Counted from the stretch's first letter, positions 1 to 54,373 are shown. The stretch: DNA of 54,373 nt from a virus (IMGVR_UViG_3300027869_000008:1-54373); one strand, 5' to 3'. The notes: generated from the sequence alone by a model not told the origin. A program made the numbers and translations.

Positions 1-137
1 TCTGTAGCTACTCCTCCACTATAGCCGCCGTAGCCTCCGTAGTAGGGGGAGGTTCCGTAGGGACTTCCTCCGTAACTTGAACCGTAGGAACTACCGTAAC
101 CGTATGGTGAGCCACCGTAGCCATATCCATAAGGAGA
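1..137. repeat. Terminal direct repeat (left copy); circular assembly overlap
   Basis: 1-137 matches 54236-54373 except that this copy lacks one T (ctac-tcc vs ctacttcc). Confidence 0.95.
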
Positions 138-992
138 ACTTGAGTATCCATAAGGAGACCCTGAGTATCCAGTGCCCCCATAGCCACTATAACCATAAGG
201 GGAACTAGAGTAGGCAGGGGGATAGGAGGAGCCATAACTTGGAGTATTCCCACCTATAGGCGTCCAAGGACCTGCAACTCCATTTGTAACGGAGGCCATC
301 GCCCCTCCAGGAGTTCCCCCACCTTGTGCTGGATAACTTCCGTACCCATAAGGGCTACCGTACCCAGATGAATAACCTCCACCCATCGATGGCCCATAAC
401 CGTAGCCATTGAAATTACCCATCGTTGGGGGGTAACCATATGAACCCATCATCCCATTGATCCCTCCAGTGAAGGGAGGAGTCATCCCACCTGTTTGACC
501 TACTCGTCCTGCCCAGAGTTGGTAGGGGTTAAGACCTTGGTTGCCACCAGAACTAGCTGGGGGGACTGGGGGAGTTGTGGTGCTTACACCACCGGGTAAC
601 TGAGTGAGGCCGGGGCGATTCGAGGTGCCTGCATCCATAGAGGCTCTGCGGATAGGGGCTTGTTGAGTCTGAAGAGGGGGAGTAGCTGGAGGCATGGGAG
701 CTCCAGTTCCTCCGGTGTTGGTGGGGGTTCCACTTCCACTCCCAGGGGAGGATAGGGAGGGGAGATTCGTACCATATTGGGAATTGAAGAATTGAGTATC
801 TGTCCCTTGACCGCTGAGATATCCTGCGTCGAGACCCATGAGGCCACCGAATTCTTGGATCTGTTCGGGGGTGAGATAGCCCTGCATTCCATCCCAGCTT
901 TCGAGGGTATCCCCTGAGCCGGAGGGATTCGTCTGAGGGGCATTATGGAGAAGCTGCCCAGCGAGTGTGGTGTATGGATCAGTGGTAGCCAT
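1..992 (-). CDS. 5' part of a ~438-aa G/S/Y/P-rich low-complexity putative internal virion protein spanning the contig junction (continues 54247..53912)
   Basis: Hand translation from ATG 992 (MATTDPYTTLAGQLL...) is open to position 1. With the right-hand repeat copy it joins in frame to ORF 53912..54223. Missing from the ORF track. Confidence 0.85.
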   Translation of the reverse strand, partial: MATTDPYTTLAGQLLHNAPQTNPSGSGDTLESWDGMQGYLTPEQIQEFGGLMGLDAGYLSGQGTDTQFFNSQYGTNLPSLSSPGSGSGTPTNTGGTGAPMPPATPPLQTQQAPIRRASMDAGTSNRPGLTQLPGGVSTTTPPVPPASSGGNQGLNPYQLWAGRVGQTGGMTPPFTGGINGMMGSYGYPPTMGNFNGYGYGPSMGGGYSSGYGSPYGYGSYPAQGGGTPGGAMASVTNGVAGPWTPIGGNTPSYGSSYPPAYSSSPYGYSGYGGTGYSGSPYGYSSSPYGYGYGGSPYGYGSSYGSSYGGSPYGTSPYYGGYGGYSGGVAT

Positions 993-997
993 TTGAA

Positions 998-3157
998 TCA
1001 GCCAATCTGTGGGCCTACACCCACGGGTTTATCTACGACGAGCCACTCCAGGGAGTCGATTTCTACGACTCCGGTGCCAGCGACGGCAACGTTCGCGTCC
1101 TGAACGGTCTCACCGACATCGAGAGTATAAGTCCAACGCTTCGCGTTTGCAAGAGGATATGTGGTGGGGGTGTTATTGCGGGGATTGTGAGGGTCAGGGT
1201 TATCTCCACCGTTCACGGTAGGTGTGATTGTGGAGATTGTCCCAGAACCGAATCCACGAATCTGCACCTCTCGGGCGAAGACTCGTTGATGGGCGGCTTG
1301 GGAGCCGAAGATTTCTCGGGAGATGAAGCTCCAGGGGATTGCTCCTCCGCCTTCCTGAGTGAGGTCTCCGCATTGCCAACGGTGAGATGCTCCGTCGCTG
1401 AAGCCTGAGATGATACTGGTGGGCGTGAAGGTCATGCCACGGAATTGAGTGGCGGCGAAGCCTACTAGGCCTAGGGCGGTGTCGAGTTTTACTACGCTCC
1501 AGGCTTGACGTTCGATATCGTAACAGTAGAGAAGGGTCATGGCCCCATAGCCGTAGGTGATGTAGTCGGATAGTCCAGGGGCGAGTAGACAGTACATTAA
1601 GGGTTTGATCGTCTGGAAACCCTTGCTCAAATAAGCAAAGCTCCAATCGATGGCGAGGGAGGAGCTAGCAGTAGGGATGTCGTTGAAGATATAAGGGTGA
1701 ATCGGACCACTGATGCTATTATCCCGGAGGCCGTCGAAGGCGCTGATACCGAGGTGAGTCAAGCGGACGACTCCAATGCGGGGGACGAATTGGATACTGC
1801 GGGGGGCCACGCAGCCTTGGTCTGTCTGGGCTTGCTGGAGGGAGAAGTTAGCATCGCTGATGAGCAAGGGGGGAGCTAGGAAAGCTGATTGATTCTTGAA
1901 GATAACTACAGCGGTTTGAGGGGCGATACCAGTTTCAGCGATGGAGAAGGTGGCGATACCGGTTCCTTCAGTGCCATCGGCTTTACCGATGAAGGTGGTG
2001 TTGGCGGTATTCCATATCGTGGGGTCATTTAGGTTTGACTGGCGGAGGGCACAGGGACCATCGAGACCATTTGAGTGATCTTGGGGGAAGGTGTTCCAGG
2101 CCCAGAGAAAGCCGTTGATGAAAGCACCGTGGGCCATTCCAGGAGGGACGTTGTTAGCTGGGGGGAGGATTGTACCGGAGCCTCCGAGACCAAGGGGGGC
2201 TACGCTCCCACCCCCACCTGGGGGGAGATTAATGTACCAAGGAGGAGCTCCGTTTCCTAGAGCTAGGACGACGTTCCCTAGCATAGGGATTTGGAGGGGA
2301 AGAGAGCTTGAACGACCGAGGATTCCTCCGCTTAGAGTGGCGTTAGTGAAATTACTTAAGGCAGCGGAGCCACTCCAATAACCACCAACTGGGGTAACGC
2401 CACGCCCAGCGGCGCTCCAGAAGTTATCTATGGGGAAGGTTCCGAAGGAGAGGGCTTTAGTGTAGGTGGAAGCGTTACCTAGGCCAATGTAGAAATGTAA
2501 ACCTACTCCAGTTGTGTTTGCTCCAGGGGGAGAAGTGGCATTCGGGGCAGTGTTGCCATCGTCGATGAAGGTGGTGGAGCCGGAGTAGGTAGTGGATTGG
2601 AAGAGGGCATCGTTGATTCCACCGTAGCGTCCCGTGGGGAGAATTTGGGTTTCTGTGCCGGAGGAGCGACCGTAGACGTTATAGCCAATGGGGGAGCCCT
2701 GATAGGTCCAGGTGAGTTTAACGGCGTTGTCGCCACCCGCTAGAACGATGGTTACTTCTACACAGGCGAGAGTCTCTCCGATGGAATCGATGGCGCTGAC
2801 ACGATAAGCGTAGGTGGTACCGGGGATTAGGGTGCCTCCAGCGACATTGACGCTTGTTAAAGTTAGACCTGTGGGAGTTCCTGCGGCGATGCCGGTCTCC
2901 CGGCGAATCATGTATTGAGTGAATCCAGGGAGGGGGGCGGCTTCGTTGGAGAGGATTGTAGGGTAGGTGGGTCCAGCGTCGGTGCAGCTTAGGACCTCAG
3001 CGGTTCCATCGATGGTGCGGAGGGCTCCATTCGTAGTAAAGACCATCCCTTGGATCTGGGGGACAGTATTAGGCGTCTGAGCGAAGACCTGTGAGGTAGC
3101 GTCTACGCCTTGGGCGAAGTTTACTTGGCTGATTACACGTTCACCTTTATTTGCCAT
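998..3157 (-). CDS. Tail nozzle / DNA-stabilisation protein (P22 gp10 / T7 gp12-like) with inserted FN3-like domain
   Basis: 719 aa, beta-rich; VIFK, GCVAPRSI, ISGPI, LYCYD..W and W.F.S motifs typical of podoviral nozzle proteins; lies after the adaptor gene. Confidence 0.7.
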   Translation of the reverse strand: MANKGERVISQVNFAQGVDATSQVFAQTPNTVPQIQGMVFTTNGALRTIDGTAEVLSCTDAGPTYPTILSNEAAPLPGFTQYMIRRETGIAAGTPTGLTLTSVNVAGGTLIPGTTYAYRVSAIDSIGETLACVEVTIVLAGGDNAVKLTWTYQGSPIGYNVYGRSSGTETQILPTGRYGGINDALFQSTTYSGSTTFIDDGNTAPNATSPPGANTTGVGLHFYIGLGNASTYTKALSFGTFPIDNFWSAAGRGVTPVGGYWSGSAALSNFTNATLSGGILGRSSSLPLQIPMLGNVVLALGNGAPPWYINLPPGGGGSVAPLGLGGSGTILPPANNVPPGMAHGAFINGFLWAWNTFPQDHSNGLDGPCALRQSNLNDPTIWNTANTTFIGKADGTEGTGIATFSIAETGIAPQTAVVIFKNQSAFLAPPLLISDANFSLQQAQTDQGCVAPRSIQFVPRIGVVRLTHLGISAFDGLRDNSISGPIHPYIFNDIPTASSSLAIDWSFAYLSKGFQTIKPLMYCLLAPGLSDYITYGYGAMTLLYCYDIERQAWSVVKLDTALGLVGFAATQFRGMTFTPTSIISGFSDGASHRWQCGDLTQEGGGAIPWSFISREIFGSQAAHQRVFAREVQIRGFGSGTISTITPTVNGGDNPDPHNPRNNTPTTYPLANAKRWTYTLDVGETVQDANVAVAGTGVVEIDSLEWLVVDKPVGVGPQIG

Positions 3158-3160
3158 AGG

Positions 3161-3973
3161 TTATCCCCACGCTACCGTTCGGAGGAATTGTTGTTCTCGG
3201 AAAGCTAGCATAGACTGGCGGATTCTATTCTTTGCTTCGGGAGAGGACTTAAAAACTCCTCTGCCAATTCGATTCCAGCGACTATGGATTCGATTCTTTC
3301 TAGCTTCCGATTGGGCAGGAGTTTCTGGTAGTTCACCAGAAGCATAACGCCTTTTCAGAGTGGCACTGATAGACTTCCGGCGCTCCTCGGGAGTCAGCTT
3401 ACCTCGGTTACTTATAGCCATACGGGTCTTCCATTCTTCAGTTTTAGGGGCGTTTCGCCCAAGACTTAGGTTAGCTTCCACCTTAGCCCTCTTCTCAGGG
3501 GATAGTTCTCGACTCCACGTTACTAACCCTTGGCGGTGTCGATTGACGTACTCAGGATCGCTGAGTTGTTTTTGCTTGGCGACTCTGAGCTTCTCAATCG
3601 TTTCAGGAGAAACAGGATGTCCTATAAGGCTTCGAGATAACTTATCCCTGGATTCTTGAGATAATACCCTTCCAGGCTCTCCCTCCCCTCCATCGCTAAG
3701 GTTAGTTAAGTCACAACCCATATCTCTATAATACTTAATCCATCTCCTTTCCGCTTCAGCCCAATTTCCTCCACTCGGAACTACCTCAACAATTTCCATA
3801 ATGAAACATTCACCGGCTTCGATTAAACAACGAAACCAGTTAGCCTTCCAGGTGTCGTCCTCAGACTCACGCTTCCAATGTTGATACCGCTTCTTAGGGT
3901 CAACAGTCTTACCGACATAGCGAATAGCTTTGTCTCTAGGATCACGGAGAATATAGATCGAAGTTGATTTCAT
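3161..3973 (-). CDS. GIY-YIG homing endonuclease with NUMOD3-like repeats
   Basis: SIYIL...RYVGKT, AERRWI, LTNLSDGGEG, then S.ESRDKLS / SPETIEKL / TEEWKTRM repeats. Confidence 0.9.
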   Translation of the reverse strand: MKSTSIYILRDPRDKAIRYVGKTVDPKKRYQHWKRESEDDTWKANWFRCLIEAGECFIMEIVEVVPSGGNWAEAERRWIKYYRDMGCDLTNLSDGGEGEPGRVLSQESRDKLSRSLIGHPVSPETIEKLRVAKQKQLSDPEYVNRHRQGLVTWSRELSPEKRAKVEANLSLGRNAPKTEEWKTRMAISNRGKLTPEERRKSISATLKRRYASGELPETPAQSEARKNRIHSRWNRIGRGVFKSSPEAKNRIRQSMLAFREQQFLRTVAWG

Positions 3974-3987
3974 TAAGTCCTTTGTTT

Positions 3988-5328
3988 TTAAGGAAGTAGC
4001 CAGCCTCCGCCGTAGCTGCCGCCAAAAATTTCGCGCCCTGTAGCAGCACCCATCTGAAAAGGTCCTGGATAATCAGAAGCTCTCATCGCTCTAATCTGAG
4101 TCTCGAACTCTGCCCGTAACTGAGCGGCCCCTTCTCTATCTTGCTCTGCCTCACGGAAGTAACTGAGGAGATAAAGACTGAGGGGTCCGTGCCATTCATT
4201 AGGGATCTGGAGAGTCTGCGAAGCCATTCCTTGAACATAGTTGGGGAAGTGTTTACGGAGTCCGGCGAAGCGGATGTTGAGTTCGGTGATCGTGGCTCCC
4301 CCGTTGGCGAAGCTGAGGGCGGGAGTTCCACCGAGGGCACGGGTTACGTTAGTCATTTGAGGGGTGGCGTTAATCGCTGAATAAGCAATGATCTCAGTGC
4401 GAGGAGCTCCAGGGTAATAGCCTGCGTTTCCGGGGGAGGGATTCCCGGTGATAGCGGCGAGGCCGAAGGGGAGGACAAAGTTGGCGGAGCTCGTTAGGGT
4501 GATGGTGGTGTCACCGATATTAATCTGAGCTCCATTCGTTGTGGAGCCTGAGGTGCGCTGGGGTTGAGGGAAGACTTCAGCGATGGCTCGTTCGGCGTTG
4601 TAGCTGACAGCGGCTCCCCACGAGTAGCCATTCGTGGAGTTCGCGTAGAAGAAATTACGCTTATTGAAGATCTCCATTACATACCCATCGTACCAACCGT
4701 GGGTGAGACGCTTCCACAGGCCGGTGAGGGTATACATGGGGACAGCGTTGATGCTACCTACTCCAGTGACATCTCGGATTCCTCCAGTGTAATTCGCGGC
4801 GAGACGAAGGCCATTATTTAGCCACATATACATCTGGGCGGCACTGATGAGCTTACCGTCTTGGTCGGGGAGATAGGCGGTAGAGGCTGTGGCAGGGTAG
4901 CCGGTACCGGCGACTTCGTAGCAGGGAGGGGTGACGCTGCCACCTTGATTTAGAGTAAAGGTGGCGGGGAAGAGACCTGAGGTGATTCCAGGGGTGGGGG
5001 GATAGGTGGTGGGGAAGTAGTCGAAGTAGGCATTCTCGCCACCCGCAGTCAGGCCGTAGTAGATACGGATGCGGACAGCGGTGGGATCTGGGGTGAAGGT
5101 TACTTGAATGCTATGATTCGCGCCGACTACTTGACCGGAGGATTCAGCGGACGGAATCGATTCTCCCCAGAGATTGAACTGGGAGACTTTTAGGTAGTAG
5201 GTGGTGGCGGGGATAGGGTTTGCGCCGACTGCTACGACAGCGTAAGATAAGCCAGTGGGCGGTCCAAGGGTAAGGGGCTTATCGGGGCCCAGGATGCGAG
5301 CTTGTACGATGGCGTCTCCGACGGTCAC
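3988..5328 (-). CDS. Head-tail adaptor / tail tubular protein A-like, with inserted FN3-like domain
   Basis: MTVGDAI start, WLNNGL, VFPQP, IPNEWHGPL..Y...EQD adaptor-like motifs; lies between capsid and nozzle genes. Confidence 0.6.
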   Translation of the reverse strand: MTVGDAIVQARILGPDKPLTLGPPTGLSYAVVAVGANPIPATTYYLKVSQFNLWGESIPSAESSGQVVGANHSIQVTFTPDPTAVRIRIYYGLTAGGENAYFDYFPTTYPPTPGITSGLFPATFTLNQGGSVTPPCYEVAGTGYPATASTAYLPDQDGKLISAAQMYMWLNNGLRLAANYTGGIRDVTGVGSINAVPMYTLTGLWKRLTHGWYDGYVMEIFNKRNFFYANSTNGYSWGAAVSYNAERAIAEVFPQPQRTSGSTTNGAQINIGDTTITLTSSANFVLPFGLAAITGNPSPGNAGYYPGAPRTEIIAYSAINATPQMTNVTRALGGTPALSFANGGATITELNIRFAGLRKHFPNYVQGMASQTLQIPNEWHGPLSLYLLSYFREAEQDREGAAQLRAEFETQIRAMRASDYPGPFQMGAATGREIFGGSYGGGWLLP

Positions 5329-5355
5329 CCTTCTCCTTTATGTTCCACATAAATG

Positions 5356-5377
5356 GGCTGTAGCGACTACTACAGCC
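5356..5377 (-). other. 8-bp hairpin directly after the micro-peptide stop
   Basis: ggctgtag-N6-ctacagcc perfect inverted repeat. Confidence 0.5.
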
Positions 5378-5481
5378 TAGCGACGGCCTCGTCGCCGTGG
5401 GGCACGCTTGACGATACGCTGTTTAGCGTAGGACTTCCGGCCCCCCATTCTCATTCCTTTGTGTCTGGACATTCTGTGCAT
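5377..5481 (-). CDS. 34-aa Arg/Lys-rich protamine-like peptide (MHRMSRHKGMRMGGRKSYAKQRIVKRAPRRRGRR)
   Basis: Hand translation; RBS AAGGAGGATAACTCA-ATG; fills an intergenic gap; no acidic residues. Confidence 0.8.
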   Translation of the reverse strand: MHRMSRHKGMRMGGRKSYAKQRIVKRAPRRRGRR

Positions 5482-5503
5482 TGAGTTATCCTCCTTGAAT
5501 TCA

Positions 5504-5560
5504 GGTGGGAGTGCCCTCTAGATCATAACGCTCCCCCGAGCGTTTGACCTCACCCCCACC
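5504..5560 (-). other. Long bulged hairpin (10+6+7 bp); possible RNase III / processing or regulatory site
   Basis: ggtgggggtg/cactcccacc, aggtca/tgatct, aacgctc/gagcgtt with a 6-nt bulge. The G-U pairs work only on the minus (sense) strand. Confidence 0.65.
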
Positions 5561-5566
5561 AACTTG

Positions 5567-5971
5567 TTAGTTTCCTGCAACCTCGAAGTCGTACAATAAC
5601 TGTCCGTTGGCCACATTTCCCATGGTGACAATCACACTGATTGAATTGATGGCGATGTCTGTGCAAAAACTTGTTACCTCATCGGGGAGATCAGAAGCCG
5701 CGAAGGACGCACCAGGGCCACGGAGGACACGAGTGTTTGTGCCGTCAGTGGCAGTGACTTTGAGTCCGGTGATTTGGCCTGCACCTGCTCCGGGGTAGCT
5801 TGTAGCCTTAAATCGGAGTTGTCCTTGATGGATGGTGATTCCAGTAGGGAGAGCTGTAGCTGTGGTGGTCGTAGCATTCGTCGCTGCTGTGGTAGCCAAA
5901 GTCGAAGCGTAGACCATCGGAGGGACTCCGAAGTTTGGAATGCGGTCGTAGATGCTGTGAACGAATGCCAT
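5567..5971 (-). CDS. Putative capsid decoration protein, paralogue 2
   Basis: Start MAFVHS with RBS AAAGGA; Thr-rich beta protein after the capsid gene; similar to 5992..6435. Confidence 0.6.
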   Translation of the reverse strand: MAFVHSIYDRIPNFGVPPMVYASTLATTAATNATTTTATALPTGITIHQGQLRFKATSYPGAGAGQITGLKVTATDGTNTRVLRGPGASFAASDLPDEVTSFCTDIAINSISVIVTMGNVANGQLLYDFEVAGN

Positions 5972-5991
5972 GTCGGTAAGTCCTTTGTTTT

Positions 5992-6435
5992 CTAGGGCTC
6001 CAAGCACAATTCAAAATCTAAAACCGATTGTCCATTCGCGACGTTCGTCATAACTACGACGAAGGCGATAGTCGGGGCGAGCAGAGGGTTCTGGACCGTG
6101 ATAAGGTCTGTGATGAAATCGAAGGTGAAGTCGAATAGGGCGGAGGCCGCTTGAGCGGGGACTTCAGCTAGGATTAGGGTGTTCGTGCCATCGCTGATTT
6201 GGACGGTGACAGAGCTCACAACACCAGCGCCGGTTCCAGGATAGGTGAGGGCGATGGTGTTCTGAGTCTTAACACGAATCTTACCAGCGGTGATCGATAC
6301 CATGCTACCCAACTGGGCGTTGGTGAACGTGGTCGTGGTGGTCGCGTTCGTGGCATTGGTCACCCCGGTCTTGGAGAAGGTGAGTGGGGTACCGTAACCG
6401 ATTGTCGTTTTCTGGAGCGAGTTGATAATCGCCAT
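5992..6435 (-). CDS. Putative capsid decoration protein, paralogue 1
   Basis: Directly downstream of the capsid gene, RBS AGGAG, beta-rich. Confidence 0.6.
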   Translation of the reverse strand: MAIINSLQKTTIGYGTPLTFSKTGVTNATNATTTTTFTNAQLGSMVSITAGKIRVKTQNTIALTYPGTGAGVVSSVTVQISDGTNTLILAEVPAQAASALFDFTFDFITDLITVQNPLLAPTIAFVVVMTNVANGQSVLDFELCLEP

Positions 6436-6456
6436 AGTGTTATAGTCTCCTGTGCG

Positions 6457-7443
6457 TTAGCTCGCCAGCGAAGTGATCGCGACCTGATTGCGGGGGCCGA
6501 CGCAGGACACGTTCCAGGTTACGTACATCGAGGAAGTGATGACGCGCTGGTTCGAGGGCTTCAGCCACGGGTCGATTGTGAAATAGTCGTCTTCGTGGAA
6601 GACGGGCCAGAGGTACTTGGTGTTCAGGATGAAGGCGACGCCGGTGGGGGCGAAGCGGTCAGCGAACACGACGCAGTTGTTGAAGAGGAAGTGATAGCGG
6701 AAACCTGCTTGCACGGCCTCTTGGTCCTGCATGTTTGAAGTGAAACGCTCCAGGCCCACGAAGTTCTGCTTGAAGGCGGCGAACTGGGTCTGAGTCATAA
6801 TCATCAGATCGGGTTCGTCGTAGCCGAAGACGGTGGATTGATAGGCAGTCTCAGCGATGGTCGGGGTGAGGTTGCCGCCACCACCGGAGACGTTCGCCTG
6901 GGGGAGCCAGAAGGCATTCGCGGCGGTTGCGCGGTTGATTCCAGCGATGGTATTGTTGGTCGTCTGGACCCAGGAGACGAGATCGTCAACGTCCAAGGAG
7001 GTGTTCTGGGGAGCCGTGTGCCAGAGAGCTCGGCAGAGCTTTTGTAAGAGGGAGGCTGAGGCGATCTGGAACTTCGTCTTTACGATGTCCAGACCCATCG
7101 CTCCGCCACGGTTTAAGATGATGTCCGTGATGGGGAGGGAGAGGGTCTGGCGGTAGAATTTCCAGACTTGGTTCGCGGGTTGGATCGAGTCCACGACTGC
7201 GGTATCCAAGAGCTGGTCACCGTAGTAAGCTCCGCCCGTCATTTCTTCAGTGGTGGCGAGAGGGTAGACGAGCTCGCCAGTGGCGAACTTCTTACCTTCG
7301 CGGGTGAAGCCCCACCACACGGGGGAAGGCAGGAAGACCACATCACCGATGATCGGTTGGATGTGCTTCTCGGTGATCGCGTTCGCCGTGTTCACTAGTT
7401 GAACGGGCGGGGTGTTCATTCCCGTGCCTACTTGAAAACTCAT
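6457..7443 (-). CDS. Major capsid protein
   Basis: 328 aa; WKFY, IAGINRAT..FW, PDLMIMT, AGF...LFN, FILNTKYL, C..PRNQ motifs of HK97-fold podoviral capsids; strong RBS and biased codons; follows the scaffold. Confidence 0.9.
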   Translation of the reverse strand: MSFQVGTGMNTPPVQLVNTANAITEKHIQPIIGDVVFLPSPVWWGFTREGKKFATGELVYPLATTEEMTGGAYYGDQLLDTAVVDSIQPANQVWKFYRQTLSLPITDIILNRGGAMGLDIVKTKFQIASASLLQKLCRALWHTAPQNTSLDVDDLVSWVQTTNNTIAGINRATAANAFWLPQANVSGGGGNLTPTIAETAYQSTVFGYDEPDLMIMTQTQFAAFKQNFVGLERFTSNMQDQEAVQAGFRYHFLFNNCVVFADRFAPTGVAFILNTKYLWPVFHEDDYFTIDPWLKPSNQRVITSSMYVTWNVSCVGPRNQVAITSLAS

Positions 7444-7456
7444 AAGTCCTCCTGAA

Positions 7457-7999
7457 TCAGATAGATACAGCCAAAGTGTTCGAGTCTACTTCGCCTAATT
7501 CCCGCTCCCTTTGGTGCGGGCAGCCTCCAAATTTACCCTTAGCGAAGTTACAGTTCATACACAAGAGACTGTACTTATCTTTCGGGTATCCTTCGGCTCT
7601 AGCCATCCGGTACATCTTAAATCCAGTAATGCCTTTCTCATGCTGCTCCCTTCCATTTACATGGTCGAGAGTTAGAAACTCGTGGCGATCTTCGCCACAA
7701 CACTGACAGCTACCACCGTAAGCTCGGATGAAGTCTCGTTTAGTCCGTGCACGTTCTCCACGCTCATAGTTCCTAAGCTTCTCGGAATTCTGAGACTTAT
7801 AAGACTTAATCCGTTCCAATGACTTCTCCAAGGTCTTCAAAGTCCAACGGCGTTTGTATTCCTTAGCTTTCTCAGGATGGGCTGTTAACCAATCCTTCCG
7901 AACTTTCTTACTAAACTCAAGGTGAGTCTGGTAGTACTTCTTGCATCTACGATTCACCGATGCTCTCGCTGCTTCCGAGTTGGGATCAGCGTAGGGCAT
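7457..7999 (-). CDS. HNH homing endonuclease
   Basis: YGGSCQCCG..LTLDHVN...LLCMNCN..K; start probably MPYADP. Confidence 0.88.
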   Translation of the reverse strand: MPYADPNSEAARASVNRRCKKYYQTHLEFSKKVRKDWLTAHPEKAKEYKRRWTLKTLEKSLERIKSYKSQNSEKLRNYERGERARTKRDFIRAYGGSCQCCGEDRHEFLTLDHVNGREQHEKGITGFKMYRMARAEGYPKDKYSLLCMNCNFAKGKFGGCPHQRERELGEVDSNTLAVSI

Positions 8000-8001
8000 T
8001 T

Positions 8002-8871
8002 CTACTGTACACTCCACATCGACGGATCATTCCGGGCGGCATCGATAGCCTGACCGAAGGGATCGTGACGGTTGATCTTGCTCATGTCTACTTTTGGTTT
8101 CTGAACGGGAGAGCCTCCACCACCGGGGCGGGGAATCGAGACGATTCGATTCTGCTGACGCCCTTCAAGCTCCTTGACCTTACCATCGAGTTCTTTCTTT
8201 TCCTCAGACGCACGTCTGAGTTCAGCCTCACGCTTGGCGCTCAAACGGGATTCACGGAGGCGATCTGCGGTGCGTCGGATATTCGGGGTACCGAAGTTGT
8301 CGAGGTCACGGGCGTCATTCGCCATCTTGATGAGGTCGGCTCGGGAGGGGACGGGATCGTCACCGTAGGCTTCCTTCAGGGAGGAGGAGGCGTAGTCGTA
8401 TTGACGGTCCCAACGTTCCTCTGCGAGCATTGTGGCGAGGGCTTGTTGGGAGCGGCCCATCATTTGCAATGACCTAACTAGGGCTTCACGATCCTTCTGG
8501 AGCCAGTCCACGAGGGGGGAAAATTCGACGCTACCTTGATAGGTGCGGAGGGGGGCGTAGTAATCGTTTTGATCGGGAGCACCAGCGGGTGCAGACCCAG
8601 GTGCGACGGAACGTGTCGCAGCGGCTTCTTGGATGGCACGTTCACGCTCTTGAACGCGAGCGAACATGTTTGCTACGTCAGCGGCTTGGGAGTCGAGCTC
8701 GGAGCGGAGACGGGTGAGCTCCTGGTCGCGGGTGCTCAATTTCTGTTCACGCTCAGCGTGGAGGGAGCGTAGCTCCCCGATGGTCGTCTGCTTCCCGTTA
8801 CCTAGGGTGAAGACGGTCTCGTCGGGGAAGTTCTTTTTATCTTGGAGGATTTCGTTCAATACGTTAGGCAT
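8002..8871 (-). CDS. Capsid scaffolding protein (putative)
   Basis: Charged coiled-coil protein upstream of the capsid gene. Confidence 0.65.
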   Translation of the reverse strand: MPNVLNEILQDKKNFPDETVFTLGNGKQTTIGELRSLHAEREQKLSTRDQELTRLRSELDSQAADVANMFARVQERERAIQEAAATRSVAPGSAPAGAPDQNDYYAPLRTYQGSVEFSPLVDWLQKDREALVRSLQMMGRSQQALATMLAEERWDRQYDYASSSLKEAYGDDPVPSRADLIKMANDARDLDNFGTPNIRRTADRLRESRLSAKREAELRRASEEKKELDGKVKELEGRQQNRIVSIPRPGGGGSPVQKPKVDMSKINRHDPFGQAIDAARNDPSMWSVQ

Positions 8872-8878
8872 AAGAGGG

Positions 8879-9319
8879 TTACCTCATTGTGGGGGAAGAT
8901 GGACCGGGCATGGGGCCGCCCATTCCAGGGTTAGCTCCGGGCATGGGATTCGGAGAGACCGCACTGGAACCGAGGGGGCCTCCTCCCATTGTGGACATTA
9001 CGTTTTGAGCTTCACGGAAGGCGTCGATGGCTTTGCTGATTGCTTTCATGGCGGCAGTGAGACCGTCGGCGCTCTTTGGGATACGCATAGCGTATTGAGG
9101 GATGAAGGAGATGATTTTCTGTTGCATCGCCTGGAGTTCTTTCAAGCCTGCTTCGGGATCGGCTCCTCGGAGCTCACTCAACTGTTGAGCGACCGCGTTA
9201 GCTGTCGAGGAGGGATCGAAGCCGGAGGGTCCCATGGGTCCACCCATAGGGTTTCCCCCGGGGCCTCGAAAGGCCATCCCTTGGCGGGCGGCGAGCATCG
9301 GATTGGCGGGGGTTGCCAT
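8879..9319 (-). CDS. Hypothetical head-region protein, Pro/Gly/Met-rich termini
   Basis: 146-aa ORF in a tight operon. Confidence 0.7.
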   Translation of the reverse strand: MATPANPMLAARQGMAFRGPGGNPMGGPMGPSGFDPSSTANAVAQQLSELRGADPEAGLKELQAMQQKIISFIPQYAMRIPKSADGLTAAMKAISKAIDAFREAQNVMSTMGGGPLGSSAVSPNPMPGANPGMGGPMPGPSSPTMR

Positions 9320-9338
9320 TTTTGATTAGCCTAGCTTT

Positions 9339-9521
9339 CTACTTCTTAGTGCCTCGGCTGGATGACTTCGAGCCGCCAGGGACGAAGCCTAGAGGGTCGG
9401 AGGCAGTGAGGACACGAGGGTTGTTGACGGGGAAACGGGGGTCGCCCGAGGGGAGCTTGGCATCGAGAGGGGTTACGAAGTTACCGTAGCCGTCTTTGCC
9501 ACTGCTGGATTTCTTTGCCAT
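9339..9521 (-). CDS. 60-aa hypothetical protein with basic termini
   Basis: RBS AAGGAG; biased codon usage. Confidence 0.75.
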   Translation of the reverse strand: MAKKSSSGKDGYGNFVTPLDAKLPSGDPRFPVNNPRVLTASDPLGFVPGGSKSSSRGTKK

Positions 9522-9553
9522 TTCATTCTCCTTCGTACTAAATTTGATTCATC

Positions 9554-9682
9554 AAAAGACCCACGGGGGCCCTCTGCTTAGGACAGAAGGTCCCCGCTGG
9601 AGCTGCCTCCGCCCCGAGCATAACCCGCTCGGCATCTAGTATCTATGCCGGACGGTGTTTGTCCGAGGGGCGCTCCGAGTCT
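9554..9682 (-). ncRNA. Candidate multibranch structured RNA (~126 nt) ending in a U-tract
   Basis: Nested stems agactc/gggtct, ggagc/gctcc, gcccc/ggggc enclosing ggac/gtcc, ggcat/atgcc and gagc/gctc hairpins, plus an 11-bp hairpin ggggaccttctg/cagagggcccc. Confidence 0.6.
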
Positions 9683-9737
9683 ACTTACGTTTACCTCCCC
9701 GCTTGTGACGGCGGCCTCCACGCTTGTGACGAGCCAT
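9681..9737 (-). CDS. 18-aa protamine/RGG-like peptide (MARHKRGGRRHKRGGKRK)
   Basis: Hand translation; RBS AAAGGAGGATAACCAAC-ATG; internal RHKRGG duplication with synonymous differences. Confidence 0.75.
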   Translation of the reverse strand: MARHKRGGRRHKRGGKRK

Positions 9738-9757
9738 GTTGGTTATCCTCCTTTCGC

Positions 9758-10042
9758 TTAGACTGTTACCATTTCTCTTTCAAACCGGGGGTCGTTGGGG
9801 ATCTCATGGCGGGAGTCACCGTAGATGGAGATCATCTCGGAGGCGCGTCGGCAGAGATAGCTGATCCAAGATTCCTCGGTTGTGAAACGTTCTCGGGTTG
9901 AAGCGTGTTCCATGAATGGGACTGATGGGGTGCCATCGATGGCGATTTGAACTTCGATCCATTCGCTTTGCTTGGGTACGGGGGAGATCTTGAGAATCTC
10001 CACGCGGTGACCTGAGGTGAAGGAATGGGAGAACTGTTTCAC
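9758..10042 (-). CDS. Hypothetical protein, probably leaderless
   Basis: 94 aa; GTG start 7 nt after a -10 box; no RBS. Confidence 0.7.
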   Translation of the reverse strand: MKQFSHSFTSGHRVEILKISPVPKQSEWIEVQIAIDGTPSVPFMEHASTRERFTTEESWISYLCRRASEMISIYGDSRHEIPNDPRFEREMVTV

Positions 10043-10049
10043 AGTGTTG

Positions 10050-10099
10050 AGGATAGAGGTGGGGTGGGGAGAGTGTCAATGAGGGTTGGATTTCATACG
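10050..10099 (-). promoter_or_regulatory. Sigma70-like promoter TTGACA-N18-TATCCT with upstream CGTATGAAATCCA motif
   Basis: Consensus -35; the 13-mer is repeated at 47820-47832. Confidence 0.65.
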
Positions 10100-10111
10100 G
10101 GGATTAGAGTG

Positions 10112-10342
10112 CTAGAGAGAGCGGGGAATCTCTACCCAGACTCGTTTATATTGGTGGTGAGGGGTTTGGTGGAGACGGTAACCGAAGCTCAATAATGAAC
10201 CATCTGAGGCGAGGTTTAGAATGGTGCTGTAGGGGCGGTTAAGGCGTCGGGAGAGCTCCCGGAGGGAGACCCACTCTGTGGAGGATTGGGTGGGTGTCCC
10301 TTGGGGGGGCGCGGCTTTCGCTATGGATGGGGAGGGGGTCAT
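10112..10342 (-). CDS. Small HTH DNA-binding protein
   Basis: WVSLRELSRRLNRPYSTILNL helix-turn-helix pattern. Confidence 0.65.
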   Translation of the reverse strand: MTPSPSIAKAAPPQGTPTQSSTEWVSLRELSRRLNRPYSTILNLASDGSLLSFGYRLHQTPHHQYKRVWVEIPRSL

Positions 10343-12045
10343 CGGCGGGATTTGATATGGGAGAGGGCGGCGAGCTCTTGTTCACGCTGTAAGCCTGCGG
10401 CGATCTCTTCGGCTTCGGGGACCTCCAGCATTTCGAGGGCGTGCTTAGTGTCGAGGAGACCTTCGCTGCGGAGATCCTTGACCATGCTGCGAAGTGCGGC
10501 GGTGGAGACGGGGCGGAGTGAACCGGCGTCGAGTTCGATGGTGTAGTCTTCGAGTTCGTCACCGGAGGTGCCGCTCCATTTTACTTCACCTACTTCTTCG
10601 CCACGACTAAAGGCGGGGAAGGTTCTATCGTTCACGTAGTATTTGACCATCGTGTAGAACAATAATTCACTGAAGCGTTGGATGGGTTCGCTAAACAGAC
10701 GGGCTCTCAAACGGGTGAGATACTGTGCTTGGTAGAGGGTGGCGTCGAAGAGTCCGGGGGATGTGTTACCTGCGCCACCTTCTCCTTGACGGGAAGACGC
10801 GAAGCCCTGGAGTTCACGTTGGAGAGTTAGGAGTCTATCTGGGAACTCTAGAACCTGAGAGGGATAAACATTCGGGGTTTTATATTCAGGGGGCTTAGAG
10901 TTCGCGTGGATTACTCTGACCTCACCGGGGATACCACCAAAGTCATCTGGGTCGATGCCGCAGTCGTCGTAGAGGAAGACTTGGGCGTTATTTACGCGGA
11001 CCATGTTCTCGAAGATTTGGGTGTACATCCTCTCGCTGAGATCCTGGAGTGATTTAGTGAAGCGCATCGGGGGAGGGGGATACCAGCCGAATAAGCAGGG
11101 GAGGGAGGGGAATTTGATGATCGGGAAACGGCGGAGAGGAAAGGGATTGTTGTCATCGAATAGCTTTACGCCTTCGCAGTCTACGATCATTCGACCGTTT
11201 GGGTACTTCATCTTAAATTTAGGTGGGACTGAAAGTCCCCCGAGGTCTCGGGCGAACTCGGAGCCTGCGATATCTTTTACGACTTCAGTGGTGTTATCGT
11301 AGATGAAGGTGTAGCGGACGGTGGCCTTACCGTCGTTCTGGGCACGGTTCTGGAAGTGAGGGCCCATCGTTGAAGTCATGGGGCCGGGTAGCATGTCGAA
11401 CTGACCTGCGGGTTGGTCACCGAGGCCACTAATAAACTGATGGGCTCCAGGTTGGACGTAGGCTCCACGGTCCCAGTATTGGGCGATCTTGTCTACGTAC
11501 ATATCGTCTGTCCACTGGACCCACTGCCAATCGTCTTCGTTGTGGGCGGAGGGGTCGGGGAAGCAACGGGAAGCTAGGATATTCGTGGCGTAGACGAGAC
11601 CTTGACCACGGCGAGCGAAGGCATCGAAGCCTACCATGAGGTAACCGACACCGAAGACCATACTGCTTAGGTAAGTTTCGAGTAGTCGATTGTTGATGAA
11701 GCCCTGACGCCAATGTTGGCGGAATGAATCTTCCCGTTCCTTGTCTCTTTCGCTGTGCTTGGCGACGTAGACTATTGGAGTCGTATCAGATAGGTCTGTG
11801 GCTTCGTTGAGGAAGAGTGTTTGGAGCTGGGGGATACGGACACGGGGTCTAAAAGAGGGGACATCCCCCATGGAGTCTGCGATGTGGTAGAAGTTTTTTG
11901 CATCTTCTTGCCAGCCGACACCGAAAGATGCCCTCTGGCTATCCTGGGAAAGTCTTTGTAACTCGTCTAACTGGCGGAGAAGGCGAGAGTCCGGGGAGTC
12001 GTCACGGCTACTGGACTTCGTGGAGACAGTTCTGAAATTAGCCAC
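10339..12045 (-). CDS. Portal protein (P22-like)
   Basis: 568 aa; FGVGYL.VG.D, FPDP.A, YPNGRMI, DNNPF..FP, LQD, PGEV motifs; lies between TerL and scaffold. Confidence 0.88.
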   Translation of the reverse strand: MANFRTVSTKSSSRDDSPDSRLLRQLDELQRLSQDSQRASFGVGWQEDAKNFYHIADSMGDVPSFRPRVRIPQLQTLFLNEATDLSDTTPIVYVAKHSERDKEREDSFRQHWRQGFINNRLLETYLSSMVFGVGYLMVGFDAFARRGQGLVYATNILASRCFPDPSAHNEDDWQWVQWTDDMYVDKIAQYWDRGAYVQPGAHQFISGLGDQPAGQFDMLPGPMTSTMGPHFQNRAQNDGKATVRYTFIYDNTTEVVKDIAGSEFARDLGGLSVPPKFKMKYPNGRMIVDCEGVKLFDDNNPFPLRRFPIIKFPSLPCLFGWYPPPPMRFTKSLQDLSERMYTQIFENMVRVNNAQVFLYDDCGIDPDDFGGIPGEVRVIHANSKPPEYKTPNVYPSQVLEFPDRLLTLQRELQGFASSRQGEGGAGNTSPGLFDATLYQAQYLTRLRARLFSEPIQRFSELLFYTMVKYYVNDRTFPAFSRGEEVGEVKWSGTSGDELEDYTIELDAGSLRPVSTAALRSMVKDLRSEGLLDTKHALEMLEVPEAEEIAAGLQREQELAALSHIKSRR

Positions 12046-12085
12046 GGGACTCCCTCGGGGTGACCTGTAATCGCAGCACGTGTAG

Positions 12086-12114
12086 AAGGTACATAAGAAT
12101 CAGTTAATTGTCAA
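12086..12114 (-). promoter_or_regulatory. Sigma70-like promoter for the portal operon (TTGACA-N17-TACCTT)
   Basis: Consensus -35 and 17-nt spacer about 40 nt before the portal start. Confidence 0.6.
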
Positions 12115-12531
12115 GGGGGCTTTTAGGGGAGCGGCCTTGAGGGGCTCCGGACTGTCTACTGAGGCATTCAGCCAATCACGGGTAGCTTGGAGAGGTGTGA
12201 TATCGGCATCTCCTTTATCTTTCTTAGATTTACTGAGGAAGTCTTCGATCTCCATGATGACGCTGAAGAGAGCTTTGAGGTCAGAGATGCCGGTGAGGGT
12301 CCCAAGGTTCGCGGCTAGGACCGTTTGGAAATGGGCGTAGGCTTCCACGATGTGGCCCTTATCTCTCAACTCCTTGAAGCGAGTTCCAGCTACCTGGAGA
12401 AGAGCTCTGGCCTCAGCGACCTGCGAGGGGTTGAAGCTGCTGCTCGATCCGCTCGACGGGCTGCTGATAGAGCTTCCAGGGCTGCTAGTTCCGCATCCGA
12501 TTTTGGAAGTGGGGTCCGGGAATTCTGCCAT
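12100..12531 (-). CDS. Hypothetical helical protein (possible terminase small subunit)
   Basis: Helical C-terminal half; lies between TerL and portal; start uncertain because of the 142-nt overlap with the upstream ORF. Confidence 0.55.
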   Translation of the reverse strand: MAEFPDPTSKIGCGTSSPGSSISSPSSGSSSSFNPSQVAEARALLQVAGTRFKELRDKGHIVEAYAHFQTVLAANLGTLTGISDLKALFSVIMEIEDFLSKSKKDKGDADITPLQATRDWLNASVDSPEPLKAAPLKAPLTIN

Positions 12532-12779
12532 TTTGTGTGGTCCCTTTCGTTGATGTTGACTACTGGACGGGAGGGTTCAGAGGGGGGGAGGATGTGGAGT
12601 TGGGCTCCCGGTTTGTGGACTCGGATTGTTACCCTATGGGTGCTAGAGTCAGAGTCCACGCTGAGACAAGTCTCTGGGGGGATCGAGGAGATCTCAGAGT
12701 CGTCGAACTCGATGACTTCTCCTGGGTCTCTGTTGACGAGAGCGATGAGCAATCGAAGGTATTGTTCGGTGATGAGCAT
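12390..12779 (-). CDS. Hypothetical protein
   Basis: RBS AGGAG; 129 aa. Confidence 0.65.
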   Translation of the reverse strand: MLITEQYLRLLIALVNRDPGEVIEFDDSEISSIPPETCLSVDSDSSTHRVTIRVHKPGAQLHILPPSEPSRPVVNINERDHTKWQNSRTPLPKSDAELAALEALSAARRADRAAASTPRRSLRPELFSR

Positions 12780-12876
12780 CTAGTCTCCTAGCATACTAAC
12801 ATACTACGACTTCTACTTCTGACCCACTTCGGGTCGAGAGTGCTTTGCGGTACTTCAGGTGCATGAGAGAGAGAGG

Positions 12877-14637
12877 TCATACTCCCCCCAGGCGGTTCTT
12901 GACGCGACCGCGTTCGATCTTAGATATGTGATCTCGGGCCATCAGAGCACAGTGTTCTTCTGCGAAGCGGCCTAGGGTGACTTGGCCGACTCCCTCTAGG
13001 TATGAGATGGAGGAGCCGCTACGGGCATCGAGGATCGAGGTCGAAGATATCTCCGGGTCCATGTAGTTTGATTTCGCTGCATCGACTAGGCGGGGAGGGG
13101 GATATTGGGTGCGAGCGGCCCAGGCGATCAGGGCGGCGAACATGATATCATCATGCCCACTACGAATTCTCCAGGCTCCCCACTCCTCGACGGCTTTGGA
13201 CATTTGCTGGAGGAGGGCTTCATCACGTACTACCACGAGGCCCTCTCGGAGAGCTGCCCTAAAGTATGTAAAGGCCATCTCACGGGTACGTTGGGTGGTG
13301 TCCCAGCCGCCTAGGTTACGGTCTCCCATTCTACGGATGCGGTCGTCTTTGCCTTTCCACCTGTACAGATTCGGATAATGCATATCGTCACGCATCCGGC
13401 GAAGGGTCTCATAGCCTAGGTTACCTGTGAGCTCCACGTTGACCATGGCGTTGTTGTACCATCTGCCGAGGCCATTACAGAATCTCGCGAGGACCTCTGG
13501 GTTGATGCGTTCAGCGAGTCGTAATACCTGCTCCCCGGTCTCTCCGCAGAACATTACAATAGCAGCGAAGTCCCCTTCTTCCTGACCACGAGCGGCATCT
13601 GCTCCGATGAAGTAGTGGAAGCCGGGGATTGGTTCACGCCACACGAGGACAGGACCATCGGAGCACTTCTCGATCTTTGAGATCCCTGCATCGGTGAGTT
13701 CCATGCGACAGGTGTAGCGGGGGGTCTTGATCGATTCACGCACTCGGGCGATCTCATTCGAGTCGAAGCAGGGGCTTCCACTAGACTGGAAGGCGACCTC
13801 GGGACAATGAGGATATTCCTGGAGGAAGATCTCGATTCTATTTTTACACTCCCCAGCGATCTTCAGGCGACGCCACGCGAGGTTAGAATAGGAGGCTCCC
13901 CATTTTTCCATGAGCTCCTCCTCCTCGTCGTCGATGGCGGGGTCGAGGGGGTAGCCTTCGATGATGCTTGGATCAGCGGTGGCCTCTGGGTCCTCTACCC
14001 AACTCAGGAATATAGGGGTGAAGTCTGTGTCCCCTTCAATGGCCTGCATCCAGTATTCGTAGAATCCCTCCCCTTCGTTTTCAGTACCATTCGCGGTGGA
14101 TTCGAGGACCGTCCAGGAAGTGGGACCGGTAACTGAGGGGAGGAGGGAGGCGAAGGCGGTGTCTGCTGGATAGAAGGCGACCTCGCTGAGATGTAGGAAT
14201 GAAAGGGTCCAGCCACGGCCTGAGGTGGAGTGACCTGCGGTGGCGATGCTGAGTTCACTATTCCCACCTTGGAAGTTGAAGAGGATACTTGACTTCGTGG
14301 GGGGTGTCGTGAGTTTATAGGGGAGAGATTCTACAAGGGAGAGGGGGATCTTGAATAGGGCCTGAGAGGAAGAGTGAGTGTGCGCGAGGATCTTCGCGGT
14401 GGCATTCGCTTGGGCGAGGCAGTGGATCGTGGCGAAGGCATCGAAGAGGCTGGACATGCCGACGCGACGGGACTTCAGGATAATAAACTTCATCGGCCTA
14501 CCTGCCATCTGGGTAGACTTGACGATCTCCACAGCCTTACGCTGATTCGGGTTTAGACGGAAAGGGATGCGAGTACCTCCACGAATCGGGGGGATCGTCA
14601 TCCTTTCCATCAGTCGAACAGCGTTATCGATGTTCAC
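12877..14637 (-). CDS. terL: Terminase large subunit
   Basis: LNPNQ, Walker A IILKSRRVGMS, Walker B FLHLSE, LESTANG, FLQEYP, nuclease IGADAA..GD and GHDDIMFA. Confidence 0.95.
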   Translation of the reverse strand: MNIDNAVRLMERMTIPPIRGGTRIPFRLNPNQRKAVEIVKSTQMAGRPMKFIILKSRRVGMSSLFDAFATIHCLAQANATAKILAHTHSSSQALFKIPLSLVESLPYKLTTPPTKSSILFNFQGGNSELSIATAGHSTSGRGWTLSFLHLSEVAFYPADTAFASLLPSVTGPTSWTVLESTANGTENEGEGFYEYWMQAIEGDTDFTPIFLSWVEDPEATADPSIIEGYPLDPAIDDEEEELMEKWGASYSNLAWRRLKIAGECKNRIEIFLQEYPHCPEVAFQSSGSPCFDSNEIARVRESIKTPRYTCRMELTDAGISKIEKCSDGPVLVWREPIPGFHYFIGADAARGQEEGDFAAIVMFCGETGEQVLRLAERINPEVLARFCNGLGRWYNNAMVNVELTGNLGYETLRRMRDDMHYPNLYRWKGKDDRIRRMGDRNLGGWDTTQRTREMAFTYFRAALREGLVVVRDEALLQQMSKAVEEWGAWRIRSGHDDIMFAALIAWAARTQYPPPRLVDAAKSNYMDPEISSTSILDARSGSSISYLEGVGQVTLGRFAEEHCALMARDHISKIERGRVKNRLGGV

Positions 14638-14785
14638 TCTTCACCCTTCGGACACCGATCTCGCCTGGGGACTCTAGGAGCTTCTTTGCTTTCTCCATCG
14701 CGAGCTCCTGCTCCACAGGGTTCAAGTCTCCCCTCTTTAACAATAGTGCAATCTGCATCGCCACCCTAAAAACCATCGGGCTCAT
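14624..14785 (-). CDS. 53-aa hypothetical protein (MSPMVFRVAMQIALLLKRGDLN...)
   Basis: Hand translation; ATGA overlap with the upstream stop; fills the gap to terL. Confidence 0.55.
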   Translation of the reverse strand: MSPMVFRVAMQIALLLKRGDLNPVEQELAMEKAKKLLESPGEIGVRRVKSEHR

Positions 14786-15348
14786 TGTTTCACCATTGGG
14801 CTAGGGGGAGCAGGGGTCGTGAGGGCCTCCGTCTGCTCCCTCTGAACCTCCTGCCTCCAAGCAGTGTAGCATTTCTCGGAGCAGATGAAGTAAGAGACTA
14901 CCTGCCCGTCGATGATCCGGTCACGTTTGAACTTGAACTGATCCCTAGGGAAGGTGCCCCTACATGTACCGGGAACAGTATTCGCTTTCACGTGGGATTC
15001 GCTGGCCATGATGCATGTGACGGTATCTCCTTGTTCGACGTTCTCACGTTCACGAAGAATAGTCGCCCCTCGTTCAGCGGATAGTCTCACGTCTGCGAGT
15101 AGTTTGTAGCCATCCGCGAGGGGCACGGTGCGCCACATTTCTTTATCTGAGGCGATGAGCTCGTGGTAGGAGTCCCAGCGTTTCTGGACAGCTTGGGACT
15201 GCTGGGGGGCGGCAGCGTGGACGGGCTCCGCTTCGACTGGGGCTTCAATCGGGGGGAGGGGCTTTGGCTTGGGCTTCGGAGACTTCTTCACGGGAGCCAT
15301 AGGGGTGTCGTGATGGGTTGTGAGAGTGGCTGGGATTGTTGGGAGCAT
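14782..15348 (-). CDS. Hypothetical protein with TRASH/YHS-like Cys motif
   Basis: C...C..F....FICSEKCY; Pro/Lys-rich N-terminus. Confidence 0.65.
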   Translation of the reverse strand: MLPTIPATLTTHHDTPMAPVKKSPKPKPKPLPPIEAPVEAEPVHAAAPQQSQAVQKRWDSYHELIASDKEMWRTVPLADGYKLLADVRLSAERGATILRERENVEQGDTVTCIMASESHVKANTVPGTCRGTFPRDQFKFKRDRIIDGQVVSYFICSEKCYTAWRQEVQREQTEALTTPAPPSPMVKQ

Positions 15349-15354
15349 AGTGTA

Positions 15355-15879
15355 TTACCTCGTTTCAAATGTAGTGAAGGACCCCTCACCTGTGCCGAGA
15401 CGTTCTGACTGGGAGATCGCTCCTCCATCTCCGTCACGGCGGGGGCGAGAGGGGCGGGTTGTCTCGATGAGATTGTCGATGGCGTCAGGTTGTTCAGGGA
15501 TAGCTGAGGGCTCAGCGGAGAAGAAGTTCAGGAGTAAATTCGTGAGATCGTTCACGGCATCGTTGGACAAAGGGGGCTGTCCAAGCTGCTCCCAGATCTT
15601 AGCGATAGTCTCCGAGGAGCGTTGGCAGAAGATATCGATATCAAAGTTAACGGGTTCAGTTGGCACAGGTTGACTTTCCGCTCCCCGTCGAGGGGAGCTA
15701 CTCGCGGCAGCGAGCGGGGCGTGGCGGAATATATGTGCTTCGAGGCGGGCGATGACATTCTGGAGAATGGCCTTCGCTTGACCTGAGTAGCCTGAGTCGG
15801 GTTGGATCTCGCGTAGCCAGAAGTCTTCTACGAGGGAATGGAACTGGGGGCGGGATACGTTGAGGGTTTCGTTTGCCAT
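15355..15879 (-). CDS. Hypothetical protein
   Basis: RBS AGGAG; 174 aa. Confidence 0.7.
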   Translation of the reverse strand: MANETLNVSRPQFHSLVEDFWLREIQPDSGYSGQAKAILQNVIARLEAHIFRHAPLAAASSSPRRGAESQPVPTEPVNFDIDIFCQRSSETIAKIWEQLGQPPLSNDAVNDLTNLLLNFFSAEPSAIPEQPDAIDNLIETTRPSRPRRDGDGGAISQSERLGTGEGSFTTFETR

Positions 15880-15966
15880 CTTAGCTCCTATGAACTCTCA
15901 CGGCTATTAGCCCCAAACCTCGGGTGGCTTTACCGGGAGCAGGTTTCGGTTCAATTCGTTTAGTAC

Positions 15967-16239
15967 TCAAGCGGACCTCCGGATGTCGAAGTATGTCTTC
16001 TTACGGGCGAGCTCTTGTTCAGAGAGGGTACGAATCCGATCCCGCTTCTGCGCGGCCTCCCACTGAGCACGCATAGATTCCTCGGGCTTCGAGACTACCC
16101 ATGAACACTTACAGCTCTCACACCCAAAGACCCAATGGCTCTCCCCCTCACTCACGATGACAGTCCGGGGGGATAGGCAACGTTGGTGAGTGGAGCCGGT
16201 GGGTAGAAGACGTGAATTAGGGCAAGCGGGGAGGGTCAC
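15967..16239 (-). CDS. Zn-ribbon-like hypothetical protein
   Basis: CP..C and CESC; 4-nt overlap with the upstream gene. Confidence 0.65.
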   Translation of the reverse strand: MTLPACPNSRLLPTGSTHQRCLSPRTVIVSEGESHWVFGCESCKCSWVVSKPEESMRAQWEAAQKRDRIRTLSEQELARKKTYFDIRRSA

Positions 16240-16469
16240 TGAGAGATCTCCAGTTTCTTCCCAATGTTCAATGGGGCAGGGGCTTCGTACTCTGCGACCT
16301 CTCCACTAGAGGGACACTCAGGCACAGGGGGGTGCTTCACCTGGATAAATCTCGTGATAACATGCGTCCCATTCATCACTTGTTGTTCTTGGACGCGAGG
16401 GTCTCCGCTCAATAAAACCACGCCGCAGCGAGCACAGACGGGGCACGGGGGATTGAGATAAATAAGCAT
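16236..16469 (-). CDS. Zn-finger-like protein (CxxC..H..C), paralogue
   Basis: PVCARCG...KHPPVPEC. Confidence 0.65.
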   Translation of the reverse strand: MLIYLNPPCPVCARCGVVLLSGDPRVQEQQVMNGTHVITRFIQVKHPPVPECPSSGEVAEYEAPAPLNIGKKLEISQ

Positions 16470-16472
16470 GGG

Positions 16473-16691
16473 TTACTTTGTTCCTTTTGGCAGAGGCACT
16501 TCCTCTACCTCAATAGGGATTTGAGAGTGAGGGAGAGCAATTGATAGGCCGTGGTTCTTACATGCATCTTCTCCGTGCTTCCAGATAATGACCGCAGGTT
16601 TATCGGGATGGTAGAAAGGATTAGCGGGTGAGAGTGTAGAACCACACTCTGCACAAACTGGGTATTCGATTGGTTTCGTGTAGACTTTCAC
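16473..16691 (-). CDS. Zn-finger-like protein (CxxC..H..C), paralogue
   Basis: PVCAECG...KHGEDAC. Confidence 0.65.
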   Translation of the reverse strand: MKVYTKPIEYPVCAECGSTLSPANPFYHPDKPAVIIWKHGEDACKNHGLSIALPHSQIPIEVEEVPLPKGTK

Positions 16692-17116
16692 TTCGCAGCC
16701 TCCTGGAGGCGCATGGCCTCATATTGACTCTCCCGCTTCTTGTTCAGCCAACGCTTCAATGCCCCCCGCTTCGCACGAGCTGAGTGTACAGAACGCTCCC
16801 CCCTCATCTGCTGCTCCGGGTACAGGAGAGCCTTGGTGATTCCTCCGATGACTCCGGCGTGTTGAATCTGCTTGAGTCCAGTGGGATAAATAAGTTCAAG
16901 CTCTCGCATTCTCTTATCGTACCGCCGAAGCGCCTCCCTTCGCAGATCTTCAGGGAGGAACCAGAAGAGGTCCATACGATTTCTAATCCGGTCCACCCAC
17001 CGAATCCCCTTAACAAGAGGGTGTTTTGGTCTGGACTTAAGATGCTCAAGGGGCCCATGCTTCCTGAGATCTTCGCGTCGCTCAAGCTGTTCGAGGTAAT
17101 AGGCATCTGGCTTCAC
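16688..17116 (-). CDS. Basic hypothetical protein
   Basis: 142 aa; 4-nt overlaps on both sides. Confidence 0.7.
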   Translation of the reverse strand: MKPDAYYLEQLERREDLRKHGPLEHLKSRPKHPLVKGIRWVDRIRNRMDLFWFLPEDLRREALRRYDKRMRELELIYPTGLKQIQHAGVIGGITKALLYPEQQMRGERSVHSARAKRGALKRWLNKKRESQYEAMRLQEAAK

Positions 17117-17277
17117 CGCTTCTTCCCCCTCCGCTTCGTCCTACGCTTACGACGACGCGACTCCCTCTTCTTCCTCATCGAAGCGGCGACAGCACTTTTC
17201 TGGGAGTGGCCTGAGTGAATCATCTCCCTGATATTTTCACTTACGACTTCGCTGCTGGTACCAGGGTGGAGGGGCAT
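17113..17277 (-). CDS. 54-aa small phage protein (MPLHPGTSSEVVSENIREMIHSG...) with protamine-like tail RKKRESRRRKRRTKRRGKKR
   Basis: Hand translation; resembles the common MPL..G.S..V.S.NI.E...SG...QAVA small phage protein; exactly fills the gap between flanking genes. Confidence 0.8.
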   Translation of the reverse strand: MPLHPGTSSEVVSENIREMIHSGHSQKSAVAASMRKKRESRRRKRRTKRRGKKR

Positions 17278-17278
17278 A

Positions 17279-17503
17279 CTACTTCCCAAGCTCCTTCAAT
17301 TCAATCTGCAACCGTGCGAACTCATCCTCCCACCGTGGACTCCCTGGAAATCGAGAGAGCATCGCCTTCGCTAGATTCAATCTACACGTGAGGATCTTTC
17401 TCTTGGAGCGTGACCTTGAGATCCGCTGAAGGTGCTCCCGGAGAGACACCTCCTTCTCCACCTCCGGTTCACCGCTCGTGTTGGCTAGACTCTCCATTTT
17501 CAA
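17279..17503 (-). CDS. Hypothetical protein
   Basis: 74 aa in a tight operon. Confidence 0.6.
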   Translation of the reverse strand: MKMESLANTSGEPEVEKEVSLREHLQRISRSRSKRKILTCRLNLAKAMLSRFPGSPRWEDEFARLQIELKELGK

Positions 17504-17505
17504 GT

Positions 17506-17808
17506 CTAAACGTACTGAGCGAGCTCAGTGAGGCTATCCAGATATGAGAAATCAGCGAACGATCCCTCGTAGCCCTCGGTGTCTGTGATCCAATATATCC
17601 CTACATTTGGAGCAGTCACCGGGGTCCATGGACTATTCGGAGCAGGAGGGAGTCCCATCCCGATACAATAATTCCGCTGGAGCTCCTGCACTAGGGCATC
17701 CAGGTTGAGTCTCGTGGGGAGTCCCCCGAAGAGGGTGATTGTATTCCCCTTATTGAGGAGGGGCTTCTGCTGGAACATAGCCGTCGCTTGAACCACTGTG
17801 GTCGCCAT
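17506..17808 (-). CDS. Hypothetical protein
   Basis: RBS AAGGAG; 100 aa. Confidence 0.7.
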   Translation of the reverse strand: MATTVVQATAMFQQKPLLNKGNTITLFGGLPTRLNLDALVQELQRNYCIGMGLPPAPNSPWTPVTAPNVGIYWITDTEGYEGSFADFSYLDSLTELAQYV

Positions 17809-17826
17809 CTCTTTGATCTCCTTGAG

Positions 17827-17955
17827 TTAATCTACTGAATCTCTCACCTTCACCCCTATCCACGACAGAATCACCAGTCCTTCTATGAGTAGAGATCCTA
17901 TAGCCGCCACGATCCCCAATCCCCATAAAGCGAAGCGGAGGAGCGAGCCAACCAT
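17827..17955 (-). CDS. 42-aa membrane peptide (MVGSLLRFALWGLGIVAAIGSLLIEGLVILSWIGVKVRDSVD), probably leaderless
   Basis: Hand translation; ATG 7 nt after a putative -10. Confidence 0.5.
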   Translation of the reverse strand: MVGSLLRFALWGLGIVAAIGSLLIEGLVILSWIGVKVRDSVD

Positions 17956-17962
17956 GCTAGGT

Positions 17963-18015
17963 ACTTTGCCCCACCTCAGGGAATCCTGTCAAGTCCCACT
18001 CTCTAGGAGTAGGAC
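17963..18015 (-). promoter_or_regulatory. Leftward promoter (TTGACA-N18-CAAAGT) with palindromic operator GTCCTA-N11-TGGGAC
   Basis: Operator abuts the -35, as at four other promoters; heads the leftward operon. Confidence 0.6.
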
Positions 18016-18099
18016 CATTAGTGAGCCTTTCTGAGCAGACACCTCCTCCTTGAGCATGCTATCTAGAGAACATGACCATCTATCTAAGTCTCCTCGTTT

Positions 18100-19360
18100 C
18101 CCTAGTGGGAGTCCTAATGTACGCCCTCTGTGCGAACCCTAAGCTCCAGGAAATAGGCCGCTTATCCTTCTGGGTAGGCCTACTGGCCTTCCTCCTGAGA
18201 GTCGCAGAGCTCCCCAAGGTCGTCGGCGGCTAGAACCTCCCCTCTCGATACGCTCAGGGGACAGCCCCGTCCCACCCCACCTACCATGATTGCTCCTCCT
18301 CGCCACACCTCCCAATATATTCCTACTATAACCAAACACGTTTGGTAGGGAGTTGTAAATTTTTCCTGTAAATGCCTGCTCGCGTCGCTCGCATCTCGGG
18401 TGGGCCCCCTCTCGCTGTGGCGATGGGGCTCGGAAAACGGCGCTACATTTGATTACTGGTTAGTAACGGGACACTGCGTCGTAAAGTGCTTTGTGGGGCA
18501 GAGTGCTTTACAGTGCAGAGTGCTTGACGGCACAGGGATACTCTTCAAAGTAAAGGACTTGACGAGACAGAGAGCATAACCAAACGTGATAGGTCTATCA
18601 CGAGAATTCATGGACTCAGAAGCACTTAGCACTAGACACCCGTATGCTAGTAGTCGTACTATGCTAGAAGCATGAGAACAGAGTCAAGTACGGGAGCGGG
18701 ACGGGATCGCGGACAGCACGCGGTAGCGTCCCTGCCGGTATGCGGTAGGCCAGTCGTCTACGGCGCGCGTAGCGTCATAGCTGGTCATGTCCCCGCTTGC
18801 AATCTCCATTGGCTCATGCTTGGCGTGACGCTGTAAAGTCACGTGTGACAACGACCTGCGTAAGGTCCATCGGTACACGGCGATAGCCACGATCCTCAGT
18901 ACGCTTCTGAGACGGCAAGATAGGTTGCGAGCCTTGAGCACGCCAGCACGTAATGGAGAGAGGATCACACCTGTATAGCTGGGTAGACACAAGCGATAGC
19001 TCATGGTTCCGTCCCTACTCGAAATGAGAGCAAGGGGTGACAACGGCACGGAGAGCAAAAGGCCATGACTACCACGCACATAGCGCCTTGACTCTCAAGA
19101 CAATGAGAGCAAGGCCCGACAGCGGAATAAGGGTATACGGTGATAGAGATAAGGATACGGGACCTAGCCGAACGACAGTGAACGTAATTCTGTACTAGGT
19201 CCTGAGTCCTTTTTTGATTGTCTACACTCCGCTCGGGTGTTCAAGGGATCACACCACACACGCCATACGCAACGCTCACACTATTAGAGCTAACGCAACG
19301 TGGCACACTCTCAAGGGTACGGTCCCTTGTATTCCCGAGCGGACACACTACACACAAAGG
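18100..19360. other. Divergent non-coding control region; candidate physical genome ends / packaging signal
   Basis: About 1.3 kb with no convincing ORF between the divergent arms; short repeats (AGTGCTT x3, CTTGACG x2, AATGAGAGCAAGG x2) and an 18-bp palindrome at 18585-18602. Confidence 0.5.
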
Positions 19361-19370
19361 AGCACTAGCA

Positions 19371-19829
19371 ATGAGCACGAACAAAGTGAAGGAAACGAAA
19401 AAGAATGGCAATCGCACGCTGACGCAGTATGACGCGATTGCGTACATCCAAGGCGATGAGAACGAACGCGATATGCAGTATGATTTCGCGGGAGTCTCCA
19501 CTATGCCGATGGCCGAGCTGATCGGCGTGGAGGCGGCGGACGCCTTGAAGGCCCAATTCTTCAATTGGCTGCTGATCGCGCCGGAGAAAAAGCGCGCGAC
19601 GGTCAAGGGTTCCAGCTATGCGGGTTTTCTCCGCTACCTGCTGGACCTGGCGCAGCGGAACACCGACAGCTACCTCAAGGCGAACAAGATCGCCGCTTTC
19701 GGTCAGTACACCCTCGATCACCCGATGACGCCGACCGAACGTGTCGAGATTGCTCGCGTTTTCGGTTGTGAGGCCGTGGTGCCCACGGCGGAATTGAACC
19801 CGGCGACCATGACCGTGGAAACGAAGTAG
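19371..19829 (+). CDS. First early gene, hypothetical
   Basis: RBS AAAGGAG before ATG 19371 (MSTNKVKE); strongly C/G-ending codons. Confidence 0.8.
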   Translation: MSTNKVKETKKNGNRTLTQYDAIAYIQGDENERDMQYDFAGVSTMPMAELIGVEAADALKAQFFNWLLIAPEKKRATVKGSSYAGFLRYLLDLAQRNTDSYLKANKIAAFGQYTLDHPMTPTERVEIARVFGCEAVVPTAELNPATMTVETK

Positions 19830-19845
19830 TTCACGGCACAACACC

Positions 19846-20328
19846 GTGACAATCCACGGCAAGCGGAGTATTCTCTCACGGGACTCTCTCAGTAAGATGA
19901 AAGGGAGTCCCGTCCCTTTTCCCTACGCTATTACACGTAGGATGGTTTTACAGGATAGGACTGGGGTACAGAAAGATACGCCTAAGTCCTTCCACTTCCC
20001 CATCGCGTGCGAGCATGGGAGGGAGGTACAGTGGACACAGGGGGGTTTACTTGTATGTGGATGTCCCCTGGAACCGTGCCGTTCTCTCTACACGCAGGGG
20101 AAGGTCATCCGGCCCCGTCCACTCAAACGTGGGACCGTGCATAAGGAACAATTGAGAAAATTTCTGGCCGATGTCCTGAGGCAGAGGATTGAAGCCAAAA
20201 AGATCGCGGCACGGCCCCCCGTGAATAGCGGCGGAAAGAAACGTGCCACGGTGACCATACGGGAGGTGCGTAGCTGTGGGGCTACGTTGCCTCCGGTGTG
20301 GGAGAGGTCAGTGAAGTATGGGAAGTAG
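19846..20328 (+). CDS. Basic hypothetical protein (start uncertain)
   Basis: 160-aa ORF; its 5' part overlaps the terminator, so the true start is probably downstream. Confidence 0.4.
   Translation: MTIHGKRSILSRDSLSKMKGSPVPFPYAITRRMVLQDRTGVQKDTPKSFHFPIACEHGREVQWTQGGLLVCGCPLEPCRSLYTQGKVIRPRPLKRGTVHKEQLRKFLADVLRQRIEAKKIAARPPVNSGGKKRATVTIREVRSCGATLPPVWERSVKYGK
19878..19920 (+). terminator. Putative intrinsic terminator
   Basis: acgggactctct/agggagtcccgt 12-bp stem followed by ccctttt. Confidence 0.55.
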
Positions 20329-20356
20329 TACAAAGTCTACAGGGAGGGGAGGTGAG

Positions 20357-20569
20357 ATGATAATGAAAAAGAAAACTGTGCGGAAGTCTGTCAGTAAGAA
20401 AAAGGCCGTGAAAGCCAGCAAGCCCAAGGGGGCGGCTGTGTCCAGTAAGGCGCTGGCGGCGTTGGATGCGTTGGATCATTGGTACACGGGATACGCGGGT
20501 TCAGACCGTAGCCGTCTGCTGACGGAGCGCGTGAGGCCGTATATCGAGGAACAGCGCGGCGGGAAGTAG
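20357..20569 (+). CDS. Small protein with Lys-rich, H1-like N-terminus
   Basis: RBS GGAGGTG; MIMKKKTVRKSVSKKKAVKASKPK. Confidence 0.7.
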   Translation: MIMKKKTVRKSVSKKKAVKASKPKGAAVSSKALAALDALDHWYTGYAGSDRSRLLTERVRPYIEEQRGGK

Positions 20570-21002
20570 TCCGGCGACGAGAACTGGGGAGAGACTCTGG
20601 GGGAGGTTATTTTGGAGGTTTATTCTGATCCCCTCCCCCGCTTTTTAGCATTCACAAGTAATCATAAAATCCCACAGCCCATGTGAGTATCCCGTGGATC
20701 TGTGGTGATCGTCCAGACTACCCCCTGGACGTTTTCCCCTTGCCGTAACTTGGTGGGGGAATGGCGTGGGCTGGCCCCATCCCCAGCTGGCCCACTTGCC
20801 TATCCATTACATAGGGGGATAGAGGAAGGTAGGATGAATCCTCAGGAAGATGACGGAGTAATGGTCCAAGCGTTCGAGGATGTACCGTGGGACTTGGATG
20901 TTGTCAGTCTGCATGACGAAGTGAAGTAATCTCACCTAAACCCCGTAGGCAATCAAAAAAGGATTCACAATCCACTCTACGATTTTACAAGGGGGTTTCA
21001 CA

Positions 21003-21176
21003 ATGAAAACACCACAGGGGATCATTCTCGATTCGTTCCACGGGGATAGTTATGGAGATTGTATTCTCACACGAGCGTGTATGCATCTGGATGCTCTGGA
21101 AGCTGGGGAGAAATTACAGGGAGCATCGAGTGTGGGGGAGTGGGAGTTTTTTATGCAGGAGTCTTTGGGGGAGTAG
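21003..21176 (+). CDS. 57-aa hypothetical protein (MKTPQGIILDSF...)
   Basis: Hand translation; RBS AAGGGGG. Confidence 0.5.
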   Translation: MKTPQGIILDSFHGDSYGDCILTRACMHLDALEAGEKLQGASSVGEWEFFMQESLGE

Positions 21177-21208
21177 TTGTGGGAATTTCAACGAGGGAGG
21201 TATTGGAT

Positions 21209-21331
21209 ATGAAAGAAGAACTGAAGAAAGTCGCCCAGCAGTATGACGATGGGGCTATCACGAAGGAGCAATTCGCGGATGCTGTTCTTATGATTCTGGC
21301 GGAGCATCGGGTGATCGGGCTGGCGGAGTAG
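21209..21331 (+). CDS. 40-aa SHOCT-like peptide (MKEELKKVAQQYDDGAITKEQF...)
   Basis: RBS GGAGGT; Y.DG.IT.EQF motif. Confidence 0.65.
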   Translation: MKEELKKVAQQYDDGAITKEQFADAVLMILAEHRVIGLAE

Positions 21332-21362
21332 AGGATACAGGTTTATCTAAAGGGGGAGCGGG

Positions 21363-21611
21363 ATGAAGATTGTACATGTTTTCTCTGTGAGGTCACTGAG
21401 GGATCTGAAGGGGCTGAAGGTTCCTCCTGGGGTGAGGGTGTTTATTCACAAGAATGAACATGCGCTCCATTTGGCACTGGAGGCTGGGGTGGTGCTGGCC
21501 ATGCATGAGGGAGTGGAACTGGCGAAGGGCCTGGGGGAGGTTTTGATTGGGGCTGCGCTGGGACATTTTCTTGTGATTATCGCGGGGAGTTTGGGGAGTA
21601 TGGAAGACTAG
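21363..21611 (+). CDS. Hypothetical membrane protein
   Basis: RBS GGAG; hydrophobic C-terminal half. Confidence 0.65.
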   Translation: MKIVHVFSVRSLRDLKGLKVPPGVRVFIHKNEHALHLALEAGVVLAMHEGVELAKGLGEVLIGAALGHFLVIIAGSLGSMED

Positions 21612-21628
21612 ACTCTGGGGAGGGTTAT

Positions 21629-21778
21629 ATGACTAAGAAGGATAAGACATCTGAGGTGATCGTGGCGGTTTGTGTGCTGTTGGTCCCTGTGATTTATGTA
21701 GGGGGGTGGGAGGTTTCTACGGTGATTTTCCTACTAGCGGGGGCCCGAATCGCTGTACTGAGGATGAATGGAGAGTAG
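21629..21778 (+). CDS. 49-aa membrane peptide (MTKKDKTSEVIVAVCVLLVPVIYV...)
   Basis: Hand translation; RBS GGAGG. Confidence 0.55.
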   Translation: MTKKDKTSEVIVAVCVLLVPVIYVGGWEVSTVIFLLAGARIAVLRMNGE

Positions 21779-22032
21779 CCGTGGGCTAACCCCTCGGCAT
21801 CCCCCGTTGACATCATCGAACACTGGAGGTTCTATGAATCTAGGGTACTCTAAGAAGACTATCCCTATTGGTTCTAGTAGTATACAGGGATTTACTCTGT
21901 ACTCTCAGAGAGGGAAGAGAGAGTATATGTATGCTCATACGGATGCTCTCCGGCAAGCATTCATCAAGACTCTCGATCCTTTTCAGGGGGCCCTACCTTG
22001 TTTCATGGGTGATAGGGGTACCCAACTTGTAC

Positions 22033-22085
22033 TCCCTATACTCCAGGGCTAGGGCTTGACAGGGAGGGGGAGGGGGAGCTAGCAT
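22033..22085 (+). promoter_or_regulatory. Promoter TTGACA-N18-TAGCAT with operator TCCCTA-N11-TAGGGC
   Basis: Consensus -35 abutted by the palindrome. Confidence 0.6.
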
Positions 22086-22149
22086 GGTTGGTCAGCTTGC
22101 CCTGAGTGGAATTTTCGGGAGGTTTCATATTTGGTGGAGGTCAAGAAAG

Positions 22150-22362
22150 ATGACTGAACCTGTACAGTATGATGCTGTAGCTGCGGCACGGGCTTGGGTG
22201 GAGATGGCGACTGATCCCAGGACTCAGACTATGCGGAGGGAGAAGTTGAGGATTCTTGTGGAGTCTGGGAGGGTCACGCAGGAGGATGTGGAGGGGATTG
22301 TCTCTAGGCTTGATGGGGTGCCCCGTCGTAGGAGGGCGAAGCTCGATGGGATGACCCTGTAG
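22150..22362 (+). CDS. Hypothetical protein
   Basis: RBS GGAGGT before MTEPVQY. Confidence 0.7.
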   Translation: MTEPVQYDAVAAARAWVEMATDPRTQTMRREKLRILVESGRVTQEDVEGIVSRLDGVPRRRRAKLDGMTL

Positions 22363-22378
22363 ACATGGGGAGGTCGAT

Positions 22379-22540
22379 ATGCCTGTGCATATTGTGAATC
22401 TGGGGGATGGAGTTGTGAAGGAGGGGGAGGTGGTGGATATTACTACCTCGATTCCATTTCCAGATAATCCGATATTGGGGATGGTGGACTTAACCTTGGT
22501 TGATATCCCGGAGGGGATTTATGCGATTGAGTTTTTGTAG
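22379..22540 (+). CDS. 53-aa hypothetical protein (MPVHIVNLGDG...)
   Basis: Hand translation; RBS GGAGGT. Confidence 0.65.
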   Translation: MPVHIVNLGDGVVKEGEVVDITTSIPFPDNPILGMVDLTLVDIPEGIYAIEFL

Positions 22541-22723
22541 TCTGGATGAGTTCCTGGAGCGGGAGGAGGGGATCATGTATTCGTAGACTCTCTGTGAGGA
22601 ATGATATATCTTCGGATGCTGAGGTGATTCTAGTCAGTGCTATGAATCATCTACTGGGAGAACCTCAGGGTCTAGGGGGATCGATGGTGGAGAGGTATTT
22701 TAGGATTCAGGAGGAGGTTTCAC

Positions 22724-22903
22724 ATGATACCGATAAATGATCTTGGCTGTGGATGGGTCCTCGCGATTGCTATTGGAGTGTGGGGATTCGTGAGGTTCGC
22801 TGAGCTTGTTTTTCTGCACTCTCAAAAGATGCAGGAGTTGAAGGACCGGAGGGATGTGGCTTTGGTGGAAGCGCAGTATAAATCCAAGGAGGGGGTGAAG
22901 TAA
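22724..22903 (+). CDS. 59-aa membrane-anchored peptide (MIPINDLGCGWVLAIAIGVWGFV...)
   Basis: Hand translation; RBS GGAGGAGG. Confidence 0.65.
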   Translation: MIPINDLGCGWVLAIAIGVWGFVRFAELVFLHSQKMQELKDRRDVALVEAQYKSKEGVK

Positions 22904-22904
22904 A

Positions 22905-23066
22905 ATGGCGCAAGTGTACCTGAACAAAGCGACTGGGAAGGCAAGGTCGAGGCGTTATGGGGGGAGATTCGCCTCTCCGGACTCGAAGTGGAAAACGGGG
23001 CATCGCAAGAATCCTGCCCGGAAGCGTCGTATGAAGAAGACGCGGCTTCAGACGATTATCAAGTAG
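22905..23066 (+). CDS. 53-aa highly basic peptide (MAQVYLNKATGKARSRRYGGR...RKRRMKKTRLQTIIK)
   Basis: Hand translation; starts 1 nt after the previous stop. Confidence 0.6.
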   Translation: MAQVYLNKATGKARSRRYGGRFASPDSKWKTGHRKNPARKRRMKKTRLQTIIK

Positions 23067-23089
23067 TATTCCAACAAAGGAGAAAAGAA

Positions 23090-23524
23090 ATGAATCTCAG
23101 ACAGACTGACGAGAAGGCTGTGATGTTGGCCATTCTGCGGGGGACTGTGGAGGATGGGGAGCACTCATTGATGCGGTATCTCCCGGAGGGTAATCCCGAT
23201 AAGGGGAAGGGTGGGGAGGTTCGTTCGCTCCTCTATGGGGTGGTGGCGAATTCGGCACCACACCCCCTGGCAGTCCCAGCGATGCTAGCGATGGTGGAGA
23301 TGGGGATTTACGTAGGGAGCCAGCTTCAGAAGATCCAGGACTCTGGGGTGGAGGTGGATGTGGAGGCTCTGAAACAGGAGGTCTTGAAGGATGGGGGATT
23401 GAAGGAGAAGTTGATGAAGATTATGAGTTCTGCTCCCCCTTCCACTCCTGGGGAGGGGGCTCCTGAGGGTACCACGGAGAATCCAATGAAGGATTTTCTG
23501 GGGGGATTCGGGAAGGGAGCTTAG
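23090..23524 (+). CDS. Hypothetical protein
   Basis: RBS AAAGGAG before MNLRQTD. Confidence 0.75.
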   Translation: MNLRQTDEKAVMLAILRGTVEDGEHSLMRYLPEGNPDKGKGGEVRSLLYGVVANSAPHPLAVPAMLAMVEMGIYVGSQLQKIQDSGVEVDVEALKQEVLKDGGLKEKLMKIMSSAPPSTPGEGAPEGTTENPMKDFLGGFGKGA

Positions 23525-23526
23525 GG

Positions 23527-23793
23527 ATGGCTTTACATAAAACTGAGTCTCAAGCCCCACCAACTTACATGATCGCAAGTGTTACTAACAACCTAGGCTA
23601 TGGTCCTGATGATACTGAATTTGACCGTTGTAAGTCAATTACGCTCAAGGGAGCCTTGAGGGAGTTCAAGGACGTTCAGAAGCAGTTTAAGAAGGACCAC
23701 GAGAGGAAGACGCGGGTGTTGTTGCTCAAGATTGTGGAGAATGTTGTGGTGGGAGGGGATGATCCATTGGGGAGGCGTTATGCAGAAAGATAA
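23527..23793 (+). CDS. Hypothetical protein
   Basis: 88 aa in a tight operon. Confidence 0.7.
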   Translation: MALHKTESQAPPTYMIASVTNNLGYGPDDTEFDRCKSITLKGALREFKDVQKQFKKDHERKTRVLLLKIVENVVVGGDDPLGRRYAER

Positions 23794-24109
23794 ACTCGAC
23801 ACAGAACTACTCACTACGATCTTCAGCGATCAGTGGGATCGTTTCATCAAGAATCCACAAGGGGATGTGCTTCTGCATAAACTCGGGGGATGTAAGGAGT
23901 TCCACGAATTGTCGCATCAGATACTTGAGAAGCTGCATAAGGAGGGGGCGGATGGATGCCAAATCAGTCTACTCCTCATGGCTATCGGGGTGAGGTGTGG
24001 GTTGGAGTATAGGGAGTTTCAGAGGGGGGCCCTGGAACTGGAGGGGATGTTTAAGTGCTCTCCGGATGCATCTAAACTACTGGGGGAGGTGGAGAATGCG
24101 GAGGGCTAG
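23780..24109 (+). CDS. Hypothetical protein
   Basis: RBS GGAGG before MQKDKLD. Confidence 0.7.
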   Translation: MQKDKLDTELLTTIFSDQWDRFIKNPQGDVLLHKLGGCKEFHELSHQILEKLHKEGADGCQISLLLMAIGVRCGLEYREFQRGALELEGMFKCSPDASKLLGEVENAEG

Positions 24110-24335
24110 GTCGTGGATGCAAATTTTCACGTTCGGGATTATCGTGTTCCAAACCTTTATTATCCTACCACTCCTACGCCAGTACACTGAGGCTTGATAC
24201 GAGGAGCAAGTAGCTCTGAGGAAGATGTGTGAGGTGAAGCTCAAGGATGCCCAGCGAATACAGGGGGATCTGAGGGTGTGGATTGAGGAGGAGAGTAGGC
24301 TACATAAGCGTTTCGTTTGTACAGAAGTAAAGTAA
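24096..24335 (+). pseudogene. Membrane-anchor + coiled-coil ORF interrupted by an in-frame TGA at 24195
   Basis: RBS GGAGGT. The frame continues 45 codons past the TGA (YEEQVALRKMCEVKL...) to TAA, filling the gap before the next RBS. Confidence 0.5.
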
Positions 24336-24349
24336 GAAGGGGAGAGTCT

Positions 24350-24571
24350 ATGGCTACAACTACGTTTACTGGGATCGTGTGGGAGCACGTACCCGCGGAC
24401 CAAAACGGGGGAGGTCCGGAGGATTTACTGATCGTATCTCTTTGTAATTGGGATGATATTCATATTCCAATTCCTAAAGGGAGACTTGAGGATTTTCCGA
24501 TTGATTCTCACGTGAAGATAACTGTGGAGGTTTGCACTGATATGGAAGGGGGGAGGTGTCAACGTGGGTAA
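24350..24571 (+). CDS. Hypothetical protein
   Basis: RBS GGAG before MATTTFTG. Confidence 0.65.
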   Translation: MATTTFTGIVWEHVPADQNGGGPEDLLIVSLCNWDDIHIPIPKGRLEDFPIDSHVKITVEVCTDMEGGRCQRG

Positions 24572-27500
24572 ACAGGATGGGAAGGTCGTAGGGGGGATTG
24601 AGGTGGGGAAGCAGTATGAGGGGGTCAAAGTAGTCTGGGCGGATGAGTCGGGGAGTATTTCATACCCTCCCCACCCAGAAGTTACTCATGGGAACTTATA
24701 TTGGTGTATATACCCAAGTGGGAAGAAAAGGATGTCACGTTGGGGATCGGGGTTTGCCACTGTGAAGGATTTGATGGGGGTGGAGGATTATGGGAATCCG
24801 AACCCATTTAAGGTTCCGTGGCCCTGGGCTGAGCTACATCCGGGGGAGGTTGACCCTTCGTTGGATTATCCTACCGAGTTTGCTATGCCCGCGTATACAA
24901 CGAAATCCAATCACACCATCGGCCCTGCGTATGTGGATGGAGTGCTCACTCCTGAGACCCAAACTCTAATGGTGAAGTGGAAGACGGGAGATCCGTATGA
25001 GGCTTGGAATAAACAATTTGATGAGTGGGAGGGGGGGTCTGTGACTACGACGAGTATGCCTAACACTACTAGCGGGGGGAAGCTTCATCCTGTTATCCCT
25101 GTGGGACCCGTGAGTCCATTCTATAATCCTAAGATTAAAGTATACGTGGGGGAGACGGATACTGAGACTGGAGTGAGGGTGGTGTGGATTGATCCTCCGG
25201 AGGTTGTGTCTCCTAAGTTGAAGGGATGCAAGGAGTGTTATGGACTGTGGTGTGTGTTCCCGGATGGGAGTAAGGGATTACAGACTACTAGTGAGGGGGA
25301 TTATAAGGATTGTTTAAATTGGCACCATAACAACTATGACAAGGGATGGCCCTGGAAACAATGGCATCCTGGGATTCCTGATCCTTCTTCTGTCTATGTA
25401 ATTCCACAAACGGGGAAGCCTACGGAGGCTCAGGTGGGGATGAAGGGGGTGTCAGAGGGGGAGGAGTTTTGGGTGGTGGGGATGGGGCCTGAGGCACATT
25501 ATTCGTGTGTTGGTTGGCTGAGTGATGGAGTGAATGCAACTATGGTGATTGGGGAGGATTTAGTAATTTATGGGAAGTACTTTAAGTCTCATGTTTCTGT
25601 GAATGATTTATGGAATGTTGGATATGACAAGATCCCCCCGAATCACTCAGAGATCGTAGCAGAGTTCAAGGGGCAGGAAAAGTGGAAGAATCCGCTTGGC
25701 GCAGGGGGGAGTGGAGAGCCTATGAAGACTGTGAAGGAGTTGGCTACGACTACACATAAGGCCATGGCGAAGACTAAGCCTACTATAGCTACTACTCTAC
25801 AGTGTATCAAGGCTATTAAGGAGTATTGTAAGGTTACACCTCCGAAGTATAGGAGTAATGCTGCCTGTTATACCTGGATTCTTGAGAATTACAAGATCAA
25901 GGCTTTCCCGGAGACTCATAAGTGGAGTCACCAGAAGACGGAGAAGTGTATTGAGGAGAATCTGCATAAGATATCAATAGATATCATTGCGGAGGTTCCA
26001 GAGGTATCATTGGGGACTGTAATGGCTGAATATAAGCCAACGTGGACTCCCCCTGTTATCACTCAGCTGAAACAGGCTAAGCCAATCCCTCCAACGTATG
26101 TTCCTAAGACTCAGAAGGAGCAGGGGTATATTGAGCTTGAAAAGGGGATGTACAAGAACTATGTACTGAAATATACGATGGAGCCATTCTATCAAGGGAT
26201 GGGGGAGATCTTCGCGAGGCCGTGTCCGGTGAGACCGAGACATGGATTTGTGGATTCGAGGGTGGTGCATACGATTGAGGAGTATGAGTCTCTCCGGGAG
26301 GAGGTGAGGAAGGCTGACCCCGAGGGGGAGATCATGCTGGTTCCGACGATCAAGGAACCGAAGTGCTCTGCGGTGTATACTCCGGGGAGGATTGAGGTGG
26401 GTGGGGGAAATGATGGGGCTACGGCGGGGAAGGGGGAGGTTGTTTCGTTTAGTATATCTCCGGAGAGGCTACAGGGGGTGAATTATAATAATGGGGGGAT
26501 TAAGGACACGCCGTACTTTGAGATTGTGTATCAAGGGAAGAGTGGGGATATTGATAATCCTACGAAGACTTGGATTACTCAGTTGAGGGATGGTCCTGAG
26601 CTGCCGAAGGGGAGTGAAGATTTTGTTCCTCCTGGGGATGGATTTGTGGTGAAGGAGATTGTGAAGGTGGAGCACCCGGAGGATTATTCACTACTGGAGT
26701 GGGAGGAGAGGGTGAAGGGGTTCCCTGAGGGGACTGTGGTGTGGTTCCCTAAGGGGAATTTAAGTAGTCATATTGTGATCCATGCTGTGGTGAAGGGGGT
26801 GCCGGTATTGACGACGAGGGAGCCGGTTATTGGGGAGAAACTCGTGGCGACTGTGGAGAAGGGGGAGGGGACCGTTAAGTGGAGAAGGGGGCAGGTAGAG
26901 GAAGGGTATGCGGCGGGGATGTTAATAAGGATGCCTGCACAACAAATGATGTGGTGTGTGATGGCGGGTTTACATAATGGGGTGTGGCTGTTCAGGGGGA
27001 GACCTTTTATGTTGGGTCTCACGGCGGCGCTGGGGGTGAGGCTGGCGGGGGCTTTGGGGCAGGGGGAGTTGAGATATTACACTAAGGCTGATACAGGATC
27101 GAAGCTCTGGAACACAGGGAAGTCTAGAGGGACTGTTTACCATGAGGTACTACAGGATTATAAATGGTCTCTAGAGTGTCTACGGTGGGCTCCCCTGCTT
27201 TATCATGCGAAGGGGCATTGGTCAGGGTCATTTGGGGGCCCGAAGTGGGGGAGTTCGATGGATGCAGCTGTGGCGGTGAATGATTCTGTGACCTCTGGGG
27301 AGACGGAGGAGATGGTTATTGAGAAGTTGAATATTTTAGTAAACTCCTGCCACAACGGGGGGAAGTTATTTACGAAGGTGGGCCGCCCGAATCAGATATC
27401 TAATAACATCGAGCTCGGGGCTGTGCTCGTGGCGCATTACTGGTGGGAGGCGCTGGGGATGGCGAGGGAGAGGGGGGAGGAGATTGCTCTTGTCAGGGGG

Positions 27501-28094
27501 GAGATGGGAGTTATCCAAGCTGTGAAGGATATGAAAGTGGCGGAGCTTTGTCTTCTTGAGAAGTTACAGGTGCTTGAGAAGAAGCCGCAGTATGTCTCAG
27601 AGAATTATCAGACCATCCCTAAACTACCTCCGAAGCCTAAGGTACCCATGGGGGTTAATTTGATTCAGATTAGGAATGTTAAGGAGGGATATGTAAGAGT
27701 ACAGTGGAGGTATGTTGATGGGGTGCATCACGAGTGGGATACGAAGGGTAGTCAACTCACGGAGGCGTTCTTCACATGGCTAAACGGAGAGAAAGAGGAC
27801 ACGGTAAAGACAGGTCCAAGCCTCGTCTCAGGGGCGGGGGTTCAGTATCCAATCGTTCTACAAGAGGGAGTGGGCGGGGGAAAGGTGTACGCCCCTCTCG
27901 GAAAACAAAGCACCGCAAACATTCTAAAGGAGATAAATCACCAATGTCTAATGAGTGGGTATCCTCAAATAAAGCCTCCCTCGTCGTGGACCTCGGAGTC
28001 ACCAGAGCTGTTCCCGGTGCCGGAGGCGACGCCGGTACCGGTGGAGATGGAGGCTCTGGAAACGGAGGAGCCGGAGTCCCCGGAGGACTTCTAA
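24564..28094 (+). CDS. Large PEP-utiliser / dikinase-like protein: duplicated N-terminal domain, reduced ATP-grasp, phospho-His swivel domain, helical C-terminal domain
   Basis: FARPCP..PRHGFVDSR, GGGNDGATAG, YFEIVY, WITQLRDGP (PPDK/PEPS N-domain-like); GNLSSHIVIHAVVKGVPV matches the G.TSHAAI.AR..G.P phospho-His motif. Confidence 0.75.
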   Translation: MGKQDGKVVGGIEVGKQYEGVKVVWADESGSISYPPHPEVTHGNLYWCIYPSGKKRMSRWGSGFATVKDLMGVEDYGNPNPFKVPWPWAELHPGEVDPSLDYPTEFAMPAYTTKSNHTIGPAYVDGVLTPETQTLMVKWKTGDPYEAWNKQFDEWEGGSVTTTSMPNTTSGGKLHPVIPVGPVSPFYNPKIKVYVGETDTETGVRVVWIDPPEVVSPKLKGCKECYGLWCVFPDGSKGLQTTSEGDYKDCLNWHHNNYDKGWPWKQWHPGIPDPSSVYVIPQTGKPTEAQVGMKGVSEGEEFWVVGMGPEAHYSCVGWLSDGVNATMVIGEDLVIYGKYFKSHVSVNDLWNVGYDKIPPNHSEIVAEFKGQEKWKNPLGAGGSGEPMKTVKELATTTHKAMAKTKPTIATTLQCIKAIKEYCKVTPPKYRSNAACYTWILENYKIKAFPETHKWSHQKTEKCIEENLHKISIDIIAEVPEVSLGTVMAEYKPTWTPPVITQLKQAKPIPPTYVPKTQKEQGYIELEKGMYKNYVLKYTMEPFYQGMGEIFARPCPVRPRHGFVDSRVVHTIEEYESLREEVRKADPEGEIMLVPTIKEPKCSAVYTPGRIEVGGGNDGATAGKGEVVSFSISPERLQGVNYNNGGIKDTPYFEIVYQGKSGDIDNPTKTWITQLRDGPELPKGSEDFVPPGDGFVVKEIVKVEHPEDYSLLEWEERVKGFPEGTVVWFPKGNLSSHIVIHAVVKGVPVLTTREPVIGEKLVATVEKGEGTVKWRRGQVEEGYAAGMLIRMPAQQMMWCVMAGLHNGVWLFRGRPFMLGLTAALGVRLAGALGQGELRYYTKADTGSKLWNTGKSRGTVYHEVLQDYKWSLECLRWAPLLYHAKGHWSGSFGGPKWGSSMDAAVAVNDSVTSGETEEMVIEKLNILVNSCHNGGKLFTKVGRPNQISNNIELGAVLVAHYWWEALGMARERGEEIALVRGEMGVIQAVKDMKVAELCLLEKLQVLEKKPQYVSENYQTIPKLPPKPKVPMGVNLIQIRNVKEGYVRVQWRYVDGVHHEWDTKGSQLTEAFFTWLNGEKEDTVKTGPSLVSGAGVQYPIVLQEGVGGGKVYAPLGKQSTANILKEINHQCLMSGYPQIKPPSSWTSESPELFPVPEATPVPVEMEALETEEPESPEDF

Positions 28095-29449
28095 CTGAAC
28101 GGGGGCGGATTCGTCTGTGGGGTGGGAGTAAGTTCGATATCAAATCGGGGGATGGAGATATCTTCATCAATCTTACCAGTGATAAGAAGTGGAGTGACTT
28201 TAAGTTCACTGGGAAGTGGAAGTGGTTGAATAAGTACTATGGTGTTCCACCGGAAGAGGTGGTGCTTAATTGGGAAGATATGAAGGCTCCCGTTTATCCC
28301 GCAAGCTTCTGGGTGGAGTTCTGGAAAGAGCTCAAGAGGGAGCTGTGGGCGAATGGAAAGCTGGAGCCTATCGAGGAGGCGTCTAAAGGGGAGATCGGCG
28401 CTCCTGAGGGCGCTGGAGCTCAAGGAGAGGGTGTCCAGCAGAGGGTCTTGGATGTTGTTTTTTACTGTACAGGTGGGAAGGGCAGGACCGGGACTGCTAT
28501 TGCTTGTCTGATGGTCACGGCGGCTCAGATTGATGGTTATAGGGCTATCTTGAAAGTCAGGAAGGCGTATAAGTCTGAGGCTGTGGAGACACAGGGGCAG
28601 GTGGATTATATTAAGAATCTCCAGGAGACACTGTATCCTCAGGCGTCTGAAGAGTGGGGGAAGGGGCAGGGTGGGAATGGGGAGAGTATTCCTGGGCCTT
28701 CGCAGTCGCATATGTTCAATGGATCTACAGGGTATAACTATAGCCAAGGGGATTATCTCTGCCGTGGTTATGGAGCGAGGAGTCCTCAGCCAACGCCACA
28801 GGTGGCGGGGCAGATTATTGTAGCTTTGATGGAGACTGTGGAAGGGGTCGTCAAGGCGGAGTGGGACTTCAAGGCGAAGGAGATTGTGATCTGGGAAGAC
28901 GAGACTGTCCAAACGGGGCCTGTCAAGGCTGTGATGTGTAAGTACAATGTCGATGGGTGGGATATTCGGATTAAGAATGGGAAGAATCTCAAGAAGTCCT
29001 CCTCCTCCTCTACAGGCTCCTCAGGTTCATCGAAGGAATCTAAAGACAAGGAGGAAGATACACTTACCAATTCCCATACGGGGAAGAGGACTACTGGGGA
29101 GTTTAAGAGCGTGGGTTCGTCGGGGTATCTCTCATCGATCTCGGGGGTCCAATCGAAGGGCCAGAAACTCCTCCCCTTCAAACAACAGTCTGTAATCGGT
29201 GGACCGAGGGAGCAGAAGATCAAGCGTGTCGCGGGGGTCCTCGCGATCTGTAGACACGAGCTCATGCAGATACCGAATGTTGACTGGGTGGGGCAGGGAT
29301 ATGGGGATATTCCTACATTGCGGCTGGGGACGTACCATAAGCACTATGATTCTATGAAGATCATCAATGCGGCTACGGCGATTATTGCGAAGTATGGGTA
29401 TGACATCGTGGGGGATGAGGGGGTGAATTTAGAGGTGACGAGGGGGTAG
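27944..29449 (+). CDS. Cys-based (PTP/dual-specificity) phosphatase with C-terminal extension; alternative start 27776
   Basis: WEDMKAP acid loop, VVFYCTGGKGRTGT (CX5R), AILKVRK...AVET..Q..YI. Confidence 0.85.
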   Translation: MSNEWVSSNKASLVVDLGVTRAVPGAGGDAGTGGDGGSGNGGAGVPGGLLTERGRIRLWGGSKFDIKSGDGDIFINLTSDKKWSDFKFTGKWKWLNKYYGVPPEEVVLNWEDMKAPVYPASFWVEFWKELKRELWANGKLEPIEEASKGEIGAPEGAGAQGEGVQQRVLDVVFYCTGGKGRTGTAIACLMVTAAQIDGYRAILKVRKAYKSEAVETQGQVDYIKNLQETLYPQASEEWGKGQGGNGESIPGPSQSHMFNGSTGYNYSQGDYLCRGYGARSPQPTPQVAGQIIVALMETVEGVVKAEWDFKAKEIVIWEDETVQTGPVKAVMCKYNVDGWDIRIKNGKNLKKSSSSSTGSSGSSKESKDKEEDTLTNSHTGKRTTGEFKSVGSSGYLSSISGVQSKGQKLLPFKQQSVIGGPREQKIKRVAGVLAICRHELMQIPNVDWVGQGYGDIPTLRLGTYHKHYDSMKIINAATAIIAKYGYDIVGDEGVNLEVTRG

Positions 29450-29452
29450 GTT

Positions 29453-29680
29453 ATGAAATGTGCTTTTTGTCTTCAAGAGCTTGAAGCCTCATTCAGGAAG
29501 ATCCCCAAGACCAAACGGAAAGCGTATGGGTTGAGTATCGTTGGGGAGGAGAATGCTCACGTGCTCTGCCTAGCCAAAGCGGAGCAGAAGAGGCGGGAGG
29601 ATGATCCGGGATACAAAGGGTATTTTGAGGGGCATACCTTCGGGACTGACCCTGTGAAGTATGAACGGGGACAAGATTAG
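29453..29680 (+). CDS. Small Zn-binding hypothetical protein
   Basis: CAFC...HVLC. Confidence 0.65.
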   Translation: MKCAFCLQELEASFRKIPKTKRKAYGLSIVGEENAHVLCLAKAEQKRREDDPGYKGYFEGHTFGTDPVKYERGQD

Positions 29681-29749
29681 GGGGTCCTACTCCAATCCAT
29701 CGGGACTCTAGCCCCTAGAAGGGTATAGAGGGGTACAAGAGGGGGGAAA

Positions 29750-29985
29750 TTCATTGCAGGTTTGCAGGATGAGGTATATACTATTGAAAAGGAAAGACTT
29801 GCAAACCTGCAAAAGGGTCTGCAACACGTTGCATCATTGCAGGAACTACTATAATGACCCTTTGCAGGACCCTACGTGGAATCAACATCTTGCAATGACT
29901 TTTTAAAGGAATGCAGGACCCTGTTGCAGGAGATATCTATATATATTTCATATAGATAGACCTCTTTTGGGCTCTCCCTGCAACG
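29750..29985. repeat. Putative replication origin: TTGCAGG iterons and AT-rich element
   Basis: TTGCAGG x5 on + and x2 on -, plus variants; 13-bp inverted repeat 29754-29766/29800-29812; atatctatatatatttcatatagat at 29933-29957; adjacent to the helicase. Confidence 0.75.
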
Positions 29986-30041
29986 GTTTCCACGTATTCC
30001 ATCCCATAGGCCGTAGGCCATCGGGGGGATACTCTTTAGAC

Positions 30042-30917
30042 CTAGGACGGTTTGAGGATCTTGACGCGGCCCTTGCCGATGGGTAGAAGGGTGCCCTCTT
30101 TTTTCATTCGACTCAGGAAGTTGTAGGCGGATTTCTCAGAGCAGATGCCTGAGGACACAGCGGACATCACGAAGTCTCCTGTGTTGAGTTCTCCGGTGGT
30201 GTAGGTTTCGAGGAGCTTAAGGAGGTCTGCCTCGACTCCATTTGGGGCGGCTCCTGCGAGTTCAACGAAGCGGCCACACTTGTCTAGAAAGTAGTAGAAT
30301 TCCGCTTCAGGGGCATTACGGGGGAGGAGATTGAGGATTCTTTGATTGTGGGTTTCGGGATGGCGTTCGAGGAGGAACATTGTTTCGGTGAGGCCAGCGT
30401 AGGCTACAGAGCCGAGGGCTCGTTGGCGTTTGTCGGTGTAGACTTCGGTGGGCTTTAATTTGGGGGAGTGGGCGTGGGCGATGATTGTTTTGTCGTGTTG
30501 CTTGAGGCAGTTTAGGACGCTCCTCAACCACTTACCTGTGGATTGGTAAGAGTTCATCGAGTTCCCGTTCTTGCTGTCGGGCATCAATAACATGAAAGAT
30601 TCGATGATGATGAGGGGGTGTGGGGACCATTTGATGATTGCTTCGATGGTGTTTCCGGGGAGTTCATCGAAGCCGTAGACGAGTTCGGGAGGGAGTTTAA
30701 CGTCCATTCGAGCTAGGGTGCGCTTCATCCCTTCTTTGGAGCGGTCACCAATGTAAGCGAAGGTGGTGGGGGTGGATTTGTAACCTAAAATGGGGCGGCC
30801 ATCGAGGAGGTCTAGCAGGGCTTGGAAGGCCCAGGTTGTTTTGCCGACTCCTGAGGGACCTGCGATGGTGTGGATTTCGTGGGTTGGAAGGATTTCATCG
30901 ATGATGAATTCAGACAT
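30042..30917 (-). CDS. RepA/AAA_25-family (RecA-fold) replicative helicase with C-terminal wHTH-like domain
   Basis: IAGPSGVGKTT, LIIIES, AHAHSPK, ALGSVAYAG, PRNAP. Confidence 0.85.
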   Translation of the reverse strand: MSEFIIDEILPTHEIHTIAGPSGVGKTTWAFQALLDLLDGRPILGYKSTPTTFAYIGDRSKEGMKRTLARMDVKLPPELVYGFDELPGNTIEAIIKWSPHPLIIIESFMLLMPDSKNGNSMNSYQSTGKWLRSVLNCLKQHDKTIIAHAHSPKLKPTEVYTDKRQRALGSVAYAGLTETMFLLERHPETHNQRILNLLPRNAPEAEFYYFLDKCGRFVELAGAAPNGVEADLLKLLETYTTGELNTGDFVMSAVSSGICSEKSAYNFLSRMKKEGTLLPIGKGRVKILKPS

Positions 30918-31032
30918 AGATTGTCTAATCCCTTTCTTGCACTCAAATGGGCCGTTCCCCGATGGAAAGGGGGGGCGAGGGAGCTACCCCCGCCCCAGGG
31001 GTTAGACATGAACGACTTCACCGAGTCGAGAT

Positions 31033-31084
31033 AGTGTACTGACTCGGGTTAGACCTGTCAAGACCTAGGGGTTTCTACTAGGAC
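31033..31084 (-). promoter_or_regulatory. Helicase promoter TTGACA-N17-TACACT with operator GTCCTA-N11-TAGGTC
   Basis: Near-consensus; divergent from 31102-31154. Confidence 0.75.
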
Positions 31085-31101
31085 TACTCTATTCAGTGGG
31101 G

Positions 31102-31154
31102 GTCCTAATCGATCACGCTGGGTCTTGACAGTATGTGGGTGCGAGTAGTAGATT
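31102..31154 (+). promoter_or_regulatory. Promoter TTGACA-N18-TAGATT with operator GTCCTA-N11-TGGGTC
   Basis: Upstream of RBS AGGAGG and ATG 31183. Confidence 0.75.
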
Positions 31155-31182
31155 ACAATTCAACTCTTAGGAGGAGCTAAGT

Positions 31183-31605
31183 ATGTTAGGAACATTGAAG
31201 AAGTACTATCCGTGGATCACGAAGGTTGTGGATGCGAAGCGGGCCGTTACCATTGAGGTGACGAAGAAAGACTCCGCCACTGGGAAGCGGCGAAGCCACA
31301 AGACATGCGCGATGGCTGTCGCGTGTGAGAAGATGTTCAAGGCGGATGGGGTGGTGATTAGTCGCTCCAATGCCTACATCATCAAGAAGGATAAGGCGAT
31401 TAAGTTCGCCATCCCTCAGAGTGTGTCTAGGGAGATCGTCTCATTTGACCGGGGAGCGGGATTTGAGCCGGGGATTTATCAGTTGTCGAAGCCCAAGAAG
31501 TCATATCCTAAATCCAGTGGGGAGCACACTGGAAATGGTAAGCGCAAGTCCCATCGGCACATCACAGATAACGTCCGAGTGAATGTGCATTCGGATATTG
31601 AGTAG
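31183..31605 (+). CDS. Basic hypothetical phage protein
   Basis: Strong RBS; I.VT.KD..G...CA.A.AC pattern. Confidence 0.8.
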   Translation: MLGTLKKYYPWITKVVDAKRAVTIEVTKKDSATGKRRSHKTCAMAVACEKMFKADGVVISRSNAYIIKKDKAIKFAIPQSVSREIVSFDRGAGFEPGIYQLSKPKKSYPKSSGEHTGNGKRKSHRHITDNVRVNVHSDIE

Positions 31606-31616
31606 GGAGGTTTCCA

Positions 31617-31831
31617 TGCGACCTGAAGCCATCAAGTTGGAGAACTTCTCCAAAGAAAAGCCTACGGTTTACCTGTCGGGGATTGAGCTTGTGGAAGGCG
31701 ACCCAATCATCCCCCACTTTGGAGAGCTAATCGATTTGGCCCTATTCTCCCCTTCAGAGGTTGTAAAGTTTAGATGGGTTGGGGCTAAGGAAGAATGGGT
31801 CGTGGCTCCGGATATCTTGGGAGGTAAGTAA
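31617..31831 (+). CDS. Hypothetical protein
   Basis: RBS GGAGGT before MRPEAIK; start coordinate approximate (within 1-2 nt). Confidence 0.6.
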
Positions 31832-33052
31832 ATGTGGCAGATTGATCGCTCTCGCGTCGCAACCTTCGAGCAGTGTCCACGCAAACGCTATCTACAGTAT
31901 CACTACGCAGGCTCCGGCATCGAATCTGGACACAAGGATGTACACTTGTGGAATGGGTCGATGGTCCATGATGGATTTGATTTACTGGCCCAGGGACAAG
32001 ACCTTGAGGCAGTGGTCAATGTGATCCGGGAGAAGGCGATAGTGGAGGCTCAAGCGGAGGGGCTACTGGAATCGGATGATCCTGAGTATCTCAAGGGGAT
32101 CACCGACTACATGGACTTTCAGGAGGGGATGCTGCGGGCGCATGAGAAGTTCTTTTGGCCTCGGTTCTCTCAGGAATATCAGCTTGTGGCGGGGGAGCAG
32201 GAGGTATCTTGGCCCCTCGGACATGGGATGGAGTGGATGTCCCGTTTGGATAGGATCGTGCGGAGGAAGCACGACGGGGCTGCCTTTGTCGTAGAGTATA
32301 AGACTACAGGGTACCTTGATGAGGGGTGGCGTAGGGGGTGGAGGTATGATATGCAGGTGATTTCTGAGGTGGAGAGCCTGCGTAGATTCCTTGAGTCCCC
32401 TGGGGTATCCAATCACAATCCCAACTGGAAGCATCTAGGGTGGAACGATCCTCCCCCTCACATTGGACTAATCATCGTAGGTCTCTACAAGAACACCTAC
32501 CGTAAACAACTCCAATCACCACTAGTATTTACGTGGATGTCACAAGGGGATGGGATTAATCCGCCGATGTTCGAGAGGGAGTTTGAGTGGCAGTGTACTG
32601 CGCCACATGCGAAGTGTCCTGGGGGGAAGAATCATCGGCTCGGTAAGGATTACCGACGTGTGCGGGTACGGGATGAATATCCGGGGGGAGTGAAGGCGTG
32701 GGTGGAGCAGCTTCCACAGGACTTCGTGGATAGGCAGATTGTGGCACTGGAGCCGATTGTACCTAGTCCGTATGAGACGCATCGTTGGACCGTCACGATG
32801 CAGAATCAAGAGACTAAGATTCAGACGGCTATAGCGGCTGTGGGGAGTGGAGTGAGTCTAGATGCTGAGTTTGAAATGCACACCAACGGAAACAACTGTA
32901 CCCGTGGAGACTATGGGAGGCAGTGTATGTTCTTTGATGTATGTTGGGGGTCGGCGGGGATGGATTTGAATGGGCAGTTTGTTCGTAGGAAGCCTAATCA
33001 TCCGCAGGAGATTGTGCAGATTGAGGGGGCATTGCCTCCGTTGGAGGAGTAA
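31832..33052 (+). CDS. Cas4/RecB-like PD-(D/E)XK exonuclease
   Basis: F.QCPRK, GSMVH, RLDRIV..VVEYKTTG, Q motif, C-terminal C..C.F..VC (Fe-S staple). Confidence 0.88.
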   Translation: MWQIDRSRVATFEQCPRKRYLQYHYAGSGIESGHKDVHLWNGSMVHDGFDLLAQGQDLEAVVNVIREKAIVEAQAEGLLESDDPEYLKGITDYMDFQEGMLRAHEKFFWPRFSQEYQLVAGEQEVSWPLGHGMEWMSRLDRIVRRKHDGAAFVVEYKTTGYLDEGWRRGWRYDMQVISEVESLRRFLESPGVSNHNPNWKHLGWNDPPPHIGLIIVGLYKNTYRKQLQSPLVFTWMSQGDGINPPMFEREFEWQCTAPHAKCPGGKNHRLGKDYRRVRVRDEYPGGVKAWVEQLPQDFVDRQIVALEPIVPSPYETHRWTVTMQNQETKIQTAIAAVGSGVSLDAEFEMHTNGNNCTRGDYGRQCMFFDVCWGSAGMDLNGQFVRRKPNHPQEIVQIEGALPPLEE

Positions 33053-33070
33053 ACTATGGCGAAAATGAAG

Positions 33071-33109
33071 AAGGTCGGGCCTAAGGGGAGCGTCGAGCGG
33101 GGCGAGACG
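33071..33109 (+). repeat. Dispersed repeat copy 1 (tandem-GA hairpin element)
   Basis: aaggtcgggcctaa-N3-gagcgtcgagcggggcgagacg; second copy at 37847-37887. Confidence 0.7.
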
Positions 33110-33446
33110 CGACCATCCAACGCACTCCCTCGCCACAGTAAAAGGGCGAGACACGAGCGAGGTATACCACAAGCTAAAAACGAGCCGCGAGAGGCACGAC
33201 CAACCGAGTCACCCTCTCGCCGTGGGAAAACGAGACACATGGTCCACAAACTCATCCTTGATGAAGGTGGGATAGACACCGCTTGTGGGAGTTCTCTACG
33301 ACTGAGGAAACTATGAGTGCGTATAATTCCTTTCACCAATATCGGAGGATGAAACTGAGGGTTCGGGGGAAGGGGCATATACTGTATTTGCAACAGACTA
33401 TAGGTCTAGTTGAGGTGCCAGCGTTGAAGGAAAGTGAGGAATCTAA

Positions 33447-33644
33447 GTGACTGAAACTAAAGTAGATCATGTGACAGCACGTGAAGCGGCGAGAGCTCTT
33501 GGGATCTCGATTGACCGGGTGTACAAGCTAATCTGGGAGGCCCGTCTCGTGGGGAAGAAGAGTCCACGGGGGTTTTGGATGGTCTCTCGGGATTCTATTG
33601 AGACGAGGGCGGCTTGGAAGGGGGAGGTGCCGAAGTGGGAGTAG
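33447..33644 (+). CDS. MerR/excisionase-like HTH protein
   Basis: VTAREAARALGISIDRVYKLI...L.G.K..G.W.V. Confidence 0.85.
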   Translation: MTETKVDHVTAREAARALGISIDRVYKLIWEARLVGKKSPRGFWMVSRDSIETRAAWKGEVPKWE

Positions 33645-34429
33645 ATGCTAAGAATGAAGTATGCGGAGCTAAGAATCCCAACCAGCTTACAGCGTGTGTA
33701 CTCCCGAAAGGGCATATGGGAGGGCACATTTGGCAACCTGTTGAAGCTGGCTCCCCCACGATGAATTCCTCGATGGGCCTGACGATCCAACAACTTCAGG
33801 CTCATAAAGAGTATCTGAGTATGAAGATCAAGGAGGCCCAGAAGACGATCCCGGATTCTCAGAAGTTTCTGGAGTTTGTCACTCCTATTGCTGTGGAGAT
33901 CAACGAGGTCAACAAAGAGATCGAACAGGCTTATGGGAGTTCCTCAGACGCTATGGAGTTCAAGCACATCCCCACCCTCCCTGGTTCGACATGGGCCACG
34001 CCTTCCTTGGAGTGGAGTGATCTTGGTATCACCAAGATGTCGAAGGCTCAGGAGATGCTCGCCAGTAATATATGGACATCCGGGGTCGATAAGCCTGAGC
34101 CTACACCGGGACAGTGGCACGGAACCATTGGCGGGATTGTGCTTGGGAAGACGTATCCGCAAGCTGAGCTAGAAGGGGGAGTCTACATGACTAAGAAACA
34201 CTTCGCAGCCATCGCTACGATCCTAGCGAAGAATCGTCCGCATCCGGATATGAAAGGGATGCTTCAGCTTTGGGAGGGGCAAAGGGATGAGTTGAGTAAG
34301 TACTTTAAAACACTCACGCAGTCTTTTGATACTCAAAAGTTTAAGCTCCTGACGGAGGCGAAGCTCACGGAAGACCCGAAGCATCCTGGATTTGCCATCG
34401 CGACTTATCCTGAGGGAAAGAAGCCCTAA
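33614..34429 (+). CDS. Hypothetical protein (true start probably GTG near 33636)
   Basis: 271-aa ORF; CGA...CVLP.GH.G.H motif; C-terminal MTKKHF..IA segment. Confidence 0.7.
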   Translation: MEGGGAEVGVDAKNEVCGAKNPNQLTACVLPKGHMGGHIWQPVEAGSPTMNSSMGLTIQQLQAHKEYLSMKIKEAQKTIPDSQKFLEFVTPIAVEINEVNKEIEQAYGSSSDAMEFKHIPTLPGSTWATPSLEWSDLGITKMSKAQEMLASNIWTSGVDKPEPTPGQWHGTIGGIVLGKTYPQAELEGGVYMTKKHFAAIATILAKNRPHPDMKGMLQLWEGQRDELSKYFKTLTQSFDTQKFKLLTEAKLTEDPKHPGFAIATYPEGKKP

Positions 34430-34473
34430 CCCATCACGATAGGTCTTGACACGTTTTGAGAATAGAGTATACT
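34423..34473 (+). promoter_or_regulatory. Promoter TTGACA-N16-TATACT with operator GCCCTA-N11-TAGGTC
   Basis: Near-consensus boxes before RBS AGGAGG. Confidence 0.7.
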
Positions 34474-34502
34474 CGGGGGGCTTTCCCCATCAGGAGGATC
34501 AC

Positions 34503-34883
34503 ATGAAGGATGTCGCAGTTAGTAAGTCTACGTTACTCGAACGGCTCTACGCAAATCGGGAGAGCCACAAGAAGATGTTCCAGGAGGCTCTGGAGGGGTT
34601 CTGCAAGGCTGCGGAAGCGGCCTTAAAACTTGAGCTTAAACGCCTCAAGGAAGGCAAGCCTCGTAACGTCTTCGTCCACACTGAAGTCCCAGTCGATCAG
34701 ACTGTCCAGTATAACCGAGTGATCGAGATGATCGAGATGTCACTCGGAGATACGGTAATGCTCAGTGAACAGGACTTCAAGCAGTATGTGATGGACGACT
34801 GGACTTGGAGCCGGGAGTGGTTACATAAGAATCAACAGTATGGGGATACGGTGCTGGCGGCACTTTCAAAGTATGGGGAGTAA
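34503..34883 (+). CDS. Hypothetical helical phage protein
   Basis: RBS AGGAGG before MKDVAVS. Confidence 0.8.
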   Translation: MKDVAVSKSTLLERLYANRESHKKMFQEALEGFCKAAEAALKLELKRLKEGKPRNVFVHTEVPVDQTVQYNRVIEMIEMSLGDTVMLSEQDFKQYVMDDWTWSREWLHKNQQYGDTVLAALSKYGE

Positions 34884-34884
34884 G

Positions 34885-35040
34885 ATGACTTGTACTCGCT
34901 ATGGATGTAGCGGAGCAGCGACGAAAGAGCTCAAACTCCCCTGTGGAGTCGTCTGGGAGAGGCTCTGTGAGGAGTGTCATCAGGAGTTGTCCACTGAAGC
35001 GGAGGGGGAGGAAGAATGCGAAGAGTCACAGATTTGTTGA
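34885..35040 (+). CDS. Small Zn-finger protein (MTCTRYGC...LCEECH)
   Basis: Cys pattern; starts right after the upstream stop. Confidence 0.55.
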   Translation: MTCTRYGCSGAATKELKLPCGVVWERLCEECHQELSTEAEGEEECEESQIC

Positions 35041-35101
35041 TGCTCGTGGCTATTATGGTGGTCATGTGGGCCAGTAGGGTGATATTGAGGAGGGGGCGGC
35101 G

Positions 35102-35305
35102 GTGACTAAGTTGAAACATATTTACTATGTGGTTATTGAGGAGCGAGTCCCCAAAGGTAAGACTCCTACGCCTCCTAAGGAGTTGGAGGGAGAGTTGGCG
35201 ACCATCTTGGGATACGAACTCCCCATGCCCATGCAGGTATCATACATCCGTAGAGCATCATCGGCATCATTCAATCATTCAAAGAAGAAGGGAGTCAAAT
35301 GCTGA
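35102..35305 (+). CDS. Hypothetical protein
   Basis: RBS GAGGAGG; 67 aa. Confidence 0.6.
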   Translation: MTKLKHIYYVVIEERVPKGKTPTPPKELEGELATILGYELPMPMQVSYIRRASSASFNHSKKKGVKC

Positions 35306-36247
35306 AGCAACAATGGAAGGCAGATTGTCTTTTATGGGGCAACCGGAACATGGAAGACCTCGAACATCGGCAAGGCAGCTATCTACATTCATCGTAAATA
35401 CGGCCTCAAGACACGGTTAATCTCAATGGATGGAGGAGGTTACGAGCCTATTGATTCCTTGGTGAGTGCGGGAGTCGTAGAGCCGTGGGTTCTGCCACTC
35501 AGGGAGAATAAGATCGAGGCCCTGGATCTTGCATGTCTAGGGTACTGGCCTGAGAACGTGGATGACCCGAAGTCGAAGATCGTTGCACCAAGTGACAGCA
35601 CGTGGACCAAAGTGGGGATGGTCGCTTTCGAGGGGATGACTTCAGGGGGGGATATGATGATGGGGGCTCTCCGGGATAAGAGTGTCTCCCTCTCACAGGA
35701 CCCTTCGTATAAATACGTGGAGGGATCGAAGACCTACAGCGGCAGCAACATGGCCTACTTCGGGTTCGTGCAGGATCGCATCTATGACTACGTGAAGAAG
35801 TCTCACCTGATACCTTGTGAGAAAGTCCTCTGGAGTGCCCTGGAGTCAAGGGGAGAGGAGGACGGCGTAAAGGTCTACGGTCCTGCTATCGCTGGTAAGA
35901 AGGCCACGGGGAAGGCGGGGCAGTGGTTTGGGAATACACTTCACTTTGAGATGCTTCAGTGGGAGGAAAGTATTGAGATCGAGCCTGAGAAGGGGAAGAA
36001 GCTTAAACAAACCGTGGTACAGTCGAAGCCGATTATGTATCTGCGAAACCACGCGGACCCCGTTACGAAGATGACCTTCCCCGCGAAGACTCGTGCCCCA
36101 TTTCAACTAGCCGGGGAGGTCCCCACCTGGATGGAAGCGGATCTAGACAAGTTCTACACGTTCCTCGATGAACTGCGGGAGCGTGCTAAGAAGACGCAGT
36201 TTGCAGTTCCCTCAGCTACATCAACGAATGCATCAACAACCAAATAA
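35299..36247 (+). CDS. AAA_24/Sak4-like P-loop ATPase; 5' end needs a +1 shift or a non-canonical start
   Basis: Walker A YGATGTWKTS (35333-35362) is in frame with ORF 35426..36247 but has no in-frame ATG/GTG/TTG; Walker B VAFEG, YGPAIAGK, AKTR; lies between the Cas4-like nuclease and SSB. Confidence 0.75.
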
Positions 36248-36265
36248 AGGAGCCAATGAGTTAAC

Positions 36266-36919
36266 ATGAGTGATATCACACAGCTTGAGAATCTGCCCGA
36301 AGAAGTATCGGGTGAGGTGAATTGGGACGCCCCGGAATCAGGGAGTTTCCCGCCGACGATCTACCCTGGGGTGTATCCCTTCCTATTCATGCTCCCTGAG
36401 AGCCAGGAGGATCAATTCGAGGCCGTCCGGATTGATAACAGGGATTACCTTCAGGTGAATTTTACGGCGGCCATCCCCATCAGTGAGGTCCCCGAGGAGC
36501 GATTCGTGTTCGGGAAGCCAGAGGGGGAGGATTACGTCTATGTACGGTTCGAGAGGGCGAATGCGTATAAGACGGAGAAGATGCCGAATCACTCCCTGGG
36601 GGAGCTTTGTCGATCTCTGGGTGTCAAGGTGGAGCCCTTCACTAAGTCCATGATCATCGACACCCTCCGCTCAGCGGACGGGAAGGCCCGTGGGCTTGCG
36701 GAGTTCAAGTGGGATGCGTATGTGAAGAGTGATGAAGTTACGATCACTACGAGCCCCCGTAAGAAGCCCAAGCAGGGTAAGAAGACAGATATCCCGTGGC
36801 CCAAGGATAAGAATGGGAAGCTTATCACAGCGGCGACTGCACCGGATGGCAGTCAGGTCTATGGGAGGGAGAGGATTAATCGATTCAAGCTCCCTCCCAG
36901 GGATGACATCCCGTTCTAA
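36266..36919 (+). CDS. Single-stranded DNA-binding protein (putative)
   Basis: C-terminal DDIPF tail; PG.Y motif; follows the ATPase. Confidence 0.7.
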   Translation: MSDITQLENLPEEVSGEVNWDAPESGSFPPTIYPGVYPFLFMLPESQEDQFEAVRIDNRDYLQVNFTAAIPISEVPEERFVFGKPEGEDYVYVRFERANAYKTEKMPNHSLGELCRSLGVKVEPFTKSMIIDTLRSADGKARGLAEFKWDAYVKSDEVTITTSPRKKPKQGKKTDIPWPKDKNGKLITAATAPDGSQVYGRERINRFKLPPRDDIPF

Positions 36920-37152
36920 GATTCTCTCCACCAAACCACATTCGGGGCTCCCAAGGACTCGGATGACTCAGACTGGAGAGATTAGAGGGGGAGTGGAGAA
37001 CCGGAGCGGATTGGGAAACCTAAGCTATGGGAAACTTTAGACCTACACGGGCTAGAGTGGGCTCACATACCTAGTTAACTAGGACCGTAGTGGACGCTCC
37101 CCCCTGAACTAAGATCGTTCAGTGTTACAATCGAAGCAGAGGAGAAACAAAC

Positions 37153-37356
37153 ATGGCAGATGTTAAGGTAACAACGATTCAGGTGATTGATTATTTCGCG
37201 GGGGCCCCCCTGGAGATTGCGCGGGAAGTGTTGGCGCTCTCTCAGGAGACGCTCAATCGACGGGCAGCGAAGGGTGCAGCCATCAAGGCGGCGGTGAAGA
37301 AGAGTCATCATAAGAAGAAGCCTGCTGGAGATCAAGCCGCTCCCACCGCTGAGTAG
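37153..37356 (+). CDS. Small basic protein embedded in a structured non-coding region
   Basis: RBS GAGGAG; A/K-rich tail. Confidence 0.75.
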   Translation: MADVKVTTIQVIDYFAGAPLEIAREVLALSQETLNRRAAKGAAIKAAVKKSHHKKKPAGDQAAPTAE

Positions 37357-37365
37357 TTTAGGCTG

Positions 37366-37438
37366 GGGGAGAGCTCTGCTAGTGGAGATTGCCAAGGTGC
37401 GCCAAGACCTTGGACCACTCCAATGCCTCCCCCCTTTT
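37366..37438 (+). terminator. Long imperfect hairpin followed by a U-tract
   Basis: gggggag/ctccccc, tggag/ctcca, ccaaggt/accttgg, then tttt. Confidence 0.55.
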
Positions 37439-37610
37439 ACTCTAAGGGTATGGGGCCATACTATGGCTGGAGTCGCTTCGATATCAAAGCCGGAGACTCT
37501 GACGCGGTTGGCCCCTCCGCTTTGTTACACTGATGAGACTGGCGAGTATGTCTCAGGGCTTACCCCGCCCAAGGGATGCAATGTCCCCTTACTCATGTTG
37601 GCGCGTACTC

Positions 37611-37648
37611 GGGGCCACTGGCGAGGCCAAGACCAGTGGTTTTGTTTT
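37611..37648 (+). terminator. Putative intrinsic terminator
   Basis: ggccactgg/ccagtggtt stem then tttgtttt. Confidence 0.5.
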
Positions 37649-37766
37649 AGAGGTAGGGAGGGAGGGATGCCTTGTGCCAGGGAAGTTGACTCCAACTCCT
37701 ATAACTCCATACGGGTAAAAGTGGGGGAGCACCGAGCCACTTTGAATAAACGAGTGCTTTGAATAT

Positions 37767-37837
37767 GGGGCCTGAAAAGGAGATGTTCATGCTTGGATCG
37801 GCGTCCAGTCAGGGCGGATTCTAATTTGGCCCCACCA
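37767..37837 (+). ncRNA. tRNA-like element (GGGGCC...GGCCCC-A-CCA), non-canonical
   Basis: 71 nt; acceptor-like stem, discriminator A and encoded CCA; ttgga/tccag hairpin; degenerate TTCTAAT loop; no proper cloverleaf. Confidence 0.35.
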
Positions 37838-37846
37838 GTTTCGATA

Positions 37847-37887
37847 AAGGTAGGGCCTAATAGCGAGCGTCGAGCGAAGGCGAGACG
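37847..37887 (+). repeat. Dispersed repeat copy 2 (tandem-GA hairpin element)
   Basis: aaggtagggcctaa-N4-gagcgtcgagcgaaggcgagacg. Confidence 0.7.
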
Positions 37888-37959
37888 TGAGCCTCAGAGC
37901 ACACAGGGGAGCGAATGCGAGGTACGAGCTTCAGGTCACCTAATACTAAGGGGAGCGTC

Positions 37960-38166
37960 ATGATTCCAGATAGTCTGTTAGAGAGTCGCAAACGGACAGT
38001 ATCGAGGAAACTTTGGTGGATGACCTTGAGGTGGAGACTGTGGAAGCTGATTGGTGTTGAGACGGCTGTGGCCTGTGCGACGTGTGGAGCTACGCTGCCA
38101 TTGACACTGGAGAGCTTCTGGGCGCATCAGATGAATCATTGGAGGAATCGAGGGGAGATTGAATGA
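37960..38166 (+). CDS. Small C2H2-like Zn-finger protein
   Basis: RBS GGAG before MIPDSLL; CATC...H...H. Confidence 0.6.
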   Translation: MIPDSLLESRKRTVSRKLWWMTLRWRLWKLIGVETAVACATCGATLPLTLESFWAHQMNHWRNRGEIE

Positions 38167-38585
38167 TCTTACCACCAATCGAAGTCTATTGTGCTAATTG
38201 TGGGGGGAAGTTCAGACAAGGATTGATCAATAACCACCGGGACCTCCACCCTGAGTGTAGGCCGGAGTGGGAGTGGAGGTATGCTGCTGCGATCCTTGGG
38301 CGTGATACTAGTCGCGAGGCCTTCAAAAGTAATAGGGAGGCTGCTAAAATTGTGGAGTCGTCCGAAGCAATGAAGAAGTCGAGACCGAAGATTGCTCCCT
38401 ACCTGCACTGGCTCCGTGGCGTCCAGGCTCATGGTGGGGGATTCCTCAGGGCCTTCCATGAAGCATGGATAGTAGCGGACCCTAGTAACCGGGAGATCCT
38501 TGAGGCTCCTCTTAGGAAGCTGATGGAGAAGTATCCTGATTACATTAAGTTAGGGAGAAAATTGAATGGGGAGGTTGAGGAATGA
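38163..38585 (+). CDS. Hypothetical protein with CxxC
   Basis: ATGA overlaps; HGGGF..A...AW..AD..N motif. Confidence 0.75.
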   Translation: MILPPIEVYCANCGGKFRQGLINNHRDLHPECRPEWEWRYAAAILGRDTSREAFKSNREAAKIVESSEAMKKSRPKIAPYLHWLRGVQAHGGGFLRAFHEAWIVADPSNREILEAPLRKLMEKYPDYIKLGRKLNGEVEE

Positions 38586-38815
38586 GTGAGCTGATTCAAA
38601 TTCCATACATCGAGAATCAAGATGAGAGGGAACGAGCGGCCTATCGAGTGGCATCGAATCGCCGCTTCGAGACTTCTCTCCGGGAGCATCCTGAATACTG
38701 GGACACTGAGTCGAGGGAGTACCTGGAGGGGGAGCTTCAGGTTGATGTACTGGATCTCCTGATTCGGTGTGAGCGGGGAGAGATCGATGAGTGTAAGGAG
38801 ATCGAGGCATTATGA
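38582..38815 (+). CDS. Acidic hypothetical protein
   Basis: ATGA overlaps on both sides. Confidence 0.7.
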   Translation: MSELIQIPYIENQDERERAAYRVASNRRFETSLREHPEYWDTESREYLEGELQVDVLDLLIRCERGEIDECKEIEAL

Positions 38816-39063
38816 GCAAAGGTAAAACCTGGATCAGTCTTGTCGATAAGCATACGAAGAATAATCTTGGCTTCATGCTATTCGACACTCACGTAGATGT
38901 GATGTCAGTAGAACTGACTGAGGAAGAGTTTCAGGAGGCTATACGGGACGCCTCCCCAAGAGAGCTTGAATTCTATAAGACAGCCAAGAGGGGAGTTGTA
39001 TTACACCTTGAGGATGTAGATGCTCCAATGGTTAATGCAAACGGGAAGCTCATAAAGGAATAA
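38812..39063 (+). CDS. Hypothetical protein
   Basis: ATGA overlap; ends 1 nt before the polymerase gene. Confidence 0.7.
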   Translation: MSKGKTWISLVDKHTKNNLGFMLFDTHVDVMSVELTEEEFQEAIRDASPRELEFYKTAKRGVVLHLEDVDAPMVNANGKLIKE

Positions 39064-39064
39064 A

Positions 39065-41671
39065 ATGGTCTGTGGCCCTCACTGTAACGACTGCCCTCAG
39101 CAACCTATCGGGAATAAGTTCATCCCCCCCAGTGGCACAGGTTCCTCAGGGATGATGCTAGTTGCGGATAGTCCGTGGATCGATGAGATTCGTCTTGGTT
39201 ATCCCTTCGCTGGAGCAGCGGGGAGTATGTTAGACCGGATGCTCAAGAGAGCAGGAATCGACAGACATACTCTCACAATCGTTAACACGATCCAATGTCA
39301 ACCCCCACGTCTGGGGTGGATGGATAATTCCCATAAAATCCCTGAAGCCGCTGCCGCCATTAATCACTGCCGTCCCCACCTTGATGAGCTGATCGCTCAG
39401 CGGCAACCCAGGGTGATTGTTCCGATGGGGAATGTAGCCTTGGAGCGGGTGTGTGGAGTCAGGGGGATAGAAGAGAGGCAGGCGTATTATCACCCGACTC
39501 AGGGCTACGGGTGCTGGGCTATCCCCACCTTTCATCCCTCAAACATCCTACAGGGGAATCAGAAGTTCGTCCCCGCCTTTCTATTTGCACTACGTAGAGC
39601 TAAGGAAGCCGCAGAGGGAATAGGACTAGATCACTTTAATCTGATCCTCGATCCCTCCCCGATGGACCTAGAGGCATACATCGACTCCCTCCCTGAGCAC
39701 CTCGAATACATCGTCCTGGACATCGAGACTCCCGAGTCGTCATCTCTAGATGAAGATGAGCTAGAAGAAAGTGGCGTCAGCTTCAACATTGTGAGAGCTG
39801 GTTTCTGCGCCCGAGAGACTGAGGGAGTATCATTCCCCTGGACCCCCCCTTACATCCCCCTCCTCCAGAAGGTGATTGATCGAGCAGGATTCATTGTAGA
39901 GTGGGCCACGAATCACTTTGACTCGCGTAGACTTCGAGCTCACGGTATTACCATCCCCCCCGAGAAATCCGTCAGTGGAATGTGGCAGTGGCATTTCCTC
40001 CACTCTGATCTCCCCAAGGGCCTCGGTAAGGTAGCTCCCTTCTTTATGAGGCTGGAGCCCTGGAAACATCTATCCAGCGCCCAACCAGCCTACTACAACG
40101 CAATGGACCAAGCAGTTCCCTTCACGATCTGGAAGAAGTGTGAGGAGGCTCTGCGTAGAGAGGGGAGGTGGGATGCTTATCGTAGACATATCCTCGACAT
40201 GGAAGGTCCTTTCGCGGAGATGCACTCCGCTGGGATTCTCATCGATACAGTGGCCCAGGATAAGCTAAAGGGAGAGCTTGAGGAGGACTACAAGGTAGAG
40301 GTCTCGAAGATCCAACCTCTCATCCCTGAGAGTATCTTGAAGGAAAAACTCTGGAAACGCCCCCCGAAGGATATGCAGGGAGTTCAGTCTAGGATCATCG
40401 ACTGCTTCGTCTGCGACGCCACAGGTCTCCAAGAGGGAGGCACGAAGCCTTGTAAGACTTGCAAGGCCACCGGGAAGGTCACAGAGTACTTCAAGAAGCT
40501 CCCCTTTAACCCACATGGGAGCGCCCCGGATACGAAGAACCTAGCCCGTCACCTAGGGCTAAAGCTCCCCAAGTCTAGAGAAACTGGCGACGACACCGCC
40601 CAGGAGAAGCACCTGAAGGTCTTCGCGAGGAAGTTTCCGATCTTCTTGGACATCCTACGAGCTAGGAAGATCTCTAAGATGGGGAGTGCGTACATTTGGC
40701 CTACGGATAGCCAAGGTAGAATCCATACGACCTTTGGCTTTCATCCATCGACGCTTCGTAAGTCAAGCCGCTCCCCCGCGTTACAGACGATCCCCAAGAG
40801 AGATCCCATCTTAGCTGCGAGGGTGAGGAGGACGATTAAGTCCTCCCCTGGCCATAGATTACTAACAGCAGACTCCGCCGCAATCGAAGCCGTCCTAACA
40901 GGATACTGGGCTAAGTCGAAGCCCCTCATGCGCTTATCTACAGCGGGTATCCACGATTGGCTCCTCGCGAAGAAGCTGGGCCAACCGATCCCCTTAGACA
41001 TCCCTGATGACGAATTAAGGGCCCGTTGTAAGGCCGCCAAGAAACTAAACCCAGTCCTGCGGGAAATGTGTAAGCGCGTGATCCACATGTCAAACTATCT
41101 TGCGACCCCCAATCGCATCCTCGAAGAATACCCCGATGACTTCAAGTCTCTAAAGGAAGCCAGGGAGCTCCAGGATTTCTACCTTGATACTGAACCTGGG
41201 CAGGACCTTCGTAGATGGCACAAGCAAACCTGCGACGAAGCCTCCTATCACACCTATCTCGACAATAGCTTCGGCTACCGTCATTACTTCTTTGATGTCT
41301 ACACCTTCAGCTACTCCCGCTATCGATCCCTTAAGTCAAAGGGGATGTGTGATGCGGATGCCCGTAGCGGCGCGTGGACCTGGGGAGATGACGCGAAGAG
41401 GGCCATCGCTTTCCGGCCTCAGTCGGATGCCTCAGCGATCCAGACCCTCATCGTCCTGTGGCTCCGTGAACACTACCCTGAGATCGCCCAGTGGCTTCGA
41501 CTCCTGATCCATGATGAACTCGTCTTTGACATGCCGGAGGCTCTCATTGAACCATCGGTCCCCATCGTCAAAGAAGCAATGGAGCAACCGTGGCCCCAGC
41601 TTCAAGGACTTCGGATAGGATGTGAAATGAAGGTAGGATTGAATCTAGCAGATATGGAGGTGATAGCATGA
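39065..41671 (+). CDS. polA: Family A DNA polymerase fused to an N-terminal uracil-DNA glycosylase-like domain, with 3'-5' exonuclease
   Basis: UDG: CNDCP, PFAGAAG, N..C.PP, PTFHPS; exo: LDIET, NHFD, YNAMD; pol: R.SS.SP.LQTIP, ADSAAIE, R...K...Y, PQS.A, IHDELVF. Confidence 0.93.
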   Translation: MVCGPHCNDCPQQPIGNKFIPPSGTGSSGMMLVADSPWIDEIRLGYPFAGAAGSMLDRMLKRAGIDRHTLTIVNTIQCQPPRLGWMDNSHKIPEAAAAINHCRPHLDELIAQRQPRVIVPMGNVALERVCGVRGIEERQAYYHPTQGYGCWAIPTFHPSNILQGNQKFVPAFLFALRRAKEAAEGIGLDHFNLILDPSPMDLEAYIDSLPEHLEYIVLDIETPESSSLDEDELEESGVSFNIVRAGFCARETEGVSFPWTPPYIPLLQKVIDRAGFIVEWATNHFDSRRLRAHGITIPPEKSVSGMWQWHFLHSDLPKGLGKVAPFFMRLEPWKHLSSAQPAYYNAMDQAVPFTIWKKCEEALRREGRWDAYRRHILDMEGPFAEMHSAGILIDTVAQDKLKGELEEDYKVEVSKIQPLIPESILKEKLWKRPPKDMQGVQSRIIDCFVCDATGLQEGGTKPCKTCKATGKVTEYFKKLPFNPHGSAPDTKNLARHLGLKLPKSRETGDDTAQEKHLKVFARKFPIFLDILRARKISKMGSAYIWPTDSQGRIHTTFGFHPSTLRKSSRSPALQTIPKRDPILAARVRRTIKSSPGHRLLTADSAAIEAVLTGYWAKSKPLMRLSTAGIHDWLLAKKLGQPIPLDIPDDELRARCKAAKKLNPVLREMCKRVIHMSNYLATPNRILEEYPDDFKSLKEARELQDFYLDTEPGQDLRRWHKQTCDEASYHTYLDNSFGYRHYFFDVYTFSYSRYRSLKSKGMCDADARSGAWTWGDDAKRAIAFRPQSDASAIQTLIVLWLREHYPEIAQWLRLLIHDELVFDMPEALIEPSVPIVKEAMEQPWPQLQGLRIGCEMKVGLNLADMEVIA

Positions 41672-41823
41672 GCGAGGATGACCTCAGAGTAATTAGCCAC
41701 AGACTAACTTCCCTACGTTCCCTACTAGCGGGGAAGAAATCCGAGATTGATTTCCTGGAGAAGGAGATCAAGAGGTTAGAAGACCAACTTGAGGAGGCAC
41801 TAAAATGCACGTCGAAGGCCTAA
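41668..41823 (+). CDS. 51-aa coiled-coil peptide (MSEDDLRVISHRL...)
   Basis: Hand translation; ATGA overlap with the polymerase stop; RBS GGAGGT. Confidence 0.65.
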   Translation: MSEDDLRVISHRLTSLRSLLAGKKSEIDFLEKEIKRLEDQLEEALKCTSKA

Positions 41824-42050
41824 CCATTGTACAATCGTCAGAGATCAAGGAGCTCCTCCTAGACTACCGTGGAGGTGGGGAGGGGAACTGGATTATCGAT
41901 AGGGAGAGCGGGGAGCTCGTTTCAGAGATCCTTAGGATCATAAGCTACAAGCCCCCCACCTCCCCAAGGGCTACGGCTGTGGCGTTGCAGGAGGAGTCGT
42001 CGGCACAGCGCCAAACGCCTGCCCGAAGATCGACTCCGCCACCACGATAG
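41805..42050 (+). CDS. Hypothetical protein, last gene of the rightward arm
   Basis: RBS GAGGAGG. Confidence 0.55.
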   Translation: MHVEGLTIVQSSEIKELLLDYRGGGEGNWIIDRESGELVSEILRIISYKPPTSPRATAVALQEESSAQRQTPARRSTPPPR

Positions 42051-42147
42051 CGCCGACGATCTTCTGAGACTGTGGATTGTGGATGAAGACTGGGAGCACG
42101 GCTTCCTCAGTTTGCATCAGGGCTTGGAAGAATTTTTGCCAATTCAT
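41971..42147 (-). CDS. 58-aa amphipathic/membrane peptide (MNWQKFFQALMQ...), possible lysis accessory
   Basis: Hand translation; RBS AAAAGGAG; last gene of the late arm. Confidence 0.7.
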   Translation of the reverse strand: MNWQKFFQALMQTEEAVLPVFIHNPQSQKIVGAIVVAESIFGQAFGAVPTTPPATPQP

Positions 42148-42174
42148 TTTGTCAGTTCTCCTTTTTGGGTACTA

Positions 42175-42864
42175 CTATACCTTCGATTTCACTTCTGAGT
42201 CTCCTAATAGGTCTCGGTTAGATGCGACAAACAACGCCATCCACAGCCCCGTGCTATTAGTAATTTCAGGGTGCTTCTTCACAACACTGGAGATTATATC
42301 TCCAAATTTGCTCTCCAGGGAGAGCATCATCAAGTAATCGAAACGCTCCTCCCCTGGAACCGATTTAGTCTCCAATTCCACAACTGAGCGGTGGGTATCA
42401 AAGAATTGCGTCAACTCTTTGCGGTACTGGGCGAAGTCTCCACGGACTGAGGGGGAAATAAGACTGAGAGGGGAATTCTCCACGAAGGCCCCTGCACGAA
42501 TACCGTCTATCTTCCCCCCGCGCATAATATGAGCCCACATCCACTCAGTTTGAAGCCTGAGCTTAGCCATCTCTTCCCGGCGAATTATTTCCGACTTCCG
42601 CGCGTCCTTCAGTTCTTCTTCGATCTGCTCTATACTTCGGATGACGGCCAAGAATAGTTCATATTGCTCCTCAGTTAGCTGTTTTCCAGTTGGACGGGGG
42701 CGGCTCTCAAGTTCGGCAAGCCGACGTAGAACTTCCCCATCCCCCTGAGTGTTCTGGATTCGCAAGGCGATTGCCTTGAACACAGGGTTTAGTATTAAGT
42801 AAAGTAACCCAATGCACGCCCCAGCTATCCCAAGTTTCGACCAAACGTCCCAAGCGGCGTTCAC
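42175..42864 (-). CDS. Membrane-anchored coiled-coil protein in the lysis cassette
   Basis: N-terminal TM LGIAGACIGLLYLIL, then coiled coil. Confidence 0.7.
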   Translation of the reverse strand: MNAAWDVWSKLGIAGACIGLLYLILNPVFKAIALRIQNTQGDGEVLRRLAELESRPRPTGKQLTEEQYELFLAVIRSIEQIEEELKDARKSEIIRREEMAKLRLQTEWMWAHIMRGGKIDGIRAGAFVENSPLSLISPSVRGDFAQYRKELTQFFDTHRSVVELETKSVPGEERFDYLMMLSLESKFGDIISSVVKKHPEITNSTGLWMALFVASNRDLLGDSEVKSKV

Positions 42865-43136
42865 GAAGGGCCTCCACTTATTTTCACCGCTGAGTCTTTT
42901 TGCACCGTCGTACCGTCCGATGCTGTGACGGTTGAGTGGGTTTCTTGCACGAATCCCGGCAACGGTGGAGCCTTGAAGCTTGCGATGCGATGGATCACTC
43001 CGTAGAGCACGGCATACGCCCGACCTGGAATGCAGTTGTCACATGTTCCGGGGTCTGGAAGTATGCGCAACAAGCACGTCGCCCCGAACACTATGTAGAT
43101 CCCGTAATTAACTGCCTGTGTCAAGGTGATGTTCAA
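42861..43136 (-). CDS. Putative holin
   Basis: Two hydrophobic segments; TTG overlaps the endolysin stop, RBS GGAGGT. Confidence 0.5.
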   Translation of the reverse strand: MNITLTQAVNYGIYIVFGATCLLRILPDPGTCDNCIPGRAYAVLYGVIHRIASFKAPPLPGFVQETHSTVTASDGTTVQKDSAVKISGGPS

Positions 43137-43642
43137 GCCGCAACCTCCATGCCCGCGAGAGTCCACACCGCCTTAATTCCCTCATCCCCTCCATTTGCTG
43201 CTAGGAAAGTAGCCTTTGTCTGAGCATCCGGACTAACAGGGAGGGAGCCAGTCAATTGAAAATGGGGGGCGTCTGGGATAGTCCTCCAGGTAGATCCGGA
43301 AACTAATCCAAGGGCCTCCCCAGTGGACTCCATTAGTTTCCAGTCAGGGTGAGATGGGTTCCAGTCGGGATTATAAGGGGTCCCTGGGCCTTGGGTGGAA
43401 GGAACGCAATCAACGGCTAAGCCATAGTTATGCCAGGATGTCCCACCGGGAGCATTCGTCACGATATTCCCTGGGGTTGTGCGACCCTGAGCGTAGAGTG
43501 CATCCTGCTCCCCCCATGTTCTCAGTCCTTGGACAACACGAATCTCGATCCCCTTTTGTTCAAGCCCAGCAGAGAGCTGGCGAATTAGATCCGCGAGCTT
43601 CGGGTGAACTTGAGATAGTCGAGTTTCAGAGACGTTATCCAC
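43133..43642 (-). CDS. Endolysin, M15 family (L-Ala-D-Glu peptidase-like)
   Basis: GLRT..EQ..LYAQGRT.PG.IVTNA..G.SWHNYGLAVD...DAPHFQL. Confidence 0.93.
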   Translation of the reverse strand: MDNVSETRLSQVHPKLADLIRQLSAGLEQKGIEIRVVQGLRTWGEQDALYAQGRTTPGNIVTNAPGGTSWHNYGLAVDCVPSTQGPGTPYNPDWNPSHPDWKLMESTGEALGLVSGSTWRTIPDAPHFQLTGSLPVSPDAQTKATFLAANGGDEGIKAVWTLAGMEVAA

Positions 43643-43672
43643 GAATATTCCCCTACGATCCCACGGCGAACA

Positions 43673-43993
43673 CTACACCTGTGGATAGAGTCCGATTGAG
43701 CCGCTTCCGTCCAAATTCAGACCGCTGTGGACGGCTTTGATTCCAGGGAACGAGTTACCGTCACCGATCAGTCCTGGCGTGATCGACGCGTCAAAGCCCG
43801 ATAACGCCGCTTGCAATTGGGCATTCGTGATCTGTTGATCCGCTGTGCCCATTAAGATATTCCCGTTTGCGTCCACGCCGACAACGGGATCGTTTTGAGT
43901 ACGTGTGTGGCCTATTGGGATGATGCCGAAAGGCAACCACGCATCATCCGCTCCTTGTAGGTACTGCCGTATTTGTCCTAGTGTGTAAGCCAT
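43673..43993 (-). CDS. Hypothetical protein
   Basis: RBS AAAGGAG before MAYTLGQ. Confidence 0.7.
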   Translation of the reverse strand: MAYTLGQIRQYLQGADDAWLPFGIIPIGHTRTQNDPVVGVDANGNILMGTADQQITNAQLQAALSGFDASITPGLIGDGNSFPGIKAVHSGLNLDGSGSIGLYPQV

Positions 43994-44019
43994 TGTTGTT
44001 TCTCCTTTTTGACTATGCT

Positions 44020-44826
44020 TTACTGAAAGAGGACCGAGCAACCACTTGGAGTGGCCGAATTAGAACCCGCCGAGTTCACAATCTGAAAATCAACCAAGTC
44101 TCCTGCATTTGTAGAAACTGAATGTGATGTATCTCCGTACAGCCCTGCTCCTGAGCCGGCTGAAATTGTAAACGTCAGCGCCGTACTAGATGCCGAACAA
44201 GTGAGTGGGGAACCTGACGGGGTGCAACTTCGCAAGGTCACGGTTAAAGTACTACTTGCCCCCTGTGCGGTTGCAGTGTTGCAATACAAATTAGACCATG
44301 TACCCGCACGGCCCATCGGAAATTGGCGGTTGGCCTCAGTCCCAGACCAAGCGGAAATACTACTCGCTGAGCTTGCCGTGCCGAGAATTGAGCCTGCATA
44401 CACGGTCGCACCAGAGCCGAGGAAAGTAGCGTTCACGAATATCTCAAAAACTTGTCCTCCCCCCGTTGGCCCCGTCGCTCCCGTGGAGCCGGTCGCGCCA
44501 TTTGCCCCATTCGTACCGTTAGTCCCGTTGGTCCCATTTGCTCCCGTTGCTCCTGTTGCGCCATTGGAACCATTGGTTCCATTCGTACCATTAGTTCCAT
44601 TAGCTCCTGTTGGTCCGGTAGCGCCGGTGGCCCCCGTCGCTCCCCCTCCCCCACTCAAACACCCCACATTCCCAAATGAATCAATACTCCCTACTGCATT
44701 CGGTGTACAATTCCCCCCAGAGATCTGAGGCATGGGGGAGAAGGCTGTGAGGAGGATGATGGCTACTAGAATCAAAGCCATGACCACCCAGCCAAATTCC
44801 CACCGATATTTCTTAAGAGTACCCAT
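44020..44826 (-). CDS. Collagen-like fibre protein with N-terminal signal/TM segment
   Basis: 20 G-X-Y triplets (GAT/GTN/GAN/GPT); beta-rich C-terminal head; KKYRW followed by a hydrophobic stretch. Confidence 0.85.
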   Translation of the reverse strand: MGTLKKYRWEFGWVVMALILVAIILLTAFSPMPQISGGNCTPNAVGSIDSFGNVGCLSGGGGATGATGATGPTGANGTNGTNGTNGSNGATGATGANGTNGTNGTNGANGATGSTGATGPTGGGQVFEIFVNATFLGSGATVYAGSILGTASSASSISAWSGTEANRQFPMGRAGTWSNLYCNTATAQGASSTLTVTLRSCTPSGSPLTCSASSTALTFTISAGSGAGLYGDTSHSVSTNAGDLVDFQIVNSAGSNSATPSGCSVLFQ

Positions 44827-46793
44827 TAGATCGTTGTGTATTGCAATAGCACGATCCTAAGATCGTAGCTAACTGTCCCTACGACGGTCGTGGTGAATGT
44901 GATTGATGTTCCTGCGAGGGCATTGAAGGCTGGAGAGAGGAAACCTTGGCTTCCTGAACCTAAGGTCCCACAAGTCAAAGCTGAGCCGAGACTGGAACTC
45001 TGGGCAGTGTTACTAGTATCGGTCCAATTAATCGTCATTGTCACCGTGCCCGTCCCTGAGATGCAATCCATCGGGGCGATCACTTGGTAGGAAGCATTAG
45101 TGGGGACACTAGCGAGTAAGTTCGTGCTAGATATCGAAGATGTTTGGGCTGTGGATACTGAAGTACTGACGATGATTGGAACTCCAGCAGCTACTTGGGT
45201 TGTAGAATTGGGGAGAGCGGCGGTCAGGAGGTTCTTAAGGTAATACTTGTTCGCGACGATGGACTCCCCGAGAGCATTAGGGTGAATACCATCCGGGTTG
45301 AAGTACAGAGCGTTCGTGTTCGCCCCGGTGATTCCAATATCAGGATCGGCTCCTTGGTTTGAGATGATGTCACCGTAGATCAAACTGGGATTAGCTAGCA
45401 GAAGGGCGTTCGCTGCTTTTCGCACGGTATCATTACAACCTGTGCAGGGGAGGATTGTGGCTGTGATGACCTTCAGGGTGACACTTGCGGTGGTTGCTGC
45501 GGAGCGTTGAGCCGCAACGTATGTAGCAATGCGGCTAGCGATGGTGGCTGCATTGACACTGTTGAGTAGATCATTTGTACCACATTGTACCGTTAGGACA
45601 TTCACCCCATAACTTGTGCTGTAGAATCCACTTGGATCATCAAGGCCGTTGCACTGTAATCCTCCGTGACCAAAGTTCATAATCTTATAAGTTGGGTTGA
45701 TCTGCTTAGCTTGGGTTACCCATCCACGACTACTAGATACCAATCCGGGGGGCTGGAGAGTTAGAGAATCACCCACTGCTGCCACAAAAACGGAGCCATT
45801 GTTATTGAACGCCGTCCCGTAGTGACGTTGGCGGTATTGCTTAAGGAGAGTAATCTCCGTTTGAGTCAAGGCTCGGTTGTAGATCAGGACTTCATAGATA
45901 TTAGCATTCAAGGCGAAAGGGTCAGAGAATCCGTCGAAGTATGGGGAGTACCCCATATATCCACCAATTACGGTAGCTGATGTCACCCCAGGCGTTCCGA
46001 CTTGAACGCCAACATCTTCAGTCCATACTTTGGCTGACGAGCCTGATACGGTAATTCCCGTTAGCAAGGGCTCGACGGTGCTTGGGGCTTGAGATGCGGA
46101 GCTCAGGTTAGATCCGCTGGAATGAATATTCAGGTCACCAAAGAAGTTATAGTTCGTTAGTACTGTCAGCGTATTGCTCGCACCAAGTTGTACGATAGTC
46201 CCCGTAGGGTCTTGGGATAGATTCTCTCCGATGACGAAAATTGATACAGAATTCGTGTTCACAGACATCCCAGAGGGTAGGTTCAAGCTAGCCTTGGTCG
46301 CCGTACCAGTGCACAACCCTGCTGGAGTCGATGCACTATTCCCTGTAAATAACACCGCCGGGAGTCCCGAGATGGTTGCGAGGTTATAGACTGGCCCCCC
46401 ATTATTTGCGGACACAATTGGTAGCGCGTTTCCGGACGAATCTAACCAGGTCGTGACGCCAGCACAAGAGGATAGAGCTAAGGCGGAGCTACGATAATAT
46501 GGGATTAGTCCACTTACAACTGGGGCCATTTCGGTCCACAAGCCATTCTCCAAAAGGCCCACAGGGTTGCCTGAACTATACCCACCTTTCCCTGCGACAG
46601 CATTAGCTGTCTTGCAAGGAGCAGTGTAGACATTACAGGCATTTGAATCATTCCCGTTAACAGGATCAACAAACCAAGTGAATTGGGGATTCGTCTGATT
46701 AGCCGCTCCCCCTGAGCCTGTACCGGGATTATTGATCTGCGCGGAGCACAGGGAGGCTAGGAGGATTATGGATACTAATAGAACTCGTTTCAT
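44826..46793 (-). CDS. Signal-peptide-bearing LamG/ConA-like + SGNH hydrolase protein (tail-fibre/spike-like)
   Basis: MKRVLLVSIILLASLCSA|Q; FVDPVNGND; WLDSSGN..EVLIYNRALT; GDSLT, GHGG, GTND, DGIHP. Confidence 0.85.
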   Translation of the reverse strand: MKRVLLVSIILLASLCSAQINNPGTGSGGAANQTNPQFTWFVDPVNGNDSNACNVYTAPCKTANAVAGKGGYSSGNPVGLLENGLWTEMAPVVSGLIPYYRSSALALSSCAGVTTWLDSSGNALPIVSANNGGPVYNLATISGLPAVLFTGNSASTPAGLCTGTATKASLNLPSGMSVNTNSVSIFVIGENLSQDPTGTIVQLGASNTLTVLTNYNFFGDLNIHSSGSNLSSASQAPSTVEPLLTGITVSGSSAKVWTEDVGVQVGTPGVTSATVIGGYMGYSPYFDGFSDPFALNANIYEVLIYNRALTQTEITLLKQYRQRHYGTAFNNNGSVFVAAVGDSLTLQPPGLVSSSRGWVTQAKQINPTYKIMNFGHGGLQCNGLDDPSGFYSTSYGVNVLTVQCGTNDLLNSVNAATIASRIATYVAAQRSAATTASVTLKVITATILPCTGCNDTVRKAANALLLANPSLIYGDIISNQGADPDIGITGANTNALYFNPDGIHPNALGESIVANKYYLKNLLTAALPNSTTQVAAGVPIIVSTSVSTAQTSSISSTNLLASVPTNASYQVIAPMDCISGTGTVTMTINWTDTSNTAQSSSLGSALTCGTLGSGSQGFLSPAFNALAGTSITFTTTVVGTVSYDLRIVLLQYTTI

Positions 46794-47612
46794 CTAGAAC
46801 TCCTTCCCGGTATATTTATGGCCCGTCGTGGTGGCGACTACGTTGATTTGTTCTGTGGTGATTGCTCCAGCGCACATGAAGTATGTCCCACCGGGGGTGA
46901 GTTCGATGGAGGTGCCAGCGGAGGTGCTAGCTGAGGAAGTGAAGTTGATGAATAGGCTCTCGGCGGCTCCGATTCCTTGGGTCGTGGCGGAGGCTGGGTT
47001 CTCAATAACGATACACTTACGAGATGTGTTGGAGGATGCGAGGGTCTGCGAGGTACCTCCGGTTGAGATGGAGCCGGAGCGGTCAGTGAAGGTTCCAGTG
47101 ACGGGGGAGGTGGTGACGGAGATTGTCCCCCCTCCGCTACCTTGGACGGTTACGACTCCTGCTCCGACGCCGTTTGTACTAGTGAAAGCTACGACGATGG
47201 GGCCGCTAGAGAAGGCGGAGGCTCGGGCTCGGATGGCAATGAGGCCACCAGTGAATAATTGCCACGTGTTGGCGGTTGTGGCGGAGCTTACGGCAGTTCC
47301 CCCTCCAATGGGGGTGCCAGTGATGGAGGCCCAGATACAAGCATTTGTTCCCCCATTGGCTACGGAAGGGTCGCAGCTTGTGGGGCCTGAAGTCTGCTCG
47401 AATTGAACTGTTCCACTAAAGGTTCCGCTGAGTTGAATATTGGTGATGCCGGGGCCGGGGGAGGTTGGGACGCTGGGGAAGGTATAGAGGACACAGCTCC
47501 CTGCGGTGGAACAGTCAGTGCTGGAGGCAGTGAGGCTCCCTCCCTTTTGCTGTTGAGCTTTGAGGATGAGTGTGAATAGAAGTAGACTGAGAATTAGGAC
47601 TGACCTACGCAT
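46794..47612 (-). CDS. Signal-peptide-bearing two-domain beta protein
   Basis: MRRSVLILSLLLFTLILKA|Q; GTFSGTVQFE and N.SRK...I.N...L.PG beta-sandwich patterns. Confidence 0.75.
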   Translation of the reverse strand: MRRSVLILSLLLFTLILKAQQQKGGSLTASSTDCSTAGSCVLYTFPSVPTSPGPGITNIQLSGTFSGTVQFEQTSGPTSCDPSVANGGTNACIWASITGTPIGGGTAVSSATTANTWQLFTGGLIAIRARASAFSSGPIVVAFTSTNGVGAGVVTVQGSGGGTISVTTSPVTGTFTDRSGSISTGGTSQTLASSNTSRKCIVIENPASATTQGIGAAESLFINFTSSASTSAGTSIELTPGGTYFMCAGAITTEQINVVATTTGHKYTGKEF

Positions 47613-47614
47613 AT

Positions 47615-47761
47615 CTACCTCCGGGAACCTCTCTTCGATTTACGCTTCTTGATGCGCTTACTGCGACGGCCACTACCTACGGGATGGGGACCCTTTTGCC
47701 CACCTCTACGGAGACCGGCTAGATTCTCTGTGTCGTAACTCTCGTGAAGACACTCTTTCAT
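47615..47761 (-). CDS. 48-aa peptide with Arg/Lys-rich tail (...GRRSKRIKKRKSKRGSRR)
   Basis: Hand translation; RBS GAGGAGG; ends 2 nt before the next start. Confidence 0.75.
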   Translation of the reverse strand: MKECLHESYDTENLAGLRRGGQKGPHPVGSGRRSKRIKKRKSKRGSRR

Positions 47762-47784
47762 GTAGGGACCTCCTCGCCCCCAGA

Positions 47785-47832
47785 GAGTAGCATTTTCTTG
47801 AAGATGGCGTTGGGTGGGGTGGATTTCATACG
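47785..47832 (-). promoter_or_regulatory. Putative promoter: CGTATGAAATCCA motif + extended -10 TGcTACTCT
   Basis: Same 13-mer and spacing to the -10 (30 vs 31 nt) as at 10050-10099. Confidence 0.5.
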
Positions 47833-47834
47833 AT

Positions 47835-50800
47835 TTATGGGGTCGCCAATGCCTTCAGTTTACGGCGTTGGAAACTATTCGCATCCCGGAGGGCTAGGGA
47901 GCTAATGAGTTTCCAGTTGAGGTGATTCGCTCCAGCCGCTCCTGCGAGGGTTTTGATACGTTCGGTGGCGGAGGAGATTCCTTTATTATCCTTAGAATCA
48001 GTAGATTTTCGGAGATCCTGGATAGCTTGAGAGAGTTGTTGAACTGCTGCTTCCTGGGTGAGGCCGTGGGAGGTGGGGATACCGTAGTAGCTATTTGAGG
48101 CTCCCGGTTTAGATACTTTACCGGGGTATGCTTTCGAGAGTTTCTCCTGGATCGAACGGGTCATGGGAATAGGAACGAAGGCATCTAAAGCAACTTCTCC
48201 CCATTGTTTCTTACCGAGGCCAGCTTGAATGGTGTCGTAGGTGAGACGGGGGAGGCCACCGGCTTTACCGAGGGCGAGTTCAGTCTTTTGCTTCAGCGTG
48301 CCCCCGGCTTCGATGAAGAACTCTTGCATACCACGAGGGTACGGCATGAAAATTTGTTGAGTCGGATTCCCCTTGTCGTCATAAGCATATCCCATCGAGA
48401 CATCGAAAGAGTGATCGGTGAGGCCACTGGGGTATTCCTGACCGGGGATGCCTGTATGGAGGGGAGCTCCGGGATTCGAGAAGGTGAGGTGACCTCCTTT
48501 ATTACCATCCTTATCTGGCATGTTGTAGTGCTTAGTGATGGCGTAGTTAAGAAGCTGAGATCCAATGTACCAAGCAACTGCGTGGCCAAGGAAATAACTA
48601 GCAGCGAGTTCAGGTCTACCCTTTCCACCGAGAGCTTGTGTGGCGATCTTGAGGTTGCTGAAGCCCCAAGCGGGGGCGAGCATCAAGAGATTGAGGCCAT
48701 TCTGGAAGTCTCTCGATAGTAGAAGACGCTTGAAGCTGATGGCTCCGAAGGCATTATTGACGGTCTCATTCGTGGCCCGCTTGAACGAAGCGAGTTCCTC
48801 AGGGGTCATGTTGGGATTATTCAACTGCTTCCCGGCGATGATATTCTGATACGCCGTGTTCATCATCCCCGTCATGTAGTGCTCGAAGATGGCGTGGTTC
48901 CATCCGGCTAGAGCCCGTGGAAACCTCCCCCACTTCTCCATAAGGAATACAATATCCTCGCTGGCGTCGTGGGCACTTGGATTCCCACCGTGCTTCAAGC
49001 GATCCTCGTAGATCTCTCGATCCTGGAAGGCGGGACGGGTGCGGGGGTCTGCTCTACGACCTCCAATCTCCCCTACTGCCTCCATAGTTCCTCGCCACAT
49101 ATGAGGATTCAGGAAGAAGATACTCTGGAGAGAATCATAGAGGGCCTTCCCAGAGAGCTTCATATTCTCCCCAGCTAACCCTGGATTCCCTTTCGCCATC
49201 TCCCATCCTGCTTGAGCCCCCCTGCGGACAGACTCCCCTGAATTCAGCCACATCCCTTGCCATGAGAGGGCAGTGGGATGGAATAGGGAGAAGGTGAGCT
49301 TCATATACTTCATCCAAGCACGGATGGGGTCGAAGATAGAATATAATCCCTCGCCAGTCCCAAAGTATGAAGGCTTCTCAGATGGGAGCATTGTGTACAC
49401 AGCGGGGTAAGCCATCGGGTGGACAGCAACCCTTAACCATTCTGTCTTAGATTCCTTAGTATTTGGCTTACCATGAACTTCTTGTGCAACAACCTCATGG
49501 GTAGATTTCTCAGTCCCGTAAATGGCAGTGGCTAATAGGTAATGTCGCCACAACTTCCAATTATCAGGGGTTTCTCCATTTAAGGGCTTAATTACTCCAA
49601 GCTCCTTTAGCATCGCTACGACTTCTGCACGAGCGTTATCCAGAACGGCGAACTTAGACCATTTCTCTGTGAGTTCACTGATGCTCTTAAACTTAGGCTT
49701 CAGGCCAAGCCAATCCCCACGGGTGGGATCGTCAGCTAGGAGCTTTAGTACTTTAGCTCTCTCTGGAGTCCCCTTCGCGGGGAGTTCCCAGAGTTCATCA
49801 AGGACACCCCCAGCGTACTCAGGGTGGAGTCTACCTCCCCCCGCTTTACGTAGGAGGGTCGTGGCCCACTTCATCATGTTCCGAGCAGACTCTAGCTGGG
49901 GGAGATTGCTCTCTCGGAGACCCTTTACTGTACGAAGATTCTCTGGGACATCCTGGAGATTAAGTACAGTAGAGTCAATCTGATGGCCACGTACATTTGA
50001 ATTATCCATCACCGTCCCTACAGCATCACGAGACTTCCGGAAGGTCTCATTCGCTGCACGATCAGTGAGGGCATTCGAGGCTACTTGAGTCCACCAAGAC
50101 CACTGGATGGGCTTTGGGGCTTCAATTCTAAGGAAGCCACCTGACTTTTGCATCATTATGAGTCTCTTACGGATAGCCGTGGCTTCATCACGGAGAGAGC
50201 TCTTCACTTCTTCTGATAGGAGGGGGTCAGCGAGAGCTTTATTAATACGGTTTAACCGTTTAGTATTCTCCTCAATAGTATTCATTAAGCGAGTGTTGCG
50301 GGAGGTGGCGGCAGCTCCAGTGAGTCTGCGCTCTGGGTGTGGCTTACCGATAGTCTCAATACGTTTCCGCGTAGCTTCAACTCGTTGTGCTAGCTTATCG
50401 TCAGGAGTCTCCATGACCTCCCTGGTACGGTTGGGTTGAGAAAGGTCAGGAGCTCCAGGGGGAAGCTGCTGGGACTTCGTAGATTTATCTCCTGTAACTC
50501 TCGCGGATTCTACAGCTTCATGGGGTAAGTCCCATATAGGTATTCGTTGTTCATTGGGGGATGGTTTGGGGGTGTCCCAAGGACTCGCAGTCTTCGCGGC
50601 TTCATTCTTCAAGCGAGACTCTCGATTCCGCAGGTTCACCTCCCCCGCTAGGTCAATTATTCCTCCTACGCCGAATCCAACGTCTGAGGCGAGTCCTGAA
50701 GCAGCCTTCGCTTTATCGTAGGGGGACTTAGCTTCACTGAGATTAATACCACTCTTGATAGCATCTACGATTTGCTTCGTGGTGAATCCAAGCTTAGACC

Positions 50801-51284
50801 ACCACCTAATCTGGGCAGCATACTTAGGGAATGCCTTAAGGAGTCCAGCGATCCCCGCCTCAGCCCCGAACATGAGGGCGATGTTACCAGGGCTGAACAT
50901 TCCGGAGCCTACTCTACCTGCTCCGGCAGCGATGCCACTTACGATGGGGTGACGTTCCTTTACATCTTCAGGAATCGTAGCCTCAACGTTAATCGGTCCC
51001 TCCCAAAGGGAGTCCCAGAGGTTACCTAGTTTATTCTCAGGTTGATAAATAGTGGCACTGAGCTTACCGATTCCTCCTGTGGTGAGCATATCGGCCCACC
51101 TCGAAGGCTCCTCTGCTCTAGGGAGGGTCTGGGGCTTCCAACCTTCTGCTCCTCGTACAGCAGTGACGAGGGCAGATAGCTTCGCCTTTTTATCAGGGGG
51201 AGTCGAGGGGGACATCAACAAGGGAGTGGCTTGTTTGATAATCTCTCGACGGACTTCTGGGGAGACTTTGGAGAGGTCGGGCAT
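47835..51284 (-). CDS. Large internal virion / ejection protein
   Basis: 1149 aa, helical, several hydrophobic segments; last and largest gene of the ejection block. Confidence 0.65.
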   Translation of the reverse strand: MPDLSKVSPEVRREIIKQATPLLMSPSTPPDKKAKLSALVTAVRGAEGWKPQTLPRAEEPSRWADMLTTGGIGKLSATIYQPENKLGNLWDSLWEGPINVEATIPEDVKERHPIVSGIAAGAGRVGSGMFSPGNIALMFGAEAGIAGLLKAFPKYAAQIRWWSKLGFTTKQIVDAIKSGINLSEAKSPYDKAKAASGLASDVGFGVGGIIDLAGEVNLRNRESRLKNEAAKTASPWDTPKPSPNEQRIPIWDLPHEAVESARVTGDKSTKSQQLPPGAPDLSQPNRTREVMETPDDKLAQRVEATRKRIETIGKPHPERRLTGAAATSRNTRLMNTIEENTKRLNRINKALADPLLSEEVKSSLRDEATAIRKRLIMMQKSGGFLRIEAPKPIQWSWWTQVASNALTDRAANETFRKSRDAVGTVMDNSNVRGHQIDSTVLNLQDVPENLRTVKGLRESNLPQLESARNMMKWATTLLRKAGGGRLHPEYAGGVLDELWELPAKGTPERAKVLKLLADDPTRGDWLGLKPKFKSISELTEKWSKFAVLDNARAEVVAMLKELGVIKPLNGETPDNWKLWRHYLLATAIYGTEKSTHEVVAQEVHGKPNTKESKTEWLRVAVHPMAYPAVYTMLPSEKPSYFGTGEGLYSIFDPIRAWMKYMKLTFSLFHPTALSWQGMWLNSGESVRRGAQAGWEMAKGNPGLAGENMKLSGKALYDSLQSIFFLNPHMWRGTMEAVGEIGGRRADPRTRPAFQDREIYEDRLKHGGNPSAHDASEDIVFLMEKWGRFPRALAGWNHAIFEHYMTGMMNTAYQNIIAGKQLNNPNMTPEELASFKRATNETVNNAFGAISFKRLLLSRDFQNGLNLLMLAPAWGFSNLKIATQALGGKGRPELAASYFLGHAVAWYIGSQLLNYAITKHYNMPDKDGNKGGHLTFSNPGAPLHTGIPGQEYPSGLTDHSFDVSMGYAYDDKGNPTQQIFMPYPRGMQEFFIEAGGTLKQKTELALGKAGGLPRLTYDTIQAGLGKKQWGEVALDAFVPIPMTRSIQEKLSKAYPGKVSKPGASNSYYGIPTSHGLTQEAAVQQLSQAIQDLRKSTDSKDNKGISSATERIKTLAGAAGANHLNWKLISSLALRDANSFQRRKLKALATP

Positions 51285-51289
51285 TTGCT

Positions 51290-52390
51290 TTAGTGACCTC
51301 CGAGGGCTTGTTTGATAATGTCAGCGGCTTGACTGGCGGAATCGCTTCCTCCAGGGGAGGCTCCACTCTTTCCAGGGCCAGGGCCTCCTGAGGCTTGACT
51401 GGCGATGACGATGAGCTTTTGGTAGTCTACGCCAAGTAGAGCTTGGACTCCCTGCTCGATCTCAGAAGGGGAGGGTTTGTAGTTAGGATTCGTGAGTTGG
51501 TTCTGCTTCATTAATTGAGCAGTAACGTACTCACGAGTTCTCAGGAGAGTATTCATGGCCTGATACGGATTCACAGGCTTGTTCTGAGCGAGATCCATTC
51601 TTTGTTGGGCGAGTTGCATATAGAGTTGCTTCGCCTGGATATTCCCCTGGGTAGCTCGGATCTGGAGTTGCTTCTGGGCGAGTTGAGCCCTTTGAAGCTC
51701 CCCTTGTTGCTTCAGGTAGCCTGAGAGAGGGTCTGGAGCTCCAGGGTTCGCCGCTCCGAATGCTTGGATTGCTTGGTCGGTCTTAGCCTCAGCGGTGCGC
51801 TGGCCGGGAGTCTCAGTCGCCGGGGAGACTTCGATGCTACCATTTCGATAACGGTAGACGTTATAGTAAGAGTTTGGATTGATCGTAGTGGGGTCGATGG
51901 GCTTACCCAAGAGATCCTTTACCATTGGATTCATGGAAGTGGAGTTGAAGCTACTTCCAGGTCTGCCGGTGTCAGCAGGGTCGAGTTGGGTGTTTGGAGT
52001 CAGAGAGATCCCATTGGGATTCGATTGACCTCCCCCGCTACCAATGATCCCGAGGAGCTCTGATCCCTTGTAGGTCCCGCCTGCACTAGAAATAGGACTC
52101 GCCTCCATCTCCTCCATACGATACTTATGCTGACGCTCCTCAGCGTCGATCTCTTCTTGGATGCGCTTGGGGTCAGTGGAGTATTGCCACTTTTGCTGGT
52201 CAAGCTGATTCCGGAGACGATCCATTTGAAGCTGTTGTTGCTGCTCCCATTCCTGCCAACGGAGACGCTCCATGTCCGCTTGGAATTGTTTCTGGCGGAG
52301 TTGGAGATCCTGTTGGGCTTTGAAGGCATCCCCGTAGCCCTGACCGAGAGATCCGATTCCGAGTAGTGTACCTGCGGCTGCGAAGCTCAT
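51290..52390 (-). CDS. Gln-rich coiled-coil internal virion / ejection protein
   Basis: Gly-rich hydrophobic N-terminus, Q-rich helices. Confidence 0.65.
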   Translation of the reverse strand: MSFAAAGTLLGIGSLGQGYGDAFKAQQDLQLRQKQFQADMERLRWQEWEQQQQLQMDRLRNQLDQQKWQYSTDPKRIQEEIDAEERQHKYRMEEMEASPISSAGGTYKGSELLGIIGSGGGQSNPNGISLTPNTQLDPADTGRPGSSFNSTSMNPMVKDLLGKPIDPTTINPNSYYNVYRYRNGSIEVSPATETPGQRTAEAKTDQAIQAFGAANPGAPDPLSGYLKQQGELQRAQLAQKQLQIRATQGNIQAKQLYMQLAQQRMDLAQNKPVNPYQAMNTLLRTREYVTAQLMKQNQLTNPNYKPSPSEIEQGVQALLGVDYQKLIVIASQASGGPGPGKSGASPGGSDSASQAADIIKQALGGH

Positions 52391-52399
52391 ACTTTACTC

Positions 52400-53902
52400 C
52401 TAGAAGTATCCGTTGTAATCGTAAGCGCCGATGCCATCCCCACCAGTGTCTCCAGAGGGGCCACTTGGGTAGCCGGGAGTGGTTCCGAAGATGGGGTTAG
52501 CGGGGTTGTAGGTAGATCCCAATCCTTGGCCGGGAGCGAAGCCATCATAGCTATAATTGGGATTGTATCCACCGAGGTAACCAGTGGGATTCCCTGGACC
52601 CCCTCCAGCTCCATAGGCTCCTCCCCCATATTCACCTGGATTTAATGGAACCCAATTACCATTTTGGTCGTAATAACCTGATGGATAATTAATTCCTGAG
52701 CCTACATTTTCTGTAGGATTATAACCTACTCCAGGATTATTTGGGCTATAGGGTGGCAAAGGGAGTTGATTGCTAAATCCCGGATAGTTAGGGTTATATG
52801 GAGGATTAGGTGGGTTAGGTGGGTTAGGAGGATAAGGAGGGTTGGGACTTCCTCCAGGACTTCCGTATCCTGATCCTCCCACGCCCGTTCCACCAACTGC
52901 GCTAGGATTCGTATTCACGTCGATCACCGGTGCGAACTGAATAGCACCACCCTGAGATCCTCCTGTGCCAGTGCCACTTCCCTGCATGAGAGCTTGGATG
53001 AGGCCGGAGAGGTCTGTGTTAGCCATTGGTTGGACAGAAGGGGGGAGGGCTGGGTTACCCAGGGGGGATTGAATATTCGGGATCGGTACTTGATTGGGGA
53101 GACCGAGCTCGTTGAAGTAGTTTTGACTGGCGAGTTGTTGTTCCTGCTGAACATAAGGAGCGAGATCTTGAGCCATCAGGGTGCTGAAGGTAGCGGGGCT
53201 ACCAGAGAGACCACGAGCTCCTACTTGACCTTGGACGATGTTACTGACTTGATTTACGAGGTCCGAGGAGAGGGGCTGCTCCATTGATTCGATGCTACTG
53301 GTTACACCTGTGGGGGTTAGATTCGCGTAGGTGTTTGCGAGATTGGAGTAGAAGGGGATACGGGAATCTGTAGCTGAGAATTGAGAAGCATAGTCCGTGC
53401 CGACACCTGTAGCGGTGTTTAATTGGGTCTGGAAGGGCTGAGCGTAGTTGCTGAACATTCCAGATAGAACATCCTCGTAGGAGCCGTAGGCTTGTTGGTT
53501 GGCGATGTTTCCAGCGAGACCTGTTCCTAGGAGGCCATAGAGGAGGGCTTGATTCACTGCACTTGTAGCGGAACCGAAGAGTCCTCCGCTTCCGTTTCCT
53601 GAGGCATTCGTGGCTCCTCCCATCGTGGGGTCGTTGACGATGGTTCCACTGCCTCCACCTGGGGAAGGGGGGTAGCCAGGGTAACCGGGGATGGTCGTTG
53701 GGTATCCGGTGGGGCCCGTTCCATAGGGGCCGGAGGGGTAACCGTAGGTTCCGTAGTAGGGGATAGACTGATCGACACTTCCTCCCTGGTAGACTCCGGT
53801 GGGGCTACTCGGGTCGTAGAGTACAGGAGTCCCGTTGGGGTAGTTCTGGGTGGGAGCTCCAGGAGGGGGGACGGTCATCGGGGTGTGATAATTGAGATTC
53901 AT
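52400..53902 (-). CDS. P/G/Y/N-rich low-complexity internal virion / ejection protein
   Basis: 500 aa; helical core with RGLSGS motif flanked by low-complexity arms (PNPPYPPNPPNPPNPPY). Confidence 0.7.
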   Translation of the reverse strand: MNLNYHTPMTVPPPGAPTQNYPNGTPVLYDPSSPTGVYQGGSVDQSIPYYGTYGYPSGPYGTGPTGYPTTIPGYPGYPPSPGGGSGTIVNDPTMGGATNASGNGSGGLFGSATSAVNQALLYGLLGTGLAGNIANQQAYGSYEDVLSGMFSNYAQPFQTQLNTATGVGTDYASQFSATDSRIPFYSNLANTYANLTPTGVTSSIESMEQPLSSDLVNQVSNIVQGQVGARGLSGSPATFSTLMAQDLAPYVQQEQQLASQNYFNELGLPNQVPIPNIQSPLGNPALPPSVQPMANTDLSGLIQALMQGSGTGTGGSQGGAIQFAPVIDVNTNPSAVGGTGVGGSGYGSPGGSPNPPYPPNPPNPPNPPYNPNYPGFSNQLPLPPYSPNNPGVGYNPTENVGSGINYPSGYYDQNGNWVPLNPGEYGGGAYGAGGGPGNPTGYLGGYNPNYSYDGFAPGQGLGSTYNPANPIFGTTPGYPSGPSGDTGGDGIGAYDYNGYF

Positions 53903-53911
53903 TTGAATTAT

Positions 53912-54373
53912 CTAGTATGGTCTGCGGATGGGAGTTCCTCCACCTGAGACTCCTCCGGCGCTAGAACCACCGGGGAGCTGGACTTGATTCAGGCCGCCAC
54001 CGATTGCTTGAGCAGGGGGAGTGGAGCCCCAAGACATATAGGGGAGTTGACCGTAGCTACTACCTCCTCCGTAGCTTCCGTAGTATGGACTGTAGCCTCC
54101 TCCACTGGAGCCTGGGGTGTAGTAGCCGGTTGAGGGGTTGTAGCTGTAGCCACTCGTGGGGCCGTAGCCTTGGTAGCCATAGCCTCCGTAGGCTGAGCCG
54201 TAGGGGGAGCTATAGTTACCCATTGAGGGGGGGTATCTGTAGCTACTTCCTCCACTATAGCCGCCGTAGCCTCCGTAGTAGGGGGAGGTTCCGTAGGGAC
54301 TTCCTCCGTAACTTGAACCGTAGGAACTACCGTAACCGTATGGTGAGCCACCGTAGCCATATCCATAAGGAGA
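53912..54373 (-). CDS. 3' part of the junction-spanning G/S/Y-rich protein (starts at 992)
   Basis: Frame is open from the window end through GYSGGSSYRYPPSMGNY to TAG at 53912. Confidence 0.85.
   Translation of the reverse strand, partial: SPYGYGYGGSPYGYGSSYGSSYGGSPYGTSPYYGGYGGYSGGSSYRYPPSMGNYSSPYGSAYGGYGYQGYGPTSGYSYNPSTGYYTPGSSGGGYSPYYGSYGGGSSYGQLPYMSWGSTPPAQAIGGGLNQVQLPGGSSAGGVSGGGTPIRRPY
54236..54373. repeat. Terminal direct repeat (right copy)
   Basis: Matches 1-137 with one extra T, which preserves the reading frame. Confidence 0.95.

What the first reader, a model, noticed from the sequence alone, without database searches (positions are those of the whole stretch)
5377..9737. Protamine/RGG-like micro-peptide genes with matching strong RBSs flank the capsid genes
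Seen: MARHKRGGRRHKRGGKRK (9681-9737) and MHRMSRHKGMRMGGRKSYAKQRIVKRAPRRRGRR (5377-5481). Both follow AAGGAGGATAAC, both contain RHK and GGR, and neither has an acidic residue. Arg/Lys tails also occur at 17113-17277 and 47615-47761. All are below the ORF-caller cutoff. Known: protamine-like core proteins condense DNA in adenovirus (mu, VII) and baculovirus (P6.9), while tailed phages are usually thought to rely on polyamines and cations. Inference: a phage-encoded DNA-condensing peptide set, or Arg-rich-motif RNA binders.
Basis: partly seen in the sequence, partly recalled or inferred. Interest (0 to 1): 0.8.

Follow-up and report, generated by a model that had tools for sequence, protein, structure and literature searches.

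The report
Conserved polycationic micro-genes in phage head module
Two tiny, extremely basic peptide genes sit among the capsid genes of this soil phage. The shorter type is kept in essentially every relative found, so they are real genes, probably nucleic-acid-binding polycations made together with the head, although their function has not been tested.

Summary
Both ORFs exist as quoted, on the minus strand: 18 aa at 9681-9737 and 34 aa at 5377-5481. Each sits behind the same 12-base Shine-Dalgarno string, which occurs nowhere else in this complete 54-kb phage genome.

The 18-aa type is not chance. In the portal-to-scaffold interval, 81 of 82 related loci carry 1-4 SD-led basic micro-ORFs (70 of 82 under a strict filter). 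Their density is 13-42 times that of the rest of the loci. A second clade has them in 23 of 27 loci. Substitutions are biased to third codon positions, pN/pS is 0.22-0.61, and one peptide is identical in four phages whose capsid proteins differ by 7-18%.

The 34-aa ORF has only positional and compositional counterparts, in 12 of 69 loci.

No Pfam, NCBIfam, PHROG or Rfam family matches, and five literature searches found no description.

Function is inferred, not shown. The best reading is abundant late polycations that bind phage DNA during head assembly or packaging. Rivals are RNA or ribosome binders, cis-regulatory leader peptides and host-directed effectors. The host is probably Acidobacteriota, on weak evidence.

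The parts
9681..9737 (-). 18-aa polycationic micro-ORF ('pepB'): 10 Lys+Arg, 2 His, no acidic residue
   Evidence: It belongs to the short family that starts Met-Ala and ends Arg-Lys, found at the same position in relatives.
9742..9753 (-). Shine-Dalgarno 12-mer of pepB, 4 bases before the ATG
   Evidence: The predicted duplex with a generic anti-SD is -11.9 kcal/mol, against -10.3 for the capsid gene.
9694..9731 (-). In-frame internal duplication inside pepB: two 17-nt copies, 21 nt (7 codons) apart
   Evidence: The single mismatch within the copies is a synonymous third-position change, read from the sequence.
9522..9680 (-). 159-nt non-coding, hairpin-rich spacer between pepB and the next gene
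   Evidence: predicts hairpins, but z = -1.54, which is not significant. No Rfam family matches.
5377..5481 (-). 34-aa polycationic micro-ORF ('pepA'): 15 Lys+Arg, no acidic residue
   Evidence: Positional counterparts exist in 12 of 69 loci. There is no significant sequence similarity to them.
5485..5496 (-). Shine-Dalgarno 12-mer of pepA, identical to that of pepB
   Evidence: Duplex energy is -11.2 kcal/mol.
5504..5560 (-). Long stable hairpin between the stop of the 146-aa gene and the pepA SD
   Evidence: The region 5329-5566 folds at -91.8 kcal/mol, z = -4.38, and 0 of 200 shuffles fold as well.
5356..5377 (-). 9-bp hairpin starting at the pepA stop codon, terminator-like
17113..17277 (-). 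54-aa ORF with an SD and a strongly basic C-terminal tail (net +14)
   Evidence: Conservation was not examined.
47615..47761 (-). 48-aa ORF with an SD and a basic C-terminal tail (net +12), in the tail-gene block
   Evidence: It is a called 'hypothetical' gene in the public collection.
10339..12045 (-). Portal-like protein, the upstream boundary of the micro-ORF interval
   Evidence: Named from position and size. No Pfam or PHROG hit. Conserved at 31-43% identity in 81 of 84 loci.
9758..10042 (-). 94-aa conserved gene immediately upstream of pepB
   Evidence: 31 of 84 loci by tblastn.
9339..9521 (-). 60-aa Pro-rich small protein with basic ends, downstream of pepB
8002..9319 (-). 146-aa Gly/Pro/Met-rich protein and 289-aa scaffold-like protein
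6457..7443 (-). Major capsid protein
   Evidence: Weak SU10_MCP match. 25% identity to the Mx8 major head protein. 45-66% identity to 84 loci.
3988..5328 (-). 446-aa structural protein immediately downstream of pepA
   Evidence: 68 of 84 loci.

Best explanation
The two ORFs are real, independently translated micro-genes of a complete 54-kb tailed phage. They encode unstructured polycations (net +10 and +15).

The 18-aa one belongs to an old, conserved set of 1-4 such genes that this phage lineage keeps between its portal and scaffold genes. The 34-aa one occupies a second, less widely used slot, just before the first large structural gene after the capsid and decoration genes.

The proposed mechanism is inferred, not shown. 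The peptides are made late and in amounts comparable to the capsid protein. They bind the phage DNA electrostatically during or after motor-driven packaging, or wait in the procapsid. They act as built-in counter-ions that lower DNA self-repulsion and stabilise the filled head, and they leave with the DNA at ejection. Because they are encoded at final size, they would need no protease to release them.
For: Shown:
- The ORFs, the SDs and the unique shared 12-mer.
- They lie in intergenic gaps of a co-directional head operon.
- In the portal-to-scaffold interval, 81 of 82 loci (window included) have 1-4 SD-led basic micro-ORFs: 198 ORFs and 141 distinct peptides, median 19 aa, median net charge +9. 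Under a strict filter it is 70 of 82. The one miss has a 47-aa ORF with a basic tail.
- Density is 1.52 per kb in the interval, against 0.12 elsewhere on the same strand and 0.09 on the opposite strand. Under the strict filter it is 0.77, 0.018 and 0.
- A clade with only 42-45% capsid identity keeps them in 23 of 27 loci. The four without hold at most 2,053 nt upstream of the capsid gene.
- Coding-type evolution. For the 19-aa type, variable sites at codon positions 1/2/3 number 3/2/8, and the sequence becomes unalignable right after the stop codon. Pooled pN/pS is 0.22-0.61 in six clusters. Four phages with 82-93% capsid identity share an identical 15-aa peptide, differing only at synonymous sites. 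K/R is the commonest exchange, and 81 of 289 differences stay within K/R/H.
- The internal duplication in pepB is in frame, with a synonymous mismatch.
- The SD duplex energies of the micro-ORFs (-11.2 to -12.3) are at or above that of the capsid gene (-10.3).

Inferred: high expression, DNA binding, and presence in the head.
Against: - There is no expression, proteomic or binding data. No RNA sequencing run holds the region.
- No strongly acidic partner, prohead protease or targeting signal was seen nearby.
- The portal channel is thought to pass bare DNA, so the route into the head is unexplained.
- pepA has no significant similarity to its positional counterparts, and that slot is filled in only 12 of 69 loci.
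- Synonymous divergence inside the identical 15-aa ORFs is lower than in the capsid gene: 94-100% against 75-83% nucleotide identity. This hints at an additional RNA-level or codon-usage constraint.
- pN/pS of 0.5-0.6 for the shortest types is only moderate constraint.
- The composition scan also gives 4 hits in the GC-rich phage Mx8, all inside annotated genes. Composition alone is therefore not diagnostic.
Confidence: 0.42

Rival explanations
1. The peptides are trans-acting RNA or ribosome binders. They would be Arg-rich-motif peptides that bind hairpins in late phage mRNA for antitermination, stabilisation or translational control. Alternatively they would be mimics of small basic ribosomal proteins that bias translation towards strong-SD phage messages.
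For: - The composition resembles Arg-rich RNA-binding motifs and small ribosomal proteins (recalled knowledge).
- GC-rich hairpins are enriched just after the micro-ORFs: 41% of 159 downstream 50-mers fold at -15 kcal/mol or below, against 14% of 168 control 50-mers inside capsid genes, Mann-Whitney p = 6e-4.
- pepA is bracketed by two strong hairpins, z = -4.38.
- The C-termini are conserved: Arg-Lys in 86 of 141 peptides, and Arg-Tyr in a second type.
Against: - The regions after the stop codons are unalignable between relatives, so no conserved RNA partner is visible.
- There are 1-4 paralogues with low-complexity, freely K/R-exchanging sequences. This argues for non-specific polyanion binding.
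- No Pfam or NCBIfam small-ribosomal-protein or N-protein model matches.
- The genes sit in the late structural operon, not in an early regulatory region.
- SD strength at capsid-gene level suits a stoichiometric role better than a regulatory one.
Confidence: 0.15
2. The micro-ORFs are cis-acting leader or arrest ORFs. Translating a short polybasic peptide right up to a downstream hairpin would tune termination, mRNA processing or stability for the head genes. The peptide itself would have no job after release.
For: - They are short ORFs with strong SDs followed closely by stable hairpins.
- Nucleotide conservation inside the ORF exceeds that of the capsid gene.
- The C-terminal residues next to the stop codon are conserved.
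Against: - There is no translational coupling: 159 nt separate pepB from the next gene, and the next genes have their own SDs.
- Charge-conserving K/R exchange across different codon families (AAR versus CGN) points to selection on the product's charge.
- Up to four tandem copies of different sequence types is not how known leader peptides are organised (recalled).
- The hairpins are not conserved in sequence and only 41% are strong.
Confidence: 0.12
3. The peptides are host-directed effectors made late. They would be polycations that compact or displace host nucleic acids, neutralise an acidic defence factor or signalling nucleotide, or act on membranes in the manner of cationic antimicrobial peptides.
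For: - The extreme positive charge would bind any polyanion.
- There are several paralogues and rapid sequence turnover.
- Two further basic-tailed small ORFs lie elsewhere in the late region.
Against: - The position inside the head-assembly operon is strictly conserved across a lineage with only 31-43% portal identity. This is unusual for accessory host-takeover or anti-defence genes.
- The median hydrophobic fraction is 0.12, so the peptides are not amphipathic.
- No strict hit lies in the early or replication half of the window.
Confidence: 0.12
4. The ORFs are chance ORFs in purine- and GC-rich spacers and have no function.
For: - They are very short.
- GC-rich phage DNA throws up Arg-rich out-of-frame ORFs: 4 strict hits in Mx8, all inside annotated genes.
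- pepA has no alignable homologue.
Against: - Enrichment is 13- to 42-fold, strand-specific and position-specific.
- Presence is near-universal.
- Variation is third-position biased, and identical peptides are kept across diverged phages.
- Simulations expect 0.05 such ORFs against 2 observed.
Confidence: 0.04

Closest known systems
Microviridae protein J (phiX174, G4, alpha3) and the gokushovirus J-like peptide
   Same: A phage-encoded peptide of a few dozen residues or fewer, very basic, with its gene inside the capsid and scaffold gene block. It is made in capsid-like amounts, enters the head with the DNA and neutralises its charge (recalled knowledge).
   Different: - J serves ssDNA phages whose packaging is coupled to replication, with no terminase or portal motor.
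- J has a hydrophobic C-terminal anchor that binds the coat protein.
- No Pfam model, Microvir_J included, matched any of the 15 peptides of 20-45 aa scanned.
- The 18-aa peptide is too short to scan.
Adenovirus core peptides mu (pX) and VII; baculovirus P6.9
   Same: Protamine-like, Arg-rich condensers of a packaged dsDNA genome, present at hundreds of copies per particle (recalled; listed among the hits, only the listings seen).
   Different: - These are eukaryotic viruses.
- Mu and VII are cut from precursors by the viral protease, whereas here the peptides are encoded at final size.
- There is no sequence relationship.
- Presence in virions is unproven here.
Internal head proteins of tailed phages (T4 IPI-III, SPP1 gp7 / Mu F-type minor head protein)
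   Same: Basic, DNA-contacting proteins placed inside a motor-packaged head. Their genes often lie next to the portal gene, and they are ejected with the DNA (recalled).
   Different: - Those are folded proteins of about 8-35 kDa, with targeting sequences or portal binding.
- They neutralise only a small share of the DNA charge.
- Here the products are 11-45 aa with no predicted fold and no matching family.
Arg-rich-motif antiterminators (lambda N, P22 N, HK022 Nun)
   Same: Short Arg-rich stretch; phage origin; RNA hairpins nearby (recalled; hairpins).
   Different: - The Arg-rich motif is part of a roughly 100-aa early regulator that recognises a specific conserved hairpin.
- Here the genes are late, multi-copy and low-complexity, and the neighbouring hairpins are not conserved in sequence.
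Very small basic ribosomal proteins (bL34, bL36, bS21 tail, bTHX, bS22)
   Same: Size, charge and, for one subtype, a basic tail ending in an aromatic residue (recalled).
   Different: No NCBIfam or Pfam ribosomal model matches at E up to 10. The genomic context is head assembly.

Membership tests
Microvirus J protein (Pfam Microvir_J) | Sequence match to the family profile | tested here: not met
   hmmscan against Pfam-A at E up to 10: no relevant family for the 15 peptides of 20-45 aa scanned, including pepA. The 18-aa pepB is below the tool's 20-residue minimum and was not scanned.
Microvirus J protein (Pfam Microvir_J) | Packaged with the genome and bound to the inner capsid surface | not testable with these tools
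   Needs virion MS or cryo-EM.
Protamine-like viral core peptides (functional class) | Very high Arg/Lys content, no or almost no acidic residues, small size | tested here: met
   pepB has 10 of 18 K+R and no D/E. pepA has 15 of 34 K+R and no D/E. Family-wide, R is 26.9%, K 19.2% and D+E 3.7%.
Protamine-like viral core peptides (functional class) | Condenses or neutralises the packaged genome in the particle | not testable with these tools
   No virion, binding or expression data. No RNA run is listed.
Arg-rich-motif antiterminators (N/Nun type) | Specific conserved RNA hairpin target (boxB-like) next to the gene, and early expression | tested here: not met
   Sequences after the ORFs are unalignable among relatives. 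No Rfam family matches in the window. The genes lie in the late head operon.
Small basic ribosomal proteins | Match to the curated NCBIfam or Pfam ribosomal protein models | tested here: not met
   0 families for 10 peptides in NCBIfam. No ribosomal model among the 15 peptides scanned in Pfam.
Known phage protein families (PHROGs) | Match to any PHROG profile | tested here: not met
   10 small proteins scanned. The only hit is an E = 0.2 match to a family of unknown function.
Conserved micro-gene family of this phage lineage (defined here) | SD-led ORF of 9-50 aa, K+R at least one third, on the gene strand between the portal and scaffold genes | tested here: met
   pepB meets all criteria. 81 of 82 loci have at least one such ORF. 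It shares the Met-Ala start and Arg-Lys end with the commonest type.

The most novel reading that the evidence does not exclude
A large lineage of soil tailed phages, probably of Acidobacteriota, encodes its own protamine. This would be a set of 11-45-residue polycations translated at capsid-protein levels from free-standing micro-genes in the head operon and packed with the dsDNA as counter-ions. They would partly replace the Mg2+ and polyamines that motor-packaging phages are thought to depend on. It would be the first tailed-phage counterpart of phiX174 J and adenovirus mu. It would also show that standard gene callers miss an abundant virion component.
Probability: 0.33. Interest if true: 0.85.

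Novelty: new variant of a known kind. Interest (0 to 1): 0.68.

Why it matters
If these peptides are in the head, the physics of DNA packaging, capsid pressure and ejection in tailed phages would have a protein-encoded variable that current models ignore. The view that motor-packaging phages do not use positively charged protein for genome neutralisation would then need an exception (PMC7096446, passages read).

Independently of function, the case shows that genes of 11-20 codons can be among the best-conserved elements of a phage structural operon. Here one is better conserved than the capsid protein in four genomes. Such genes are invisible to annotation pipelines. The family also offers short, easily synthesised peptides for direct biophysical tests.

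Tried and rejected
- Megablast of 5000-10000 against 50,697 phage records: no match.
- tblastn of the portal protein against the same records: no match.
- The capsid protein reaches only Mx8-type phages at about 25% identity. The Mx8 head region has no such micro-ORF.
- The first portal-based scan of viral contigs found no relative.
- Rfam at gathering threshold: 0 matches in the window. tRNA scan: 0.
- The promoter and terminator scan was at the level of shuffled sequence.
- Sequencing-run search: only one DNA run, probably the source, and no RNA holder listed.
- Exact look-up: pepA and the 54-aa ORF are not in the protein collection. Three syntenic peptides and the 48-aa ORF are there as unnamed or 'hypothetical' singletons.
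- ESM Atlas for pepA: best score 0.83, unnamed clusters, uninformative.
The 43-aa syntenic peptide found only itself.
- BLASTP of pepA against two syntenic peptides: E = 1.3, and no alignment.
- The fold of the pepB region is not unusual (z = -1.54).
- Neighbouring proteins show no strongly acidic partner.
- Considered and not run: complex prediction of pepA with the capsid or 446-aa protein. The report does not claim a specific protein partner, and a disordered polycation is unlikely to give a verdict.
- Literature searches returned no paper describing polycationic micro-genes in tailed-phage head operons. Only listings and abstracts were seen, except PMC7096446 and PMC11323111 (passages) and PMC11924767 (outline and abstract).
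Full report
**What is at the coordinates**

The window is a complete viral record of 54,373 bases. Each has ATG preceded, at 4 or 3 bases, by the same 12-base Shine-Dalgarno-containing string. That string occurs at no other place on either strand.

Neither peptide has Asp or Glu. K+R is 10 of 18 and 15 of 34. SD-led ORFs of this composition number 2 in the window. In 100 first-order Markov simulations the mean was 0.05 and the maximum 1; the thresholds were set after the fact.

The 18-aa ORF contains an in-frame duplication: 17-nt copies 21 nt apart, whose only mismatch is synonymous.

The 48-aa one is a called gene in the public collection, so 'all below the ORF-caller cutoff' is only partly right.

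**Context**

Genes from about 18 kb down to 1, continuing from the other end of the record, form one minus-strand structural block. The order is:

1. large terminase (weak Terminase_6N match);
2. a 143-aa gene;
3. a portal-sized protein;
4. 76-aa and 94-aa genes;
5. the 18-aa ORF;
6. a 60-aa Pro-rich protein;
7. a 146-aa Gly/Pro/Met-rich protein;
8. a 289-aa scaffold-like protein;
9. an HNH endonuclease;
10. the major capsid protein (weak SU10_MCP match; 25% identity to the Mx8 head protein);
11. two 146/147-aa decoration-like proteins;
12. the 34-aa ORF;
13. a 446-aa structural protein;
14. a GIY-YIG endonuclease;
15. a 719-aa protein.

The micro-ORFs lie in true intergenic gaps and are not coupled to the next gene. 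There are 159 nt after the 18-aa ORF, and after the 34-aa ORF there are 48 nt that include a hairpin. The next genes have their own SDs.

Predicted SD/anti-SD pairing of the micro-ORFs (-11.9, -11.2 and, for the 48-aa ORF, -12.3 kcal/mol) is at or above that of the capsid gene (-10.3).

**Relatives**

The capsid protein found 4 related viral contigs. An alignment of the five proteins then found 133, of which the best 80 were fetched. It also found two short MAG contigs labelled Terracidiphilus and Bryobacterales. This is the only, and weak, host clue, pointing to Acidobacteriota.

These phages are distant from the window. Capsid identity is 45-66% and portal identity 31-43%.

I scanned the gene strand between the portal end and the 146-aa or scaffold homologue. 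The loose filter asked for an SD, 9-50 aa, K+R of at least one third and at most 3 acidic residues.

- 81 of 82 loci (window included) have 1-4 such ORFs. The distribution is 0 ORFs in 1 locus, 1 in 17, 2 in 21, 3 in 33 and 4 in 10.
- This makes 198 ORFs and 141 distinct peptides, with median length 19 aa and median net charge +9.
- Composition is R 26.9%, K 19.2%, G 11.2%, H 4.6% and D+E 3.7%.
- 71 of 141 start Met-Ala and 86 of 141 end Arg-Lys.

With a strict filter (at least 11 aa, K+R at least 0.45, at most 1 acidic residue), 70 of 82 loci qualify. The 12 others carry longer or slightly less basic versions. The single loose-filter miss has a 47-aa ORF with a basic tail.

Density in the interval is 1.52 per kb. 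It is 0.12 per kb on the rest of the same strand and 0.09 per kb on the opposite strand of the interval. Under the strict filter the figures are 0.77, 0.018 and 0.

A further clade was reached through the Bryobacterales-contig capsid protein (28 loci; one, L043, was already among the 82). It carries a 12-aa and a 21-31-aa type at the same position in 23 of 27 new loci. The four without hold at most 2,053 nt upstream of the capsid gene.

Phage lambda has no strict hit. Mx8 has four, all inside annotated genes, and none in its head region. Composition alone is therefore not enough. Position and conservation carry the argument.

**Evidence that the peptide is what selection sees**

- For the 19-aa type (16 distinct nucleotide versions from 23 loci), variable sites at codon positions 1/2/3 number 3/2/8 of 19. 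Conservation starts at the SD and ends at the stop codon, beyond which the sequences cannot be aligned.
- Six automatically built clusters give pooled pN/pS of 0.22-0.61, or 0.53 overall. These are uncorrected proportions, and pS is near saturation in some clusters.
- Four phages whose capsid proteins are 82-93% identical (75-83% at the nucleotide level) share an identical 15-aa peptide. The ORFs are 94-100% identical, with only synonymous differences, and the flanks are 61-72% identical.
- K/R is the commonest amino-acid exchange (48 of 289). In all, 81 of 289 differences stay within K/R/H. Because Lys (AAR) and Arg (mostly CGN here) share no codon family, this points to selection on charge rather than on a nucleotide motif.
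- One caveat: synonymous change inside the identical ORFs is lower than in the capsid gene. Some RNA-level or codon-usage constraint may be added.

**The 34-aa ORF is less secure**

A basic SD-led micro-ORF ends within 400 nt upstream of the 446-aa homologue in 12 of 69 loci. These include the closest relative, which has a 43-aa ORF there, and a conserved 31-36-aa subfamily.

The window's peptide has no significant similarity to them: BLASTP gives E = 1.3 and no alignment. Its reality rests on four points:

- the shared unique SD string;
- the intergenic position;
- the positional analogues;
- the unusually structured setting, with hairpins on both sides, z = -4.38 and 0 of 200 shuffles as stable.

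**Family membership**

None was found.

- Pfam gave nothing relevant for 15 peptides of 20-45 aa.
- NCBIfam gave nothing for 10 peptides.
- PHROGs gave nothing below E = 0.2.
- Rfam gave nothing in the window.
- Public collections call the few members they hold 'hypothetical'. The ESM Atlas was uninformative.
- The neighbouring head proteins also lack PHROG or Pfam names.
- No cultured phage is related by portal protein. The cultured Acidobacteriota phages of PMC11924767 (abstract read) did not appear among the capsid or portal hits.

**Mechanism**

What is shown is a conserved, strand-, position- and composition-specific set of micro-genes with strong translation signals inside the head operon. 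What follows is inference.

The most economical reading is that these are abundant late polycations that bind the phage genome in or on its way into the head. In function they would be analogous to phiX174 J, adenovirus mu and VII, or the T4 internal proteins, but encoded at final size (comparators recalled).

As arithmetic on the genome length, neutralising 10% of the roughly 109,000 phosphate charges would need about 1,000 copies of the 18-aa peptide. That is in the range recalled for internal proteins of other viruses.

Several relatives carry variants with a short aromatic/acidic head or an aromatic last residue. These would suit an anchor-plus-tail design, but this is speculation.

Points against this reading:

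- there are no expression or virion data;
- no acidic partner or targeting signal is evident;
- there is no explanation of how the peptides enter a motor-packaged head.

**Rivals**

- *RNA or ribosome binders.* Supported by the enrichment of stable hairpins after the ORFs, 41% against 14%, and by the conserved termini. Weakened by the lack of any conserved RNA partner and by the multi-copy, low-complexity nature of the peptides.
- *Cis-acting leader or arrest ORFs.* Supported by the hairpins and the high nucleotide conservation. Weakened by charge-conserving evolution, the lack of coupling and the tandem paralogues.
- *Host-directed polycations.* Weakened by the strict head-operon synteny.
- *Chance.* Largely excluded for the 18-aa type.

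**Novelty**

Five full-text searches turned up no description of such genes in tailed phages. PMC7096446 states that motor-packaging phages cluster apart from viruses that use positively charged domains. A review of phage small proteins does not mention capsid or packaging roles (term search). Supplementary small-ORF catalogues could not be inspected.

I rate it a new variant of a known kind (virus-encoded genome-associated polycations), with function unproven.

Noticed in passing
window 7457-8017 (-) and 3161-3973 (-): Two free-standing homing-endonuclease-type genes sit inside the structural operon. One is an HNH / endonuclease VII-like gene between the scaffold and capsid genes, overlapping the scaffold gene's end. 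The other is a GIY-YIG gene between the 446-aa and 719-aa proteins.
   Followed up: partly
window 3-992 (-), running off the window start: An ORF that runs off the window start (330 aa held here), with an extreme Gly/Ser/Tyr/Pro low-complexity C-terminal half of short Tyr-Gly-rich repeats. It is probably a fibre or adhesin-like tail component and continues at the other end of the record.
   Followed up: no
window 39065-41671 (+): An 868-aa protein fuses a uracil-DNA-glycosylase-superfamily domain to a family A DNA polymerase.
   Followed up: no
window 44826-46793 (-): A 655-aa protein in the tail block carries a GDSL lipase/acylhydrolase domain, possibly a polysaccharide-deacetylating tail enzyme.
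   Followed up: no
window 9522-9680 (-): The 159-nt spacer after the 18-aa ORF is hairpin-rich and holds a 19-codon ATG ORF with no SD. Relatives carry 2-4 micro-ORFs in this interval, so the spacer may be a decayed extra copy.
   Followed up: no
window 9339-9521 (-); L006, L008, L030, L050, L070: The 60-aa gene after the 18-aa ORF belongs to a small Pro-rich family with basic N- and C-termini and a conserved Asp-Pro-Leu-Gly motif. It may be another small head-internal protein.
   Followed up: partly
L002 2516-2859; L017, L045, L074 and others: Relatives carry up to four tandem micro-ORFs of distinct sequence types. Some have a short aromatic/acidic N-terminal head before the basic tail, and some end in Arg-Tyr or Arg-Trp.
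   Followed up: partly
L084 and L085: The only cellular-genome hits of the capsid profile are 5-6-kb contigs binned into Terracidiphilus and Bryobacterales MAGs. This suggests Acidobacteriota hosts, but binning of short phage contigs is unreliable.
   Followed up: no
loci (50 nt after micro-ORF stops): The hairpins after the micro-ORFs often have TTCG or similar tetraloops: TTCG in 10 of the predicted loops. Most lack a clear T-run, so they may be processing or stability elements rather than terminators.
   Followed up: no
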